From: Candidatus Dormiibacterota bacterium
GTDB taxonomy: Bacteria > Chloroflexota > Limnocylindria > Limnocylindrales > CSP1-4
NCBI GenBank assembly: GCA_035631615.1
Contig: DASQIK010000027.1
Span: 63,446 to 127,445, forward strand
Reading direction: 5' to 3'
DNA length: 64,000 bases
The translations under genes were made by a program, and so were the position numbers. Position 1 is the first letter of the stretch. Every line of letters starts with the position of its first letter. Below are positions 1 to 64,000 of the stretch, one piece after another. The notes beneath the pieces are model-generated. The model had not been told where the DNA came from. It did not search any database and worked only from the letters and a program-made list of their open reading frames with translations.

Positions 1-857
1 TCTCGGAGCTCCTGCACGCCCGCGGCGACGAGCCGCTCGCGGCGTACGGATCATTCGTGCGGATGGACTTCGAGAACGACCAGTGGACGTTCTTCAAGCC
101 GCTCGCGGTCGACATGGAGCAGCTGTACGGCCTCGACATCCACGAGATCCAGCCCTACCGCTCGATTCCGCACCAGGTCGCAGAGCAGATCAGCCTCGGC
201 CGGACGATGACGATCGAGCTCGACGGCTGGTACCTGCCCGATACGGCCGCGACCAGCTACCGCACCGGGCACGTCAAGACGGGCGTCATCGCGGAGGCGA
301 TCGACGTCGACGGCGAGCGCTTCCGCTATTTTCACAACGCGTCGCTGTACGAGCTGGCCGCCGAGGACTTCCGCGGAGCGTTCCGCACCAGCGCGGGTTG
401 GGGCCCGGACGTCCTGCCGCCGTATACGGAGCTGATTCGGTTCGACGCGGGCCCGCGCCTCGAGGGAGGGGCGCTGCGGGCGGCCTCACGCGAGCTGCTT
501 CGGGGCCACGTGCGACGGATCGTGCCGGGGAACCCGTTCGCGCGGTTCGCAGCGCGCTTCGCCGCGGACCTGCCCGGCCTGCTCTCCGGCGACGCCCAGC
601 AATATCACGCCTACACCTTCGCGACGTTCCGGATGGCGGGCGCCGGCTTCGAGCTCCTCGCCTCCCAGGTGGACTGGCTTCTCGGTGACGCAGGCGCTCG
701 CGCGTCGGCTGCCATGATGCGGATCGTGGATGGGTGCAAGGTGCTCGGATTCAAGCTCGCGCGGCGCAAGCCGTTCGATCCATCGGAAGCCATGGATGCC
801 CTGGCGGCTGCCTGGGCGGAGGCGATCGAGTCGGTTGACGACGCAATCGCTCGGTAG
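1..857 (+). CDS. hypothetical protein (5' partial; reading frame open to window start)
   Basis: ORF 57..857 is open upstream to position 3 with no stop; codon usage is typical for this GC content; no recognisable catalytic motif. Confidence 0.45.
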   Translation, partial: SELLHARGDEPLAAYGSFVRMDFENDQWTFFKPLAVDMEQLYGLDIHEIQPYRSIPHQVAEQISLGRTMTIELDGWYLPDTAATSYRTGHVKTGVIAEAIDVDGERFRYFHNASLYELAAEDFRGAFRTSAGWGPDVLPPYTELIRFDAGPRLEGGALRAASRELLRGHVRRIVPGNPFARFAARFAADLPGLLSGDAQQYHAYTFATFRMAGAGFELLASQVDWLLGDAGARASAAMMRIVDGCKVLGFKLARRKPFDPSEAMDALAAAWAEAIESVDDAIAR

Positions 858-909
858 CCCCACTTCGGCCCCGACCGCCACGCGGGCCCGCGTTGTCGGG
901 CATGAGGTC

Positions 910-3444
910 GTGCCGATCAGCCGAGGTTGGGAGGCGGCCGCAGCCGTGGCGGGTGGGCCATCCTCGCCAGCAGGGCTCGACGGCCTGACCTGGCTGCCGG
1001 CGCGGGTACCGGGGACCGCGGCGGGCGCCCTGCGCGACGCGAACCTGGAGCCGGGCGATCTCGATTCCCAGGACTGGTGGTTCCGAACGACCTTCGAAGC
1101 CGCTCCCGCCGCGGCTGGCGAGGAGCTCGTCCTGTGCGTCGGGGGCGTCGCAACCCTGGCCGACGTGTTCGTCAACGGCGAGCTGGTGCTCCGCAGCGAG
1201 TCGATGTTCGCGTCCCACACGATTGACATCGGATCTCGGGCGGCCGGGCGCAACGAGCTCGCGATCCACGTGCGCGCACTGCGACCGGAGCTCGCGACAC
1301 CACGGCGGCCGCGGCCGCGCTGGCGGACCCGGCTCGTTCCGGATAACAGCCTCCGCTGGTTCCGCACGATGCTGCTCGGGCGCATTCCCTCCTTCTCGCG
1401 CGGTCCGGCGGCGGTGGGCCCGTGGCGACCCGTGTGGCTCGAGCGCCGCCGAGGCCTCGTCGTCGAGGCGCTGGAGGTGCGGCCTCGGCTGGACGGCGCG
1501 GACGGCGTCCTGTCGGTTCGAGCGCACCTCCGGACACTGGGCGGGCCGCTTCCGGATGGGGTGGATCTCGAGGTCGACGGGCCATCCGGCCGCCATCGCG
1601 TTTCGCTCCGGATCGCGCCGGGCGACGGTGATCTGACCGCCGATGGCGAGCTCCGTATCCCCTCCGTCGAGCGTTGGTGGCCTCACACCCACGGCGCGCC
1701 TGCGATGCACGCCGTCCGGCTCCTGGTCGGGTCGCGGACGGACGCGACGATCGACGCGGGGCGCGTCGGCTTCCGATCGCTGGCGTCCGGCCCCGCGGGC
1801 CACGACATCGACCGGGACGGCTTGTCAGTCCATGTGAACGGTGTGCCGATCTTCGCGCGAGGCGCGCTCTGGATGCCCGTGGACATCGTGGGCCTCGCCC
1901 CGTCGGTCGCGGAGCTGCGCGAGGCACTCGAGACGGTCATCGCGGCGGGCATGAACATGCTTCGGGTGCCCGGCTTCGGACCATATGAGGGCGATGCCTT
2001 CCACGACCTGTGCGACGAGCTCGGCATCCTCGTCTGGCAGGACCTGATGTTCGCGAGCATGGACTACCCATTCGAGGACGAGGCGTTCGCGCGCATCGCC
2101 GCTGACGAGGTCCGCGATGTGACGCGGCGAATCGCCAGCCGGCCGAGCACCGCAGTGCTGTGCGGCAATAGCGAGGTCGAGCAGCAGGTCGCGATGCTCG
2201 GCCTCGACGTGGGTATGGCCCGCATCCCGTTCTTCGATTCCGTCGTGCCGGAGATCGCAGCGTCGGCCGGCCTTGACGCCGTGTACGTGCCCTCCTCGCC
2301 GTTCGGCGGCGAGCTGCCGATGCGGCCCGATCGTGGGATCACGAACTATTACGGGGTCGGTGGCTACTGGGGCCCGCTCTCCGACGCGCGAACCAGCGGT
2401 GTCCGTTTCGCGGCAGAATGCCTCGCGTTCGCCAACATCCCGGATGACGAGGCCCTGGCAGCGCTCGTGCCGGAGCCCCCGGGCGAGGCGTTCGTGCACC
2501 ATCCGCGGTGGAAGGCCGGCGTCACCCGCGACGCAGGAGCAAGCTGGGACTTCGACGACATGCGCGACCACTACCTCGGGGTGGTCTTCGGGGTCGATCC
2601 GCTCCAGCTCCGACACGACGACTGGGATCGCTATCTCGAGCTGTCGCGGGCCGTGACCGGCGAGGTCATGGCGAGCGTGTTCGGCGAATGGCGCCGTTCC
2701 GGATCCACGTGCCGCGGCGGCCTCATCCTGTGGCTGCGCGATCTTGTCGCCGGCGCGGGCTTCGGCGTGGTCGACAACCGCGGCCGACCAAAGACGCCGT
2801 ATCACCATCTCCGCCGGATCCTGGCGCCCGCCGCCATCTGGCTCGTGGACGAACGGACCGGCGGCGTGATCGCTCACGTGGCCAACGATGCGCCGGCGGC
2901 GCTCCCGGTTCGGCTTCGCGTGAGCCTGTACACGGACCAGGAGATCCCGGTCGGCAGCGGCGAGGAGCGACTCGAGGTGCCGCCGCATGGCAGCGCGACA
3001 CGCGACGTGGAGACCCTGATCGGGCACTTCGTCGATGCGGCGTGGGCCTACCGATTCGGTCCGCCCGCGCAGGACACGATCGTCGCGAGCCTCTTCCGCG
3101 ACGGCGAGCAGGGCGCTGAACTGCTCTCGCAGGCCTTCCATTTCCCGGCAGGCAGGCCAATGTCCGTCGAACCCGAGCGCAGGCTGGGACTCGCGGCGGC
3201 CATCGGCCCGGCTGCCGACGGGACCATTCGCCTGACCGTCGAAAGCCGTCGACTCGCGTACGGCGTGCGAGTCCACGTGCCGGGCTTCGCGCCATCGGAC
3301 GACGCATTCTCGGTCGAGCCGGGTGGTGCCCGCTCGATCGCGCTGCGTGCGATAGGAGATCGTGCCCGCCCATCCCATGGCTGGCTCACCGCGCTGAACC
3401 TGGCCGGCCAGGTGACGATCAAAGGCGCGATGCTGAACCCGTGA
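910..3444 (+). CDS. glycoside hydrolase family 2, beta-mannosidase-like
   Basis: Motifs 'WWFRTTF...LVLCVGGVATLADVFVNGE' and 'NMLRVPGFGPYEGDAFHDLCDELGILVWQDLMFA' are typical of GH2 beta-mannosidases. The ORF-finder start at 730 overlaps the upstream gene; a GTG at 910 is the likely real start (uncertain). Confidence 0.75.
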   Translation: MPISRGWEAAAAVAGGPSSPAGLDGLTWLPARVPGTAAGALRDANLEPGDLDSQDWWFRTTFEAAPAAAGEELVLCVGGVATLADVFVNGELVLRSESMFASHTIDIGSRAAGRNELAIHVRALRPELATPRRPRPRWRTRLVPDNSLRWFRTMLLGRIPSFSRGPAAVGPWRPVWLERRRGLVVEALEVRPRLDGADGVLSVRAHLRTLGGPLPDGVDLEVDGPSGRHRVSLRIAPGDGDLTADGELRIPSVERWWPHTHGAPAMHAVRLLVGSRTDATIDAGRVGFRSLASGPAGHDIDRDGLSVHVNGVPIFARGALWMPVDIVGLAPSVAELREALETVIAAGMNMLRVPGFGPYEGDAFHDLCDELGILVWQDLMFASMDYPFEDEAFARIAADEVRDVTRRIASRPSTAVLCGNSEVEQQVAMLGLDVGMARIPFFDSVVPEIAASAGLDAVYVPSSPFGGELPMRPDRGITNYYGVGGYWGPLSDARTSGVRFAAECLAFANIPDDEALAALVPEPPGEAFVHHPRWKAGVTRDAGASWDFDDMRDHYLGVVFGVDPLQLRHDDWDRYLELSRAVTGEVMASVFGEWRRSGSTCRGGLILWLRDLVAGAGFGVVDNRGRPKTPYHHLRRILAPAAIWLVDERTGGVIAHVANDAPAALPVRLRVSLYTDQEIPVGSGEERLEVPPHGSATRDVETLIGHFVDAAWAYRFGPPAQDTIVASLFRDGEQGAELLSQAFHFPAGRPMSVEPERRLGLAAAIGPAADGTIRLTVESRRLAYGVRVHVPGFAPSDDAFSVEPGGARSIALRAIGDRARPSHGWLTALNLAGQVTIKGAMLNP

Positions 3445-5303
3445 CCCTCCAGCTGCCGCCGCCCCGACCCCTCTATCTCCCCGCCGACCCCGACGTCGTC
3501 TTCGGCATGTTCCACGCTCCCCTCGACGAACCAGCGGCGAGAACCGCCGTCCTCCTCCTGCCGCCGTGGGGCTGGGACGAGATCGCCTCGTATCGGAGTC
3601 GGCGGGCGTGGGCCGAGCACCTCGCCGAACATCGGCACCCAACGCTCCGCATCGACTTCCCAGGGTCCGGCGATAGCGCCGGCGACCCCGGCGATCCCGC
3701 TCGCGTGGAGGCCTGGACGTCGGCGGTCGTCACGGCGGCGTCGTGGCTGGCAACGGCGACGCCCGCCGGTCGGGTGGCGGTCATCGGGCTCGGCCTCGGT
3801 GGGCTCATCGCCGGCCTCGCCATGGGCGAAGGCGCTCCGATCGATGAGCTCGTGCTCTGGGCCGCGCCAACGCATGGCCGGAGCTTCCTTCGAGAGCAGC
3901 GCGCGTTCGGAAAGCTGCAGCGCGACCGGTACGGCCCGACCGAGGGCGCCGACGAGGCGCTGCCCGACGGGTGGCTCGAGATCGGCGGTTTCGTGCAATC
4001 CGCCGAAACGATCGCTGCCGTCGAGCAGATCGACCTTCGCCAGATGCCGATCGGCCCGGTGCAGCGGGTGCTCCTGCTCGGGCGCGACGGGCTGCCCGTC
4101 GATGTCGGCCTGCAGCAGCGGCTTGCGGGGGCCGGCGCGGACGTGACAGTGGCACCCGGGGACGGCTGGGGCGCGATGTGCTTTCACCCGGAGCGCTACC
4201 AACCGCCACTCGATGTCTTCCGGCGTGTCTCCGACTGGCTCGGGGCGAGCGCGCGGCCCATGCCAAAGACCCGTCCGGCCCCCACGGCAGGGACTGGCTC
4301 GCCGGTTCGGCCGGAGGCCGCCCACGGCGACCTCTCGAGCCACGGCGTCGAGATCCGCGAGACGCCGATGGCAGGCGACGGCGCGCACGCCGGATTCTTC
4401 GCGATCGTCGCCGAGCGCGTTGCGCCATCGGCGAGGACGGGACCTGACCTGTGCGTCGTCTTCCTCAACGCGGGAGCGGTCCGGCGGATCGGCCCAAATC
4501 GCATGTGGGTGGAGGCATCCCGGCGCTGGGCAGCCAGGGGCATCCCAACCGCTCGCATGGATGTCGAGGGCATCGGCGACGCCGCCGGCGACGCGGCGAT
4601 GTACTACGACGTCGGGATGTTCTACACGCCCGCTCGCGAGATGCAGGTGACCGCGATCCTCGATGCGCTCGTGAGGCGCGGCCTTGGGCCGCGGTTCGTG
4701 CTGGTCGGTCTGTGCGCCGGCGCCTACTCGGCGTTCAATACCGCCGCCTCGGATGCGCGCGTCGTCGCGGCGCTCGCCGTCAACCCCAGGATTATGATCT
4801 GGGACCCGGCGATCATGGAGCGCCGCAATGCCTTCGCTGTCCGGGAGGTCCTCGAGCTGGGCTCGTGGCAGCGGATCCTGAACGGCGAAACCGCGCCCGC
4901 AAGGGTGCTCGAGATCGGCCGAGCCGCGGTCGCCGAGGCGCCACGGGCCGCGCTCCGGTACGCGAGCCGCCTTCGCGCCGGGAAGCGGCGCGATCCGTGG
5001 ACCGAGCAGCTGGAGCAACGGCTGGACACGTTGCGCGACGCGCGAACGCCGCTGGTGCTCGCGTTCTCCGGCGACGAGCCGATGCACGACGAGCTCAAGG
5101 CCGCGGGGATCCTCGATCGACTCGATCGCTGGCCCAACGTCGTGCTGACGGACCTGCCCGGCGACGACCACACGCTGCGACCGATTGCAGCCCAGCGCGC
5201 GTTCCATCGATTCATCGACGAGGAGCTCGAACGGCTTTCCGGCACGCCGGCGGGAGCGGGACACGGCGCCTCATCGATCGAGCTGGGCCGTCAGCCAGTC
5301 TGA
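3441..5303 (+). CDS. tandem alpha/beta-hydrolase fold protein (two hydrolase-like halves)
   Basis: Both halves show an alpha/beta-hydrolase architecture ('VLLLPPWGWDE...IGLGLGG' and 'VVFLNAGAVRR...LVGLCAGAYS'). The GTG start overlaps the upstream stop (GTGA). Confidence 0.55.
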   Translation: MTLQLPPPRPLYLPADPDVVFGMFHAPLDEPAARTAVLLLPPWGWDEIASYRSRRAWAEHLAEHRHPTLRIDFPGSGDSAGDPGDPARVEAWTSAVVTAASWLATATPAGRVAVIGLGLGGLIAGLAMGEGAPIDELVLWAAPTHGRSFLREQRAFGKLQRDRYGPTEGADEALPDGWLEIGGFVQSAETIAAVEQIDLRQMPIGPVQRVLLLGRDGLPVDVGLQQRLAGAGADVTVAPGDGWGAMCFHPERYQPPLDVFRRVSDWLGASARPMPKTRPAPTAGTGSPVRPEAAHGDLSSHGVEIRETPMAGDGAHAGFFAIVAERVAPSARTGPDLCVVFLNAGAVRRIGPNRMWVEASRRWAARGIPTARMDVEGIGDAAGDAAMYYDVGMFYTPAREMQVTAILDALVRRGLGPRFVLVGLCAGAYSAFNTAASDARVVAALAVNPRIMIWDPAIMERRNAFAVREVLELGSWQRILNGETAPARVLEIGRAAVAEAPRAALRYASRLRAGKRRDPWTEQLEQRLDTLRDARTPLVLAFSGDEPMHDELKAAGILDRLDRWPNVVLTDLPGDDHTLRPIAAQRAFHRFIDEELERLSGTPAGAGHGASSIELGRQPV

Positions 5304-5951
5304 GACCCTGGCGAGGCTCGCGTCCGTCGTCGTGTGGCCCATCTCGAGCTCCTCGTAGGCAACGGTCAGTCCGAGGGATGCCAGCGTGTCGGAGGCGGTC
5401 CGGCCGTACCCGACCCCGAGCGTGTCGTCGTCGCGGCCGTGGACGACCAGCGCGTGCTTGCCCTCGAGTCGGTCCGGGGAGGCACGCCGCGGCAGCACCT
5501 CCGGCGGGAGCCGACCGCTCATGCAGACGACGCCGGCGACCACTTCCGGCGCCGTCAGCAGGCAGATCAGGGCGACGATGCCGCCCTGGCTGAAGCCGGC
5601 GATGAAGACGCGGCTGAGATCGACGGCGTACGCATCGACGGCTTCGTCCAGGAAGCGGATGATCGCCGCGGACACCCCGGAGACCTCGGCCGGGTCGACG
5701 ACCAGGCCGTGGCCGGTGTGGACCTCGTCAAGCCAGCCGAACGCGAACGGCCCGAGCGCCGTCGGCGCCCTCGCGCTGATGACGAGGAACCGCGGATCGA
5801 ACGACCCCGCGATGGATGCCATCGCAAGCTCGTTGCTCCCGACGCCGTGGAGCAGGAGCAGGAGCGGGGGGCCCGCTCCGACGCTGGCGACGACTCCCGG
5901 TCGGCGAACGCGGTGGACGAGCGAGAGCGCCGGTCGCCGGGGTTCAGCCAT
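5271..5951 (-). CDS. phospholipase/carboxylesterase family alpha/beta hydrolase
   Basis: 'LLLLLHGVGSNE...FIAGFSQGG...HGRDDD' gives the GxSxG nucleophile elbow and an esterase-like Ser/Asp/His arrangement. Confidence 0.7.
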   Translation of the reverse strand: MAEPRRPALSLVHRVRRPGVVASVGAGPPLLLLLHGVGSNELAMASIAGSFDPRFLVISARAPTALGPFAFGWLDEVHTGHGLVVDPAEVSGVSAAIIRFLDEAVDAYAVDLSRVFIAGFSQGGIVALICLLTAPEVVAGVVCMSGRLPPEVLPRRASPDRLEGKHALVVHGRDDDTLGVGYGRTASDTLASLGLTVAYEELEMGHTTTDASLARVSDWLTAQLDR

Positions 5952-5991
5952 CAGCCGCGTCGAGCACCGAAGCGGTCAGCTCGGGGGACGC

Positions 5992-7419
5992 TCAGGGCAG
6001 CTCTCGCGCGCGGCGAACGTGCCGCCGTCCGACCTCCCAGTCGAACGACCGGAACACGTGCAGGTCGGCGACATGCTGGGCCGCCGAGTAGAACATCTCG
6101 TACTGGAGCTGGCGACCGGCGAACTCGGTGCCGACGAGGTCCCACAGCAGCTTGAGGAGCGCCACCCGCTCCCTCGAGGGGAGCTTCGCGGAGCGATAGT
6201 ACCGATTGACGTCGTCTGCCGTCTCCGGGGACGCGTAGCTCTCCGCCGACGGCATGGCGATCAACCCGCCGCCGCCGAGCTCTCGCAGCGCGCGCATCAG
6301 GTCGACGACCCAGCGACGCTGCAGGCTCACGCCAGCGTGGACGATGCCGGGATCCGGAAGCATCAGGCCACCGCGCCGCTCCGGGCTGTGCTGCGCGGCC
6401 ATCGTCAGTGCCTCGAGGGCCGCGCAGAAGGCAGCGACGTCGCCTCCGAGCTGGGCTTGCACCGGTGGGATCGCGGACAGCCCGTGCGCATCAGCCAGCT
6501 CGATCGCCAGGCCGGCGGCGAACTCCATCTTCACCAGGAAGCGAACCAGTGCCTGGTAGTTGGCGAGCACGTGGGCGCCAGTCTCGTAGAACTGAGCGCT
6601 GACCAGCCCGATGTCGCGGTGGACGAACACGTGCTCCCACGGAATGAACACGTCCCGGAGCACGACCAGGTTGTCCGATTCGTCGAATCGCGACGACAAC
6701 GGGTAGTCGAACGAGCTCGTTGCCATCGTCCCGTACGGCCGCCTCGGGTAGAGCCGCAGGCCCTCCGCGTTCAGCGGCATCACCACGGAGATCGCGTAGT
6801 CCTCGTCACCGGGCTGGAGCGGCGCGATGTAGCTGAGCAGGAGGTAGTCGGAGATCGCGGCCGAGGTGGCGATCATCTGCGCGCCGCGAATGACGATTCC
6901 GTCGTCACGCTCCGCGACGACGCCCGGGTACAGGAATGGCTCTGGCTGGAGGTGCGCAGGCTTGGACCGATCCACCTGCGGCGGCGTCACCGCATACGAC
7001 ACGAACCAGTCGTTGTCGCGCGCCTTCCGATAGAACGCCTCGACATTGTCGCCGTAGCGAGTCCCCGCGCGGTCGAACACGTCGCGGCGATGCGCGAAGG
7101 CCGTGATGATTGCGGCGACGTGGTCGGGCGTCCGGCCCATCAGCCCGAAGCTGCCCTCGGCCCAGTGGCGGTGGACGAGGCGCCGCGTGTCGAGGTCCTG
7201 GGGCGAACGCGGCGGCAACCACATTGCGCTGTGGGCGATGCGGTCCACCTCGTAGCCGATGTCGAGCTTGTCGAACGCCGAGTCGTACATCGAGGCAATG
7301 ACCCGGGTCGGACCGGCGAATCCGGGATGAGCAGTGACGTCCTCGACCCTCGCGCCGTCGAGGAGGATCGTCCGTCCATCGCGCCTGATCCCCGCGATAT
7401 AGTCCGCTCCGCGCCGCAT
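5992..7419 (-). CDS. hpaB: 4-hydroxyphenylacetate 3-monooxygenase oxygenase component family (HpaB-like two-component flavin monooxygenase)
   Basis: The N-terminus 'DYIAGIRRDGRTILLDGARVEDVTAHPGFAGPTRVIASMYD' aligns with the HpaB N-terminus ([28 protein letters not shown]). Length 475 aa. Confidence 0.85.
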   Translation of the reverse strand: MRRGADYIAGIRRDGRTILLDGARVEDVTAHPGFAGPTRVIASMYDSAFDKLDIGYEVDRIAHSAMWLPPRSPQDLDTRRLVHRHWAEGSFGLMGRTPDHVAAIITAFAHRRDVFDRAGTRYGDNVEAFYRKARDNDWFVSYAVTPPQVDRSKPAHLQPEPFLYPGVVAERDDGIVIRGAQMIATSAAISDYLLLSYIAPLQPGDEDYAISVVMPLNAEGLRLYPRRPYGTMATSSFDYPLSSRFDESDNLVVLRDVFIPWEHVFVHRDIGLVSAQFYETGAHVLANYQALVRFLVKMEFAAGLAIELADAHGLSAIPPVQAQLGGDVAAFCAALEALTMAAQHSPERRGGLMLPDPGIVHAGVSLQRRWVVDLMRALRELGGGGLIAMPSAESYASPETADDVNRYYRSAKLPSRERVALLKLLWDLVGTEFAGRQLQYEMFYSAAQHVADLHVFRSFDWEVGRRHVRRARELP

Positions 7420-7486
7420 CTACCGACCTCGCTCCACGACGAAGGGTCCAGCCACGATACCGAGCGACGAGCCGCAATCGATCGAA

Positions 7487-8020
7487 CTGCTCGGCGAGGC
7501 CGAGCTGTTCCGCCAGGCGTTCCGAAGGCACGCCACGACGGTCGCCATCATCACGTACCTCGACGGGGCGGGCCGGCCATGCGGGATGACGGCAACCTCG
7601 ATGTGCTCGCTGTCGGCTTCACCGCCGTCGCTCCTGGCCTCCATCAGCCGCGCCTCGCGCGCGCACGCCGCCCTATCGGCGCGGGGGCGATTCGGGGTCA
7701 ATCTCCTGTCGATCGGGCAGCGGAGCGTAGCACTCCACTGCAGCGTTCCAGGGCAGGACAAACGCCTTCGCGACGAGTGGCTCGCCTCGGATGCGCCCGT
7801 GGACGCCTCGCCGCGGCTGCGCGGCTCCCTCGCGCATCTTGAGTGCACGGTCGACCGGTCCTTCGAGGTGTTCTCGCACTCGTTGTTCGTGGGGCTGATC
7901 AATGGCGCGTGGCTCAACCCGGTGGAAGCACCGCCACTGCTCTACCACGGCGGCGTGTACAGCCAGCTCGAGTCCGCGATCGAGCGGTCCGAGCGCTTCC
8001 ACTGGGAGTTGCAGGAGTGA
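7487..8020 (+). CDS. hpaC: flavin reductase (HpaC-like NAD(P)H-flavin oxidoreductase)
   Basis: 'FRQAFRRHATTVAIITYLDGAGRPCGMTATSMCSLSASPPSLLASI' matches E. coli HpaC '[45 protein letters not shown]'. The frame is open back to 7403 but no ATG/GTG/TTG exists before Met at 7586, so the start is undefined. Confidence 0.65.
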   Translation: MLGEAELFRQAFRRHATTVAIITYLDGAGRPCGMTATSMCSLSASPPSLLASISRASRAHAALSARGRFGVNLLSIGQRSVALHCSVPGQDKRLRDEWLASDAPVDASPRLRGSLAHLECTVDRSFEVFSHSLFVGLINGAWLNPVEAPPLLYHGGVYSQLESAIERSERFHWELQE

Positions 8021-8051
8021 CGGCCCGGATCCCGCCACGACGGCGGTGGCG

Positions 8052-8966
8052 GTGAGTCGGGCGTCCGGCCGCCATGCCTTGGTCACCGGCGGAGCCGGAT
8101 TCGTCGGGAGTCACCTCGTCGATCGCCTCCTCGCCGAGGGTTGGCGGGTGCTGGTGATCGATGACCTGTCAAATGGTCGGCCCGGGAACGTCGCCGGCGG
8201 GGTGAGGGTCGAAGCTTTCGACATCGCCATCGCGGACATGGATGCCGCGTTTCGAGCGTGGCATGCTCGCGTCGTCTTCCACCTCGCGGCACAGACGAGC
8301 GTGCCCGTCTCGATGCAGGCACCGCTCCGCGACCTCGCGGTCAACGTCACCGGTACCCATCGCGTGGCGGCCGCGGCGCGGGACGCCGGGGCGGAACGGC
8401 TCGTGTTCGTCTCGTCCGCGGGAGCCATCTACGGTGAGACCACCCGGCCGGCAACCGAGGCGACGCTCCCGGCCCCGAGCTCCTACTACGGCGTGCACAA
8501 GCTCGCGGCAGAGGGACAGGTCACGCTGTGCGGGCTGCCCTACGCGATCGCCCGACCGACCAACATCTACGGTCCCCGGCAGGCGAGCGGGCTGGAGGGT
8601 GCGGTCGTGGCGGCCTTCGTCAAGCAGGGGCTTGCCCGCCAGGCGCTCACGATCGACGGCGACGGCCGGCAGACGCGCGACTTCGTCCATGTTCGTGACG
8701 TGGTCGACGCGCTGGTCCGCCTTGGCGACACCACTGGCCCGGTCGGGACCTGGAATGTCGCCTCCGGACGACGGACTTCGATCGAAGACCTGGCCGGCGT
8801 CGTCGAGCGCGGCGTCGGCGTCGAGCTGGGACGCGTCCGCCGTCCGACACGACTCGGCGACGTGCGCCATTCCTCCGCGTCAGCCCTTCGGCTGCGGACG
8901 CTTGGTTGGCGACCCACCGTCTCGCTCGCCGGCGGGATTCGAGAGCTGCTCCACCCGCTTCGCTGA
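8052..8966 (+). CDS. NAD-dependent epimerase/dehydratase (UDP-sugar epimerase-like SDR)
   Basis: Rossmann motif 'ALVTGGAGFVGSHLVDRLL', catalytic 'YYGVHKLAAE' (YxxxK), and 'NIYGPRQ'. GTG start at 8052 follows the hpaC stop. Confidence 0.75.
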   Translation: MSRASGRHALVTGGAGFVGSHLVDRLLAEGWRVLVIDDLSNGRPGNVAGGVRVEAFDIAIADMDAAFRAWHARVVFHLAAQTSVPVSMQAPLRDLAVNVTGTHRVAAAARDAGAERLVFVSSAGAIYGETTRPATEATLPAPSSYYGVHKLAAEGQVTLCGLPYAIARPTNIYGPRQASGLEGAVVAAFVKQGLARQALTIDGDGRQTRDFVHVRDVVDALVRLGDTTGPVGTWNVASGRRTSIEDLAGVVERGVGVELGRVRRPTRLGDVRHSSASALRLRTLGWRPTVSLAGGIRELLHPLR

Positions 8967-9154
8967 GGTCGACGGACTCGGCGGGCAGCACCCGTGCGTC
9001 CCGTCGATGACGGTGGCGCCGACGCAGGACAGGCGAGTCGGAACGGCCGGACCTTCTGCCTACACGATCGGGTCCGATGGTCGGGCTGTTGCCAGAACGC
9101 CCCCGCCCATAAGGTCCAGTGAGCGTCGAGCGCACACCGGTCGGCGGCTTCAAC

Positions 9155-9232
9155 CGAAATAGCACACCCGTCGCGAGGCGGGGCCGCAAAGCCACGGGAC
9201 TCCCCGAGGAGTTAGCCGGGTTGCCGAAAGGG
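9155..9232 (+). ncRNA. candidate c-di-GMP-I (GEMM) riboswitch in the 5' leader of the GH16-like gene
   Basis: 'CCGAAAUAGCACACCCGUCGCGAGGCGGGGCCGCAAAGCCACGGGACUCCCCGAGGAGUUAGCCGGGUUGCCGAAAGGGAG' has a P1 hairpin CCCGUC-GCGA-GGCGGG (GNRA loop), then 'GCCGCAAAGCC' and a 3' 'AGCCGGGUUGCCGA'. These parallel Vibrio Vc2 'GGGCAAACC...GAAA...GGGACGCAAAGCC...AGCGGGGUUACCGA'. A near-identical copy sits at 29005..29085. Confidence 0.55.
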
Positions 9233-9240
9233 AGCATCGA

Positions 9241-10638
9241 ATGCCCTCTCTGCGCGCGCTTGCGCGGCCATTTCAAGGTCCGCGCCACGGTTCGACTCGA
9301 CACTCCCGGTTCGGCCGCGGCGCGGGGCGAATCCTCGCGGTCGCCGGCATGGCCCTGCTCGTGAGCCCGCTCACACTCCACGGCCCGCTGACCCCGACCC
9401 TGGCAATGACGCCCGGTTCGGCCGCCGCGGGAGTCCGGGTCCTGGTCACCGGGACGAACTTCGCGCAGCGAAGACTGGTCCAGCTCACCTGGGATGGATC
9501 GACCGGCGGCATGCCGACCCTGAACACCGGGCGAGATGGCCAGTTCGCCGCGACCATGATCGTCCCGTACACCGCGCCGGGGGCGCATACCCTTGGCGCG
9601 TTGATGGTCCAGACCAGGTCCGCCTTGCCAAGCACCGTGAGCCCCGCCTCCCAGATCGTCCTGGCGTCCGAGACGTTCACGATCACGACCGACGAGGCGT
9701 CTGCGGATCCAAGCGTGCTGCCCACCATCGACCCTGGCCCGACACCGGACCCGACCTTCATGCCGGATCCCACGGCGGCGCCGCTTCCCACGCCGACGCT
9801 CGAGCCGACCGTTACGCCCGCTCCAGATCCGACCGCCCGCCCGACGGCCGCGCCGACCGCCAGGCCGGCGCCCAAGCCCACCCCGCGTCCCACCCCCCGG
9901 CCCACGCCCAGGCCGACGCCTCCGCCGAGTGGCGGCGTCCCGCCGATGCCAGCGGCCGACCTCCTGCGGAAGAACTTCGCGGATGGGTCCCTGTGGCCGT
10001 TCCGCGTCGTCGACTACCCGAATGACCATCCGACCGACCCGATGTCCTGGGCGTGCGATTACAAGACCGACAGCAGCGTGGTCTCGGTCCATGATGGCTA
10101 CCTCCACCTGCGGGCATACCCGAAGGCCGGCGGCCGCTGGAACTGTGGCTTCGTCTCGACGGGCATGGACGCGAACGGACACGGCGCGTCGTTCAGCGTC
10201 AGGTACGGCTACGTGCAGTTCGCCGCCAAGATCAATGTCGGTCACGCAACGTGGCAGGCCCCGCTGTGGCTCCTCAACACGGTCACGGGCTGGAACGCGG
10301 CCGAGATCGACGTGGCCGAGGTCATCGGCGGCCGGCTGACGTACAACCTCCACGGCACGACCGAGCGCCGGGTGGGCTCGGTGGCGCCCCCGAGCAACAT
10401 GGCCTCCGCGTGGCACGTGTTCGGCGTTGCCAAGACGAGCAACCACATCACGTTCGTCATGGACGGCAGGGTCATCGGCCGCTGGTACGGCTCGATGACC
10501 GACCCGATGGCGCTGCTCGCCGACAGCAAGGTCGGCATCAAGTGGGACAACCTCTACCCGAACAGCACCACCCCGTCGCCCACGTGGGTCAAGCTCGCGT
10601 GGATCACCGTCTCCTCGCACATCCCCAGCGGCCTCTAG
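9241..10638 (+). CDS. secreted GH16-like (concanavalin-like glucanase) protein with Pro/Thr-rich linker
   Basis: RBS AAAGGGAG precedes the ATG. The N-terminal hydrophobic segment 'ILAVAGMALLVSPL' is followed by a ~70 aa PT-rich linker (PTPDPT...PRPTPRPTPRPTPPP). The C-terminal domain carries 'WQAPLWLLNTVTGWNAAEIDVAEV' (GH16 ExDxxE-like). It is paralogous to 29094..30428. Confidence 0.7.
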   Translation: MPSLRALARPFQGPRHGSTRHSRFGRGAGRILAVAGMALLVSPLTLHGPLTPTLAMTPGSAAAGVRVLVTGTNFAQRRLVQLTWDGSTGGMPTLNTGRDGQFAATMIVPYTAPGAHTLGALMVQTRSALPSTVSPASQIVLASETFTITTDEASADPSVLPTIDPGPTPDPTFMPDPTAAPLPTPTLEPTVTPAPDPTARPTAAPTARPAPKPTPRPTPRPTPRPTPPPSGGVPPMPAADLLRKNFADGSLWPFRVVDYPNDHPTDPMSWACDYKTDSSVVSVHDGYLHLRAYPKAGGRWNCGFVSTGMDANGHGASFSVRYGYVQFAAKINVGHATWQAPLWLLNTVTGWNAAEIDVAEVIGGRLTYNLHGTTERRVGSVAPPSNMASAWHVFGVAKTSNHITFVMDGRVIGRWYGSMTDPMALLADSKVGIKWDNLYPNSTTPSPTWVKLAWITVSSHIPSGL

Positions 10639-10769
10639 TCACGACGTCGTCCCGAAGGGTGCACCGCGCGTCCACGACGCGTGACGTACCCTTTGGGCGA
10701 TAGCCGTTCGGGAGACCCCGCCAGCCAGGTCGGTCCGGTGACGCCCCGAGGGGTCGAGAAGGACGCGCC

Positions 10770-12248
10770 TTGGCCATTGATCGACATTCGGGCGCCCGTC
10801 TGCTCCTCCTCGTGCTGTCGGTGGCAGGCCTCGCCGGTCTCGCCCTCGCTGCGCGACCACGCAAGGATTCCGTGCCGGTTCTCACCCCGCTCCCGTCCAT
10901 CTCGGTGCCTGCGCCTGCAGCGAGCGATCTATTCGTCTCAACGTCGGGGCACGACGGGTCGGCCGGCTCAGCCTCCGATCCCCTTGCATCCCTCCAGGCC
11001 GCGGTCGATCGCGTCGCGCCTGGAAGCACCGTGTGGGTAGAGCCCGGCAGGTACCAGGGCTTCGGGCTCCGTCGCGGCGGTCTCTCGGGCGCGCCCATCA
11101 CCATCGCGGCCACGACCCCGGGGACCGCCGTCATCACGCCCTTCGGTGTCGACTCCACGATCGACCTCGTCGGCGCTTCACACGTCGATCTGATCAACCT
11201 CGTCGTCGAGGGGCCGACATCCGGAATGCTGAGCGCCGTCTACCTCGAACGGAGCAGCGCGATCACGATCGAGGGCTGCACCCTCCGGGGGACGACCGGC
11301 GGTTTCGGCGTCCAGGTCCGCTTCTCGTCGGACGTGACCATCCGCGACAACGACATCCTCCACAACGCGATGGGAGTGCGCCTGTATGGCGAGGGTGACC
11401 CGAGTTCCGTGCATGACGTCCTGATCGAGGACAACTGGATCCACGACAGCGATTCGATGGTCGTGAACGATGCTGCTCCGAACAACGACTACGGCGCAAA
11501 TGGGATCGTCTGGCACAAGGTCACCGGGACCACTATCGCCCGCGGGAACAAGCTCTGGGCGAACCGCGCGGTGAGCCACGACTACGGATACGACGGCGGT
11601 GCCTTCGAGATCTGGGGCTCGAGCAACGCCCAGATCGTCAGCAACGTCGCCTGGGACAACGAAAACGTGATGGAGACCGGGTCGGATGGGCCGGACTGCA
11701 CGAACATCTCGTTTCTCAGAAACGTGGCGTACGCGCCCAGCTTCGGCGTCGGCCTGATCCTTCGGTGTGCCCGTGACTCGCTCATCGCAAACAACGTCCT
11801 CGACCACCTTCAGTCGTACGCGTTCGAACTCAGTGATCGCTCTGGTGGAAATCAGTTCGCGACATCGATCGACGGCCTCAGGATCGAGAACAACATCGTG
11901 GTCGGATCGCTCGCGTACGCCATTCGCAACGCCCTCCCGGCGACCGTCGTCCTCGACTACAACGTCCTACCGCCTCGACGGGCCATCGCGTCGTTCCCGA
12001 ACGGTGTGGTCAGCGTCTCGGTCGCGGCGTTCACGCGCGCCACTGGCCAGGATTCCCACTCGATCGCGGTCGATCCGGCATTCGTGGCCGCCTCCGCGCA
12101 CGACTACCGGCTTCGGCCCGGATCGCCGGCGATCGACCGCGGCACCGTGGTGATCCCGGGAGAAACGTTCCTCGGTGCCGCGCCGGACATCGGGGCCTAC
12201 GAGGGCGCCGCTGCGCTCCCCTCTCCGTCGCCCGCCGGATCCGGCTGA
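10770..12248 (+). CDS. secreted right-handed parallel beta-helix repeat protein (pectate-lyase/NosD-like fold)
   Basis: TTG start after RBS GAGAAGGA; signal peptide 'ARLLLLVLSVAGLAGLALAA'. Repeated 'VxIxDNxIxxN' beta-helix turns ('VTIRDNDILHN', 'VLIEDNWIHDS', 'LRIENNIVVGS'). Confidence 0.65.
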   Translation: MAIDRHSGARLLLLVLSVAGLAGLALAARPRKDSVPVLTPLPSISVPAPAASDLFVSTSGHDGSAGSASDPLASLQAAVDRVAPGSTVWVEPGRYQGFGLRRGGLSGAPITIAATTPGTAVITPFGVDSTIDLVGASHVDLINLVVEGPTSGMLSAVYLERSSAITIEGCTLRGTTGGFGVQVRFSSDVTIRDNDILHNAMGVRLYGEGDPSSVHDVLIEDNWIHDSDSMVVNDAAPNNDYGANGIVWHKVTGTTIARGNKLWANRAVSHDYGYDGGAFEIWGSSNAQIVSNVAWDNENVMETGSDGPDCTNISFLRNVAYAPSFGVGLILRCARDSLIANNVLDHLQSYAFELSDRSGGNQFATSIDGLRIENNIVVGSLAYAIRNALPATVVLDYNVLPPRRAIASFPNGVVSVSVAAFTRATGQDSHSIAVDPAFVAASAHDYRLRPGSPAIDRGTVVIPGETFLGAAPDIGAYEGAAALPSPSPAGSG

Positions 12249-13483
12249 CGCAGGCGTCCGACGGCGCGAGCCGCAAGGGTCCGGATCGTCTGCACGACCA
12301 TGCGGGCGGCGGGCCTTGGGTCATCGCGCGCGACCCACGCTCGCTCCTCGACGCCCCGGAGGCTCGAGAGGTAGCCGCGAAGCCCGAGCTCTCCGCGCCA
12401 AGCGAGCTTGATGGAGGTCGCGAGATCCTGGTCCTCCACCAGCCAGCGCCGGCCTTCGGGAGCGCGGCCGCCGGGCACGGACTGACCGGTCAGGTCCAGG
12501 TACAGCGCCCGCACGACATCGAGGCCGTTCCGCGCGACGAACAGCCGGAATGAGCTGCCGATGCGCGGATTGACGTCGAGCAACTTGTAGCGGCCGTCGC
12601 GCGCGTCGTACCGGAAGCCGAGGTCGACCATGCCGCGGTAGCCGAGATCACCGAGAAACCGCACCGCGAGCTCACGGACCACCTCGTTGCTCACCACCAC
12701 GCCGAGCGTCGTCGCGCCGGTGCGTGGCGGCGCCTGGCGGATCTTCTGGCCGACGATTCCGATCGGGCTCGCACCATTCCGATCGAAGTAGCCGTTGAAC
12801 ATCCAGATGGAGCGCGCATCGCCGGGGATGAACTCCTGAAGCATGAGATTCGGCTCGCCGGGGTCTTCGATGCGGTCGTACAGCTCGATCGCCTCGTTCC
12901 GGGTGTGGGCGACGGCCACGCTCACCGCCCGGGGGCGGCGCCGCAGGATTCGCGGATCCATGCTCTTCAGGACGATCGGGTAGCCGAGCTCCTCGGCGCC
13001 GGCCAGCATCTCGTCGCGTGAGGTCGGAAACCGCGCCGCCGGCGTTGGGATGCCGGCCCGCAGGCACAGGTTGTGCAGGCGGCCTTTGTCGCTGAGCTCG
13101 AGCGGCAGGCCAGCGGGCTGATCCGGGAGCAGGAACTCCCGTGGCAGCTGGGCGAAGTTGTCGGCCACGAACAGGGCGGCCACGTCGTCAGCGGCAATCA
13201 GCAGCGCTCGCGTGCCGATCCGGGCGGCGACGCGCCGGAGCAGCTCAAGGATCGCCACGTCCCCGGCCTCCGGCGGCGGCATCCCCGTCCGGCTTGCCAC
13301 GTACCGGCTGCGGGCGGGCGGAGCGTCCGGGTCTCGCGTCGCCAAGTGCACGCGAACCCCGAGCCGGCCAAGCGAGCGGGCGATCGCGAGCGTGCCGTGC
13401 TGGAAGGGGTCGCTGGTGAGCTTGAACACGGCGACCGGCGTACCGGCATCGACGAGTGGGCTGGTGAGACGAGCGTCGATCAA
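12197..13483 (-). CDS. ATP-grasp domain ligase
   Basis: Pre-ATP-grasp 'AVFKLTSDPFQHGTLAIARSLGRLGVRVHLA', then 'YPIVLKSMDPRI...LMLQEFIPG...' and 'YRGMVDLGFRYDARDGRYKLLDVNPRIGSSF' (ATP-grasp C-terminal motif). TTG start 2 nt after the comB stop. Confidence 0.7.
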   Translation of the reverse strand: MIDARLTSPLVDAGTPVAVFKLTSDPFQHGTLAIARSLGRLGVRVHLATRDPDAPPARSRYVASRTGMPPPEAGDVAILELLRRVAARIGTRALLIAADDVAALFVADNFAQLPREFLLPDQPAGLPLELSDKGRLHNLCLRAGIPTPAARFPTSRDEMLAGAEELGYPIVLKSMDPRILRRRPRAVSVAVAHTRNEAIELYDRIEDPGEPNLMLQEFIPGDARSIWMFNGYFDRNGASPIGIVGQKIRQAPPRTGATTLGVVVSNEVVRELAVRFLGDLGYRGMVDLGFRYDARDGRYKLLDVNPRIGSSFRLFVARNGLDVVRALYLDLTGQSVPGGRAPEGRRWLVEDQDLATSIKLAWRGELGLRGYLSSLRGVEERAWVARDDPRPAARMVVQTIRTLAARAVGRLRQPDPAGDGEGSAAAPS

Positions 13484-13485
13484 GT

Positions 13486-14205
13486 TCAGCTGGTGGCGCC
13501 CGTGCGCACGACCACCTCGCTGTTGCGCATCTCATAGGTGGTCGTGACGTCGGTCACGTGCTCGAGGATGAACGACAGGTCGTCGAGCTGCCCGGAGTCG
13601 CGCAGGTAGCGCGCGCTCTTGCCCTCCGTGATCGCGGCTGCCGGCGCGTCGCGCCAGGTGTCCACCACTCGGCGCGTCTCGTCATCGGCGTCATAGCCGG
13701 CGTCGATGAGCGGGCCGGCGATCCAGGCGCAGCAGAGCTGGTCCTCCTCGCGGAACTCGCCGCGTGTGCCGGCGCCGAGGAGCACGACCTCCGGGGGTCG
13801 GGCTCGCACGAGTTCCGCGGCCTGCGCCTCCCAGTTCCGCAGGCAGGCAAGGAACGTCGTCGGATGGGCCGCCGCCGCGGTCCGGAGGAGGCGCGTCCCC
13901 GAAGTCGACAGGAGAATCGCCGGGCGACTCGGGTCGCCGGCGCGAGCGATCGCCGCGGGGCTGTTGTTCAGGTCGAAGCCGTAGGGCATGTTCCCGCCGA
14001 GCTCCCCGACCAGCAGCGGGTGCTCGAGGCGAGCCTGGAGCTCTGCGACCTCGTCCAGGTTCGCGGCCACGAAGCACCGACGCCCACCCGCGACCGCGGT
14101 GATCGCCGTGGTCGTGGAGCGGATGACGTCGACGCCGACCACGACCGCGTCACGCGCGTAGCCGCGGAGCTCCGCGAGGTAGACCTCGATCCTGACGGAC
14201 GGCAT
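13486..14205 (-). CDS. comB: 2-phosphosulfolactate phosphatase (ComB family)
   Basis: 'VVVGVDVIRSTTTAITAVAGG' matches the ComB signature (VIDVLRAS/TT). Length 239 aa; sits 3 nt downstream of comA. Confidence 0.75.
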   Translation of the reverse strand: MPSVRIEVYLAELRGYARDAVVVGVDVIRSTTTAITAVAGGRRCFVAANLDEVAELQARLEHPLLVGELGGNMPYGFDLNNSPAAIARAGDPSRPAILLSTSGTRLLRTAAAAHPTTFLACLRNWEAQAAELVRARPPEVVLLGAGTRGEFREEDQLCCAWIAGPLIDAGYDADDETRRVVDTWRDAPAAAITEGKSARYLRDSGQLDDLSFILEHVTDVTTTYEMRNSEVVVRTGATS

Positions 14206-14208
14206 CCC

Positions 14209-15024
14209 TCAGGCGTCGCTCGGGCTGGGGGCAGGCGGCCGCAGGTTCGCGTGGCCGAACGCATCCGAGTGCAGCCCGCGCCGGTAGATCTCCACCCGCA
14301 GGAGCTCCTCGAGGCGCACGTTGCACAGCCGCACCTCCGGACCGAAGTGATTGAGCAGCGCGAACTGGCTGGGCTTGTTCGGGGCCTCGAACATCGTGAT
14401 CCCGAACCCGAACGCCTCGACGAAGCGCTCGGCCAGCGCCGTGTTGAGGTTGCCGTCCATGTCGAACAAGCCGACGCCCTTTGCGCTCTCGCGCGCCTCC
14501 ACGACCAGCTCCTTCGCGCCCGCATCCAACCAGCGTCTGCCCTGCTCGACCAGCTCCTCGGCGACGTCGTTTGTGAACGCGCCGCCGTGCTTCTTGCCGA
14601 GCTCGAACTGGAAGTCGAGGCCACGCGCCGCGGCCAGATGCGCCACCGTCTCGGGTGCGAGCCGCATGTCAGTGAAGCCCTCGCCACACTCGAACCTGTC
14701 GAACCCGATCTCGGCGCAGAGGTCCAGATATGCCTCGAGCTGGCCCTGTGCGACGGCCACCTCGAAGGGGCCACCACCGGTGACGGTGGGCACGCCGTGC
14801 TTCTTTGCCGCCGCGACTTTCGCCCGGGTTGCGCCCTCGTCAGCAATGATCCAGCACGCCATCGAGACCTTCAGGATCGAGATCAGGTGGTGGCTCTGCG
14901 CCAGATGGGATTCGAGGGTGACCGGGTCATAGCCCGGGTCGAACGGGCTTGTCGATGGCTCGAGGCTGCGCACGCCGATCGCGCGCAGGTAGCTGGCGAG
15001 GTAGCCATGGGCATCAGCCGTCAT
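14209..15024 (-). CDS. comA: (2R)-phospho-3-sulfolactate synthase (ComA family)
   Basis: 'AKELVVEARESAKGVGLFDMDGNLN...GITMFEAPNKPSQFALLNHFGPEVRLCNVRLEELLRVEIYRRGLHSDAFG' aligns with M. jannaschii ComA 'ADYVIIEGRESGKGIGLFDKEGKV...[48 protein letters not shown]'. Confidence 0.8.
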   Translation of the reverse strand: MTADAHGYLASYLRAIGVRSLEPSTSPFDPGYDPVTLESHLAQSHHLISILKVSMACWIIADEGATRAKVAAAKKHGVPTVTGGGPFEVAVAQGQLEAYLDLCAEIGFDRFECGEGFTDMRLAPETVAHLAAARGLDFQFELGKKHGGAFTNDVAEELVEQGRRWLDAGAKELVVEARESAKGVGLFDMDGNLNTALAERFVEAFGFGITMFEAPNKPSQFALLNHFGPEVRLCNVRLEELLRVEIYRRGLHSDAFGHANLRPPAPSPSDA

Positions 15025-16310
15025 TCCTCCCGTCCCTCCTGAACCCGCGGGCGTCGAGCCTGGATCTGTGGCCGAATGATTTCACGGTAGATGACCGGCA
15101 GCATCGGCAGCACCTCGAGGCCCATCGCGACTGCCACGCCGATCCCGAGGCCGCGGAGGCCGCCGGCGGTCGCGCCGAGGTATCCGCCGAGGATCTCGAT
15201 CAGGGCCCCAAGCGCAACGAGTCGAGTCGCGGACGAGAGGTGGCCTCGAACGCGCTGGATGGTGATGTACTGGCCCTTGAATACGCCGCCGATGACGGTC
15301 AGCGGCAGGGCGAAGAGGGCTTCCGTGCCCGCGTCCGAGTAGCCGCGTCCGAAGATTCGGAGGACGATCGGCCCGAGGATCCACAGCGCCACGGCACTGC
15401 CGACGCCGGTCACGATCGAGAGCCGGAGCGTCAGCCAGCCCCACCTGGCAAGGGATCCGGGCTCGCGCGACGCTTCCGCAAACAGGATCCACGTGAATGC
15501 CACCTGGACGAAGGCGGCGATGCCGACGAGCTGCCACGCCAGGAAGAAGCCGGCATTCGAGCTGGCCGAGAGCGCGGTGACTGCCACGATCGGCATCGCC
15601 CAGCCCGGAACCTGGATCGCGAGGTTCAGCATGTGATGCTGCAGCGACGCGAGCCACTGCTGGCCGAGAAACTCCCAGTGGAACGGGTAGGCGGCTCGCA
15701 GGTTGCCACGACGCCCCGCGATCAGGGCGAGGACGACGAGCGAGAGCCCCGTCGAGATCACCCACGGGGCGATCATGCCGAGCCCGGCCGAGGCGAGCGC
15801 GAACGACGCAAACATTGCGAGCAACAGGAGGCGCAGCAGGGCCGCGAGCACGTTCCGGAAGAGTTGCAGCCCACTGCGCAGGAGACCGATCAGCGCCTGG
15901 TCGAGGACGAGACTGGCGGCAGTCACGCTCGCGCCGAGGGTCACGAGGACGATGGTGATGAGCGACTCGCGAAGCGGCGCGAAGTCCACCGACAGCAGCG
16001 GCGCGATCAGGACGAATCCCAGGCCCAGGACCCCGCCGACGGCGGCCGAAGCGACGAGCGACGTCGTGACGATCGCGATCTCGCGCCCCGGATGTGCCGG
16101 AATCTCACGGATGAGCAGCGTGCCCAGGCCCATCGCCCCGACCGCACCGACCAGCGACATGCCCGAGGTGACGGCGGACGCGAAGCCGACATCGGACTGG
16201 CTGAAGGTCCGACTCGCGATCAACCAGAAGACGAACCCGACGCCAGCCGTGAGCAGCTGGCTGAGGACCAGCGACGTGCTCGATGCGAGAAAGTCACGGA
16301 CCCGCGGCAT
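15021..16310 (-). CDS. polysaccharide biosynthesis protein, Wzx-like flippase (MOP superfamily)
   Basis: 429 aa polytopic membrane protein from Met 'MPRVRDFLASS...'; the ORF-finder N-terminal extension was rejected. Its stop overlaps the comA ATG (ATGA). Confidence 0.7.
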   Translation of the reverse strand: MPRVRDFLASSTSLVLSQLLTAGVGFVFWLIASRTFSQSDVGFASAVTSGMSLVGAVGAMGLGTLLIREIPAHPGREIAIVTTSLVASAAVGGVLGLGFVLIAPLLSVDFAPLRESLITIVLVTLGASVTAASLVLDQALIGLLRSGLQLFRNVLAALLRLLLLAMFASFALASAGLGMIAPWVISTGLSLVVLALIAGRRGNLRAAYPFHWEFLGQQWLASLQHHMLNLAIQVPGWAMPIVAVTALSASSNAGFFLAWQLVGIAAFVQVAFTWILFAEASREPGSLARWGWLTLRLSIVTGVGSAVALWILGPIVLRIFGRGYSDAGTEALFALPLTVIGGVFKGQYITIQRVRGHLSSATRLVALGALIEILGGYLGATAGGLRGLGIGVAVAMGLEVLPMLPVIYREIIRPQIQARRPRVQEGREE

Positions 16311-17074
16311 CAGGCGCTCCCTGTGCCGGTCGAGTACGTGACCCGCCGGTACACGACGTCCGGCTGCGAGGCGACGTAGACGAGGACCTCGAGTGGCGGT
16401 CCGCCCCGGGCTGGCTGGGGCACGAGCGTGGTCCATCGCTCCCCCATCGCGACCGTGATCGCAGGGAACGACCTCTGGATGATACCGCCGACGGTCACGT
16501 CCACCCGGTACGTCGTCGTCGCGAGCTCCTGGTTGTCGAGACCGATCTTGACCATCCCCGACCCTGCCGGTACGACCCACAGGGCCGAGAACGGCTCCGA
16601 CGGCTGCTTGACACCGGCGCGTGCGATGAGCAGCGAGACCATCATCAGGACGCATGCGGCGACCATCGCAAGCGCCTGCCCGTTCGTCGGCCTGACCCAC
16701 GACTCGCGACGGAGCGGCGGCAGACCGCGACGGGCAAACACGGCGATGGCCAGCAGGAGGACGGCGACGAGCCCGAGCCAGGCGGTCCGGCTGAGGCCGC
16801 CGGGGATCAGGTTGAGGACGAGCCCACCGATCGCGATGCAACCGAGGCTCAGCGCCGAAGCGACGAGGAACAGGTCCAACCGCCGCAGGGACTCGACCGG
16901 GCGGCGGGTGATCGCAAGGACGATCCCCGGGAGAATCAGCACGACCAGCGCCACGGAGGCCAGCACGAACGCGATGATCCCGGCGATCGACGCCGCGAGG
17001 ATCACGGCGAGTGCGACCGCGCCGGTCAGCGCCAGCACCACCAGCGCGGTGCCGGGGGGCGTTCTACCGAGCAC
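16310..17074 (-). CDS. membrane protein (DUF1616-like: N-terminal TM helices plus C-terminal beta-rich domain)
   Basis: Four predicted TM helices followed by a soluble ~90 aa domain. Its stop overlaps the flippase start (TGATG). Confidence 0.5.
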   Translation of the reverse strand: MLGRTPPGTALVVLALTGAVALAVILAASIAGIIAFVLASVALVVLILPGIVLAITRRPVESLRRLDLFLVASALSLGCIAIGGLVLNLIPGGLSRTAWLGLVAVLLLAIAVFARRGLPPLRRESWVRPTNGQALAMVAACVLMMVSLLIARAGVKQPSEPFSALWVVPAGSGMVKIGLDNQELATTTYRVDVTVGGIIQRSFPAITVAMGERWTTLVPQPARGGPPLEVLVYVASQPDVVYRRVTYSTGTGSA

Positions 17075-18980
17075 CGGCGAGCCGCCTCACGTCGTACAGC
17101 TGGATGTCGCCGCTGTCATAGATGCGATCGACCCGCGGGACGCTGTCCCACTTGGCAAGCACAGTCGCGAGGATCGGCGTGGCGTGCCGTCGCTCGAAGA
17201 TCTCGCCCTCCTCGTAGTAGAACGGCACCAGGGGGAGACTCGAAGCCAATCGACGGTCGATCAGGATGTAGTCGATGCGCGCCGCCTTGATTCGGGCGAT
17301 CTCGAGCGGCCCGACGACCGGCGATAGGAAGATCTGCCAGGTTTCGACGTGGCCCGATGTGTAGAAGACCACGTCGGCCTGCCCGTACGAACCCAACAGG
17401 AGCCGATTGACCCGATCCCCGGCAACCCGCCGATTCGGGCCAAGGACGGCAAGCGTCCAGCCGGCCGCGGCGATGCTCTCGTTGTCGATCGACCGCGAAT
17501 CCGCGCCGACGAGGTATGGCCCCGGGAACCTCGTGGCCGGCGCCGTGCCGATCACCGCGCCGCCAAGGATGGCGAGGCACACGATGGCCACGAACGCGCC
17601 CGTCCACACCTGTTGCGACCGGGCCGGCGAGCCACGGATGGTCCACCGAACCGGATCGCGGGTGCCGCGGACGCGCCCCGCGATCGTCTCGGCCGTTGCG
17701 ATCACGCCGAGCGCGACGACGAACGAGAGCCCGAGGAACACGAAGCCGAGGCTTCGTCCGGCGGCCTCGCTGCCCGTAGGCGTGAGTCGCGCGACCAGGC
17801 TCAGGGGATAGGCGAGGGCAAGCAGCCCGAGCAGCAGGGCGAGGGAGTTGTCTCGATACCGCCGGATGAGCGGTGCCAGGCCGATCGGGATCGCCAGGGT
17901 CAGGAGCGCCGCGGTCCCCAGGCCGACCGCCCGCTCCCACACCGGCGCCACCTGGCCCGTCGCCGAGACGAAGGGCGTGCGGCCAACGCCCGTCGTCACC
18001 AGCCGTATGGCCTCGTTGATGGCTGCGGCAATCGGTGGCGCAAGGTAGCCCACGACGACCGGGCCCGCAAACACCAGCCAGAGGGCGGTGGCGCTGAGCA
18101 TGAGGGCGGTCGAGAAGATGATCCCCCATCGTCGGTACCGATCTCTTCGATGCACGATCCGGTTGACGACGATCCAGCCGACCAGGAGGGCAGCCGCCCC
18201 GTAGGTCGACACATGGTGGGTGATCGCCAGCGTCGCCGAGCTCGCCGCCAGCGCTGCGGCAAGGAGGACTCCGCCTCCGCGCTGAGCGCGGATGGCCGTG
18301 ATCAGGAGCACGACCGGGACGAGGGGAAGCGCGAGTGTCTCGTAGGAAAAGCCCGAGTCGAAGAACGTGAAGTTCGGGTTGAGCATGTAGATGGCGGTCG
18401 CCAGTCCGGCGACGCGCTCGGACGACGATGCTTCCCGATACAGCGCGAACAGGCCGATCGCGAACAATATTCTCGCGAACGCGAGCACGACGGCTGCGGC
18501 CGTGAACGGATCGACCCCGCTGATCTGGACCACCGCCGCCGTGACGATCTCGAGGCCCGGGAAGACCGGGCTGACGGGGAGGAGCGGGTTCGGCGTAAAG
18601 AGGTGGCCGGTGCTCAGAATGTCGGTGATCGTGCGGAGGTGGAGCAGCGCGTCGTAGTTCGTGAAGCCGGCGGGCGAGCTGACGAAGTGCACGACCTCGA
18701 GCACGAGACCGAGCACGAGCACGAGACCGACACGCTCCGCGGTTCCGGGTGCCTTCGCAGTCAGGCGCACCGTGATCGGGGCAGCGATCAAGAGGAGCCC
18801 GATCCAGAACAGCGGCTCGGCGTACTGGAACCCGGCGCCGACGAGGGCGAAGGACGAGGAGACAGCGACCACGCCGGCCGCGGCGACCAGCGACAGCGCC
18901 GGAAGCCAGCCCCAGCCGCGCGCGCGGTACGCCGCGGGATCGGGGCGCCCGAGCGGCGAATTCGAGCGCAGGTCTACCAC
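17064..18980 (-). CDS. large polytopic membrane protein, putative GT-C-type glycosyltransferase
   Basis: 638 aa with at least 12 hydrophobic segments across the N-terminal ~450 aa and a ~170 aa C-terminal soluble domain, as in GT-C/oligosaccharyltransferase-like enzymes. Overlaps the downstream gene by 11 nt. Confidence 0.5.
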   Translation of the reverse strand: MVDLRSNSPLGRPDPAAYRARGWGWLPALSLVAAAGVVAVSSSFALVGAGFQYAEPLFWIGLLLIAAPITVRLTAKAPGTAERVGLVLVLGLVLEVVHFVSSPAGFTNYDALLHLRTITDILSTGHLFTPNPLLPVSPVFPGLEIVTAAVVQISGVDPFTAAAVVLAFARILFAIGLFALYREASSSERVAGLATAIYMLNPNFTFFDSGFSYETLALPLVPVVLLITAIRAQRGGGVLLAAALAASSATLAITHHVSTYGAAALLVGWIVVNRIVHRRDRYRRWGIIFSTALMLSATALWLVFAGPVVVGYLAPPIAAAINEAIRLVTTGVGRTPFVSATGQVAPVWERAVGLGTAALLTLAIPIGLAPLIRRYRDNSLALLLGLLALAYPLSLVARLTPTGSEAAGRSLGFVFLGLSFVVALGVIATAETIAGRVRGTRDPVRWTIRGSPARSQQVWTGAFVAIVCLAILGGAVIGTAPATRFPGPYLVGADSRSIDNESIAAAGWTLAVLGPNRRVAGDRVNRLLLGSYGQADVVFYTSGHVETWQIFLSPVVGPLEIARIKAARIDYILIDRRLASSLPLVPFYYEEGEIFERRHATPILATVLAKWDSVPRVDRIYDSGDIQLYDVRRLAGAR

Positions 18981-19507
18981 AGTCGTCGTTCTCCGCGAGT
19001 GCCGGCTCGTCCGTCGACGCTGTGACCTCGGACGGAGATCAGTGGGCCTCGCGCGCGTCCAGCCCGGAGGCTCGGTTACCCGGCTCGAAAGACTCCTGCG
19101 TCGGGTTCATGCTCGCGGCGGATGATAGCAAGGGGGCAATCCGACACGCCGGGTCAGTGGTCGGGTAGGCCTATCCCGTGCGATCGCTCGCGGCCCGGGC
19201 CCCCGCGGGGGGAGTCTCGAGTCGCGCGCTGATCGACCTGGGCAGCGTCACGGGCCGACGCCGGCGTTGATCCGTCGAGTCCCCGAACATACTTCGGTAG
19301 GCCGACGGATAGCCAACGCGCCGGGCGACTCGGTAGAGCTCCGTGGCGTCCTCGATCGAACAGGCGATCTGCTTCGCCAATCGCTCGATGTTCGCGCGGT
19401 CGCCGGACAGGAACGCCGCAGGATGTCTGATGGCTTCAACGAGCGAGGACGACCGAGGAAGACGCACGCGACTCTCCCGAGGCTGACCGACCGCGACCGA
19501 TGTTCGA

Positions 19508-20722
19508 ATGAACGTACACCCGGACGGGAACGCGTCGACCTCCCGATATGACTATTGGCGTTCAGACGAAGGTGCGGGCCGGCGCGGTGAAGGGCGACTG
19601 CCGGCGCTCGCCACTCGTGCCATCCGTACACTCGACCTCGTGCTCATCTCGATACTCTCGGCCCAGCGGACCGCGATGCGCGCGCTCCGCCTGCTCGGCG
19701 ACTGGGCAGGATGGTCGAAGGAGACGTACCTCTACCAGCGGGTGAACGAGTACCGTCTGATCTGGGAGCGCGTCGCCATGGCGGAGGGAGGCACGTTCAC
19801 GGAGCTCGCGTCGGACCTCTGGCAGATCGACGTCGGGCACCATCGAGTCCGTGTCCTGAACTACCAGCTTGAATTCGACAATCCTGTGACCCTTGGCCTT
19901 GCGGGTCGCAAGCGGATCGTCCACGGTCTCCTGGGTGCAGCCGGCGTGTCCGTGCCCGAACATCTCGCGTTCACCCTGGAGACGATGGATGCCGCGCGAG
20001 ACTTCGTGGCGAACCATCCGCTTGGGTGCGTCATCAAACCATCCGGTGGATACGGTGGCAGGGGGGTCACCACACATGTCCAGCTGCCCGGCGAGGTCCG
20101 GTCTGCATCCCTGCGGGCGTCGGTCCACGATCCGGAGCTCCTCGTCGAGGCGATGATCCCCGGTGAATCGTTCCGCCTGCTCGTCCTCGAGGGCAAGGTG
20201 GTCGACGCCGTCTACCGGCGCGGGTCGCGCCTGACGGGCGACGGCGTGTCGACGATTCGGGAGCTGCTCGGCGCCGAAACCCCGGTGGACGGGCGCCGAC
20301 GCGATCCCGGGCTCGACGACGACCGGGACGTGAGCTTTACCCTGGTCGCACAGGGCCTCACCCTCGAATCCCGGCTCGACGCAGGCCGGGTCGTGCTGTA
20401 CCGGAGCACTGACCAGGCTCGGAAGCGCTACGCCGAGGTGCGGACCGTGTACACGGATTCGGCGCGGGATCTGATCTGCGAGTCGATCCGGTCCGACGCC
20501 GAGGCTGCCGCCCGTGTGATCGGGTCCGACTTCCTCGGCGTTGACGTCATCACGCTGGATCCCTCGGTCCCGCTCAGTGAGAGTGGCGGTGTGATCAACG
20601 AGGTGAACACCACGCCGGCGTTGCACCACCACTACGACATGACGCGCGAGCCGTATCCCGAGGCAGCCGTGCTCGCCATCGAGGCCCTCCTGAGGCGGCC
20701 TTCCGCCCTCGTCGATTCGTGA
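19508..20722 (+). CDS. ATP-grasp domain protein (cyanophycin-synthetase/RimK-like ligase)
   Basis: 'CVIKPSGGYGGRGVTTHV' (ATP-grasp Gly-rich loop), 'LLVEAMIPGESFRLLVLEGKVV', and 'GVDVITLDPSVPLSESGGVINEVNTTPAL'. The leader has locally lower GC. Confidence 0.6.
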   Translation: MNVHPDGNASTSRYDYWRSDEGAGRRGEGRLPALATRAIRTLDLVLISILSAQRTAMRALRLLGDWAGWSKETYLYQRVNEYRLIWERVAMAEGGTFTELASDLWQIDVGHHRVRVLNYQLEFDNPVTLGLAGRKRIVHGLLGAAGVSVPEHLAFTLETMDAARDFVANHPLGCVIKPSGGYGGRGVTTHVQLPGEVRSASLRASVHDPELLVEAMIPGESFRLLVLEGKVVDAVYRRGSRLTGDGVSTIRELLGAETPVDGRRRDPGLDDDRDVSFTLVAQGLTLESRLDAGRVVLYRSTDQARKRYAEVRTVYTDSARDLICESIRSDAEAAARVIGSDFLGVDVITLDPSVPLSESGGVINEVNTTPALHHHYDMTREPYPEAAVLAIEALLRRPSALVDS

Positions 20723-20729
20723 GATTCTG

Positions 20730-21908
20730 ATGCGCCCTGAACGAGCGGCGATTGCACCGCACCGCCTACGCGTCGCAGCTGTCGGCGACGTGATGCTGGG
20801 CCGTGAGGTGGGCGTCCATTTCGCATTGTCGCCCGGCGACTTTGCGATGCCGGATATCCGGGCGGCCTTCGCCGGAGCAGACGTCGTGCTGGCCAATCTC
20901 GAGAACCCGGTTGCGAGCACTGGCCGACCCGACCCGGCGCAGGACCCGCACGTCACGTTTCGGGCGGCACCCGAGACCCTGTCCGTGCTCAAGGGGATCG
21001 GCGTGAACGTCGTGGCGCTGGGCAACAACCACATGCTCGACTACGGCGAGGCAGCCCTCATCGAGACGCTCGAGCGGCTGGACGCCGCCGGCATCCGGCA
21101 TGTTGGGGCCGGCCGCGACTACGAAGAGGCGAACGCCCCGGTGCTCCTTGAAGTTCGCGGCCGAAGGATCGCGATCCTTTCCTATGCGTTCATCTACTCC
21201 GCGAACACACGAATGGCTTCACGGACGAGGTCGGGCATCAGCGATCATCGCCTCGACCGGATCCTGCGGCGCATCAGAGGCCTGGTTGCCGAGGGTTGCT
21301 GCGTCCTCGTCACGGCGCACTGGGGGTTCGAATACCGGTTCCATCCACTGCCGTACCAGATGCGCCAGGCACGCGCGATGATCGACGCCGGCGCACGTAT
21401 CGTGCTCGGACACGGGCCCCATATCCCGCAGGGCATCGAAGCGTACAGGGGACGGGACATCGTCTACAGCCTGGGGAACTTCATCTTCGACGAGCCGTAT
21501 ACGTACGCGAAGCGGAGCTTCATCTACCACGCGGAGATCGACGATGACGGGGCGACCATGAACCGACGGATGACGCCGGTCCTGCTCCCGCACCATGTCC
21601 CGTCCCTGATGGCGCACGACGACGCTGAGCGCATGCGGGCGCTCGTCGAAGCACTCAGTCGACGGTACGGGCGAAGGAGCAGTGCGTTCTGGCGGGACCA
21701 CAGCACGCGCTATCTCAACGAGCTCGGCGGACGTGTCGTGCGCAACCGATCGCTCAAGTACCTTCGGGTGCCGCCGATGGGGTTCTACCGGGACGTCGGG
21801 GCGACGGGCATCCTACGCATCGTGCAACGAGCGGTGACGGTTCTGCGACCTGGTGGAACACGTCGGGAATCAGGTGGCTCTCGCCGGCGACCGGAGGGAA
21901 TCTCGTGA
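20730..21908 (+). CDS. CapA/PgsA family protein (poly-gamma-glutamate synthesis-associated metallophosphoesterase fold, PGA_cap)
   Basis: 'LRVAAVGDVMLGREV...VVLANLENP...GVNVVALGNNHMLDYG...ILSYAF...VTAHWGFEY' matches the CapA family pattern. Confidence 0.75.
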   Translation: MRPERAAIAPHRLRVAAVGDVMLGREVGVHFALSPGDFAMPDIRAAFAGADVVLANLENPVASTGRPDPAQDPHVTFRAAPETLSVLKGIGVNVVALGNNHMLDYGEAALIETLERLDAAGIRHVGAGRDYEEANAPVLLEVRGRRIAILSYAFIYSANTRMASRTRSGISDHRLDRILRRIRGLVAEGCCVLVTAHWGFEYRFHPLPYQMRQARAMIDAGARIVLGHGPHIPQGIEAYRGRDIVYSLGNFIFDEPYTYAKRSFIYHAEIDDDGATMNRRMTPVLLPHHVPSLMAHDDAERMRALVEALSRRYGRRSSAFWRDHSTRYLNELGGRVVRNRSLKYLRVPPMGFYRDVGATGILRIVQRAVTVLRPGGTRRESGGSRRRPEGIS

Positions 21909-22987
21909 CCCGGCAAGGCAGCGTGCTGTCGGCCTGGCTACGGGCCACGCGGCACGTGCCCGCGACCTCGATGGCGCGGTTCGCCCGGCCGCAGCCACCC
22001 CGTTTCCCGGCGATCGACGCCCACACGCACCTGAACTCCGTGCACGCCTACGGCTGGCGGGGTCGACCCGTCGGCGACGTGATCCGGGCACTCGATCGCG
22101 CGGGCGTTCAAGGCCTCGTGAACCTCGACGGCGGTCACGGCGAGGCCCTGTCAGCGGAGATCGCCCGAGTCCAGACGCCGAATCCGGATCGGATCGTGGT
22201 CTTCGCCGGGGTCGACCCGGCCGCCTGGAAGCACGACGCACGCTTTGGCGCGATGGAGGCGGCACGTCTCGAGGACTCGGTTCGTCGCGGCGCGAGGGGG
22301 CTGAAGATCTGGAAGGACGTCGGCCTCCATGCGCGCGATCCCGACGGCCGCCTCGTCGCGCTCGATGACGAGCGTCTCGCGCCGATCTGGGAGACCGCGG
22401 GCGCCCTGGGCGTCCCGGTCCTCATTCACGTCGCCGACCCGAAGGCGTTCTTCGAGCGCCTGGACCGCAACAACGAGCGCTGGGACGAGCTGCGCCGCCA
22501 CCCGGATTGGCATTACTCCCCGATCCGGACGGCGCCGGATGGTCCCGGCTTCCCCAGCCACGACGAGCTGATCGGCCAGTTCGAGCGGATGGTGCAGCGC
22601 CACCCCGGGACGAGGTTCATCGGCGCCCACCTGGCCTCGAGCGGCGAGGATCTCGCCCGCTTGTCGGACATGCTCCGGAGGCTGCCAAACCTGTCGGTCG
22701 ACATCGCGGCGCGAATCAATGAGCTCGGGCGACAGCCCGCGGAGGCGAGGTCGTTCATCGAGACGTTCCAGGATCGCGTCCTGCTCGGCACGGACGCGGG
22801 GCCAGATCCGCGCTGGTATCCGATCTACTTCCGGTTCCTCGAAACCGCCGCGCACGACATGAACTACTCCGTCGGCTACCGCGCACCCCAGGGCAACTGG
22901 CGGATCGACGGGTTGAGCCTGTCCGACCGCGCGCTCGTGAAGGTGTATGCCGAAAACGCCTTGCGACTGATCCGATTCGGCCCGTAG
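21905..22987 (+). CDS. amidohydrolase family (TIM-barrel metal-dependent hydrolase, amidohydrolase_2-like)
   Basis: 'FPAIDAHTHL' metal-binding HxH near the N-terminus, plus 'VLIHVADP' and 'GTDAGPD'. GTG at 21905 overlaps the CapA stop; the alternative ATG at 21971 is more likely. Confidence 0.7.
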   Translation: MTRQGSVLSAWLRATRHVPATSMARFARPQPPRFPAIDAHTHLNSVHAYGWRGRPVGDVIRALDRAGVQGLVNLDGGHGEALSAEIARVQTPNPDRIVVFAGVDPAAWKHDARFGAMEAARLEDSVRRGARGLKIWKDVGLHARDPDGRLVALDDERLAPIWETAGALGVPVLIHVADPKAFFERLDRNNERWDELRRHPDWHYSPIRTAPDGPGFPSHDELIGQFERMVQRHPGTRFIGAHLASSGEDLARLSDMLRRLPNLSVDIAARINELGRQPAEARSFIETFQDRVLLGTDAGPDPRWYPIYFRFLETAAHDMNYSVGYRAPQGNWRIDGLSLSDRALVKVYAENALRLIRFGP

Positions 22988-24094
22988 GTGACGGCCACAT
23001 CGCGCCCAAGGCTGCTCTTCGTCAGCGCGCGATTCACGCCCGATGTCGGCGGCATCGAGACGCACGTCGCCGAGGTGGCGCCGCGCCTCGTCGAGATGGG
23101 CTTCGACGTCACGATCCTGACCACGGACCGGACCGGCACGCGAGCGTCAAGCGAGAAGACCAACGGGGTCGAGGTCGTCCGCGTCCCGGCATACCCGAGG
23201 TCGCGCGACTACTACCTCGCCCCGGCGCTGGTGGGCGAGATCCGACGCCACCCGTCCGACCTCATGCACCTGCAGGGCTACCACACCCTGGTGGCGCCCA
23301 TCGCGATGGCCGCCGCAGGGTCGCGCGGGCTCCCGTATGTCGTGTCGTTCCACAGCGGCGGACATCCCTCGAAGCTGCGCAACCGGGCCCGGGCGCTCCA
23401 GCGCCTCCTCCTCCGACCGGGCCTTGTCAGAGCCGACCGTCTGATCGCCGTATCCCGCTTCGAGCTGGACCTCTTTCGGCGGGATCTCCGGCTGTCTGCA
23501 TCACGGTTCAAGCTCATCAGGAACGGGAGCTCGCTGCCGGCCCCGCTGACGACGCGGCGCCCCGGCGCCGGACTGGTCGTATCGATCGGGCGGCTGGAGC
23601 GATACAAGGGCCACCGGCGCGTCGTCGAGGCATGGGGCGCCGTGCTCCGTGAGGTGCCACACGCGCGCCTGCGGATCATCGGCAGCGGGCCCGACGAGGG
23701 TCCCATCCGCGCGCTGATCAGGTCGTCAGGGATGGAGGATCGGATCACGCTGGAGTCGATTCCCGGGGATGATCGCCAGGCGATCGCGGACGCGCTGGGC
23801 GAGGCGAACCTGGTCGTGCTCTTGAGCGACTACGAGGCCCATCCGGTCGCGGTCATGGAGGCGCTCGCGGTCGCGACCCCCGTGCTCGTCGCTCGCACCA
23901 GCGGACTCACGGAGCTCGTCGAGGACGGCCTCGCGGCGGGCATCGATCCGTCGGCGTCGATGGCCCAGGTCGCAGCCGGCGTCGTCGCGGAGCTTCGCCG
24001 GCCGCGCGTGGTCGCGACACCCCTGCCGACGTGGGACGACTGTGCCGTCCAGCTGCGCGACCTCTATCACGAGATCCTCGAGGGCCGGCGGTGA
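22988..24094 (+). CDS. glycosyltransferase family 4 (GT-B fold)
   Basis: 'LLFVSARFTPDVGGIETHVAEV', with C-terminal 'VLLSDYEAHPVAVMEALAVATPVLV' (EX7E-like). Confidence 0.75.
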   Translation: MTATSRPRLLFVSARFTPDVGGIETHVAEVAPRLVEMGFDVTILTTDRTGTRASSEKTNGVEVVRVPAYPRSRDYYLAPALVGEIRRHPSDLMHLQGYHTLVAPIAMAAAGSRGLPYVVSFHSGGHPSKLRNRARALQRLLLRPGLVRADRLIAVSRFELDLFRRDLRLSASRFKLIRNGSSLPAPLTTRRPGAGLVVSIGRLERYKGHRRVVEAWGAVLREVPHARLRIIGSGPDEGPIRALIRSSGMEDRITLESIPGDDRQAIADALGEANLVVLLSDYEAHPVAVMEALAVATPVLVARTSGLTELVEDGLAAGIDPSASMAQVAAGVVAELRRPRVVATPLPTWDDCAVQLRDLYHEILEGRR

Positions 24095-25317
24095 GGATCC
24101 TGATGCTTGCCCAGTGGTATCCGCCGATCCTCGGCGGTGAGGAGCTCCACGTGGCGAACCTGTCGAAGGCACTCGTCGCTCGTGGCCACGAGGTCATCGT
24201 GGCGACGCTCGAGCAGCAGGGCCTGCCGGCCGAGGAGTTCGATGGCGACGTTCGTGTCGTCCGGGTCGCCGGTGGCCTGCAGCGCTTCGAGGCGCTCTTC
24301 GCCGACTCCGCACGCCGGTCGGCGGCACCCATCCCGGACCCGCTCTTGACCATCGCGATCAACCGGATCGTCAGCCGCTTCCACCCGGACGTGATGCACG
24401 CCCACAACTGGCTCGTGCACGCCGCACTACCGATTCGCGCCGCCCGCGGCATCCCGCTCGTGCAGACGCTGCACGACTTCAGCCTTGTCTGCGCCCAGAA
24501 GGTGCTCCTCCGAAATGGGCGGGCGTGCTCCGGTCCAGGCCCAATCAAGTGCCTGACCTGCACCGCAGACCACTACGGAGCCATCAAGGGCCCGATCACG
24601 ACCGTCGCCAACTGGGCCGATGGCCTCGCTCAGCGCCGGCTCGTGGATCGGTTCATCGCAGTGAGTCGCGCCGTCGCGGACGGGACCGGGTTGACCGGCG
24701 AGCGCTCCGAGGTGGTGCCGAACTTCGTGCCGGACGAGACGCCACCGCCGCCGGATGTCGGGATGTACCAGTCGCAGCTCCCCTCTGTGCCGTACTTCCT
24801 GTTCGTCGGGGCCCTCGGTCGCCTGAAGGGCCTCGAGGTGCTCCTGCGCGCCTACCAGACCGACGGATCGCTGCCGCCGCTGGTCCTGATCGGCTATCGA
24901 ACGCGCGAGACTGACGAGCTGCTGCGCGACCTGCCGGCGAACGTGATCGCGCTCGGACAGTGGCCACATCCTGCGGTGCAGCTCGCCTGGACCGGCGCTA
25001 TCGCGGGCCTCCTGCCCTCGATCTGCCAGGAGGCCTGCCCGACCGTCGCAATCGAGGCGATGCGCGCAGGCAGGCCGGTGATCGCCAGCCGGCTCGGCGG
25101 GTCGATCGATCTCGTCGAGGACGGTGGGACAGGCATCCTCGTCCCACCCGAGGATCGGGTGGCCCTCCTGGGCGCCGTCCGCGAGCTGGCCGATCAGCCG
25201 GGCCTCGTGGCAACGATGGGAGCCCGCGCCCGCGAGCGGTCCGCCCGTTACACCGCCTCGGCGGTCGTTCCCCGCATCGAGGCGGTCTACAGGGCGGTGA
25301 CTGCCGGGGCGCGGTAG
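24091..25317 (+). CDS. glycosyltransferase family 4 (GT-B fold)
   Basis: 'ILMLAQWYPPILGGEELHV' and 'CQEACPTVAIEAMRAGRPVIASRLGGSIDLVEDGGTG'. GTG start overlaps the upstream stop (GTGA). Confidence 0.75.
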   Translation: MRILMLAQWYPPILGGEELHVANLSKALVARGHEVIVATLEQQGLPAEEFDGDVRVVRVAGGLQRFEALFADSARRSAAPIPDPLLTIAINRIVSRFHPDVMHAHNWLVHAALPIRAARGIPLVQTLHDFSLVCAQKVLLRNGRACSGPGPIKCLTCTADHYGAIKGPITTVANWADGLAQRRLVDRFIAVSRAVADGTGLTGERSEVVPNFVPDETPPPPDVGMYQSQLPSVPYFLFVGALGRLKGLEVLLRAYQTDGSLPPLVLIGYRTRETDELLRDLPANVIALGQWPHPAVQLAWTGAIAGLLPSICQEACPTVAIEAMRAGRPVIASRLGGSIDLVEDGGTGILVPPEDRVALLGAVRELADQPGLVATMGARARERSARYTASAVVPRIEAVYRAVTAGAR

Positions 25318-25610
25318 CTGTCAGCAAGACTGCCACCGCATGGTGGTTTGCAATGTCGGTGGGATAGCTTGATGCGGTCCAGAGCCGTCTTGTGGAGGTC
25401 GGTCCGGTTAGGCTGAAAAACCTGTGTCGCCTGGACGCACCACGCCACGTTCGGAGCCTCGAATCGAGTTCCGTTGCGCCCTTAGTCCGGTGTTGACGCA
25501 GTACTTTTGGCGGTGCAGACTCGGCGTCCCTGAGGCACCTGCAGGTCCCACAGGCAGCACTTATCTCACTCGGTTTTCTCGTCGGTTCTTGGAGGAAGAC
25601 GGCACAGGGT

Positions 25611-25638
25611 GCGCAGCACGGAACGGTTCCGATCGCGG
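25611..25638. promoter_or_regulatory. tandem palindromic candidate operator GGAACGGTTCC-N6-GGAACGGTTCC
   Basis: Two identical 11-bp palindromes (5-bp arms), 17 bp centre-to-centre, in a 520-bp low-density intergenic region upstream of the GT2 gene pair. Confidence 0.35.
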
Positions 25639-25841
25639 AACGGTTCCGGGAGCATCGCACCCGGTTGCATTGATCGATTCGCCCGTCGCCGACGCACTGA
25701 ACGTGCGTCACCACGATCGCATGTGCCCGCAGTCGCAGTTCGTTTCGGCGACCCTGGAGGTGCGGGCATCTCAACCCAGCGCGGACTCTGAGGAAGCAAT
25801 CCATTGGCACTGAATCTCGAAAATAATAAGGAAGCGTCAGG

Positions 25842-26685
25842 AGTGCGATCGGCCGGCCGCCGTCACCACGCCGTGGCGCCCGAGCATCGCATCCGGGACC
25901 GCGCCCTCGTCGAGTCGACCGCATCCTCCGGGGGCGACCACGCCGACGCCGGCCGCGTCGCGGTCGGGATCAGCGTGGTGATCCCCGCCCGGAACGAGGC
26001 CGACAACATCGCATGGGTCCTGCGCCGTATCCCGAGCTATGTCGACGAGGTCGTGATCGTCGACGGGAGGTCCACCGACGCCACGATCGCCGTGGCCCGG
26101 ATGGTCCGCCCCGACGTCGTTGTCGTGACCGACAACGGCCTCGGCAAGGGCGACGCGATGCGCGTCGGCGCCAAGATGGCTCGCGGCTCGATCGTCGTGA
26201 TGATGGACGCCGACGGGAGCATGGACCCAGCCGAGATCGAGCGGTTCGTGGAGCCCCTGGCCCAGGACTTCGATTTCGTGAAAGGTTCGCGCTTCCTCGC
26301 AGGCGGCGGAACGAGCGATATGACGACCCTGCGAAAGGCCGGGCACTGGGCCCTGCTGACCCTCGCCAACGTGATGTACGGCAGCCGGTGGTCTGACCTG
26401 TGCTACGGGTTCTGCGCCTTCCGCCGGTCCGCCCTCGACGAGCTGGCGCTCGATGCGGACGGGTTCGAGATCGAGACCCAGATGGTTGTCCGCTCGGCGC
26501 GCATCCAGCTGCGAATCACCGAGGTGCCGAGCTATGAGTATCCCCGTAGGTTCGGGAACTCGCAGCTGAACACGTTTCGTGACGGCTGGCGCGTCCTGTG
26601 CACGATCTTCCAGGAGCGGGTGAAGCGTCACCCCGTGGCGGCCATCGACGAACCAGGGATGGCGGACGAGCTCATCGATGCCTGA
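25842..26685 (+). CDS. glycosyltransferase family 2 (polyprenyl-phosphate sugar synthase-like)
   Basis: 'ISVVIPARNEADNI...VVIVDGRSTDAT...VMMDADGSMDP' (GT2 DxD). An AT-rich 'AAAATAATAAGGAAG' RBS region lies upstream; exact start (GTG 25842 or downstream) is uncertain. Confidence 0.7.
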
Positions 26686-27670
26686 GGCTCACCTTGTGAG
26701 CACAGCAGCTGCGATCCCCAGCAGCGTTTCGGTCGTCGTCTGCACCCACACCGTCGCGCGACGGCAGATCCTCGGGCACCTCATCGACTCGATCGCGGCC
26801 GGGACTGTCAAGCCCGTCGAAGTGGTGGTGGTCGTCGACCGCAATCGACCGCTCTTCGAGGCCCTGACCGCAGCGACCTGGCCGCTGTCGCTCCGTGTGA
26901 TCGAGAGCCGCGGGAGCGGTCTCTCGGCCGCCCGGAACGCCGGCTGGCAGACGGTGACCTCGCCACTCGTGGCGTTCATCGATGACGACGCGGTCGCGAC
27001 GCCCGGCTGGCTCGCGGAGCTGACCAACGCCGCGGATCGCCATGGTGCTGACGTCGTCGGTGGCGCCATCGAACCGCTGTGGAACGGCGACGCGCCGGGC
27101 TGGTACAGCCGATACCTCGGCTGGGTGGTCGGGTGCAGCTACGAGGGACTGCCCCGCGAGGCAGCACGCGTACGCAACGTGATCGGCTGCAACATGCTCT
27201 TCCGGCGCGAGCTCCTCGATCGGCTCGAAGGGTTCGACACCACCCTCGGCCGAACCAACAACGGACTCGCTGGTTGCGAGGAGACCGAGCTGTGCATCCG
27301 CGCGAATCGCGCCGGAGCCGCCGTGGTGCTGATCCCCGGGGCGCAGGTCTCGCAGGTCCTGCCGGCGGACCGCCGGCGCTTCCGTTACGCGGTGCGGCGC
27401 GGCTGGGACGAAGGCCGGTCGAAGCGGATGCTCGTTGCCATGCATGGACGGGTACTCGCCACCGAATCGAGCTATGCGCGAGCGCTCCTCCGCCAGGCCC
27501 TCGTCTGGGTCGGCACGGGAATCGTCGGGCGCCATGCATCGGACATCCGGCGCGCGGCCGCCCTGATCGCAGTGCTCACCAGCACGACGGCCTCATACCT
27601 CCTTCACGGGCTGCGCCGACCGACCCCGCGCGTCGTCGCACGGCCGCCCGTCACCGCGATCAACGGGTAA
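26678..27670 (+). CDS. glycosyltransferase family 2
   Basis: 'VSVVVCTHTVARRQ...VVVVVDRNRP...AFIDDDAVATPGWL' (GT2 DDD). Overlaps the upstream GT2 by 8 nt. Confidence 0.7.
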   Translation: MPEAHLVSTAAAIPSSVSVVVCTHTVARRQILGHLIDSIAAGTVKPVEVVVVVDRNRPLFEALTAATWPLSLRVIESRGSGLSAARNAGWQTVTSPLVAFIDDDAVATPGWLAELTNAADRHGADVVGGAIEPLWNGDAPGWYSRYLGWVVGCSYEGLPREAARVRNVIGCNMLFRRELLDRLEGFDTTLGRTNNGLAGCEETELCIRANRAGAAVVLIPGAQVSQVLPADRRRFRYAVRRGWDEGRSKRMLVAMHGRVLATESSYARALLRQALVWVGTGIVGRHASDIRRAAALIAVLTSTTASYLLHGLRRPTPRVVARPPVTAING

Positions 27671-28565
27671 CGCGAACCCAGTCGACCTGCAAGGTCGCGA
27701 CGGCTGGTGTCGTCGCGTCGGTAGCGCCGCAGAACCTGCCGCCAACCGCCTGGTCGAGGACGATCGCCATCTTCATGTCTGGCACATCCCCGTTGTTCGC
27801 GACGGTGAACGTGCTGGTCGCCAGGCCGTCGAAGTAGAACGTGACGTGGTCGGGGCGCCATTCAACCGAATAGACATGCCACGCTCCGGCCAGGTTGTCC
27901 GTGCGATACCCGATTGCGTAGCTCCGTGAACCGTCGGCCCTGTGGACGTAGTGGTGCAACAGGGTGATGTCGTTGCCGTTGTACATGCCTGCGTCGTTCG
28001 CGCAGACTTCCATCGCGTCGATCTCGGCCTGCTGGTGCAGGGCGTTCTGAGGCTGGGCGAGCCAGAACGCCGGCCACAGGCCGTTCCCCGCCTGGATCTT
28101 GATGCGCGCCGAGAAGACCCCGTATCGCTGCGTGAACGTCCCGACGGTATCGATGAGGCCGCCGATGTACCTGGAACCGGACCGGCGCGCCCTGATCGTG
28201 AGCAGGCCGTTTCCCAGAGAGATCTGCGACCGCGAAAAGGTCGTGGTGCCGAACCCGTCCCAGTGACGACCCCACACGGCCCCGAGGGTCTTGCCGTTGA
28301 ACTCGTCCCGAAAGGTGTAGACGGGCGGTGTCGGGATCGGGCTCGGCGCAATGGGGAGCGACGGCGGCGGATCGAACGTCGCCGCGGGCAGGCTCGATCT
28401 CGGCGACGGCACGACGCTCGTGACTGTCGTCGGGGATGGGACATAGCTCGCGAGGCAGGACGACGCGGCGCTGCTGGTGCACGGGCCGGGCCCGGTCTCG
28501 TTCAGGAGCACGACGACGAGCAGCACGGCCACGGCGAGTCCCGCCGCGATCAATCGGGTCTTCAT
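27660..28565 (-). CDS. secreted glycoside hydrolase family 16 (beta-glucanase/laminarinase-like)
   Basis: Start at internal Met 'MKTRLIAAGLAVAVLLVVVLL' (signal/TM). 'NGLWPAFWLAQPQNALHQQAEIDAMEV' gives the canonical GH16 GxWPAxW and ExDxxE motifs. The ORF-finder N-terminal extension was rejected. Confidence 0.75.
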   Translation of the reverse strand: MKTRLIAAGLAVAVLLVVVLLNETGPGPCTSSAASSCLASYVPSPTTVTSVVPSPRSSLPAATFDPPPSLPIAPSPIPTPPVYTFRDEFNGKTLGAVWGRHWDGFGTTTFSRSQISLGNGLLTIRARRSGSRYIGGLIDTVGTFTQRYGVFSARIKIQAGNGLWPAFWLAQPQNALHQQAEIDAMEVCANDAGMYNGNDITLLHHYVHRADGSRSYAIGYRTDNLAGAWHVYSVEWRPDHVTFYFDGLATSTFTVANNGDVPDMKMAIVLDQAVGGRFCGATDATTPAVATLQVDWVRVTR

Positions 28566-29004
28566 CGGCCTTTCGTGTGCTCGCTCAGGCGTTCCCCCGG
28601 CGGCCTGCAATCCTACTGGACGTGCGCATCGCCATCGGGCGAACGCGCAACGATGTGGCGCGTCCGCGCACTCTTGGGCTTCGGCAAGCTCAGCCTCGGG
28701 TCGTCGCGCCGCGGCCGTCGATCTCTCAACCAGGGCTTCTGCAAGCGTCGTTGCCGTCTCCGGAGACCCTGCGCCGCGACCCTGTGGGTCCGCCGGCGCA
28801 TGGATGGCCACCAGGCTGCACCTGCCATGAAGACAGGACCCGTAGGGTCCCCCGGAGTCTGGTGCGGTCTGCGATAGGCCGTTCTCTCCGCGGCAGAGGA
28901 CCATCGACCGGTACGTCGCGGAGATGAAGTCTCCTAGGGTCACGAAGGGACCTGGGGGCGCCCTCCGACGATGCGCGGCCAGCCAGCCTGGGCCCCCAAC
29001 TGGA

Positions 29005-29085
29005 CCGAAACGGCAAACCCGGGGCGACCCGGGGACGCAACGCCACGGGACTCCGCCGAGCGGAGCCAGCCGGGCTGCCGAAGGA
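29005..29085 (+). ncRNA. candidate c-di-GMP-I (GEMM) riboswitch, second copy
   Basis: 'CCGAAACGGCAAACCCGGGGCGACCCGGGGACGCAACGCCACGGGACUCCGCCGAGCGGAGCCAGCCGGGCUGCCGAAGGAG' has a perfect P1 hairpin CCCGGG-GCGA-CCCGGG. 'GGCAAACC', 'GGGACGCAACGCC' and 'AGCCGGGCUGCCGA' match GEMM-I conserved blocks. The RBS AGGAG is embedded in its 3' end. Confidence 0.6.
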
Positions 29086-29093
29086 GTGTTGAC

Positions 29094-30428
29094 GTGTCCT
29101 TTTGGGATGGGACTCGGTGGATCGAAGAGTCGAAGCCGACACGCACTCAGCCTGCCCCGCAGCCCTCGCGTCGAGGAACGACCGCGCGCCTCGGCGACCT
29201 GATCGCCACGACAGGCATGGTCGTCCTGCTGGGCGCGACCTTCATGCCCTTTGCAGCGGCCCAAGCGAGCGCGGCAAGCCTCTCGATCGCTCCGGCGAGC
29301 GGCCCGGCGGGTGCCACCGTCCAGGTCGTCGGCGCGGGCTTTGTCGCAGGAGCTCGTGCACAGCTGACGTGGGATGGCACCGCATCCGGGATGCCGGCGG
29401 TCAAGATCGGTGCAGCCGGCGACTTCCGGATCACGATCACGGTTCCTGCCGCACCGAGCGGTTCACACCACGTCGGTGCGGTGGACTCCGGGCTCCTGCC
29501 AAAGGGCCGTGCGAAGACGACGCAGCAGGTGACCCTCCTCGCAGTGGCGACGTTCGTCGAGGTCGGTGTCGGTCCCGCTCCGACTCCAACCAATCCGGCC
29601 CCTGCGCCGACCCCTCGGTCGACGGCGACGCCGCAATCGACGCCCAACCCAACCCCGACGCAGGCACCGACACCGCCGCCCGCCCCCACTGCGACGGCCG
29701 CCCCGACGGCGGCGCCGGGCACGGGTATCCCCGCGATGCCCCAGGCCGACCTGCTCCAGAAGGACTTCGCGGACGGCTCCCTGTGGCCGTTCAGAGTGAT
29801 CGACTACCCCAACAGCCATCCCGCCGACGCAATGAGCTATGCCTGTGACTACGGCCGGGACAGCAGCGTCGCGTCAGTCCACGACGGCTATCTCCAGCTG
29901 ACCGCCTACCCGCGTTCCGACGGGCGCTGGAACTGTGGCTTCGTGTCGACCGGCATGGACGGCAATGGCAATGGCGCATCGTTCAGCATGACCCACGGCT
30001 ACGTGCAGTTCGCGGCCCGGCTCAATGTCGGCTACGCCACCTGGCAGGCGCCGTTGTGGCTGCTCAACACCGTCACCGGGTGGAATTCCGCCGAAGTCGA
30101 CGTGGCCGAGGTGATGGCTGGAAGGCTGACATGCAACCTGCATGGGGTGGGCGACCTCCAGATCGCCTCGGTGGCGCCCTCGGCCGATCTCGCGACGACC
30201 TGGCACGTGTTCGGTGTCGCCAAGACCAGCGACCACATCACGTTCGTCATGGACGGCAAGATCCTTGGCCGGTGGAATGGTTCGATGCCGGACCCGCTGG
30301 CGCTCCTGGCGGACAGCAAGGTTGGCTACAAGTGGAACAGCGTGTATCCCGACGGCTCGACGCCGGACCCGACCTACGTGAAGATCGCCTGGGTGACCGT
30401 CGCCTCGAGCATCCCGAACGGCCTCTAG
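29094..30428 (+). CDS. secreted GH16-like protein with Pro/Thr-rich linker (paralog of 9241..10638)
   Basis: GTG start 7 nt after AGGAG. Signal 'LIATTGMVVLLGATFMPFAAAQASAASLS', a PT/PA-rich linker, and C-terminal 'WQAPLWLLNTVTGWNSAEVDVAEV'. The C-terminal domain is ~75% identical to the 9241 paralog. Confidence 0.7.
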   Translation: MSFWDGTRWIEESKPTRTQPAPQPSRRGTTARLGDLIATTGMVVLLGATFMPFAAAQASAASLSIAPASGPAGATVQVVGAGFVAGARAQLTWDGTASGMPAVKIGAAGDFRITITVPAAPSGSHHVGAVDSGLLPKGRAKTTQQVTLLAVATFVEVGVGPAPTPTNPAPAPTPRSTATPQSTPNPTPTQAPTPPPAPTATAAPTAAPGTGIPAMPQADLLQKDFADGSLWPFRVIDYPNSHPADAMSYACDYGRDSSVASVHDGYLQLTAYPRSDGRWNCGFVSTGMDGNGNGASFSMTHGYVQFAARLNVGYATWQAPLWLLNTVTGWNSAEVDVAEVMAGRLTCNLHGVGDLQIASVAPSADLATTWHVFGVAKTSDHITFVMDGKILGRWNGSMPDPLALLADSKVGYKWNSVYPDGSTPDPTYVKIAWVTVASSIPNGL

Positions 30429-30752
30429 CTCCGTCAGCGCGCCGTGACCCATCACGGCAGCGCGTGGAGTTGCGCCCAGACCGACCGAACGCCGGGTTCC
30501 GCCCGGCACGTTGCTGCGGCTGGACGAGCCAGCAGCCAGGATGTGCAGCGTTTGCGAGCGCGCCTACCCTGATTGGAGGCCGCTGATCGGGGCCTGTTCA
30601 ACAACGACGCCATCTGCTCCGGGGCCAGAGGTTCGTGACCCGAAGTTGATGTGATCGGGCTTTCGGATTCCCCGGCGGCGGCGCCCGACCGACGGGGCGC
30701 CAGCACCTACGCACGTCGACGGTTTCGACGACTGGATGAAGTGCAGGACCAG

Positions 30753-31283
30753 ATGTCACTCCTTGGTCACGTCGCGATCGGCGTTGCGACGGCGCGGCGG
30801 ATGACGCCGGCCGACCAGCCGCCGGACGTCCTCCCGGCGCGAATGGTGATCCTGTCGACCCTGGCGCTGTTGCCGGATGTCGACTTCCTGCTCCAGGCCC
30901 TCGCGCCGTCGGTTGAATTCCTCGACCATCGCGCTGCGACCCATTCCCTGGCCTTCGCGCTGTGGATCGGGGCGTTCGCGATGATCTTCCTCGTGGCGAC
31001 GGGCCGGCCGCGGCCGCTCGAATGGGGCCTGCTGACGACGGCGGTGGTCGCCAGTCACGGCCTGCTCGACTCGTTCGGGAACACCACGCTCGGCGTCGAG
31101 CTGTTCTGGCCGTTCTCGGATGCGCGCGTCCTCGCGCCGCTGCACGTGCTGCCCAATCCCAACTTCCAGGACCTGTTGACGAGTCGCGGTCTCGCGGACA
31201 TCGGGCTCGAGCTCCTGATCTTCCTTCCGTTCTGGATCTACGCCTTCCTTCCGCGACGGCGGTCGGTACGATCGGCGATGTGA
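30753..31283 (+). CDS. membrane-bound metal-dependent hydrolase (YdjM/DUF457-like)
   Basis: Starts 'MSLLGHVAIG', then 'DVDFLLQ...HRAATHSLAFALW...SHGLLDSFGN' (His-rich motifs of the YdjM family) with multiple TM segments. Confidence 0.5.
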   Translation: MSLLGHVAIGVATARRMTPADQPPDVLPARMVILSTLALLPDVDFLLQALAPSVEFLDHRAATHSLAFALWIGAFAMIFLVATGRPRPLEWGLLTTAVVASHGLLDSFGNTTLGVELFWPFSDARVLAPLHVLPNPNFQDLLTSRGLADIGLELLIFLPFWIYAFLPRRRSVRSAM

Positions 31284-31306
31284 AGCCCGTCGATGCAACG
31301 CCGCCC

Positions 31307-32878
31307 ATGACCGGCGCGATGGACCAATTCCCCGACCAGAATCCGAATCCCGTGCTGCGGATGCATGAGGACGGCACGCTGATCTACGCGAATCGCGCCG
31401 CGGCGCCGATCCTGCGTTCCTGGTCGACGAGCGTCGGCCAGCCGCTGGCCGAGTCGCTCGCGGCCCGGCTCCGCGCCGCCGCAGCCGAGGACCCGCCAGG
31501 GCGCGTCGAGGTCACCGAGGCCCGTCGGACCTTTGACGTCCTGGCCATCGCGCTGCCGGAGCTGGCTGCCTACAACCTGTACGGCACGGACATCACCGCG
31601 GCGAAGGTCGTCGAGCGCTTCCCGGATCGCAATCCGAACCCGGTGCTGCGGATGACGCCCGGCGGCGACCTCTGGTACGCGAACGAGGCGAGCCGGCCGA
31701 TCATCCGGGCCCTCGAGGTCCGCGTCGGGGATCCCCTGCCGCCGCGCCTGCTCGAGCAGCTCCGGGCCGCACTCCGGGACCCCTCGGCGCGGCCGCCCGA
31801 GGTCGCCGGCGAAGGCGGCCTCACCTTCCGGCTGAAGCCGGTCGAGATCCCCGAGTTCGAGTTCGTGAACCTGTACGGGACGGACATCACCGCGGAGCGC
31901 GCCATCGACCGGTTCCCGAACCAGAACCCGAACCCGGTGCTCCGCCTCTCGCGCCGGGGCCGGATGACCTACGCGAATCCCGCCAGCGCGCTCGTACGGC
32001 GCGCGCTCGAGGCCGAGGTCGGCGACGAGCTCCACCCGGCCCTGTTCGCTCGCCTCCTTGCGGCCTCCGAGCACCGGGCCGACCCGACGCTCGAGCTGGA
32101 GGCGGACGGCACGATCTATCGCATCCGCGTCGTCGCCGTCGCCGAGTTCGACTCGATCAACCTGTACGGCACCGACATCACCGCGGCGCGCGAGGTCGAG
32201 GAGCTCGGCGCGGCGAACGAGGCCCTGCTCCTGAACATCCTGCCGGCCTCGATCGCGGCCCGCCTCAGGGCGGGCGAAACCGTGATCGCCGACCGATTCG
32301 ACGACATGGCCGTCCTGTTCGCGGACGTCGTCGGGTTCACGGCGCTGTCATCGCGCCTCGAGCCGACCGACGTGGTCAGCCTGCTCAACGAGGTCTTCTC
32401 GACCTGCGACGAGCTGGCGGACGAGTACGGGCTGGAGAAGATCAAGACGGTCGGTGACGCGTACATGGTGGTCGGCGGGCTCCACCACGACGCGGGCGAC
32501 GGCAACGGCGATGGGAATGGCGGCGAGCACCGGCAGGCGACCCACGCCGAGGATGTCGCCGACATGGGTTTGGCCATGCTCGGCGAGCTGGCGCGGATTC
32601 GGAGCACGTCCGGGATCGGGCTCGAGGTTCGGGTCGGGATGCACGTGGGACCCGCCGTTGCGGGCGTGATCGGCCGCAGGAAGTTCATCTACGACGTGTG
32701 GGGCGACACGGTGAACACCGCGAGCCGAATGGAGTCCTCCGGCGTGCCCGGGCGCCTCCAGGTGACCCGCGAGACCCACGACCGGCTGGTCGGGTCGTTC
32801 GTCACGGAGTCGCGCGGCGTCATCGAGGTCAAGGGCAAGGGCGCGATCGAGACCTGGTTCGTCGTGCGCCGACGGTGA
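31307..32878 (+). CDS. class III adenylate/guanylate cyclase with three tandem N-terminal PAS-like repeats
   Basis: Three ~100-aa repeats each start 'FPDxNPNPVLR' and end 'NLYGTDITA'. The C-terminal cyclase domain shows 'VLFADVVGFTALS...KIKTVGDAYMVVGG...GPAVAGVIGRRKFIYDVWGDTVNTASRMES'. An alternative GTG start at 31280 overlaps the upstream stop. Confidence 0.75.
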   Translation: MTGAMDQFPDQNPNPVLRMHEDGTLIYANRAAAPILRSWSTSVGQPLAESLAARLRAAAAEDPPGRVEVTEARRTFDVLAIALPELAAYNLYGTDITAAKVVERFPDRNPNPVLRMTPGGDLWYANEASRPIIRALEVRVGDPLPPRLLEQLRAALRDPSARPPEVAGEGGLTFRLKPVEIPEFEFVNLYGTDITAERAIDRFPNQNPNPVLRLSRRGRMTYANPASALVRRALEAEVGDELHPALFARLLAASEHRADPTLELEADGTIYRIRVVAVAEFDSINLYGTDITAAREVEELGAANEALLLNILPASIAARLRAGETVIADRFDDMAVLFADVVGFTALSSRLEPTDVVSLLNEVFSTCDELADEYGLEKIKTVGDAYMVVGGLHHDAGDGNGDGNGGEHRQATHAEDVADMGLAMLGELARIRSTSGIGLEVRVGMHVGPAVAGVIGRRKFIYDVWGDTVNTASRMESSGVPGRLQVTRETHDRLVGSFVTESRGVIEVKGKGAIETWFVVRRR

Positions 32879-32984
32879 TCCGCGCTGCAGACGATGGTGA
32901 TGCCGCATCGACCGGTGCGCCGCCCGGGCGGGACCGGATCACCGCGAGGCGTCCTCGTTCGGGCGGCTATGCCACCATCGCCCT

Positions 32985-33509
32985 ATGTGGCAGCTCACGC
33001 TCTCGCCCCTCGAGCTCGTCGCTCGAAGCGCCATCGTGTACCTGCTGTTCCTCGCCGCGCTGCGCCTCTCGGGCAAGCGGGAGCTGGGCCAGTTCACCAT
33101 CTTCGACCTGGCGCTCGTCCTGCTCGCCTCGAACGCGCTGCAGCCGGCGATCACCGGTCCGGACGCCTCGATCCCGGGCGCGCTCATCATCATCGCGACC
33201 CTCTTCGTGCTCAACCACCTGACAGCGTTCGCGCGGAGGCGCTGGGCGTTCGCCCGTCGGATCCTCGACTACTCGCCGACCGTCGTGGCACGGAACGGTC
33301 GATGGATCAAGGCCGCCATCGATCACGACGACCTGGACATGGACGACCTCGAAGCGGCCATCCGTGAATACGGGCTCGAGTCGGTCGACGAGGTCAAGGT
33401 CGCGACCCTCGAGCACGACGGATCGATCAGCGTCGTGCCTGCGAGTGGCCCGAACCTGCACATGCGCCACCGCCGTCGCTACCGACGCCGGTCGAACATC
33501 TCGAACTGA
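32985..33509 (+). CDS. DUF421 domain membrane protein (YetF-like)
   Basis: N-terminal TM segments 'AIVYLLFLAALRLSGKRELGQFTIFDLALVLLASNAL' and a C-terminal 'DLDMDDLEAAIREYGLESVDEVKVATLEHDGSISVV' domain. Confidence 0.55.
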   Translation: MWQLTLSPLELVARSAIVYLLFLAALRLSGKRELGQFTIFDLALVLLASNALQPAITGPDASIPGALIIIATLFVLNHLTAFARRRWAFARRILDYSPTVVARNGRWIKAAIDHDDLDMDDLEAAIREYGLESVDEVKVATLEHDGSISVVPASGPNLHMRHRRRYRRRSNISN

Positions 33510-33511
33510 GC

Positions 33512-34000
33512 GTGAGCCACGCCCCGCAGTCGTGCGGGATCCTGCTCTACCGGCACGTGGGCGACCAGCTCGAGGTGCTGCTCGCCCATCCGGGCGGCCC
33601 GTACTGGAAGCAGCAGGACTACGGCAGCTGGAGCGTCCCGAAGGGGATCGCCGAGGACGGCGAGGCCGTCGAGGCGGTGGCGGCGCGCGAGTTCGCCGAG
33701 GAGACGGGCTTTGACCTCGCGGCGGTGACACGCGAACCCGGCGAGCCGCACCTGGACCTCGGCGAGGTCACGCTCAAGAGCGGCAAGGTCATTCGCGCGT
33801 GGGCGGTCGAGGGCGACCTGGATCCGACCGGCTCCCGGTCGAACGAGATCGAGATCGAGTGGCCGCCGCGGACCGGCCGTCGCCTGGTCATCCCGGAGGT
33901 CGATCGGGTGGCGTGGTTCGGGGTCGAGGAGGCCCGCCGGCGCGCCCATCCGGCCCAGGCCGCGTTCGTGGCGCGCCTCGTGTCCCGGCTGGGCAAGTGA
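33512..34000 (+). CDS. NUDIX hydrolase
   Basis: Nudix box 'GIAEDGEAVEAVAAREFAEETGF' (GX5EX7REUXEEXGU). GTG start. Confidence 0.7.
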   Translation: MSHAPQSCGILLYRHVGDQLEVLLAHPGGPYWKQQDYGSWSVPKGIAEDGEAVEAVAAREFAEETGFDLAAVTREPGEPHLDLGEVTLKSGKVIRAWAVEGDLDPTGSRSNEIEIEWPPRTGRRLVIPEVDRVAWFGVEEARRRAHPAQAAFVARLVSRLGK

Positions 34001-35346
34001 GCGAGATTCGGCACGTATCCGCGGCGGCTGCCCGCCGCTTCCTGGCGCTGCGGCACCTGCTCGCGCCGCCGCGCCAGCTCCCCGCCGAGCCGGAGAGCGT
34101 GCTTCGGGTGATCGACCGGATCGGGAGCCTCCAGTTCGACCCGCTCGAGATCGCCGGTCGCAACCACGACCTCGTCCTGCTCGCCCGCATCGCCGGCTAC
34201 CGGCGGGTCTGGACCGACCGCTGGCTGTACGAGGACCGGCGCCTGTACGAGACCTACAACAAGGGGCTCTCGATCGTGCCCGTCGCCGAGCTGCCGTGGT
34301 ACCGGCACACGTGGGACAGCAGCCACGCCCAGCTGTCCGGCGAGGGCGAGGCGTTCGACGTCCACGGCCCCCTCGTCGAGGAGCTCCTCGGCCGGATCCG
34401 GGACGGCGGCCGCCTGCTGCCGCGCGAGGTCGGCCCACGCGAGGCGATCGACTGGTACTGGCGCCCGACGAACCAGGTGCGGGCCATCCTCGAGGGCCTC
34501 GCCGAGGCGGGGATCCTGGGGATCGCGCGGCGCGAGGGTAACCTCCGGGTCTACGACCTGATCGAGCGGCTCGTGCCCGCCGCCGTGCTCGGGGCGCGCG
34601 TGCCCGAGGAGGAACAGCGGCTGCACCGCCTCCTGTCCAGGTATCGCGCCGGCGGCCTCCTCGGCACCGCCGGCCAGCAGGAGCTGTGGATCGGGACGTA
34701 CCGGCACGCGTCCGAGCGCTCGGACGGGCGCCAGGCGCTCGTGGAGCGCGGCGAGCTCGTCCCGGTGGCGGTCGAGGGCGTCAAGGGCGATCGGTTCGTG
34801 GTCAAGGCGGACCTGTCGATCCTCGCCACCGCGGAGAGCGAGGTCGACGTCGGCGCCGCACCGGGCGGGTTCGCGCCCGGGGTCGCGTTCCTGGCGCCGC
34901 TCGATCCGTTCTGCTGGGACCGCGACCTGTTGCGACGCCTGTTCGGCTTCGACTACCTGTGGGAGGTGTACGTCCCTGCGGCGAAGCGGCGCTGGGGCTA
35001 CTACGTCCTGCCGATCCTGTTCGGCGATCGGCTCGTCGGCCGGATCGAGCCGCGCATCGAGCGCCGCGCCGGCACGCTCCGGATCGCGGGGCTGTGGTGG
35101 GAGCCAGGCTTCGATCCGTTGGACGAGGACGGTTTCGTGGCCGCCTTCGCCGACGCGCTCCGTGCCCATCGCGAGTTCGGCGATCTGCGGCGGATCACGT
35201 TTCCGCGCGTGACGCGTCATCGCCCGATCGTGACCGCCGTGCGAGGCGCGCTCGCAGTTCGCGACCGCGGCCCGCGCGAGGCGCGTGTGGGACGATGTAG
35301 GCCCAGGCGAACGTCCAAGGAGGCACTCGATGGCCGAGGTCCGTAA
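33997..35346 (+). CDS. winged-helix DNA-binding domain protein (YcaQ/AlkZ-like, HTH_42 family candidate)
   Basis: GTG start overlaps the NUDIX stop (GTGA). ~449 aa soluble protein; family assignment is by overall resemblance only. Confidence 0.4.
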   Translation: MSEIRHVSAAAARRFLALRHLLAPPRQLPAEPESVLRVIDRIGSLQFDPLEIAGRNHDLVLLARIAGYRRVWTDRWLYEDRRLYETYNKGLSIVPVAELPWYRHTWDSSHAQLSGEGEAFDVHGPLVEELLGRIRDGGRLLPREVGPREAIDWYWRPTNQVRAILEGLAEAGILGIARREGNLRVYDLIERLVPAAVLGARVPEEEQRLHRLLSRYRAGGLLGTAGQQELWIGTYRHASERSDGRQALVERGELVPVAVEGVKGDRFVVKADLSILATAESEVDVGAAPGGFAPGVAFLAPLDPFCWDRDLLRRLFGFDYLWEVYVPAAKRRWGYYVLPILFGDRLVGRIEPRIERRAGTLRIAGLWWEPGFDPLDEDGFVAAFADALRAHREFGDLRRITFPRVTRHRPIVTAVRGALAVRDRGPREARVGRCRPRRTSKEALDGRGP

Positions 35347-35773
35347 CGCGCAGGTCACGTGGACCGGCGACCTGCAGGCCGGCGGCGGCACGATCGACTA
35401 CGTCTCGAGCGGCGTGTTCAGCCGGATGCCGGTGTCCTGGGCGGCCCGGACCGGCCCGCACAACGGCAAGACCTCGCCGGAGGAGCTCCTGGCCGCCGCC
35501 CACGGCGCTTGCTTCTCGATGGCCTTCTCGGCCCGCCTGGCGAAGAACGGGACGCCGCCGACGAAGCTCACCGTCAAGGCTGAGGTGACCTTCGACAATG
35601 CCTCCGGTGGCTGGAAGGTCACGACCAGCCGGATCGCGGTTGTCGGCGACGTTCCCGGCATCGACCTCGAGACGTTCCGGGCGATCGCCGAGGACGCCAA
35701 GGAGAACTGCCCGATCTCGATCGCACTGAAGGGCAACGTCGAGCTGGTCGTGGACGCCAGCCTCGCCGGCTGA
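35330..35773 (+). CDS. OsmC/Ohr family peroxiredoxin-like protein
   Basis: RBS AGGAGG precedes ATG 'MAEVRNAQVTW'. 'EELLAAAHGACFSMAF' and 'ENCPIS' give the two conserved OsmC cysteines. Confidence 0.7.
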   Translation: MAEVRNAQVTWTGDLQAGGGTIDYVSSGVFSRMPVSWAARTGPHNGKTSPEELLAAAHGACFSMAFSARLAKNGTPPTKLTVKAEVTFDNASGGWKVTTSRIAVVGDVPGIDLETFRAIAEDAKENCPISIALKGNVELVVDASLAG

Positions 35774-35776
35774 CCG

Positions 35777-38113
35777 ATGTTCACTCGCTGGGGCGCCTTC
35801 GTCTACCGCCGCCGCCGCTGGCTCGTGCTGGTCGCCTTCCTGATCGCCGGCGGGCTCGGCTCGCTCGCGGGCGGCGCAGCGTCGCACCTGACGAGCGGTG
35901 GCTGGCTCGACCCCAGCTCCCAATCGGCCCAGGTCGGGGACCGGCTCCAGGCCGACTTCGGTGGCGCACGCACGTCCTTCGTGGCCCTGTTCCGGTCGAG
36001 CGACCCGAATGCCGACGCGACCTCGGCGGCCTTCCAGGCCGCGATCGCGACAACCCTCGCTCCCGTGCGGAAGCTCGCCGGCGTGACCGGCGTCACCGGC
36101 TACGCGGAAACGCACGACGCTCGATTCATCAGCGTGAAGGGCGACGCGGCCTATGTCCTGATCGGGCTCGACGTCGACGAGGACAAGTCCATCTCGCTCG
36201 TCGATCCGGTCAAGCAGGCGCTCGCGACACCGAATGGCTACTCGGTGGCACTGACCGGGTTCGGGCCGGTGCAGCAGGATTCGCAGCGCCTCTCCGAGGC
36301 GGACCTGACGCGCGCGGAGACCGTCTCGCTGCCCATCGCGGCGATCGTGCTGATCCTGGTGTTCACCTCGCTGATCGCCGCGGGGATGCCGCTGCTGGTG
36401 GCGGGCCTCGCGATCCCCTCCTCCGTCGGGCTGATCGGGGTCCTGGCCCAGCGAACCGAGATGAGCATCTACGTCCTGAACATCGCGACGATGCTCGGGC
36501 TCGCGCTCGCGATCGACTACTCGCTCTTCCTGACGAGCCGATTCCGGGAGGAGCTGGCCCGCGGCCGGACCGTCGAGCAGGCCGTCGAGCGCGCCGTGGG
36601 AACCGCCGGCAAGGCGGTGCTGTTCTCGGGCGTGGCGGTCGCGATCGGACTCTCGGGGCTGCTCTGGTTCCGCGCCAGCGCCCTCAGCTCCATCGGCCTC
36701 GGCGGCGCGATCGTCGTCCTCGCCTCGGTGTTCTACAGCCTGACCTTCCTGCCGGCGATCCTCGGGATGCTCGGACCGCGCGTCAACTCGCTGTCCGTCG
36801 GCGGCCTCCTGCTGCGGCTCGGACTGCGGCGGGGCTCGCCCGACACCGCTCGGCGGTCGCGCTGGGAACGCGTCGCGCTCGGCGTGATGCGCCGACCGTT
36901 CGCGGTCCTGATCCCGGTCCTGGCGCTGCTGCTGATCGTCGGCTCGCCGTACCTGCGCCTGGCACAGGGCGTGCCCGACGCGACGGTGTACCCGGCCGGC
37001 GTCGCGAGTCGCGACGCGTGGGTCGCGCTCCAGACCGAGTTCCGCGCCGGCGAGACGACGCCGATCGTGATCCTGCTCGACACCACGGCCGATCCGACCA
37101 GCGCGGCGTCCATCGCCGCTGTCACCGCCGTCGCCGGCCGGCTCGCGGCCGTGGACGGCATCGATCGCGTCGAAGGCCCGTTCTCGATCACCGACCCGGC
37201 CACGGGCCAGCCCATGATGCCCGCCCAGGTGGCGCAGCTGTACGCGGCGCCCGCCGGATCGCTGCCGCCCGATGTCGCGGCGGCGGTGGCGAGACTCCGC
37301 GACGCCTACATTCGCGGCAACGAGGTCCAGCTGAACGCGATCAGCCCCCTGAAGTCATCGGAGCCGGCCGGCACCGAGGTGATCGCGCGCGTGCGGGCCG
37401 TCCCGCTCGACCAGCCGATCAGCCGGATGCAGGTTGGCGGCGCAGCGGCGCTCGGCGAGGACTTCCTGCTCAGCCAGTCGGATCGGATCCCGTGGGCGGT
37501 GGGCACGACCCTCCTTGCCTCCGCGATCATCCTGTTCCTGCTGTTCGGGTCACTGGCGATCCCGATCAAGGCCGTGGTCATGACGCTGCTGTCGCTCACG
37601 GCGAGCTTCGGCGCACTGGTCTGGATCTTCCAGGAGGGCAACCTCCACCAGCTGCTCAACTTCCAGCCGCTCGGCTACACGATCGCGGGCAACCCGGTGA
37701 TCATGTTTGCGGTGCTCATCGGGCTGTCGATGGACTACGAGGTGCTGCTCCTGTCGCGGATCCAGGAGTCGTATCGGCGAACCGGCGACAACGCCGCCGC
37801 CGTCGCCGACGGGCTTGCGCGCACCGCGGGCGTGATCACGGGGGCGGCGCTCATCATGGTCACGGTCTTCGCGGCGTTTGCGCTGGCCGACACGGTCACG
37901 ATCAAGAGCATCGGCGTCGGCATGGCCATCGCCGTGGCGCTCGACGCGACGATCGTCCGCGTGCTGCTCGTGCCCGCCACGATGCGCCTGCTGGGCAGGT
38001 GGAACTGGTGGGCACCCGGACCGCTCGGGCGGCTTGCGGCGCGCTTCGGGTTCAGCCACGTGGAGGACGAGGAGGACCTGGCCGCAGCGGCTGGAGCAAC
38101 CGCGCCGGCATAG
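35777..38113 (+). CDS. MMPL family transporter (RND superfamily)
   Basis: 778 aa with two TM bundles separated by periplasmic domains; N-terminus 'MFTRWGAFVYRRRRWLVLVAFLIAGGLGSLAGG' is typical of MMPL proteins. Confidence 0.75.
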   Translation: MFTRWGAFVYRRRRWLVLVAFLIAGGLGSLAGGAASHLTSGGWLDPSSQSAQVGDRLQADFGGARTSFVALFRSSDPNADATSAAFQAAIATTLAPVRKLAGVTGVTGYAETHDARFISVKGDAAYVLIGLDVDEDKSISLVDPVKQALATPNGYSVALTGFGPVQQDSQRLSEADLTRAETVSLPIAAIVLILVFTSLIAAGMPLLVAGLAIPSSVGLIGVLAQRTEMSIYVLNIATMLGLALAIDYSLFLTSRFREELARGRTVEQAVERAVGTAGKAVLFSGVAVAIGLSGLLWFRASALSSIGLGGAIVVLASVFYSLTFLPAILGMLGPRVNSLSVGGLLLRLGLRRGSPDTARRSRWERVALGVMRRPFAVLIPVLALLLIVGSPYLRLAQGVPDATVYPAGVASRDAWVALQTEFRAGETTPIVILLDTTADPTSAASIAAVTAVAGRLAAVDGIDRVEGPFSITDPATGQPMMPAQVAQLYAAPAGSLPPDVAAAVARLRDAYIRGNEVQLNAISPLKSSEPAGTEVIARVRAVPLDQPISRMQVGGAAALGEDFLLSQSDRIPWAVGTTLLASAIILFLLFGSLAIPIKAVVMTLLSLTASFGALVWIFQEGNLHQLLNFQPLGYTIAGNPVIMFAVLIGLSMDYEVLLLSRIQESYRRTGDNAAAVADGLARTAGVITGAALIMVTVFAAFALADTVTIKSIGVGMAIAVALDATIVRVLLVPATMRLLGRWNWWAPGPLGRLAARFGFSHVEDEEDLAAAAGATAPA

Positions 38114-38143
38114 CCACCACCAGGAGGAGGAGGAGGCCCGGAC

Positions 38144-38701
38144 ATGGACACCCAGGAACAAGGTCAACCGCAGCCCGCCGCGGGGACGCCTCCGCCGGAG
38201 AGCGGCCCCGTCCGGTCGTACCGATGGGAATGGGGCCGCGAGGAGGATCGGCGGCCGCAGCTGCCGTGGATCGGCATCTTCATCCTCGTGTACGGCGTGC
38301 TGCTGCTCGTCGCCCGGCTGGCGCCGCAGTACCTCGTCGGGAGCAACCTGCTCGTCCTCGCCGCCGGCCTGGCGTTCCTGATCGCATGGCTCGTCCGGCG
38401 CGGCACCTTCGCGCTGTATGCCGGCGCGTTCCTCACCGCGTCCGCGGTGCCGGGCCTGGTCGGGAGCCTCGGCTACGACCTCGGCCAGGGATTCGGCACG
38501 CTGTGCTACGGCGTCGCCTTCCTGTTCGTCGCCCTGGTTCGGGTGTCTCGCGGCGGCGGGATCGGGTGGCAGGCGCTGATCGGCGTGCTCCTCGTGGCGC
38601 TCGGCGGCTCGCAGATGGCCCTGCCGGATGCGGCGTCCCTCGTGCTCCCCATCCTGCTCGTGGCGCTGGGCCTGGTCCTGCTCACCCGGGGACGCGGCTA
38701 G
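38144..38701 (+). CDS. hypothetical membrane protein
   Basis: RBS GGAGGAGGAGGAGG precedes the ATG. Polar N-terminus then 4-5 TM helices. Confidence 0.45.
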   Translation: MDTQEQGQPQPAAGTPPPESGPVRSYRWEWGREEDRRPQLPWIGIFILVYGVLLLVARLAPQYLVGSNLLVLAAGLAFLIAWLVRRGTFALYAGAFLTASAVPGLVGSLGYDLGQGFGTLCYGVAFLFVALVRVSRGGGIGWQALIGVLLVALGGSQMALPDAASLVLPILLVALGLVLLTRGRG

Positions 38702-38714
38702 CGCCTCCCGGCGC

Positions 38715-40049
38715 TCAGGCGACGGCGGCCGCCAGAGCGACGTCGATCGCGGTCGCGAGCCGGTCGACGATCGCCGTCAGCTCGTGGTCCGTGACAACGA
38801 ACGGCGGCCCGAGGACGATCGCGTCGCCGTTCGTGCCGTCGGCGAGGCCGGTGCTCGGGTAGAGGAGGACGCCTGCCCTGCGCCCGGCGCGGAGCACGCC
38901 CTCCGTGACCTTTTCGGCGCGCGGGAAGGGGGCGCGGGTCTCTCGATCCGCTACGAGCTCGACGCCGAGCAACAGGCCCCGTCCGCGGATGTCGCCCACG
39001 TGGGGATGGTCGCCGAGGCGCTCGCGCAGGCGTGCGAGCAGGACCTCGCCCTTGTCGGCGGCCGCCTCGACGAGGCCCTCCGACTCGAGGATGCGCAGGA
39101 CCTCGCCGGCGACGGCCGCGCCGACGGCATGGTGGGAGTACGTGAACCCATGCACGAAGCCCGGGCCGTCCATGATCGCATCGAAGACCGCGCCCGATGC
39201 CGCGACCAGCCCGAACGGGATGTAGCCGGATGCACCCCCCTTGGCGCCGACCAGGATGTCCGGGCGGATTCCCCAGTGGTCGATCCCGAACCAGCGGCCC
39301 GTCCGTCCGAAGCCCGTCATGACCTCGTCGGCGATGAGCAGGACGCCGTGGCGGCGGCAGACCTCCGCGATCGCCGCCCAATAGCCGTCCGGCGGGACCG
39401 CGGCGGCGAGCGTCGCGCCGACGATGGGCTCGGCAACGAACGCCGCGACCGTGCCCGGACCGGCGGCGGTGATCGCCTGGTCGAGCTCGGCGGCCAGCTC
39501 GTCGGCGTCCCCGAGGGCGTTCGCGCCGGGCTCGCCCGCGCGGTACGGGTAGGCGGCGGAGACATGCCGGAACCGCCCGAGCCAGGCCTCGTATGGCCTC
39601 CGGAGCGGCTTTCGCCCCGACAGGTCGAGGGCGCCGAGCGTGTTGCCGTGATAGCTCCCCCACCGGGCGATCACGATCCAGCGCTCGGTCTCGCCTCGGG
39701 CGACGTGGTAGGTCCGCGCGAGCTTGAGCGCGGACTCCATCGCCTCGGAGCCGCCGGCGACCGGATAGATCGCCGGATCGTCCATGGGCAGGTGCGGCGC
39801 GAGCGCGGCAGCGTAGCGCTCCAGCGGCTCGGTCGTGAACGCCGTGCCGTGTGCATAGGCGACGCGCGACGCCTGGTCGGCCATCACCCGCGCGATCGAT
39901 TCCCGACCGTGCCCCACCCCGACAACGACCGCCCCACCCGCGGCGTCGAGGTAGGCGTTGCCGTCGGCATCCCAGATCGTCGCGCCCTCGGCGCGGACCG
40001 CGACGGGTTGCGTGGCGTCGGTCGAGCGGCGGAAGACGCGGCCAGTCAT
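38715..40049 (-). CDS. class III (omega) aminotransferase, PLP-dependent
   Basis: 'LIADEVMTGFGRTGRWFG' (PLP-lysine region analogue), 'YHGNTLGAL', and 'FTYSHHAVGAAVA'. Start at internal Met 'MTGRVFRRSTD'; N-terminal extension rejected. Confidence 0.8.
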   Translation of the reverse strand: MTGRVFRRSTDATQPVAVRAEGATIWDADGNAYLDAAGGAVVVGVGHGRESIARVMADQASRVAYAHGTAFTTEPLERYAAALAPHLPMDDPAIYPVAGGSEAMESALKLARTYHVARGETERWIVIARWGSYHGNTLGALDLSGRKPLRRPYEAWLGRFRHVSAAYPYRAGEPGANALGDADELAAELDQAITAAGPGTVAAFVAEPIVGATLAAAVPPDGYWAAIAEVCRRHGVLLIADEVMTGFGRTGRWFGIDHWGIRPDILVGAKGGASGYIPFGLVAASGAVFDAIMDGPGFVHGFTYSHHAVGAAVAGEVLRILESEGLVEAAADKGEVLLARLRERLGDHPHVGDIRGRGLLLGVELVADRETRAPFPRAEKVTEGVLRAGRRAGVLLYPSTGLADGTNGDAIVLGPPFVVTDHELTAIVDRLATAIDVALAAAVA

Positions 40050-40064
40050 CGAGGGCGAAGCATA

Positions 40065-40117
40065 GGTCGCGGCATCGGTCGCGGCGGCGGTCGCGGCATC
40101 GGTCGCGGCGGCGGCGG
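40065..40117. repeat. short tandem repeat (GGTCGCGGCATC/GGTCGCGGCGGC)x2
   Basis: Directly visible 24-nt unit repeated twice in the divergent intergenic region between the aminotransferase and the GT39 gene. Confidence 0.5.
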
Positions 40118-40271
40118 GCCGAGTGGTGCCGGCCTCAGCCCGTGGTCGTCGGTCGATGGGGTGCTGGTCACCGGGGGGATGTACGCCCTGACATCCGATC
40201 GGCGGACAAGCCCAGTCGCAGGGGTTTCTCAGAATCGGGCGCGATCGTGGGCGGCAGCAATTCGGCCGACC

Positions 40272-42362
40272 ATGCCTCCGGGAGTTCCACGCGCAGTGAC
40301 GAGCGAGACCACCGCCCACGTCGCCGACGATCTCGGCCTGACCCTGCCCGGCGCGTGGCCGGGGCTGCGTCCGGCGCCGGAGGAGCGAACGATCGTACCG
40401 AGCCCCCATCCGCTCGGGCTGTCGGTGGCGCAGGAGGTCGTGCTTGGTCGGGCGGCCGTCGCGACACTGCTCCTGGCCACGGGCGTGCTCTACCTGTGGG
40501 ACCTGGGTGCCTCCGGCTGGGCGAATGCGTATTACTCGGCAGCCGCGCTCGCCGGCTCCCAGAGCTGGCTCGCGTTCCTGTTCGGGTCGTTCGACCCCGG
40601 CAACGCGATCACCGTCGACAAGACGCCCGCCGCCCTGTGGGTCATGTCGCTGAGCGTTCGAATCTTCGGGTTGAGCGCATGGAGCATCCTCGTGCCGCAG
40701 GCCCTGATGGGCGTCGGCGCCGTCGGCCTCCTGTACGCGACCGTCTCGCGCGTCGCCGGCAGGCTGGCCGGCCTCGTCGCCGGGGCGACGCTGGCGCTCA
40801 CGCCGGTCGCGACGCTGATGTTCCGGTTCAACAACCCGGACGCGCTGCTCGTCCTGCTCCTGGTCGCCGCCGCGTACGCGCTCACCCGCGCCATCGAGGC
40901 CGGGTCGACTCGGTGGATCGTGCTCGCCGGCACGCTCGTCGGCCTCGGGTTCCTGGCCAAGATGCTCCAGGCGTTCCTCGTGATCCCGGCGTTCACCCTC
41001 GTGTACCTGTGGGCAGCGCCGACCCCGCCGCTCAGGCGTGTCGTGCAGGTCGCGGCGGCCGGCGTCGCCGTGATCGTGTCATCGGGCTGGTTCGTCGCGC
41101 TCGCGGTGCTCTGGCCGGCCGCAAGCCGGCCCTTCATCGGCGGCTCGCAGACCAACAGCATCATCGACCTGATGCTCGGCTACAACGGCCTCGGGCGGAT
41201 CAGCGGCAACGAGGTCGGCCGCGTCGGCGGCGGCAACCCGTTCACGAATGGCGTCGGGCTGCTCCGGCTGTTCCAGGGCGAGGTCGGCACCGAGATCGCG
41301 TGGCTGTTGCCGCTGGCAACGCTGGCTGCCGTCGCGATCGTCGTTGCGCGCCGATCGGCGCCGAGGACCGATGCGATTCGCGCCCAGGCGCTCCTCTGGG
41401 GCGGCTGGCTCGGGGTGACCGGCCTCGTCTTCAGCCTGATGCAGGGCATCTTCCACGAGTACTACACCGTCGCCCTCGCCCCGGCGATCGGCGCGCTGGT
41501 GGGCATCGGTGTCGCCCTTGCGTGGCGCCATCGGGACCGCAACGAGGTCCGAATCGCCAGTGCCGCGGCGCTCGTCGTCTCGTCAGGCTGGGCCATCCAC
41601 GTCCTGTCGCTCAGCCCGACCTGGAACCCCTGGCTCGTGCCACTACTCCTCGGCAGTGCCACCGCGGCGATCGCGCTGGTGCTCCTCGCGCCACTCGTTC
41701 GACCCGCGCTCGCGCCGGTCGCACTGGCGGCGGCTGTCACCGTGCTCCTGCTCGTCCCTGGCGTCGCCTCCGTCGCCACGGCCGCCGAGCCACACAGCGG
41801 CGCGCTGCCGGTGGCGGCGCCGCGGGCGACCGTCGATGTCGGCCGCGCGCTGATTCGACTTTTCGGCAACGGCGGGTTCGGCGGGTTCGGCTCGAACGGG
41901 ACGCCGCCGGGCGGCTTCGGCCAGGGCGGCTCCGGTCCCGGTGCGTTCGGCCAGGGTGGCTTCCCCGGCGGCCCGGGCCAGGGCGGCGTCGGCGGCCTCC
42001 TCGACGCCTCGGCTGCGAGCCCGAGCCTCGTCGCGGCGCTCAAGGCGGATGCCGGCCGGTATATGTGGACCGCCGCGACGACCGGCTCGAACAACGCGGC
42101 CGGGCTCGCCCTGTCCTCGGAAACCTCGGTCATGGCAATCGGCGGTTTCAACGGCTCGGATCCGTCACCGACGCTGGAACAGTTCAAGGCGGACGTCGCC
42201 GCCGGCAGGATCCACTACTACGTCGCGACCCAGGACGCGGCAGGGTTCCGTGGCACGCAGGGCGGCTCCAGCGTGGCCCGCCAGATCGCGACGTGGATCG
42301 AGCAGACGTTTGCGCCGGAGAGGATCGGTGGCGTGACCGTCTACGACCTGTCGGCGCGGTAG
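40272..42362 (+). CDS. glycosyltransferase family 39-like (ArnT/PMT-type polyprenyl-phosphate-sugar transferase) with Gly-rich C-terminal tail
   Basis: N-terminal 'RAAVATLLLATGVLYLWDLGASGWANAYY', ~12 TM segments, and a C-terminal soluble domain. The tail contains 'GNGGFGGFGSNGTPPGGFGQGGSGPGAFGQGGFPGGPGQGGVGG'. Confidence 0.6.
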   Translation: MPPGVPRAVTSETTAHVADDLGLTLPGAWPGLRPAPEERTIVPSPHPLGLSVAQEVVLGRAAVATLLLATGVLYLWDLGASGWANAYYSAAALAGSQSWLAFLFGSFDPGNAITVDKTPAALWVMSLSVRIFGLSAWSILVPQALMGVGAVGLLYATVSRVAGRLAGLVAGATLALTPVATLMFRFNNPDALLVLLLVAAAYALTRAIEAGSTRWIVLAGTLVGLGFLAKMLQAFLVIPAFTLVYLWAAPTPPLRRVVQVAAAGVAVIVSSGWFVALAVLWPAASRPFIGGSQTNSIIDLMLGYNGLGRISGNEVGRVGGGNPFTNGVGLLRLFQGEVGTEIAWLLPLATLAAVAIVVARRSAPRTDAIRAQALLWGGWLGVTGLVFSLMQGIFHEYYTVALAPAIGALVGIGVALAWRHRDRNEVRIASAAALVVSSGWAIHVLSLSPTWNPWLVPLLLGSATAAIALVLLAPLVRPALAPVALAAAVTVLLLVPGVASVATAAEPHSGALPVAAPRATVDVGRALIRLFGNGGFGGFGSNGTPPGGFGQGGSGPGAFGQGGFPGGPGQGGVGGLLDASAASPSLVAALKADAGRYMWTAATTGSNNAAGLALSSETSVMAIGGFNGSDPSPTLEQFKADVAAGRIHYYVATQDAAGFRGTQGGSSVARQIATWIEQTFAPERIGGVTVYDLSAR

Positions 42363-42446
42363 CGTCGCTGCCAGCGCGGGCAGGGAACGGCCCACTGTGC
42401 GATGGTTGCCCGGATCGACATCGCATCGGACGGGAGATCCAGACCC

Positions 42447-42641
42447 ATGAAACGAACCATTGCCATCCTGCTCGCCGTGCTCGGCGCCGTCACCGTCGCA
42501 GGCGTCCTCGTGACGCTCACGCGGACTGGTTCCCTCCAGTCCGGCCTTCGCCGCCTCGATCCCCGGCGGACGGTCGGCCAGGAGATCGCCGACGACCTCG
42601 ACGACGCCGCCAGGTCCGCGGCGAACGAGCTCCAGGCCTGA
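42447..42641 (+). CDS. small single-TM membrane protein (paralog of 56996..57178)
   Basis: RBS GGGAG precedes ATG. 'MKRTIAILLAVLGAVTVAGVLVTLTRTG...' is similar to 'MKRTLTILFAILAAITVTGVFVQLAKSG...' at 56996. Confidence 0.4.
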   Translation: MKRTIAILLAVLGAVTVAGVLVTLTRTGSLQSGLRRLDPRRTVGQEIADDLDDAARSAANELQA

Positions 42642-42648
42642 TCCCGCC

Positions 42649-42665
42649 GCCCGGCACGGCCGGGC
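42649..42665 (+). terminator. candidate stem-loop terminator (GCCCGGC-ACG-GCCGGGC)
   Basis: A 7-bp GC stem starts 8 nt after the stop codon; there is no clear U-tract, so it is weak. Confidence 0.2.
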
Positions 42666-42861
42666 ATTGATCCGCGGCAGGTGCCGGGCGTATGCGTCCT
42701 CGATGCGTCGCCCGGCATCGCGTTTTCGGGTCCCGTGGTACCCCAGGCCGCCGGGCGCACGCCCTGCCGGTCGATCAGGCGATCCGACCGATCCGATTCA
42801 GGCCGGCTGACCCTGTCCGGGACGGCCCGCAGGGTTCAGGCTGGCGGGCGAAGGAGGCGCC

Positions 42862-43359
42862 ATGCACGCCGTAGTGGTGTTCGAATCGCACTGGGGCAAC
42901 ACCGAGGCGGTTGCGCGGGCAATCGCCGAAGGATTGGGAGAGAACGCGCTCGCACTGACGACCGACCAGGCGACGGAAACTGCCCTCGAATGCGCCGACC
43001 TCATCGTCGCGGGCTCGCCGGTGATGATGTTCGGGCTCCCGACGGACAAGGTCGTGGAAGGCCTCGAGGCCGGGTCGGACGACCCGGCGCCGGATGTCAC
43101 CCATCCAACCATTCGCACGTGGCTCTCACGGCTACCACGAGGTTCGGCACGCAGTGCCGCGTTCGAGACGAAGCTCCGCTGGTCGCCGAGCCACGGTGCG
43201 AGCTCGATCGACAAGGCGTTCGAGTCCCTTGGCTACCGCCGCCTGCTGCCGCCGATGAAGTTCCTCGTCGAAGGCAAGCGCGGCCCGCTGAAGAGCGGGG
43301 AGATCGAGCGAGCGCGAGCCTGGGGCACCTCGCTCGCGCGGGCCCTGCCCACAGCCTGA
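42862..43359 (+). CDS. flavodoxin-like fold protein
   Basis: RBS AGGAGG precedes ATG. 'MHAVVVFESHWGNTEAVARAIAEGL' is a flavodoxin-type N-terminal FMN-binding loop. Confidence 0.55.
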   Translation: MHAVVVFESHWGNTEAVARAIAEGLGENALALTTDQATETALECADLIVAGSPVMMFGLPTDKVVEGLEAGSDDPAPDVTHPTIRTWLSRLPRGSARSAAFETKLRWSPSHGASSIDKAFESLGYRRLLPPMKFLVEGKRGPLKSGEIERARAWGTSLARALPTA

Positions 43360-43465
43360 GCCCACCCAGCGCCGAGAGCCGGACCCGGGCGCCATAGCGA
43401 AGTCGAACTTGCGTCCCACAGCGGCGGGTGCGGCTCCGGCGCTCCAGCAGGTGTTTCGTGCCGGA

Positions 43466-44632
43466 TCACACGCGGCCACGTGGAACCGTGTGGAAGTACG
43501 TCTTGTTGAACACGATCTTCCCTAGGTGCCACATGGCGTTCGGCTTGGGCGGCGTCGGCGGATGCTCGTAGTCGAACCGCAGAAGCGTGCCCTTGCCGTC
43601 GCCGACCTCGAAGAAGCACATGACCCGCCCCTCGTAGAAGGCGTGTTTGCCCGTCGGCGCGCGACCCTCGATCGCGGCAGCGATGCCCTCGACCACGACA
43701 GGCGCCTCGAAGTGCGCGGTCGAGCCTGCCTTCGAGAGGGGCAGGTCGGTCGCGTCGCCGAGCGCGAAGACGTTCGGGCGGCCGCCCACCCGGAGGGTGT
43801 GGCGATCGGTTGGGAGCCATCCGCCCGGGGCAGGCGCCAGGCCTGAGTCGATGACGAGCTGCTGGCCCTTGTGCGGCGGCACGAGCACGAGGAGGTCGTA
43901 GGACAGCTCCTCGCCCTCGAGGCTGAGGATCACCTTCCGCTCGGGATCGATCGCCTCGACGTTGAAGAACGTGTGGAGCTCGATGCCCTTCTTCTCGAGG
44001 ATCGGGGTTGCCATCTCCGAGACGCTTTCGATGGTGAACGCACGCCCGATGGGCGAGCAGAAGTGGACCTCGCTCGTGTCGCGCAGGCCGCGCTCGCGCA
44101 GCTCGGACTCGATCAGGAAGGCGACCTCGAGCGGCGCCGGCGGGCACTTGTAGGGCATCGCGGCGATCCCGACGACGACCCTGCCGCCGGTGAACGCGTC
44201 GAGCGCGTGGCGGAGGTGGAGCGCGGCGGCCGCCGTATAGAAGTGCTCGGCCTCCGTGTCGAAGTGCTCGATCTCCTCCGGGACGATCCGGCAGCCGGTC
44301 GCGAGGACAAGATAGTCGTACGGGAGCTGGGTTCCGCTCGCGAGGTGGGCGCAGCGTTGGAACTCGTCGACCCGCGTCGCGGTATCGACGATCAGGTTGA
44401 CCGGCGCGTCGAGGAGCGAGCGCTCGGAGCGCGACAGGCGCTGCTCGCGCTCGCCGCCCATCGCGATGTACATGAAGCCCGGCTGGTAGATGTGCGCGCC
44501 CAGCGCGTCGACGAGCGTCAGGTCGACCTCGCCGCGCGCGATGCGCCTGCCGAGCTTGCGGGCGAGCAGGTTCGCCGTCAGCGTGCCGCCGACGCCGCCG
44601 CCGAGGATGACGATGCGGTCCACTGCGGTCAC
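43466..44632 (-). CDS. sqr: sulfide:quinone oxidoreductase / flavocytochrome-c sulfide dehydrogenase family FAD-dependent oxidoreductase
   Basis: 'RIVILGGGVGGTLTAN' FAD-binding GxGxxG; 'MPYKCPPAPLE' (Cys in the SQR/FccB active-site region); 'VFALGDATD'. GTG start 'VTAVDRIV'. Confidence 0.7.
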   Translation of the reverse strand: MTAVDRIVILGGGVGGTLTANLLARKLGRRIARGEVDLTLVDALGAHIYQPGFMYIAMGGEREQRLSRSERSLLDAPVNLIVDTATRVDEFQRCAHLASGTQLPYDYLVLATGCRIVPEEIEHFDTEAEHFYTAAAALHLRHALDAFTGGRVVVGIAAMPYKCPPAPLEVAFLIESELRERGLRDTSEVHFCSPIGRAFTIESVSEMATPILEKKGIELHTFFNVEAIDPERKVILSLEGEELSYDLLVLVPPHKGQQLVIDSGLAPAPGGWLPTDRHTLRVGGRPNVFALGDATDLPLSKAGSTAHFEAPVVVEGIAAAIEGRAPTGKHAFYEGRVMCFFEVGDGKGTLLRFDYEHPPTPPKPNAMWHLGKIVFNKTYFHTVPRGRV

Positions 44633-44883
44633 CGCGCCTTCTGGACGACGATCTCGTCGTAGCCGTCGAGCGAGTCGACCGAGATGAGCCTGTGCCCGGC
44701 CTTCTCGGCCCACTTCGGGATATCGATCTTCGAGCCCTTGTCCGACGAGCGGACGACGATCACGTCGCCGACCTGGGACTCGCGGATCGCCCGGATCAGC
44801 TCCATCAGGGGTCCGGGGCAGAAGCTGCCACGGGCATCGACGGTGCGGGTGACGACGTGGCTGCTATCGAGGATGGCGGTCAT
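44629..44883 (-). CDS. tusA: TusA-like sulfurtransferase (SirA/YedF/YeeD family)
   Basis: CPxP motif 'GSFCPGPLMEL'; 84 aa; overlaps the sqr start by 4 nt. Confidence 0.7.
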   Translation of the reverse strand: MTAILDSSHVVTRTVDARGSFCPGPLMELIRAIRESQVGDVIVVRSSDKGSKIDIPKWAEKAGHRLISVDSLDGYDEIVVQKAR

Positions 44884-44909
44884 GGCGAGACTCCCTGGTT
44901 CAAGTTCGG

Positions 44910-45503
44910 TCAGATGAAGAGAGGTGCTGCGCCGTTGGCGAGCAGCTCGATGACGGTCGCGGCCCCGACGGGCTCGCCCATGCCCTCGATCATGTCCTCG
45001 CGCTCGAGGCCGAACATGTCCATGGTCATCTGGCAGGGCATGAACTCGACGCCGAGCGCAATCGCCGCCTCGAGCAGCTCCTTGGGCTTGGCGACGCCGT
45101 ACTGCTTGGCGAGCGTGCCCATCATCCACGGGCCCATGCCCAGGAAGTTCATCTTCGAGAGCTTGCGGTGGCTGATGCCCGGGCGCTGCATCACCGAAAG
45201 CATCTTCTGCATCCAGCCCTGGCCGGTGATCCGGACGTCGTCCTTCACGAACGCCTGGAGGCCCCAGAAGGTCAGGAACATCTTGGTCGGCACGCCGCTC
45301 GCGGCGGCGGTGCTCGCGAGGATCAGCGAGGCCCACGTCTTCTCGAGATCGCCGCTGTAGCAGATGATCACGAGGTCGCGGGGCTGCTTGTCGTCGTGGC
45401 GGGCCTGAAAGGCCTCGGTGAAGGCCTCGGGCACGCCCTCGGCGTCGGCGATCGCCTCCGCGATGGGGTTGAACGGGCTGGCGGCTGGCATCACGGGCCT
45501 CAC
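44910..45503 (-). CDS. DsrE/DsrF-like family sulfur-relay protein
   Basis: 'LVIICYSGDLEKTWASLILASTAAASGVPTKMFLTFWGLQAF' shows the DsrE-like fold signature. Start overlaps the upstream tusA stop (ATGA). Confidence 0.6.
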   Translation of the reverse strand: MRPVMPAASPFNPIAEAIADAEGVPEAFTEAFQARHDDKQPRDLVIICYSGDLEKTWASLILASTAAASGVPTKMFLTFWGLQAFVKDDVRITGQGWMQKMLSVMQRPGISHRKLSKMNFLGMGPWMMGTLAKQYGVAKPKELLEAAIALGVEFMPCQMTMDMFGLEREDMIEGMGEPVGAATVIELLANGAAPLFI

Positions 45504-45736
45504 TTTCGGCGAATGACGAAGCGATGGACGGCGCCCTCGGTCGTCTGCTCGACGAGCTCGTGACCGGTCGACCGGGACCAGGCGACGAAGTCGCGCTGCG
45601 ACCCTGGGTCGGTGGCGAGCACCTCGACCAGGGCGCCGGGCGCGAGCGCCCTGACGGCCTGGGCCGTCTTCACGATGGGCATCGGGCAGGACAGGCCGCG
45701 GGCGTCGACCCTGGCGGCGATCTCGAGAACCGGCAT
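45500..45736 (-). CDS. tusA: TusA-like sulfurtransferase
   Basis: 'ARGLSCPMPIVKTAQAV' CPxP motif; 78 aa. Confidence 0.7.
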   Translation of the reverse strand: MPVLEIAARVDARGLSCPMPIVKTAQAVRALAPGALVEVLATDPGSQRDFVAWSRSTGHELVEQTTEGAVHRFVIRRK

Positions 45737-45763
45737 GTCGCGCTCCTTTCGAGCGATCTCAGA

Positions 45764-46177
45764 TCAGATGAAGACCATGTGGCCGGCGCCGGCGTTGAGG
45801 TAGAAGGCGGTCACGCCCTCCACGCCGTCGACCAGCGGGTCGAGGTCGGCCTCATCGATGTGCAGGAGGTCCATCGACAGCGAGCAGGCCTGGATGTCGA
45901 CCTCGCCGAGGTCCTTGGCCTGTCGGAGCACCTCGGCCCAGCTGACCTGGCCCGCGCGGCGGAGGTCGTCGACGTGGACGCGGCCTTCGGAGCCGGCTTC
46001 CGGGGCGAGACCGTGGTCGCGCTCGATCCGGTCGCGACGGAAGGCATCAAGCGCCCAGTACTGCAGGAACACGTGCACTGGCTTGCCGAGGGCCGCAGCG
46101 CCTGCCGTCAGGACCGCGGCGGCCTGGAGCCTGTCGTCGGTGCCGGAGAACAGCACGAGGTTGAGGGGTTCTTCCAT
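45764..46177 (-). CDS. DsrE/DsrF-like family protein
   Basis: 'LNLVLFSGTDDRLQAAAVLTAGAAALGKPVHVFLQYWALDAF'. RBS GGAAGGAA precedes the Met 'MEEPLNL'; an alternative start lies 8 codons upstream. Confidence 0.6.
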   Translation of the reverse strand: MEEPLNLVLFSGTDDRLQAAAVLTAGAAALGKPVHVFLQYWALDAFRRDRIERDHGLAPEAGSEGRVHVDDLRRAGQVSWAEVLRQAKDLGEVDIQACSLSMDLLHIDEADLDPLVDGVEGVTAFYLNAGAGHMVFI

Positions 46178-46197
46178 CGGACGTTCCTTCCCGCTGG

Positions 46198-46542
46198 TCA
46201 TGTCGCTCGGCCGAACCGGGTGACGGACTGGGTGTGGGTGGCAAGACGGGCGAGGCGCGCGAGGCGGCGCTGGAGGACGCGGCGCATGACGTCGCAGGCG
46301 ACGATCACGTCCGGATCGGACAGGGCGTAGCGAATCTCGCGCCCGCGGCGGTCGGCCTCGACAAGGCCGGCGGTGCGGAGGACCGCGAGGTGCTGCGAGG
46401 CGTGGGGCTGGGCGGACCCGAGCGCCGCCGCGATGCGGCTGACCTCGAGCGGCCCGTTCGCCAGGAGATGCAGGATCTCGAGCCGCATCGGGCTCGCGAG
46501 CACCTTCAGGACGTCTGCCTGCATCCTCGTGATCTCGTCCAT
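46198..46542 (-). CDS. ArsR/SmtB family transcriptional regulator (BigR/SqrR-like candidate)
   Basis: 'ADVLKVLASPMRLEILHLLANGPLEVSRIAAALGSAQPHASQHLAVLRTAGLV' is the ArsR winged HTH. It is the first gene of the sulfur operon. Confidence 0.65.
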   Translation of the reverse strand: MDEITRMQADVLKVLASPMRLEILHLLANGPLEVSRIAAALGSAQPHASQHLAVLRTAGLVEADRRGREIRYALSDPDVIVACDVMRRVLQRRLARLARLATHTQSVTRFGRAT

Positions 46543-46620
46543 GACCCGAGCATGCAGGCATGCATGTTTGCGCATGAGTGCCGTCGGGCCCGTTGCGACG
46601 GGCCTTCGGAACCGAAATCC

Positions 46621-47388
46621 CTAGATGGTCTGATTGGCCAGCACCAGCTCGTGCGCGGTGGCATCGCGGAGCGCACCAAGGCGCGGGGCATCGAGCCGCT
46701 CGCACGCCCAGTCCCAGTGGATCGAGACCACGTCACCCTCGGCGAGGTCCTCGACGAACCCGGTACCGTCGACCCAGCCGCGGATGCGCTCGACCCGGGG
46801 CACGCCGAGCTCGAGATGGCCGTCGACCATCTCGAGTGGCACGGCAGACACGACGATGGCATCGGCGTCGCGCTCGAGGACACGGCCCCACCGGATCCGG
46901 CACGAATCCATGACCTGCAGGGCGTTGTCGACCTGGCCTGTCCGCATGAGCCCGACCCTGGGAAACACGTCCATGACGTGGAACGCATGGTTCGGAACCG
47001 CGCCCGCCTCGGGCTTCGAGCCCAGCCAGCGCCAGCCGTCCGGCCGGAGCCGTGGCCGGAACCGGTCCTCCAGCGAGCTCCCGAGCGCCGATGGGCGAAC
47101 GCGGTCGAGCAGCGCGCCACCGAGCCAGTACGCCTCCACGACGTCGGCGGCCAGCGGATCCGGGTTGCCGCTGCTCTCGGCGATCAGGCGCAGGTACGGG
47201 TAGGCGCCCTCGAACTGGCCCGCCAGGTCGCGCAGGCGACGGAGGTCCTTGCCGACCGTGGCCTGCTCGAACAGCTCGCCCGCCTCCTCGGGGCCGCAGT
47301 AGCCCAGCCGGTTCGGCCCGAAGGCGTACCGCGCGAATCGGATCGGTCCCGGCGCCGGGGCGATCGGGCGGTCCCAGCGGGCAGGCAT
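46621..47388 (-). CDS. conserved hypothetical protein
   Basis: 255-aa ORF with coding-like composition, ending at the EamA gene start; no motif recognised. Confidence 0.45.
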   Translation of the reverse strand: MPARWDRPIAPAPGPIRFARYAFGPNRLGYCGPEEAGELFEQATVGKDLRRLRDLAGQFEGAYPYLRLIAESSGNPDPLAADVVEAYWLGGALLDRVRPSALGSSLEDRFRPRLRPDGWRWLGSKPEAGAVPNHAFHVMDVFPRVGLMRTGQVDNALQVMDSCRIRWGRVLERDADAIVVSAVPLEMVDGHLELGVPRVERIRGWVDGTGFVEDLAEGDVVSIHWDWACERLDAPRLGALRDATAHELVLANQTI

Positions 47389-48335
47389 CAGCGGATCGCT
47401 CCGGCGGGTCCGGGAGCGAGCCGCCGGCGGCGGAGCGACGGCGCGGCGAGCGCGACGGCGACGGCCAGCACGAGGAGCTCACCGAGCAGGACGGGCGGCG
47501 CCGGGATCCTGCCGGTGCCCATGGCCTGGAGTGCCGCGGTCACGGGCGCTCCGACGACCAGGACGGCCGTGACGAGGCTCGCCGGAGCGCGCCGGAGCGC
47601 GGCGAACCAGGTACCGACATAGCCGAACAGGAGCACGCCCGTGACCACGACCCAGCGCCACTGCTCAGCGGTCAGCGCAGTCACGGCGCCAAGCTTGCCC
47701 GTCACCGCGAGATACCCGACGAGGACGAGCATCCCGACCGCGAGGCGCGCGGCGCCCACCACGGCCGCCGGGACCGTTCGCAGGACCCGCCGGGCAAGGA
47801 TCGTCTCGACGGCCCACATGACGGTCGCGGCTGCGATCATCGTCTCGCCGGAGCCCCACGTGACACCCGCGGGCGTCAGGATCAGGACCTGGCCCACGAG
47901 CAGGACGGTGAGGGCGCCGAGCTGCGCGAGCCCCAGTCGCTCGCCGAGGAGCGGGACTGCCAGGAGCGCGACCCAGATGAACAGCGTCTTCTGGATGAAT
48001 GCCGCTGATGGCGCGCTGGCCTCCGCCAGGCCCGTGAAGAAGAGGACGAACGGGATGCTGCCGCCGACGATCCCGATCACGGCGAGCCAGCCCCACGAGC
48101 GGCGCGGGACGGCCCGGATCTCGAATGGGCGGACGGTCGCCGCCGCGAGCATGACGAGCAGGATCGCCGCGATCCCGTTCTTGACGGTCGTGTAGACCGC
48201 CGGGTCCGGGAGCGACTTGACGGCGAAGCCGTTGACGTAGATCGAGACGCCGCTGATGACGGCCGTCGCCAGCGCCAGGAGCACGCCCCAGCGCATCGTC
48301 GAGGGAATCCGCGAGTTCGTGCGCGGCGACATCAT
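47388..48335 (-). CDS. EamA/DMT family transporter
   Basis: Ten TM helices in two 5-TM repeats: 'GVSIYVNGFAVKSL...' and 'LLFGYVGTWFAALRRAPASLVTAV'. Confidence 0.7.
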   Translation of the reverse strand: MMSPRTNSRIPSTMRWGVLLALATAVISGVSIYVNGFAVKSLPDPAVYTTVKNGIAAILLVMLAAATVRPFEIRAVPRRSWGWLAVIGIVGGSIPFVLFFTGLAEASAPSAAFIQKTLFIWVALLAVPLLGERLGLAQLGALTVLLVGQVLILTPAGVTWGSGETMIAAATVMWAVETILARRVLRTVPAAVVGAARLAVGMLVLVGYLAVTGKLGAVTALTAEQWRWVVVTGVLLFGYVGTWFAALRRAPASLVTAVLVVGAPVTAALQAMGTGRIPAPPVLLGELLVLAVAVALAAPSLRRRRLAPGPAGAIR

Positions 48336-48589
48336 CGGGGGCCTCCTGGGCTCGGCAGTGCGTCCCGGGCGTCGGTCGACGCCCGAGCGGTGGTCAGCGT
48401 TCGGATGAGCTCGCCGGCCTCGTCGGCGTCGAGCCGCCGGAGCACGTTGCCCGCACCGACGAGCACCCAGTCACCGACGCCGGTCGATGGCTCGAGCAAC
48501 GTCGACGCGCGGCGACGATTCCCGTCGGCCTCGACGACGGCGCCCGCCTCGTCCACGGCGACCACGCGACCGGGGAACGAGATGCACAT
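48332..48589 (-). CDS. hypC: HypC/HybG/HupF family [NiFe]-hydrogenase maturation chaperone
   Basis: N-terminal 'MCISFPGRVVAV' matches the HypC signature MC(L/I)(A/G/S)(I/V/F)P. 85 aa; overlaps the EamA start by 4 nt. Confidence 0.7.
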   Translation of the reverse strand: MCISFPGRVVAVDEAGAVVEADGNRRRASTLLEPSTGVGDWVLVGAGNVLRRLDADEAGELIRTLTTARASTDARDALPSPGGPR

Positions 48590-48753
48590 CGATCAGGTGC
48601 CTCGGGCTGCGTGCGGATTGCACAAGTGCCGGCTCACGCTCCCACTCTCGCGCTACCGGCACTGCCACGGGAGAGCCGACGGTCACTCGGGACGGGCCAC
48701 TGGGCTCGCCCGCGAGGGCCAACCGGCACGTGGCCCGATCAGCCGGGCGCGGC

Positions 48754-51270
48754 TCAGGCGATCCACGCGCGACGGGTCACCGCCCGGGCGACCTGAGCGA
48801 CGACCGCGGGGGCCAGTGCGACGACTGCGACGAGCGCCCAATCGAGTGCCCCGAGCGGCTGCGCGCGGAAGGCGTCGGCCAGTGCCGGGGCGAACGGCAT
48901 CGCCGCCTGGATGGCCACCACCGCGAGGCATGCCGCGAGGAGGAACCCGTTTCGGGAGAGCCGCGTGATCGGCTCGGTGAGGCTCCGGTTGGCGTACGCA
49001 CGCACGGCCTGCGCACACACGAGCGCGGTGTAGGCCAGCCACTGGCCGTGCGCCGGGCCCTGGGGGTCGGAGACAAGCAGCAGCAGCGCCGCGATCGCGC
49101 TGAACGATCCCGCCAGGCTGATGCGCGCCAGTAGCCCCGACGTCAGCAGCGGCGTGGCGACCGATCGCGGCTTGCGCGTCATCACGTCCGGTTCCGCCGG
49201 CTCACGCTCGAATGCGACGGAGGCGGAGAGGTCGATGAACAGCTCGAGCCACAGGATCTGTATGGGCAGGAGGGGGCGCCCGAACCCCGCGAGCGTGGCG
49301 ATGAGGAGGAAACCCAGCAGTGCCACGTGGGTCGACACGAGGAAGACCAGGCCCTTCTGGACGTTGTCGACGATGCGTCGGCCCTCGCGCATGCCGTAGA
49401 CCAACGTGCTGAACGAGTCGTCGCCGAGGACCAGGTCCGACGCCTCGCGTGCCACCGCCGTGCCGCTGCCCATCGCGACCGCGACGTCGGCGGCCTGCAG
49501 CGCCGGAGCGTCGTTGACGCCGTCGCCGGTCACCGCGACGAGGCGCCCGGAGGCGCGCGCCACCTGGACGAGGCGGCGCTTCTGGTCCGGCGTGCTTCGC
49601 GCGATGACCCGCATGCCCGGCAGATGCCCGGCGAGCTCGGCGTCGGACCACCCTTCGAGGTCGGCGCCGAGCACGACGCCGCCATCCCCGAGGCCGGCCT
49701 CGCGAGCGATTGCCAGCGCGGTCGACGGGTGATCGCCGGTGATCATCACGACCTGGATGCCCGCTGCATGCGCGGCGGCAGTCGCGTCGCGAATGCCGGG
49801 GCGAAGCGCGTCCGCGAAGCCGATGAGGCCGCGCAGCGTCCAGGACCCGCCATCGGGACGACGGGCGACGCCGACCACGCGCTCCCCACGGGCCGCGGCA
49901 GCGACGATGGCCTCGTGCCACGTGCCAAGCGCCGCTCCCGTCGTGCCGGCGAGCCGGGCGACGACCTCGGGCGCGCCGATCACCAGCGTCTCCGACGCAC
50001 CCCCCCGTCGGGCGGTCGTCGAGGTGTACGGCCGGCCGTCGGCAAACGGCTCGGTCGAGATGAGATCCGCGACCTCGAGCTCGAGGCTCCCTCCGCCGGC
50101 AGCGACGGCGGCGGCAAGCGCGCCGGTGAACGACGTTGTTCCGGTCCCTTGCTCGTGCGACCACGCGTCGTCCTCCGCGCGGAGCGCGTCGATCAGCAGT
50201 CCGAGGCGCGCATCGTCGACGGCGAGCGGTCCTTCGGGGGTGATGACCGAGGCCACCTCGAGGCGGTTCGCGGTGAGCGTGCCCGTCTTATCGGTCACGA
50301 CCAGATCGACTGCGCCCAGGATCTCCTCGGCGTTGAGGCGCCGGACGAGGACGCCGCGGCGCAGGAGTCGGAACGCCCCGAGGCCGAGGATCACCGCGAG
50401 GAGCACCGGCGGTTCCTCCGGAATCGCGGCGATCGCGGCCGAGATGCCCGCGAGGAGGTTGTCGCCGAGCGGGCTGCCGCGCAGGAAGCCGAGGCCGCTC
50501 GTGATGCTGATCAGCGCGACCGCGACCACGAGGAGGATCCGGACCAACCGGTCGAGCTCGCGCTGCAGGGGCGACCGCCGACGCTCGCGCGTCGCGAGCC
50601 CACCGGCGATCCGCCCGACCTCGGTTCCAGCCCCGATGGCGACGACGATCCCCTCGCCACGGCCGGCGACGACGCTGGTACCGGCGTAGGCCATCGAACG
50701 CCGATCGGCCAGCACGGCATCGGCAGGGTCCGGCGTGATCGCAACCGGCTCGGGCACTGACTCGCCGGTCAACACGCTCCGGTCGATCGTCAGGCGGTCG
50801 GCCCTGACCACGCGCAGATCGGCGGGGACCACATCGCCGACGCGGACGACCGCGATGTCACCTGGGACGATGTCGGCCGCCGCGATCTCGAACACCTGGC
50901 CGGCGCGGCGGACACGCGCCACCGGCGCCGAAGCGGCGCGCAGCGCCTCGAGCGCGCGTTCGCCACGGAACTCGGTGACGACATCCGCGCCGACGATGGG
51001 CACGAGGCCGGCCAGGATCAGGAGCCCATCGCGGATCTCGCCGAGGGCGATCGCACCGAGGCCTGCAATGAGGAGGAGGACGACGAACGGCTCCGTTGCC
51101 GCATCGAGCACCATGCGCCAGACGGACGGCGTCGTGCTGCGCTCGATCGCATTCGGGCCCGATGCGGCGGCGCGCCGCGCGACCTCCTCCCGATCGAGAC
51201 CCACCGCAGGGTCAACCATCAGGCGCTCAGCCACAGCGCCGGCGCTCGAGCTGTGTGGGGAAAGCTGCAT
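48754..51270 (-). CDS. cation-translocating P-type ATPase (P2/P3-type)
   Basis: 'DKTGTLT' phosphorylation motif, 'MITGDHPSTA' (TGD), 'VAVTGDGVNDAPAL' (GDGxND hinge), and 10 TM helices. Start at internal Met 'MQLSPHSS'; N-terminal extension rejected. Confidence 0.8.
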   Translation of the reverse strand: MQLSPHSSSAGAVAERLMVDPAVGLDREEVARRAAASGPNAIERSTTPSVWRMVLDAATEPFVVLLLIAGLGAIALGEIRDGLLILAGLVPIVGADVVTEFRGERALEALRAASAPVARVRRAGQVFEIAAADIVPGDIAVVRVGDVVPADLRVVRADRLTIDRSVLTGESVPEPVAITPDPADAVLADRRSMAYAGTSVVAGRGEGIVVAIGAGTEVGRIAGGLATRERRRSPLQRELDRLVRILLVVAVALISITSGLGFLRGSPLGDNLLAGISAAIAAIPEEPPVLLAVILGLGAFRLLRRGVLVRRLNAEEILGAVDLVVTDKTGTLTANRLEVASVITPEGPLAVDDARLGLLIDALRAEDDAWSHEQGTGTTSFTGALAAAVAAGGGSLELEVADLISTEPFADGRPYTSTTARRGGASETLVIGAPEVVARLAGTTGAALGTWHEAIVAAAARGERVVGVARRPDGGSWTLRGLIGFADALRPGIRDATAAAHAAGIQVVMITGDHPSTALAIAREAGLGDGGVVLGADLEGWSDAELAGHLPGMRVIARSTPDQKRRLVQVARASGRLVAVTGDGVNDAPALQAADVAVAMGSGTAVAREASDLVLGDDSFSTLVYGMREGRRIVDNVQKGLVFLVSTHVALLGFLLIATLAGFGRPLLPIQILWLELFIDLSASVAFEREPAEPDVMTRKPRSVATPLLTSGLLARISLAGSFSAIAALLLLVSDPQGPAHGQWLAYTALVCAQAVRAYANRSLTEPITRLSRNGFLLAACLAVVAIQAAMPFAPALADAFRAQPLGALDWALVAVVALAPAVVAQVARAVTRRAWIA

Positions 51271-51350
51271 CCGTGCAGTCTGGACGACTGACGCCAAGCG
51301 GCCCGCCGGCTTGCGACCGGCGGGCCGTCGGCAGGGAACAGGGATCGCCG

Positions 51351-51665
51351 TCAGATGGCCATGGGTCGAGTCGTGTACCTGCCACCTGTCAGGTACCGGG
51401 TGATCAACTCGACGACGAGTCCGAGGACCAGGCCGCCGACGAGGGCCGGCACGATGGCGAGACCATCCCACACCGGCTCGAAGGTCCGGGCCGAGATGAT
51501 GAACTCGCTGGCGATCACCGCCCCAAGCGCCGCTGCGACACCATCGACGAGCCACTCGTAGCCCGTCCGGGTCTCACCGATGAACTGGGCGAGGACGCCG
51601 AAGAGCAATGCGCCGGCCAGCAGGACCAACCAGCCGCCGACTCCGAGGGTGATGGCAAACTCCAT
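51351..51665 (-). CDS. GlsB/YeaQ/YmgE family stress-response membrane protein
   Basis: 104 aa with three TM helices; 'GWLVLLAGALLFGVLAQFI' is typical of the transglycosylase-associated family. Confidence 0.55.
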   Translation of the reverse strand: MEFAITLGVGGWLVLLAGALLFGVLAQFIGETRTGYEWLVDGVAAALGAVIASEFIISARTFEPVWDGLAIVPALVGGLVLGLVVELITRYLTGGRYTTRPMAI

Positions 51666-51758
51666 GGTTGCCTCCTCCTTTCGACCAGATCCTCGCGAGT
51701 CGCAACGCCCTCCGCCAGAGCCGTGCGGCTCCTGCGGAGAGGAGCTCTGACCCGACGA

Positions 51759-52160
51759 TCAACGGGCGACGATGACCGTGGCGTGGGAGTGCGTCGCGAT
51801 GTGCGCGCTGACGCTCCCCTGCAGGAAACGGGACATCGCGCCGAGGCCGCGCGAGCCGACCACGACCGTGTCGAAGCCACCATCGTTCGCGATGCGCTCG
51901 ATCGTCGCTGCCGGATCGCCGATCGGCTCCAGCAGGTCAGCGACCATGTTGTTCTCGGCGAGGATCTGCTTCGCCTCGGCCAGGGCCTCGGCGTGGACCG
52001 CGGAGTCGTCCCATGGGTCCATCGGAGCGCGTCCGGGGTGGATTGGGACAACGCTCACGACGCTGATCTGCGCCTCGTAGTGTCGGGCGAGGTCGATCGC
52101 CGTCTCGAGAGCGTGATGGGCGGGCTCGCCGCCGTCGTAGGCCACGAGAATTCGCTTCAT
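51759..52160 (-). CDS. universal stress protein (UspA family)
   Basis: Strong RBS GAAAGGAG precedes the ATG. 'MKRILVAYDGGEPAHHALETAIDLA...VVVGSRGLGAMSRFLQGSVSAHIATHSHATVIV' (Usp ATP-binding motif G-x2-G-x9-G-S). Confidence 0.7.
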   Translation of the reverse strand: MKRILVAYDGGEPAHHALETAIDLARHYEAQISVVSVVPIHPGRAPMDPWDDSAVHAEALAEAKQILAENNMVADLLEPIGDPAATIERIANDGGFDTVVVGSRGLGAMSRFLQGSVSAHIATHSHATVIVAR

Positions 52161-52348
52161 GGGTGAGCTCCTTTCAACTTGGCTCACCCTGATCCTCCGG
52201 CGACGCGCGCCAGCGCGGTAGGGCCGGCTCGGCGAGCTATTCGGGACGAGGGTCCTGCCAAACACGGGTCGCACGGCCCTGTGCCTGTCGGCGAGCTGGC
52301 CCCAGCGTCGCCGCGTGGGCGTCCTCGCCGGGCACCCGACATGGAGAT

Positions 52349-54079
52349 GTGCCGACCATGCACCAGCCCGAGCCCGTGGGATCAAGCACGCAAGGCGACG
52401 AACCGATCCCAGTGGGCGAGCGCGGGCGCGCACTGATCGGCCAGCCCCTGCTGAACAAGGGCACCGCCTTCTCCGAGCGCGAGCGTGACGCGTTCGGCCT
52501 GCACGGCCTGCTGCCGCCGCGGGTGAGCACGATCGAGGAGCAGGTGTCGCTCGAGCTGGAGCACGTCCGGCGCAAGGCCGACGACCTCGAGCGGTACATC
52601 GGCCTGGCGGCGCTCCAGGACCGCAACGAGACCCTGTTCCACCGCGTGCTCGCGGAGAACCTCGAGGAGTTCCTGCCGATCGTGTACACGCCGACGGTCG
52701 GCCGCGCCTGCACGGACTACAGCCACATCTTCCGGCGGCCGCGCGGCGTCTGGATCACGCCCGACGACGTCGGCCGCATCGACGACATCCTGGGCGTCGC
52801 CAGCGACCGCCCGATCCGGCTCATCGTCGTCACCGACAACGAGCGGATCCTCGGGCTCGGCGACCAGGGCGCCGGTGGCATGGCGATCCCGGTCGGCAAG
52901 CTCGCCCTGTACAGCGCGGCGGCCGGAATCTACCCGGCATTGACGCTGCCGGTCTCGCTCGACGTCGGAACGGATCGCCGCGAGCTGCTCGACGACCCGC
53001 TCTACCTCGGATACCGCGCGCCGCGGTTGCGCGGCGAGGCCTACGACCACGTGGTCGAGGCATTCGTCGATGCGGTTCGCCGCGTGTTCCCGCGCGCAGT
53101 CGTGCAGTGGGAGGACTTCAAGCAGCACAACGCACTGCGCATCCTCGACCGCTATCGCCACCGCCTACCGAGCTTCAACGATGACATCCAGGGGACCGGC
53201 GCGGTTGTCCTCGCCGGACTGCTGGCGGCGCGGGGCGGCGTCGAGGGCCTTCGGCAGGACCGATTCTTGTTCCTCGGCGCCGGCGCAGCCGGGATCGGCA
53301 TCGCCCGGCTCCTCGCGCGCCAGCTCGACCTCGAGCCCGCCGCACCCGGGCAGCGGCCGGTCATCGCCATGCTCGACAGCCACGGCCTCGTGCATGCAGA
53401 TCGGCACGGTCTCGGCGCGGATCAGCGGCCATTCGCGGCGGATCCGGCCTGGTTCGCCCTTGCCGGCCTGGGCGGAGCAGACCTTGCCGACCCCGTGGCC
53501 GTCGCCCGCGTCTTCCGGCCAACCGTCATGTTCGGCACGACCGGCACACCGGGCGCGTTCTCGGAGGCGCTCATCCACCAGCTCGCGGACCAACCGGCGG
53601 TCCCGATCGTGCTCCCCCTGTCGAACCCGAGCGACCGGTCCGAGGCCAGCCCGGCGCAGCTGCTCGATTGGACGGGCGGCCGTGCGCTGGTCGCGACAGG
53701 GAGCCCGTTTGCCCCTGTCGGGTCCCGGGTGATCGGCCAGGCGAACAACGTGTTCATCTTTCCGGGCGTCGGGCTCGGGGCGCTCGTCGCGGAGGCGCGC
53801 GAGGTCACGGACGAAGCCTTCCTGACCGCAGCGCAGGAGCTCGCGGCTTCGGTGTCCCCCGAGCGACTGGCGACCGGCAGCATCTACCCGCCGATCAGCG
53901 AGCTCCGTTCGATCGCGCGCCGGATCGCGATCGCCGTCGTGCGGCGCCTCCGCGACACCGGCTACGGCCGCCAGTTCCGCGATGAGGAGATCGAGCCGGC
54001 GGTTGGTGCCGCCATGTGGATCCCCGCGTACCGGCCCTACGCGCCCGCGACCGCAGCCGGGCCGACGGAGTCGCGCTAG
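52349..54079 (+). CDS. maeA: NAD(P)-dependent malic enzyme
   Basis: 'LLNKGTAFSERER...LHGLLPP', 'IVYTPTVG', 'FNDDIQGTGAV', and 'FLGAGAAGIGIA' are malic-enzyme signatures and the NAD-binding fold. Confidence 0.85.
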   Translation: MPTMHQPEPVGSSTQGDEPIPVGERGRALIGQPLLNKGTAFSERERDAFGLHGLLPPRVSTIEEQVSLELEHVRRKADDLERYIGLAALQDRNETLFHRVLAENLEEFLPIVYTPTVGRACTDYSHIFRRPRGVWITPDDVGRIDDILGVASDRPIRLIVVTDNERILGLGDQGAGGMAIPVGKLALYSAAAGIYPALTLPVSLDVGTDRRELLDDPLYLGYRAPRLRGEAYDHVVEAFVDAVRRVFPRAVVQWEDFKQHNALRILDRYRHRLPSFNDDIQGTGAVVLAGLLAARGGVEGLRQDRFLFLGAGAAGIGIARLLARQLDLEPAAPGQRPVIAMLDSHGLVHADRHGLGADQRPFAADPAWFALAGLGGADLADPVAVARVFRPTVMFGTTGTPGAFSEALIHQLADQPAVPIVLPLSNPSDRSEASPAQLLDWTGGRALVATGSPFAPVGSRVIGQANNVFIFPGVGLGALVAEAREVTDEAFLTAAQELAASVSPERLATGSIYPPISELRSIARRIAIAVVRRLRDTGYGRQFRDEEIEPAVGAAMWIPAYRPYAPATAAGPTESR

Positions 54080-54624
54080 GCCTCGATCGGCGCCCCGCGC
54101 TCGAAGCCGAGTGCGAATGCCCGAAGGTTCATTGCCACAACCTCCTGGCCACCCTTGGCCGCCAGCTCCAGGAGTGCCGCTCGCATCGATTCCGGGCTGA
54201 CGATGCGACGGCGCGCGAGGGCGCCACCGAGGGCGATGACGCTGATCACCCGCTCGTCACCGACCTCGCGGGCGAGCGCGGAGCACGGCAGCCGGAGGAC
54301 CTCCATGACGGTCCGTCGAGGCTCCGCTTCGATCAGCGAGTCGTTCAGGACGAGCAGGCCGCCGGGCGCGAGCAGGCCTTCGAACCTGGCGAGCGACGGT
54401 GGATTGAGCGCGATCACGATGTCGGCACGGTCGACGACCGGCGACCCGATCGGGGCATCGCTGACGATCACCGTGCAGGAGGCGGTCCCGCCGCGCATCT
54501 CCGGCCCGTACGAGGGCAGCCACGAGACGTGCCGGTCCTCGGCCATCCCGGCATGGGCGAGCACCTGGCCGGCGAACAGGATGCCCTGGCCACCGAAGCC
54601 GCTCAGGATCGTTGCCTGCTCCAC
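54076..54624 (-). CDS. 2-oxoacid:ferredoxin oxidoreductase gamma subunit
   Basis: GTG start 'VEQATILSGFGGQGILFAGQVL' shows the gamma-subunit GFGGQG motif. It follows the beta subunit's stop. Confidence 0.7.
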   Translation of the reverse strand: MEQATILSGFGGQGILFAGQVLAHAGMAEDRHVSWLPSYGPEMRGGTASCTVIVSDAPIGSPVVDRADIVIALNPPSLARFEGLLAPGGLLVLNDSLIEAEPRRTVMEVLRLPCSALAREVGDERVISVIALGGALARRRIVSPESMRAALLELAAKGGQEVVAMNLRAFALGFERGAPIEA

Positions 54625-54626
54625 CT

Positions 54627-55412
54627 TCAGACCTCGCCCATCGCCATCCGCCGTCGATCGACGAGGACTCCAAGCGGGTAGACGCCGGTCACGTCGTTCG
54701 CGACGTGGGCCATCGATTCGGTCGGCGTCATCCCCCACCCGACTGGGCACGTCGACAGGACCTCGACGATCGAGAGGCCCGGCCCGGCGAGCTGGCTCTC
54801 GAATGCCCGCCGGATCATCGCCTTGGTCCTGCCGATCTGGCCGGGGTCCGTGATCGATCCTCGGGCGGCGTACACCACGCCGGGCAGGATGGCAAGCATC
54901 TCGGTGATCGGGATCGGGAAGCCCGTCACGGCCGATTCCCGTCCCCGCGGACTCGAGGTCGTGTGCTGGCCCAGCAGCGTCGTCGGCGCCATCTGGCCAC
55001 CGGTCATGCCGTAGATCCCGTTGTTCACGAATACGACGGTGATCCGCTCGCCGCGCGCGGCGGCATGCACGATCTCCGCGGTGCCGATGGCGGCGAGATC
55101 GCCGTCGCCCTGGTAGGTGAACACGAAGGCGTCGGGCCGGGCGCGCCGGACGCCGGTCGCGACGGCGGGCGCCCGCCCGTGGGGCGACTCGACGAAGTCG
55201 ATCCCGAGGTAGTCGTAAGCGAACACGCTGCACCCGACGGACGCGACCCCGATCGTCTTCGGACCGAGGTGCAGCTCGTCGAGGAGCTCCGCGATCAGGC
55301 GATGGATGATCCCGTGGCCGCAGCCGGGGCAGTAATGCGTCGACCGGTCCGTGAGCAGCGCGGGGCGCCCGTACACGACTCGGCGGTCATCGGTGCGCAG
55401 CCCGGCGGTCAT
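54627..55412 (-). CDS. 2-oxoacid:ferredoxin oxidoreductase beta subunit (TPP-binding)
   Basis: 'HYCPGCGHGII' and 'FTYQGDGDLAAIG...VVFVNNGIYGMTGGQ' form the TPP-binding GDG...NN motif. Its ATG overlaps the alpha stop (ATGA). Coordinates were derived from ORF-table arithmetic. Confidence 0.8.
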   Translation of the reverse strand: MTAGLRTDDRRVVYGRPALLTDRSTHYCPGCGHGIIHRLIAELLDELHLGPKTIGVASVGCSVFAYDYLGIDFVESPHGRAPAVATGVRRARPDAFVFTYQGDGDLAAIGTAEIVHAAARGERITVVFVNNGIYGMTGGQMAPTTLLGQHTTSSPRGRESAVTGFPIPITEMLAILPGVVYAARGSITDPGQIGRTKAMIRRAFESQLAGPGLSIVEVLSTCPVGWGMTPTESMAHVANDVTGVYPLGVLVDRRRMAMGEV

Positions 55413-56455
55413 GGCGTCGGTGCCGTCAGGGCCCACGCGATGCTCAGCCGATCGACGACCTCCCCCGGCGTGGGCACCATGCCGCCGGTGCGGCCGTGGA
55501 AGAACACCGGGGCCGTGTCCACGGCCAGGCGCACGTCCTCGACCATCTGCCCGGCGGACAGCTCGAGCGCGACGATTGCGCGGGCTCGCCGTGCGGCGAT
55601 TGCAAGGGCTGCCGTCGGGAACGGCCACAGGCTGATCGGCCGGAACAACCCGGCTCGGAGGCCGGCGGCGCGCGCTCGCTCGATCGCGGTCCGGGCGACC
55701 CGGGCCGCCGTGCCGTAGGCGACGACCACGATCTCTGCGTCGTCGAGCTGCTCGCCCGCCCACCGAGTCTCGCGCTCCGTGATCGCCGCGAACTTGGCCT
55801 GCAGGTGGCGGTTGTGGGCCTCGAGGTCCTCGGGCAGCAGGTGGAGCGAGCGCACCACCCTCGGGGAGCGGCCGTCCGCTCCCGTGAGCTCCCACGCCGA
55901 GGCATCCCAGGCGGGTGTTCGGAACGCCGGCACGACCGGCTCCATCGCCTGGCCCATGATCCCGTCCGCGAGGAGGATGACCGGGGTCCGGTAGCGTGCG
56001 GCGATCTCGAACCCGTCGGCAACGAGTGCGACCGCCTCGGCGATGGAAGCCGGCGCCAGCACCGGCACCCGGTAGTCCCCGTGGCCGTGGCCCTTGGTCG
56101 CCTGGAAGTAATCGGACTGCGATGGGCCGATGCTGCCGAGGCCGGGACCACCACGCATCACGTTGATGAGGAGCATCGGCAGCTCCGAGCCGGACATGTA
56201 GCTCATCGCCTCGGCCATGAGGCTCATGCCGGGACTCGAGGTGGACACGAGGACGCGCGCTCCGGTGGCCGCCGCGCCCAGGGCCATGTTGATCGCCCCG
56301 ATCTCGCTCTCGGCCTGGATGAAGACCCGGCCGAGCTCGGGCATCCGCCGGGCGAGGCGCTCGAGCAGCTCGGCCTGGGGGGTGATCGGATAGCCGAAGT
56401 AGGCGTCACAGCCGGCCTCGATGGCGGCGTCGGCCATCGCCTCGTTGCCCTTCAT
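55409..56455 (-). CDS. 2-oxoacid:ferredoxin oxidoreductase alpha subunit
   Basis: 'MKGNEAMADAAIEAGCDAYFGYPITPQAEL' is the canonical KorA/PorA N-terminus. The internal Met was chosen over the ORF-finder extension. Confidence 0.8.
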   Translation of the reverse strand: MKGNEAMADAAIEAGCDAYFGYPITPQAELLERLARRMPELGRVFIQAESEIGAINMALGAAATGARVLVSTSSPGMSLMAEAMSYMSGSELPMLLINVMRGGPGLGSIGPSQSDYFQATKGHGHGDYRVPVLAPASIAEAVALVADGFEIAARYRTPVILLADGIMGQAMEPVVPAFRTPAWDASAWELTGADGRSPRVVRSLHLLPEDLEAHNRHLQAKFAAITERETRWAGEQLDDAEIVVVAYGTAARVARTAIERARAAGLRAGLFRPISLWPFPTAALAIAARRARAIVALELSAGQMVEDVRLAVDTAPVFFHGRTGGMVPTPGEVVDRLSIAWALTAPTP

Positions 56456-56508
56456 CAGCTGCGGCCTGGGCGCGGCCGCGGGGCGCTCGACAGTCACCCT
56501 CGGGACGC

Positions 56509-56784
56509 TCATCCGACGATCCTCGCTCGCGCGTAGACCGTGAAGACGGCGTCGGGACAGACCCGCGCGCAGAGCGCGCAGCTCGTGCACGCCGCGGCGT
56601 CGGTGAGGCGGATCGGATGATGGCCAAGGGCGTTCACGGCACCGGTGGAGAGCTCGAGCACGTGCTTCGGGCAGGCGGCGACGCAGAGCTCGCAGCCCTT
56701 GCAACGGTCGCGCGCGATGTCGAGTGGTTGAAATGACGGTGCCGCTCTGGCGCCGGTGCGACTCGGCTGGACGCCGATGGTCAT
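56509..56784 (-). CDS. 4Fe-4S dicluster ferredoxin (oxidoreductase delta subunit)
   Basis: Two CxxCxxCxxxCP motifs: 'CKGCELCVAACP' and 'CTSCALCARVCP'. Confidence 0.7.
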   Translation of the reverse strand: MTIGVQPSRTGARAAPSFQPLDIARDRCKGCELCVAACPKHVLELSTGAVNALGHHPIRLTDAAACTSCALCARVCPDAVFTVYARARIVG

Positions 56785-56995
56785 CGACCACCTCCGACAC
56801 CCACGCTATGTCCCGATCGACACGGTCACGAGTGCCGAACGGCGCTCCCGGGCAGGCCGTTCGGCTGCCACGAGGCGGCTGCGCCGGTTCGGGACCGGAG
56901 GCCTGCGCGCCGGGTGCCGATGGCACTTCCGGGATCCGCGCGCCTGCGGTTGCATGAGGTCGTCGATTCGTGCACACGTCCTGGAGGTCCCTCTC

Positions 56996-57178
56996 ATGAA
57001 GCGAACCCTCACGATCCTGTTTGCCATCCTTGCCGCGATCACCGTCACCGGCGTCTTCGTCCAGCTCGCGAAGTCGGGGCCGATCCCGGCGAACGTCCGC
57101 GATCTCGACTGGCGCCGAATCGTCAAGTCCCGGATCGCCGATCCCGTCGGTGCGATCGCGGAGGAGCTGCCGGCGTGA
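56996..57178 (+). CDS. small single-TM membrane protein (paralog of 42447..42641)
   Basis: RBS GGAGG sits 8 nt upstream of the ATG. 60 aa: 'MKRTLTILFAILAAITVTGVFVQLAKSG...'. Confidence 0.4.
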   Translation: MKRTLTILFAILAAITVTGVFVQLAKSGPIPANVRDLDWRRIVKSRIADPVGAIAEELPA

Positions 57179-57582
57179 TCGCGCGACTGCTCGTCGTGGG
57201 TTTGCTGCTCGGCCATGGGCTCATCCACGCCGCGTACCTCGCGCCGCACCCGCCGGTCACTGCGGGCGGCCCAGCGTGGCCGTTCCAGCTCGGCCACTCG
57301 TGGCTCCTCGGCTCGCTCGGCATGCCGGCCGAGACCAACCGGGTCATCGGGCTGGGCCTGGTGACCCTGACGATCGCGGGCTTCGGGCTCGCCGCGGTTG
57401 CCGCGCTCGGCATTGCGCCGGCGGCACTGTGGGCTCCGGCCATCGCCGTCGGCGCCGCTGCGTCGCTCGGGTTGCTGGTGGTCTTCTTCCACCCCTGGCT
57501 CGCGCTCGGTGTCGCCATCGATATCGCGCTGCTCTGGGTCGCGCTCATCATCGGGTGGACGCCAGGGCAGCTCCCGCGATAG
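57175..57582 (+). CDS. hypothetical membrane protein (4 TM)
   Basis: GTG start overlaps the upstream stop (GTGA); 135 aa and strongly hydrophobic. Confidence 0.4.
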   Translation: MIARLLVVGLLLGHGLIHAAYLAPHPPVTAGGPAWPFQLGHSWLLGSLGMPAETNRVIGLGLVTLTIAGFGLAAVAALGIAPAALWAPAIAVGAAASLGLLVVFFHPWLALGVAIDIALLWVALIIGWTPGQLPR

Positions 57583-57658
57583 GCCGCACGCGCACCCGGA
57601 ATCCTCGGGCGCCGCCTCTTCGGCGGCGCCCAAGGGGCAGCCAGCGAGGCCGGCCCGC

Positions 57659-58261
57659 TCAGGCAGGCGGGCCCCCTGGTCCTGCCGGGCGGTGCGCGGT
57701 GGGGCGCGGTGGAGCGAGGATCGCGCGCGCCATCACGAGCGCGCCGATGACGATCAGCACGGCAGGCCACCAGCTGCCGAGATCCGTGGGCCGTGGCTCG
57801 CCTGCAAACACGCCCTCGAAGAACCAGAGGCCGGCTGCGAACAGGCTGGCCGCGGCGGCGCCCAACCAGAGGCCGCTCCGGACGAGGCCCGCGGCGTGCG
57901 CAAGGCGGCCGTAGACCACCAGCGCAAGGCCGGCGGCCAGCGGAAGCAGCGCCCAGGCGTACGCCCAGCTCTCCCAGTGGGCCGTCTGCGACTGGTACAG
58001 CAGCAGGCCGCCGACGGTCGTGACAACCGCGCCGGCGATCGCGAAGCCGATCCCGCGCGGCGGCGCAGGCACGAGCGACGCGCCGAGCAGGACGACGCCG
58101 GGCACGATCACGAGGAACGGCCACCAGCCGGACCCCATGGCCTCGAACACGCTGGAGCCGGCGATCTCGCGCAGGACGAGCGCGATGGCGCCGACGGCGA
58201 TCAGGAGCACGCCGATCACGGCGCCCGCCGTCGACGGGCGCCCTCCGATGGATTGCTGCAT
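57659..58261 (-). CDS. hypothetical membrane protein
   Basis: 200 aa with six predicted TM helices; Trp-rich 'WWPFLVIVPGV' and 'WWPAVLIVIGALV'. Confidence 0.45.
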   Translation of the reverse strand: MQQSIGGRPSTAGAVIGVLLIAVGAIALVLREIAGSSVFEAMGSGWWPFLVIVPGVVLLGASLVPAPPRGIGFAIAGAVVTTVGGLLLYQSQTAHWESWAYAWALLPLAAGLALVVYGRLAHAAGLVRSGLWLGAAAASLFAAGLWFFEGVFAGEPRPTDLGSWWPAVLIVIGALVMARAILAPPRPTAHRPAGPGGPPA

Positions 58262-58374
58262 GGGCGGATCCTCCGTGCGTGGGCATCAGTGCCCGGCCCA
58301 ATGACACGCCCATCAGCCGGCTCGGAGAAGTGCCATGCGCCCCGATCCCCTCGGGCCGGGCGTCGCCACCGGTG

Positions 58375-60081
58375 CTAGCGGATGCCGGCGAGCTCCTGGA
58401 GACCGCGCCAGTTCGCGAGCCGATCCTCGCGAGTCGCGAGGATCTCCGGTGACGGAGGCCCGTCGGCCGGGAAGTGGCCGCCGAAGCGACCTTCGGAGCG
58501 GGCGAAGTCGAGGAAGTCGATCGCCAGCCCGTCCGGTGTCGCCGCCCAGTCCTCCCGGAGCGCGGGATTGCCCTGGAGTGACAGCCGCTCGGCGTACGAC
58601 TCCCCACGGCGTGGGTCATAGGTGAACAACGGGTATGCCCTCGACTCGACCGCGAGCTTCGCCTGCCGGCTGGCGGCGTCATCGGCGATGCCGTGCTCAG
58701 GCATGCACGCGGCGTACACGATCACGACGGCCGGCCCGGGATAGCTGTTGGCCTCGAGGATCGCTCGGTAGAAGTGGTTCAGGTGGGCGGGTGTCGTCTG
58801 TGCCACGTAGACCTCGCCGTGGGCGAGCAGGATCCGGCCCAGCTCCTTGCGCCGCTCCGGGCGGCCGTGGACCACCTTGCCGAACGCCGACATCTTCGTG
58901 ACCTGGCCACCGAACGTTGCCGTCGACGCCTGCCCACCGGTGTTCGAGTAGACCTGTGTGTCCAGCACGAGCACCTTGACGTCGGCGCCCGAGGCGACCA
59001 TCCGGGACAGCGACTGGAAGCCGATGTCGTACATCGCGCCGTCACCGCCGACGACCCACAGCCGCCGGTCCTGGTGGCCGGCAGCGTCCCATCGCGCCCG
59101 GACGCCCAGCGCGACCGCCGGGGCGTTCTCGAACAGGGAGTTCGTCCACGGCACGCGGTATGGGTTGAACGGGTAGGTGCTGCCGAAGACGGTGTTGCAG
59201 CCGGTGGCGGCCACGATGCCCATCGATTCCGGGCCATGGACCTGGCGGGTCGCCGCGACGAGCATCCGGATCGCCGTCGCCTCGCCGCAGCCCGCGCAGG
59301 AGCCGGCACCGCCGACGTAGCCGATGGCGTCCTCGCCCAGCATCAGGTCCGCGAGCGCCTTCTCGTTGCGGTACTCGGGCGGGGTGACGGGCAGGGACCG
59401 GAAGAACGCGATGTCGCGCCGGAACCGCTCGAGCGTTGCCTCACCGGCGATCGGGGCGGCTCCCGCGGCCGTGGCGGGGACGGCCGGGTTGCCCTCCACG
59501 GCGACCTTCTCGCGCATGAACAGCGCGTCGTGCCCGAGCGCCGTGCAGACCTCGACGCACTCGCCGCAGCCCTTGCAGTGGGCAGGATCGACGAAGATGC
59601 CGAACATCCCGCGATCCAGGCCGCGCCGGGCGGGCACCTCGCCGTACTTCTGCGTGTCGACGAAGTGCGATCGCGCCGTCACCGCCGCGAGCGCCGGCTG
59701 GTCGGCGGCGGCCGCGAATGCCTCGATGCGCTCGTCGAGCTGCGGCGCCGGCACGACCGTACCGAGGATCGCCGTGTCGGGACAGGCGTTGACGCAGGCC
59801 ATGCACCCGACGCAGCGCTCCGCGAGCAGCTCGGGGATGCGCGGCGCGAGGTGGCTGAAGTCGCGCGCGGCCGCCGTCGCCGGCGGGATCACGCTCCGCG
59901 CCAGCCCGATGTCGGCGGGCAGCTCCCGGTCGGCGATTCCCCGCCGGTACGCCGGAACCACGGATCGCCCGAACTCCTCGACGTAGAGGTCCATGTCGAG
60001 CAGTGGCGGGGCGACGGTCATGAGGCCGACCTCGTGGCCCTCCTTGAGCTCACCCGGGACCTTGTTCAGCAGGTCGGTCAT
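58375..60081 (-). CDS. pyruvate/2-oxoacid:ferredoxin oxidoreductase, C-terminal half (ferredoxin domain plus TPP-binding domain VI)
   Basis: 2x[4Fe-4S] 'CVGCMACVNACP' and 'CKGCGECVEVC', then 'GCNTVFGSTYPFNPYRVPW' and 'WVVGGDGAMYDIGFQSLSRMVASGADVKVLVLDTQVYSNTGGQ' (PFOR domain VI TPP motif). Start at internal Met 'MTDLLNKV'. Confidence 0.8.
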   Translation of the reverse strand: MTDLLNKVPGELKEGHEVGLMTVAPPLLDMDLYVEEFGRSVVPAYRRGIADRELPADIGLARSVIPPATAAARDFSHLAPRIPELLAERCVGCMACVNACPDTAILGTVVPAPQLDERIEAFAAAADQPALAAVTARSHFVDTQKYGEVPARRGLDRGMFGIFVDPAHCKGCGECVEVCTALGHDALFMREKVAVEGNPAVPATAAGAAPIAGEATLERFRRDIAFFRSLPVTPPEYRNEKALADLMLGEDAIGYVGGAGSCAGCGEATAIRMLVAATRQVHGPESMGIVAATGCNTVFGSTYPFNPYRVPWTNSLFENAPAVALGVRARWDAAGHQDRRLWVVGGDGAMYDIGFQSLSRMVASGADVKVLVLDTQVYSNTGGQASTATFGGQVTKMSAFGKVVHGRPERRKELGRILLAHGEVYVAQTTPAHLNHFYRAILEANSYPGPAVVIVYAACMPEHGIADDAASRQAKLAVESRAYPLFTYDPRRGESYAERLSLQGNPALREDWAATPDGLAIDFLDFARSEGRFGGHFPADGPPSPEILATREDRLANWRGLQELAGIR

Positions 60082-60533
60082 GCGCGTGGCTCCCGGAGCC
60101 GCTCGGCGGTCTCCTCGGCGAGGGCGTGGACCAGGTCGGTCGTCGACAGGACGCCGATCGGGGTCGCCTCGTCGCCGTCCTCGACGACGATCAGGCGGTG
60201 GATCTGGAGGCGCGCCATCTTGCGTGCGGCGATGATCAGCGGCGTCGATCGGTGGACGGTCTGCGCCGGGCTCGTCATCAGGTGCCGAACGGCCAGGCCC
60301 GGCCAGTTCGACCACAGGTACTCGGTGCTCCGGGCCCGGTTGAGGTCGGTCTGGGACAGGACGCCGACGAGGGCGCCGCTCGCGTCGACGACCGGCAGTC
60401 CATGGACGCGGTGGCGGTCCATCAGCGCCGCCGCGTCGCTCAGCGAAGCATCCGCGCGGATGAGGACGGGGTCTCCGTGCATGCGGTCGGCGACGACCGC
60501 GCCGGTGATCGCATCGTGGTTGGCCAGGTTCAT
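60078..60533 (-). CDS. CBS domain pair protein
   Basis: Two CBS repeats: 'VLIRADASLSDAAALMDRHRVHGLPVVDASGALVGVLSQTDL' and 'HRSTPLIIAARKMARLQIHRLIVVEDGDEATPIGVLSTTDL'. Its stop overlaps the PFOR C-half ATG (ATGA), and the upstream PFOR N-half stop overlaps its own start region. Confidence 0.65.
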   Translation of the reverse strand: MNLANHDAITGAVVADRMHGDPVLIRADASLSDAAALMDRHRVHGLPVVDASGALVGVLSQTDLNRARSTEYLWSNWPGLAVRHLMTSPAQTVHRSTPLIIAARKMARLQIHRLIVVEDGDEATPIGVLSTTDLVHALAEETAERLREPRA

Positions 60534-62473
60534 GCGAGGACTCCCTCGGCCGCGGGCGCAGGAGCCGGAACGGGGCTCCCGATGGCGGCGGTGACGTCGA
60601 TCAGGCCGTCCCACGCCTCGGCGATGACGGCGAGGTTCGCGGCGATCACGCTCGAGCCACGCTTGCCGAAGAATCGGCCGAGGCGGTCACCGACGGCCTC
60701 GAGGACCTGGCCGCGGTCCATGCCTGCGCGCGCGGCGAATGGCGCGACCCGCAGGAACACGCCGACGAGCGCGACGCCCTGCATCCGCAGCTGGAGATCG
60801 GGCCTCGGCGCGTGACGGAGCGCGACCGCGGCCGTATCCAGCGCCGTGACGCGGATCCGTCGGGCGTCCACCTCGGCGCGCGCAGCGGCCGGCATCGATG
60901 CCCAGATCCCCTCGGCCGTCGGCAGCGGCGACTGGATGAACAGGTCGCCGCCGTCCACGAGGCCCGCGAGGGGGTCGCCAAGGTCGAACGCGGACACATC
61001 GTGCAGCGGCACGAAGTCGACCCGGTCGAGCTCGGCGTGGACGCGGATCGGGGCGTCGGCGATGGTCAGGTAGTAGGTCGTCGGCAGGCCCTTCTTCTCG
61101 GAGCCATAGCGCGGATACGCCTGCACCTGCTTGTGGAAGACCTCGCCGACGAGGGTCGCGACGAGCTTGTTCGTGGTGACGCTGCCGAAGCCGCCGATCG
61201 AATGGCCGCGCAGCGAGTAGGCGCCCGGCGGCCGCACGTCGAGCGGCGTCGCGGACAGCGCCAGCGGGTGGCGGATCCCGAGCACGCGCACCGGCCCGGT
61301 CGGCTCGGCACGATCGGCGAGCTCGTCGAACACCGCGACGAGGTCGCCCGCGCCGACGTCGCGCGAGCCCAGGCCCGCGACGAAGGATCTGACCCTGGGC
61401 ACCATCTCACCCTCGGCCGCGGCGTCGTACAGGGCCGCGCGGATCTCGCGGGTGAGCGGGTTGGCGCTCGCGAGCGGCTCGTCGGTCCGCTCGACGACGC
61501 CGACCGCCCGCGCATTTCGCAGTGCATCGAGCACAGCGCGGGAGGGGAACGGTCGGAAGGCCGTGAGACCCACGCAGCCCACCGGCCGACCCAGGGCTCG
61601 GAGATGATCGACGACCGCGATCGCCGTGTCGGCGATCGTGCCCATCGCGACGAGGATCTCGCGGGCGTCCTCGGTGCGATAGGTCGCGACCGGGGTGATC
61701 GGGCGGCCCGTCAGCGAGGTCCACTCCTCCATGGCCTCGCCGAGGGCGCCCGGGATCCGATCGCTGTAGGCCCGCTGGCCGATGCGACCCTTCATGTAGC
61801 TGTCCTGGTTCTGGACGACGCCGGTCATCAGCGCCTCGGCCGGGTCGAACAGGTCGCGGACATGCGCGCGGGGGTCGCCCACGAACTCGCGGAGCAGCTC
61901 GTCCTCCGGGAGGAGCACGTTCTCGAGCGTGTGCGTCGTGAGGAATCCGTCCTGGGCGACCATGAACGGCGTCTCCGTCGCCTCCGCAACCCGGCGGGCG
62001 ATGGCGGCGAGATCGGCGGCCTCCTGGGCGTTGCGTGCGAACAGGATTCCCCAGCCGCAGTCGGCGACGGCCATCACGTCGTCGTGGCCGGCGTGGATGT
62101 TGAGCGCCTGGCTGGTGAGCGCCCGGGCGCCGACGTGAAACACCGCCGGCAGGCGCTTGCCGCTGATGACGTACAGGACTTCCTTCATCAGTACGAGGCC
62201 CTGGCCCGCGGTGAAGTTCGTGACCCGCGCGCCCGCGAGTGCCGCGCCCTCGGCCGCCGAGGCGGACGAATGCTCGGACTCAGGCTCGATGAACCGGAGG
62301 GGCGTTCCCCACAGGTCCGTCCGGCCGTCGGCGACTGCCGCCTGGTAGATCGCGGCCATCGTCGTGGACGGCGTGATCGGGTAGACACAGGCGACCTCGG
62401 CGAGCCGCGATTCCACGTGGGCGACGGCCTCCGAGCCATCGACGATCGCGGGGATGCCGGGGAACCGGGTCAT
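60530..62473 (-). CDS. pyruvate/2-oxoacid:ferredoxin oxidoreductase, N-terminal half (domains I-III)
   Basis: 'IVDGSEAVAHVESRLAEVACVYPITPSTTMA' (domain I), through to 'RGHSIGGFGSVTTNKLVATLVGEVF...' (domain III gamma-like). Start at internal Met 'MTRFPGIP'. Confidence 0.8.
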   Translation of the reverse strand: MTRFPGIPAIVDGSEAVAHVESRLAEVACVYPITPSTTMAAIYQAAVADGRTDLWGTPLRFIEPESEHSSASAAEGAALAGARVTNFTAGQGLVLMKEVLYVISGKRLPAVFHVGARALTSQALNIHAGHDDVMAVADCGWGILFARNAQEAADLAAIARRVAEATETPFMVAQDGFLTTHTLENVLLPEDELLREFVGDPRAHVRDLFDPAEALMTGVVQNQDSYMKGRIGQRAYSDRIPGALGEAMEEWTSLTGRPITPVATYRTEDAREILVAMGTIADTAIAVVDHLRALGRPVGCVGLTAFRPFPSRAVLDALRNARAVGVVERTDEPLASANPLTREIRAALYDAAAEGEMVPRVRSFVAGLGSRDVGAGDLVAVFDELADRAEPTGPVRVLGIRHPLALSATPLDVRPPGAYSLRGHSIGGFGSVTTNKLVATLVGEVFHKQVQAYPRYGSEKKGLPTTYYLTIADAPIRVHAELDRVDFVPLHDVSAFDLGDPLAGLVDGGDLFIQSPLPTAEGIWASMPAAARAEVDARRIRVTALDTAAVALRHAPRPDLQLRMQGVALVGVFLRVAPFAARAGMDRGQVLEAVGDRLGRFFGKRGSSVIAANLAVIAEAWDGLIDVTAAIGSPVPAPAPAAEGVLA

Positions 62474-62976
62474 GATCGTGCTCCCATCGAGGCCGGCTGG
62501 GCGAGGTCGCGGATCGCGCCCTCGATCGTCTGCTCGAATGCAGCCATCCCGGCGCGCAGCGCCCGCGACCGCATCGAGCCATAGCCGAACCACTTGCCGC
62601 CGATCCCGACCAGGCGGCCCCGCGGCACCTGGCCGCGAATCGCCTCGGTGATCCCGAGGACCTGGGCGATCGGCAGCGCATGGGACGAGCGCGGAGCTGC
62701 CGCCTCCATGCGGGTCAGCTCGTCCAGCGAGATCTCGACGATCGAACCGGGCTCGACCCCGATGACCGTGTCGAGCACGAGGCACGCCTCGCCGTCGGCC
62801 ACGTCGATGAGGTCTGATGCATCGAGCTGGACGCAGCGTCGGACCTCGACGCGCTGGCGCAGGTCCGGCTCGAGGCGCGGCAGGACGTGGGCCACCGCAT
62901 TCAGCGCCGCACCATCGTCGCCGCGCTCGGCGCTGCCGCAGACGAGCACCCGAACCGTCGGCGCGGCGAGGGTCAT
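62470..62976 (-). CDS. hydrogenase maturation protease (HybD/HycI/HoxW-like) candidate
   Basis: 'VRVLVCGSAERGDDGAALNAVAHVL' resembles the endopeptidase N-terminus 'ILVLGxGNxLxxDDGxG'. It lies immediately after the large-subunit gene and overlaps the PFOR N-half start. Confidence 0.55.
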   Translation of the reverse strand: MTLAAPTVRVLVCGSAERGDDGAALNAVAHVLPRLEPDLRQRVEVRRCVQLDASDLIDVADGEACLVLDTVIGVEPGSIVEISLDELTRMEAAAPRSSHALPIAQVLGITEAIRGQVPRGRLVGIGGKWFGYGSMRSRALRAGMAAFEQTIEGAIRDLAQPASMGARS

Positions 62977-64000
62977 GACGGCGCCTGCTGGATGGACAGG
63001 TCGAGGAAGTGGGTCGCGCACGAGATGCACGGGTCGTAGGCGCGGATCAATTGCTCGAGCTGGTGCGTGGCCGCGTCCATCGGGAGGTCGAGGACGCGCG
63101 GCGCGAACGCTGCGACGTCGGCCTCGATCGCCGCCTGGTTCTGGGAGGTCGGCGGCACGATCACCGCGGCCGCCACCTTGCCGTCGTCGCCGAGCTGGTA
63201 GCGGTGGAACAGCAGCCCTCGCGGCGCCTCGGTGGCCCACGCGGCGGTGCCGGGCCGCGCCTCCCACTCGACGGCCGGCCGATCCGGCGGCTCGTACGCG
63301 TCCACGATGTCGATCGCGTCGGCCGTCGCGTGCACGAGCTCGATGGCCCGCGCGACGATGCTCCGGTACGGATTGCGCCGGATCGATTCGAGTGCCCCGC
63401 TCGCCTGCAGCGCCTCCCGCGCCAGCGGGTGCAGCTGCTCCGCGTCAAGCACGATCCGCGCCGCCGGGCCGAGGAGATAGGGCAGGTCGTCGGCGCCGCG
63501 CGCCTGGAGGGCGTTGGACCACGGCACCTGGACCTCGTGGAACGCCTCGCCCCACGCCTGGGGCGCAAGATTGAGGCCGTCGTTCGAGACGATCCGGCCG
63601 TCGTTCATCGGGTACTCGCGAGGGTTGTGGAGCGCGACGAGCCGCGGCTCGCGCTCGAACGCAGGTGGGGTCAGCCCGAGGGCAATGTCGACGGTCGCCC
63701 GAGCGAGCCGGAGCGCCTCGTGGAGTGCCGGCTGGAGGGCGCTCAGCTGCGCCTTTCGAGGCGCCCGCGACCAGCCGCCGACCCGCACGCTCACGGGGTG
63801 GATCGCGCGGCCGCCGAGGGTCGCGAGCAGGTGGTTGCCGATCTGCTTGAGCCGCAGTCCGTCGGCCACGAGCTGGCGATGGTCCTTCGCCATCTCGACC
63901 GCGCTCGGGTAGCCGAGGAAGTCCGGCGCGTGCAGCAGGTAGATGTGCAAAGCGTGGCTCTCGATCCACTCGGCGCAGTACATGAGTCGTCGCAGCGCGC
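62973..64000 (-). CDS. [NiFe]-hydrogenase large subunit, C-terminal portion (5' end beyond window)
   Basis: The C-terminal 'DPCISCATHFLDL' (DPCxxCxxH Ni-Fe ligand motif) and 'HALHIYLLHAPDFLGY' are present. The frame is open to the window edge. Confidence 0.8.
   Translation of the reverse strand, partial: ALRRLMYCAEWIESHALHIYLLHAPDFLGYPSAVEMAKDHRQLVADGLRLKQIGNHLLATLGGRAIHPVSVRVGGWSRAPRKAQLSALQPALHEALRLARATVDIALGLTPPAFEREPRLVALHNPREYPMNDGRIVSNDGLNLAPQAWGEAFHEVQVPWSNALQARGADDLPYLLGPAARIVLDAEQLHPLAREALQASGALESIRRNPYRSIVARAIELVHATADAIDIVDAYEPPDRPAVEWEARPGTAAWATEAPRGLLFHRYQLGDDGKVAAAVIVPPTSQNQAAIEADVAAFAPRVLDLPMDAATHQLEQLIRAYDPCISCATHFLDLSIQQAPS

Follow-up and report, generated by a model that had tools for sequence, protein, structure and literature searches.

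Overlapping genes for a group 3b [NiFe]-hydrogenase and a split pyruvate:ferredoxin oxidoreductase in a probable Limnocylindria-type operon

On the minus strand of the window (the whole stretch of DNA analysed, 64,000 nt in length), genes for a [NiFe]-hydrogenase large subunit, a maturation endopeptidase, the N-half of a pyruvate:ferredoxin oxidoreductase (PFOR), a CBS-pair protein and the PFOR C-half follow one another in this order (Table 1). Each junction between these five genes, read directly from the sequence, is a 4-nt ATGA overlap. We interpret the region as the distal end of a single Limnocylindria-type operon, encoding a module that would vent the electrons of pyruvate as H2 at low oxygen, and put the probability of this reading at about 0.6. 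The component parts are ordinary; the tight linkage of hydrogenase and PFOR is a modestly new arrangement.

Table 1. Features of the hydrogenase-PFOR region and the HypC gene of the window
Feature	Coordinates	Strand	Basis or remark
[NiFe]-hydrogenase large subunit HyhL, group 3b, 3' part (341 codons)	62973..>64000	-	truncated by window edge; PF00374, NCBIfam
Hydrogenase maturation endopeptidase, HybD/HycI family, 168 aa	62470..62976	-	TIGR00072, fold, metal ligands
PFOR N-half, domains I-III (POR_N, PFOR_II, POR/gamma), 647 aa	60530..62473	-	Pfam
Stand-alone CBS-pair protein, 151 aa, between PFOR halves	60078..60533	-	PF00571
PFOR C-half, 568 aa	58375..60081	-	Pfam Fer4 families and TPP_enzyme_C
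Small membrane protein, LiaF-TM-like, 113 nt past PFOR C-half	57659..58261	-	PF22570
HypC, hydrogenase maturation chaperone, first in HypC-EamA-DUF6390 block	48332..48589	-	PF01455

The ATG of the protease gene (62976-62974) overlaps the hydrogenase TGA, and its own TGA (62472-62470) overlaps the ATG of the PFOR N-half (62473-62471); the same ATGA arrangement recurs between the N-half and the CBS-pair gene (60533) and between the latter and the C-half (60081). A GGGAG or GGAG lies 7-9 nt 5' of the starts of the N-half, CBS-pair and C-half genes, and the start codons are backed by 100%-identical database proteins of the same lengths (P0241, 168 aa; P0121, 647 aa). Neither a sigma-70-like promoter nor an intrinsic-terminator-like site was found in 53500-64000, which is weak evidence at 70% G+C. 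From the overlaps we infer that the genes from hyh to PFOR are co-transcribed and translationally coupled. The sequence-only reading had reported overlaps at the first two junctions, and these are real; its proposal that the hydrogenase is co-expressed with the split PFOR is supported, the order being kept in about 12 independent related contigs. An uptake hydrogenase operon with its own terminator ahead of PFOR, which would have spoken against that proposal, is not what was found.

The HyhL fragment ends in AYDPCISCATH, an 11-residue tail past the His (FLDLSIQQAPS) and a TGA stop, and matches NiFeSe_Hases (PF00374) at 52.9 bits (cut-off 25.8). Its best NCBIfam models are the sulfhydrogenase alpha subunits ShyA and HydA (187 and 173 bits), against 79 bits for FrhA and 60 for VhuA. 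It is 100% identical to P0001 (HYK95083.1), a full large subunit of 453 aa that scores 273 bits with ShyA and 244 with HydA vs 138 with FrhA and 121 with VhuA; all of these NCBIfam scores, like those of the relatives' partner subunits, lie far below the equivalog cut-offs. Among PDB entries, the sulfhydrogenase I alpha subunit (9nez/5yxy) tops the matches to P0001 at 230 bits, followed by MvhA (164), HoxH (149), Frh (at most 119) and group 1 enzymes (at most 74). The Ni-Fe ligand motifs, DPCISCATH in the window and RICGIC in P0001, are both invariant across the large-subunit alignment. On these sequence matches the large subunit is of group 3b, the NAD(P)-coupled Hyh/sulfhydrogenase type.

Because the window stops inside hyhL, relatives and the identical full-length HyhL serve as the guide to its own upstream genes. 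Relatives whose HyhL is 81-91% identical (L004, 91%; L104, 81%) carry upstream genes for a HoxI-like cNMP-binding protein, a fused beta-gamma diaphorase and a delta small subunit, as does L105, and these hydrogenase subunits best match the sulfhydrogenase beta, gamma and delta models. The fused HyhBG of a relative, a FAD/NAD(P)/Fe-S diaphorase, keeps the GGIGLAP NAD(P) motif and the 2Fe-2S cysteines. No ferredoxin-binding small subunit occurs among the relatives' upstream genes, where the small subunit is of the sulfhydrogenase-delta type. Given the group 3b match and these upstream subunits, the enzyme is predicted to be neither an uptake nor, by family, a ferredoxin-dependent hydrogenase. 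The earlier identification of a hydrogenase large-subunit C-terminus by DPCISCATH agrees with both sequence and PF00374, but the group, held there to be unassignable, can be named as 3b. Its suggestion of a pyruvate-driven H2-evolving or ferredoxin-linked module stands in part: 'ferredoxin-linked' is not the family's prediction, since the relatives have no ferredoxin-binding small subunit, whereas pyruvate-driven H2 evolution is plausible from the linkage and the neighbouring genes.

One of the closest known systems is the soluble hydrogenase I (SHI), or sulfhydrogenase, of Pyrococcus furiosus and Thermococcus kodakarensis, a group 3b enzyme of alpha-beta-gamma-delta composition (PDB 9nez, 9e15, 5yxy). 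It provides not only the best large-subunit match but also the best matches for the relatives' beta, gamma and delta subunits, and it shares the Ni-Fe ligand motifs and a C-terminal extension that needs a HybD-type protease. The window system differs in being bacterial and in having PFOR in the same operon; in its relatives beta and gamma are fused (685 aa) and preceded by the HoxI-like cNMP-binding gene, and identity to the archaeal enzyme is only in the range of distant family members.

The second gene had been called a putative maturation endopeptidase, and it passes profile, fold and metal-ligand tests of that assignment. It scores 50.7 bits with TIGR00072 'hydrogenase maturation protease' (cut-off 47.45) and 22.4 with Pfam HycI (PF01750), slightly under the cut-off of 23, while a profile of 11 orthologues matches 5ija (E 1.9e-7), 5ttx, 2e85 and 1cfz over the full length. 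In a Foldseek search with the AF2 model (pLDDT 80, pTM 0.81), ranks 1-9 were all hydrogenase maturation proteases (TM 0.48-0.67), the best being T. kodakarensis HybD (5ija, E 8.5e-7, TM 0.61/0.67), E. coli HybD (1cfz) and HycI. Residues D20/D21, D69 and H99 are invariant in the 11 orthologues and align by hhalign with D15/E16, D62 and H93 of E. coli HybD, of which Glu16, Asp62 and His93 are the metal-binding residues. The protein is therefore a HybD/HycI-type endopeptidase by profile, fold and metal ligands, agreeing with HybD, HycI and HoxW at the three metal-binding positions, but very divergent (17-23% identity to solved members). It would remove the 11-residue tail after the His of DPCISCATH, following Ni-Fe insertion. 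A further maturation gene in the window encodes HypC (PF01455, 63 bits, cut-off 28.5), which is 55% identical to the HypC of L104; the block to which it belongs is syntenic with that of L104, where it comes directly after the hyh-PFOR core.

The two PFOR genes together hold domains I-III, V and VI in PFOR order. The N-half aligns to residues 8-608 of Desulfovibrio africanus PFOR and 6-612 of Moorella thermoacetica PFOR, and a phmmer alignment to 7plm shows the pyruvate-binding Thr31 and Arg114 (D. africanus) to be conserved. The C-half, which aligns to residues about 648-1109 of M. thermoacetica PFOR (6cin), comprises a domain IV-like linker, a domain V with two [4Fe-4S] clusters and the TPP-binding domain VI; Pfam gave no match to EKR (PF10371) in it. 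Since there are two genes and each lies below the TIGR02176 equivalog cut-off of 911 (353.8 and 194, summed about 548), we name the product a split PFOR-like 2-oxoacid:ferredoxin oxidoreductase. Like the single-chain homodimeric enzymes (D. africanus, 1B0P/7PLM; M. thermoacetica, 6CIN), it covers domains I-VI in the same order with both pyruvate-binding residues, but it is split at the domain III/IV boundary with the CBS-pair gene between the halves. The CBS-pair protein matches PF00571 twice (93 bits) and, going by the usual role of CBS pairs, probably tunes PFOR activity to adenine-nucleotide status. Its gene is kept between the halves in L004-L011, L104, L105 and the P0166 contig; in L013 it is absent and the halves are adjacent.

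Neighbouring genes in relatives include phosphoketolase and acetate kinase directly after the PFOR C-half, acetyl-CoA hydrolase, hemerythrin and Usp, as well as a GAF-HisKA_3 kinase with a GerE-type (NarL-type) regulator beside the operon. Homologues of the LiaF-TM-like protein follow the C-half in L104 (54% identity) and the P0166 contig. The window lacks phosphoketolase and acetate kinase genes; it has a malic enzyme near the locus, as L104 does near the core, and a second, four-subunit OFOR nearby. The relatives' neighbours and the malic enzyme of the window point to hypoxic fermentation.

The full operon would comprise the HoxI-like cNMP-binding protein, HyhBG, HyhS, HyhL, the HybD-type endopeptidase, the PFOR alpha-gamma half, the CBS-pair protein and the PFOR delta-beta half. 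Under O2 limitation, PFOR would convert pyruvate to acetyl-CoA and CO2 with release of low-potential electrons, which the Hyh hydrogenase would discharge as H2, and ATP could be formed from acetyl-CoA or acetyl-phosphate by the neighbouring acetate-forming enzymes. Electrons would most likely reach Hyh through soluble ferredoxin and the HyhB/HyhS Fe-S chain, or through a ferredoxin:NADP+ step and the NAD(P)H site of HyhG. The 64-kb window yielded no gene for ferredoxin, FNR or Nfn, so the link from PFOR to Hyh is missing there, which counts against a PFOR-fed Hyh. So do two published points: the enzymes of group 3b are assigned to the NAD(P)H-coupled class (PMC5037454), and native P. furiosus SHI takes electrons from neither POR nor ferredoxin (PMC3200332).

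About 12 independent contigs of Limnocylindria type (L004-L011, L024, L104, L105 and the P0166 contig) share the hyh-protease-PFOR-CBS-PFOR core without variation. All three PFOR N-half homologues chosen regardless of hydrogenase sit behind hyh and protease, and so do the sampled members of the split-PFOR clade, except L030, where the genes are convergent and PFOR lies 4.5 kb downstream. Of the more distant 3b loci, 21 extend 5 kb or more downstream, and none of these 21 has PFOR there. Being invariant in the lineage and absent at these distant loci, the core is a lineage-specific operon fusion; the linkage is not general in the 3b family, which counts against the proposed explanation, as do gaps of 90-180 nt ahead of the N-half in L009, L010 and L024, which leave space for a separate promoter, and the lack of phosphoketolase and acetate kinase genes in the window. 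In sister clades (L012, L015 and L019) the linkage is looser and the PFOR is a different, single-chain type with an EKR domain; some sister clades have EamA and DUF6390 between hyh and PFOR, or no PFOR.

These observations bear on the possibility that the genes are only co-regulated, sharing a transcript through membership in the same hypoxia regulon. Hyh would then reoxidise the NAD(P)H that glycolysis or malic enzyme supplies, and PFOR would replace pyruvate dehydrogenase at low O2 and pass its ferredoxin to other consumers. The NAD(P) coupling of the family with its retained motif, the failure of native SHI to use POR and ferredoxin, the non-structural protease gene separating hyh from PFOR, and the sister-clade loci with intervening genes or no PFOR all favour this account. 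Against it, two PFOR types have repeatedly been recruited to the hyh locus, and the sampled split-PFOR clade stays behind hyh with the single exception of L030. Moreover, on established redox potentials NAD(P)H alone is a thermodynamically poor source for H2 evolution. We regard co-regulation alone as a serious but rather unlikely alternative.

At the other extreme, PFOR, the CBS-pair protein and Hyh might form one soluble complex, a 'pyruvate hydrogenlyase' in which the domain V clusters would feed the Hyh Fe-S chain as a continuous wire without free ferredoxin, with the CBS pair as a regulatory, adenylate-sensing gate and the HoxI-like protein and HyhG as a NAD(P)H side port. A run of four ATGA overlaps with ribosome-binding sites inside the chain would be typical of stoichiometric complexes, and the invariance of the core in the lineage agrees with this. 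In vitro, a subcomplex of SHI alpha and delta can take electrons directly from P. furiosus POR (Hopkins et al. 2011, PMC3200332), so that a 3b catalytic module evolves H2 from pyruvate oxidation with no soluble carrier. That engineered precedent required removal of beta and gamma, the native tetramer not accepting these electrons, whereas beta and gamma are present, and fused, in the window's lineage. No extra docking domain was detected in either PFOR half, and the gaps in L009, L010 and L024 together with non-adjacent sister-clade loci speak against an obligate complex. We consider such a complex improbable; if it existed, a group 3b hydrogenase would be directly substrate-coupled and possibly confurcating.

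PFOR is a reversible enzyme, and a second OFOR and malic enzyme lie nearby, so Hyh could in principle oxidise H2 while PFOR carboxylates acetyl-CoA to pyruvate for assimilation. Physiological reversibility is likewise reported for group 3b enzymes (PMC5037454), but we judge this direction highly improbable, as the relatives' neighbouring genes (phosphoketolase, acetate kinase, acetyl-CoA hydrolase) serve catabolism and ATP formation amid hypoxia-type regulators, the window showed no autotrophy genes, and an enzyme working at the NAD(P) level would need bifurcation to drive electrons uphill from H2 to ferredoxin, HyhBG having one flavin module only.

Venting of pyruvate electrons as H2 has parallels in two bacterial systems and, in vitro, in the engineered P. 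furiosus pair described above. The group 3b Hyh (Hyd3) of Mycobacterium smegmatis, a soil organism of aerobe type, is DosR-induced and evolves H2 fermentatively in hypoxia under DosS/T-DosR control (bioRxiv 10.1101/2023.09.11.557286). The GAF-HisKA_3 kinase, GerE-type regulator and Usp beside the operon in the window's relatives recall this control, a resemblance of domain architecture only. The electron donor of the mycobacterial enzyme is taken to be NAD(P)H, and a literature search found no report of PFOR in its hyh cluster. In cyanobacteria, nifJ (PFOR) occurs in all fully sequenced strains with a bidirectional (Hox) hydrogenase, and two genomes have it within the hyp cluster or near the hox genes (PMC2974642). 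There, too, a soluble group 3 hydrogenase with a diaphorase has a functional tie to PFOR for fermentative H2, but the enzyme is of group 3d with a HoxEFU diaphorase, the PFOR is single-chain, and the genes are linked only occasionally, not in an overlapping operon.

If the genes prove to be only co-regulated, the locus is an ordinary fermentation operon. Soil and aquatic bacteria very widely carry group 3b hydrogenases, whose NAD(P)H donor in bacteria has been assumed rather than demonstrated; the cyanobacterial 3d enzyme was later found to be fed by low-potential electrons. The overlapping-gene linkage of a 3b hydrogenase to PFOR in abundant uncultured Chloroflexota, with near-identical copies by the hundreds in soil and groundwater metagenomes, offers a testable hint that low-potential pyruvate electrons may feed this enzyme class in hypoxia, and the locus would be nature's equivalent of the POR-SHI pair engineered to produce hydrogen.

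At the end of the window, an open frame on the minus strand enters from beyond the edge and ends in LIRAYDPCISCATHFLDLSIQQAPS-TGA at position 62973 (direct reading of 61800-64000). The sequence-only reading had joined the C-terminus of a hydrogenase large subunit (HyhL) to a maturation protease and then to the N-terminal half of a split pyruvate:ferredoxin oxidoreductase (PFOR-N) through short overlaps, and this chain is borne out on the minus strand, where it continues through the genes for a CBS-pair protein and the C-terminal half (PFOR-C; see table). GGGAG or GGAG lies 7-9 nt 5' of three of the four internal starts, and the gene starts are backed by database proteins of equal length and 100% identity for the protease (P0241), PFOR-N (P0121) and the full 453-aa large subunit (P0001, HYK95083.1). 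No promoter-like or terminator-like sites were found in a scan of 53.5-64 kb, a result that is uninformative or weak at 70% G+C.

Features of the hydrogenase-PFOR region and other genes of the window (window positions)
Feature	Position	Strand	Remarks
Maturation protease	62470-62976	-	168 aa; ATG (62976) shares ATGA with hydrogenase TGA; its TGA overlaps PFOR-N ATG
PFOR-N	start 62473	-	647 aa; ATGA overlap into CBS-pair gene (start 60533)
CBS-pair protein	60078-60533	-	151 aa; ATGA overlaps on both sides, between PFOR halves
PFOR-C	start 60081, stop 58375	-	568 aa; ATGA overlap with CBS-pair gene
Membrane protein without Pfam match	56914-57582	+	in ~9-kb insert
Second four-subunit 2-oxoacid:ferredoxin oxidoreductase (OFOR)	delta 56509-56784, then alpha, beta, gamma down to 54076	-	
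Malic enzyme	52349-54079	+	in ~9-kb insert
P-type cation ATPase	48754-51573	-	in ~9-kb insert
HypC (48332-48589), EamA, DUF6390, ArsR-type, DsrE_2, TusA, DsrE_2, TusA, SQR/FCSD-like flavoprotein	43466-48589	-	
Flavodoxin-like ORF	42811-43359	+	weak (PF00258, 31 bits)
Adenylate/guanylate cyclase	30917-32878	+	
ComB-like 2-phosphosulfolactate phosphatase adjoining ComA-like phosphosulfolactate synthase	13486-15081	-	sulfolactate / coenzyme M-type chemistry

The HyhL fragment matches PF00374 and, against NCBIfam, scores 187 and 173 bits with the sulfhydrogenase alpha models ShyA and HydA, compared with 79 for FrhA and 60 for VhuA; the full-length protein gives 273 and 244 compared with 138 and 121. 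Among PDB structures, sulfhydrogenase I alpha (9nez, 9e15, 5yxy) reaches 230 bits, ahead of MvhA (164), HoxH (149), Frh (at most 119) and group 1 enzymes (at most 74). A standard uptake hydrogenase (groups 1/2), which the sequence-only reading had named as a way for its account to fail, is ruled out by the NCBIfam and PDB scores. Relatives with 81-91% HyhL identity (L004-L007 and L104), together with L105 (identity not measured), show the full operon upstream, in the order cNMP-binding-domain protein (~155 aa), HyhBG-type protein (680-687 aa) in which an AsrA-like Fe-S part is fused to a PyrK/AsrB-like FAD/NAD(P)/2Fe-2S part, small subunit (307-322 aa), HyhL, protease, PFOR-N, CBS-pair protein and PFOR-C. 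The best models for all three proteins upstream of HyhL are sulfhydrogenase beta, gamma and delta, and the fused protein of a relative retains the GGIGLAP NAD(P) motif and the 2Fe-2S cysteines; the enzyme is accordingly placed in group 3b (Hyh), and by family is neither an uptake nor a ferredoxin-dependent type. The group had been thought unassignable, and these scores, with the upstream genes of relatives, supply the assignment; the suggested ferredoxin-linked module does not agree with the family or with the match of the relatives' small subunit to sulfhydrogenase delta.

Most bacterial group 3b operons carry a ~150-aa gene encoding only a cNMP-binding domain (6567-7034 in the relative L004; L039-L095); in the distant clade it separates hyhB from hyhG (>25 loci), and in the Limnocylindria clade it precedes the hyhBG fusion gene. 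We rejected its presence in 3b operons as a novelty, as two papers have already noted such genes in 3b clusters, one naming the product HoxI (PMC12319191, PMC13332983). The window also holds an adenylate/guanylate cyclase.

The endopeptidase assignment is confirmed by several lines of evidence. The protein passes TIGR00072 (50.7, cut-off 47.45) and narrowly misses Pfam HycI, and a profile of 11 orthologues gives full-length matches to HybD of T. kodakarensis, a thaumarchaeal HybD, and HycI and HybD of E. coli. Its AlphaFold model (pLDDT 80) has hydrogenase maturation proteases at Foldseek ranks 1-9, and the invariant D20/D21, D69 and H99 line up with the HybD metal ligands. The TAL-effector repeats that top the profile search of PDB are spurious, consisting of repeated 20-residue matches to SSHALP...LG with no significant stretch; a narrower profile (A2) had no PDB match at E <= 0.01.

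The two PFOR halves align to residues 6-612 and ~648-1109 of single-chain PFORs, with Thr31 and Arg114 conserved, and by this alignment the enzyme is cleanly split at the domain III/IV boundary. The intervening CBS-pair gene is kept in all close relatives and is missing in L013, where the halves are adjacent; its product may serve PFOR as a regulatory subunit that senses adenylates.

Protease, PFOR-N, (CBS) and PFOR-C follow in direct same-strand series in L001-L011, L024, L104, L105 and the P0166 contig, joined by 4-nt overlaps or gaps of up to ~180 nt, and HyhL identity over these loci is 70-100% where measured. All three PFOR-N homologues picked regardless of hydrogenase sit behind hyh. Sister-clade loci (64-67% HyhL identity) mostly have EamA-DUF6390 behind the protease, and about half of them have a PFOR nearby: split and 1.7 kb downstream in L013, split and convergent in L030, and, in L012 and L015, an unrelated single chain that includes an EKR domain; L014, L027, L031 and L032 have none nearby. 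In the Pirellula locus L019, a single-chain PFOR lies upstream in divergent orientation. In an 80-locus metagenome sample, 21 of the more distant 3b loci (48-59% identity) have 5 kb or more of downstream sequence and none of these carries a PFOR there, which refutes the general 3b-PFOR linkage suggested by 17 genome loci. Linkage in close relatives and its absence from these distant loci mark the operon fusion as a derived, lineage-specific feature of Limnocylindria-type Chloroflexota, and the GTDB and NCBI titles of relatives agree with this restriction. Exact matches are labelled 'Candidatus Dormibacteraeota' or 'Candidatus Binatus sp.' at NCBI, in disagreement with the Limnocylindrales labels of all close relatives; the labels of the exact matches look like binning noise. 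A search with the exact protease sequence yielded three contigs, all short. On the 2.8-kb MAG contig L001 (GCA_035631955.1, DASQHU010000657.1), the protease is 100% identical to that of the window and PFOR-N only 87%, which suggests either an assembly chimera or recombination between strains right where the two genes join.

Most close relatives have phosphoketolase (XFP) and acetate kinase genes after PFOR-C (L004 16272-19819, L008, L011, L105), and neither gene is found in the entire 64-kb window, where a LiaF-TM-like membrane protein gene comes next. Located 5' of the operon in relatives are genes for acetyl-CoA hydrolase/transferase, a GAF-HisKA_3 kinase with a GerE-type response regulator, Usp and hemerythrin. 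Compared with L104, ~9 kb (about 48600-57650) is inserted in the window between the LiaF-TM-like gene and HypC; genes of its OFOR region (54-57 kb) were taken from the ORF listing and Pfam. The HypC-to-SQR-like block is syntenic with L104, in which it stands directly behind the hyh-PFOR core. The fermentation island is a mosaic around an invariant hyh-protease-PFOR core.

In many other 3b loci, too, the EamA-DUF6390 pair comes after the protease (L012, L015, L025, L027, L030 and L031; just an EamA fragment in L013), and in L069 and L072 it comes after hyhL. L076 has only DUF6390 behind hyhL, and in L098 the pair is located upstream in divergent orientation. An association of DUF6390 with hydrogenases is possible. 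The block also includes sulfur-trafficking genes (DsrE/TusA), which here neighbour a 'sulfhydrogenase'-type enzyme. Elsewhere the window has a ComA/ComB-like pair, in a Chloroflexota-type genome. No ferredoxin, FNR or Nfn genes were found in the 64-kb window; the flavodoxin-like ORF, ~15 kb from PFOR, is the sole candidate low-potential carrier seen there.

All the components come from known families, and the GenBank names of the hydrogenase subunit and protease are already correct. The literature searched yielded no account of a 3b hydrogenase operon fused to PFOR by overlapping genes, or of a CBS gene embedded in a split PFOR, an absence that is not proof. As precedents, the Hyh of M. smegmatis, group 3b like the hydrogenase here, is DosR-induced, fermentative and H2-evolving (bioRxiv 10.1101/2023.09.11.557286), and cyanobacterial Hox hydrogenases co-occur with nifJ, sometimes adjoining it (PMC2974642). 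Native P. furiosus soluble hydrogenase I takes electrons from neither POR nor ferredoxin (PMC3200332), and co-regulation of hyh and PFOR with no electron flow between the enzymes is an unlikely but tenable alternative. Only an engineered alpha-delta subcomplex of that enzyme accepts electrons directly from POR (PMC3200332), and a physical PFOR-Hyh complex is improbable. Pyruvate synthesis driven by H2, the reverse direction, is the least probable reading, at very long odds. In its gene content the neighbourhood corresponds to a low-oxygen fermentation island, and we favour, at a probability of about 60%, an account in which Hyh, protease and PFOR would be expressed together, PFOR would oxidise pyruvate and, by the proposed step from PFOR to Hyh, the hydrogenase would vent the electrons as H2.
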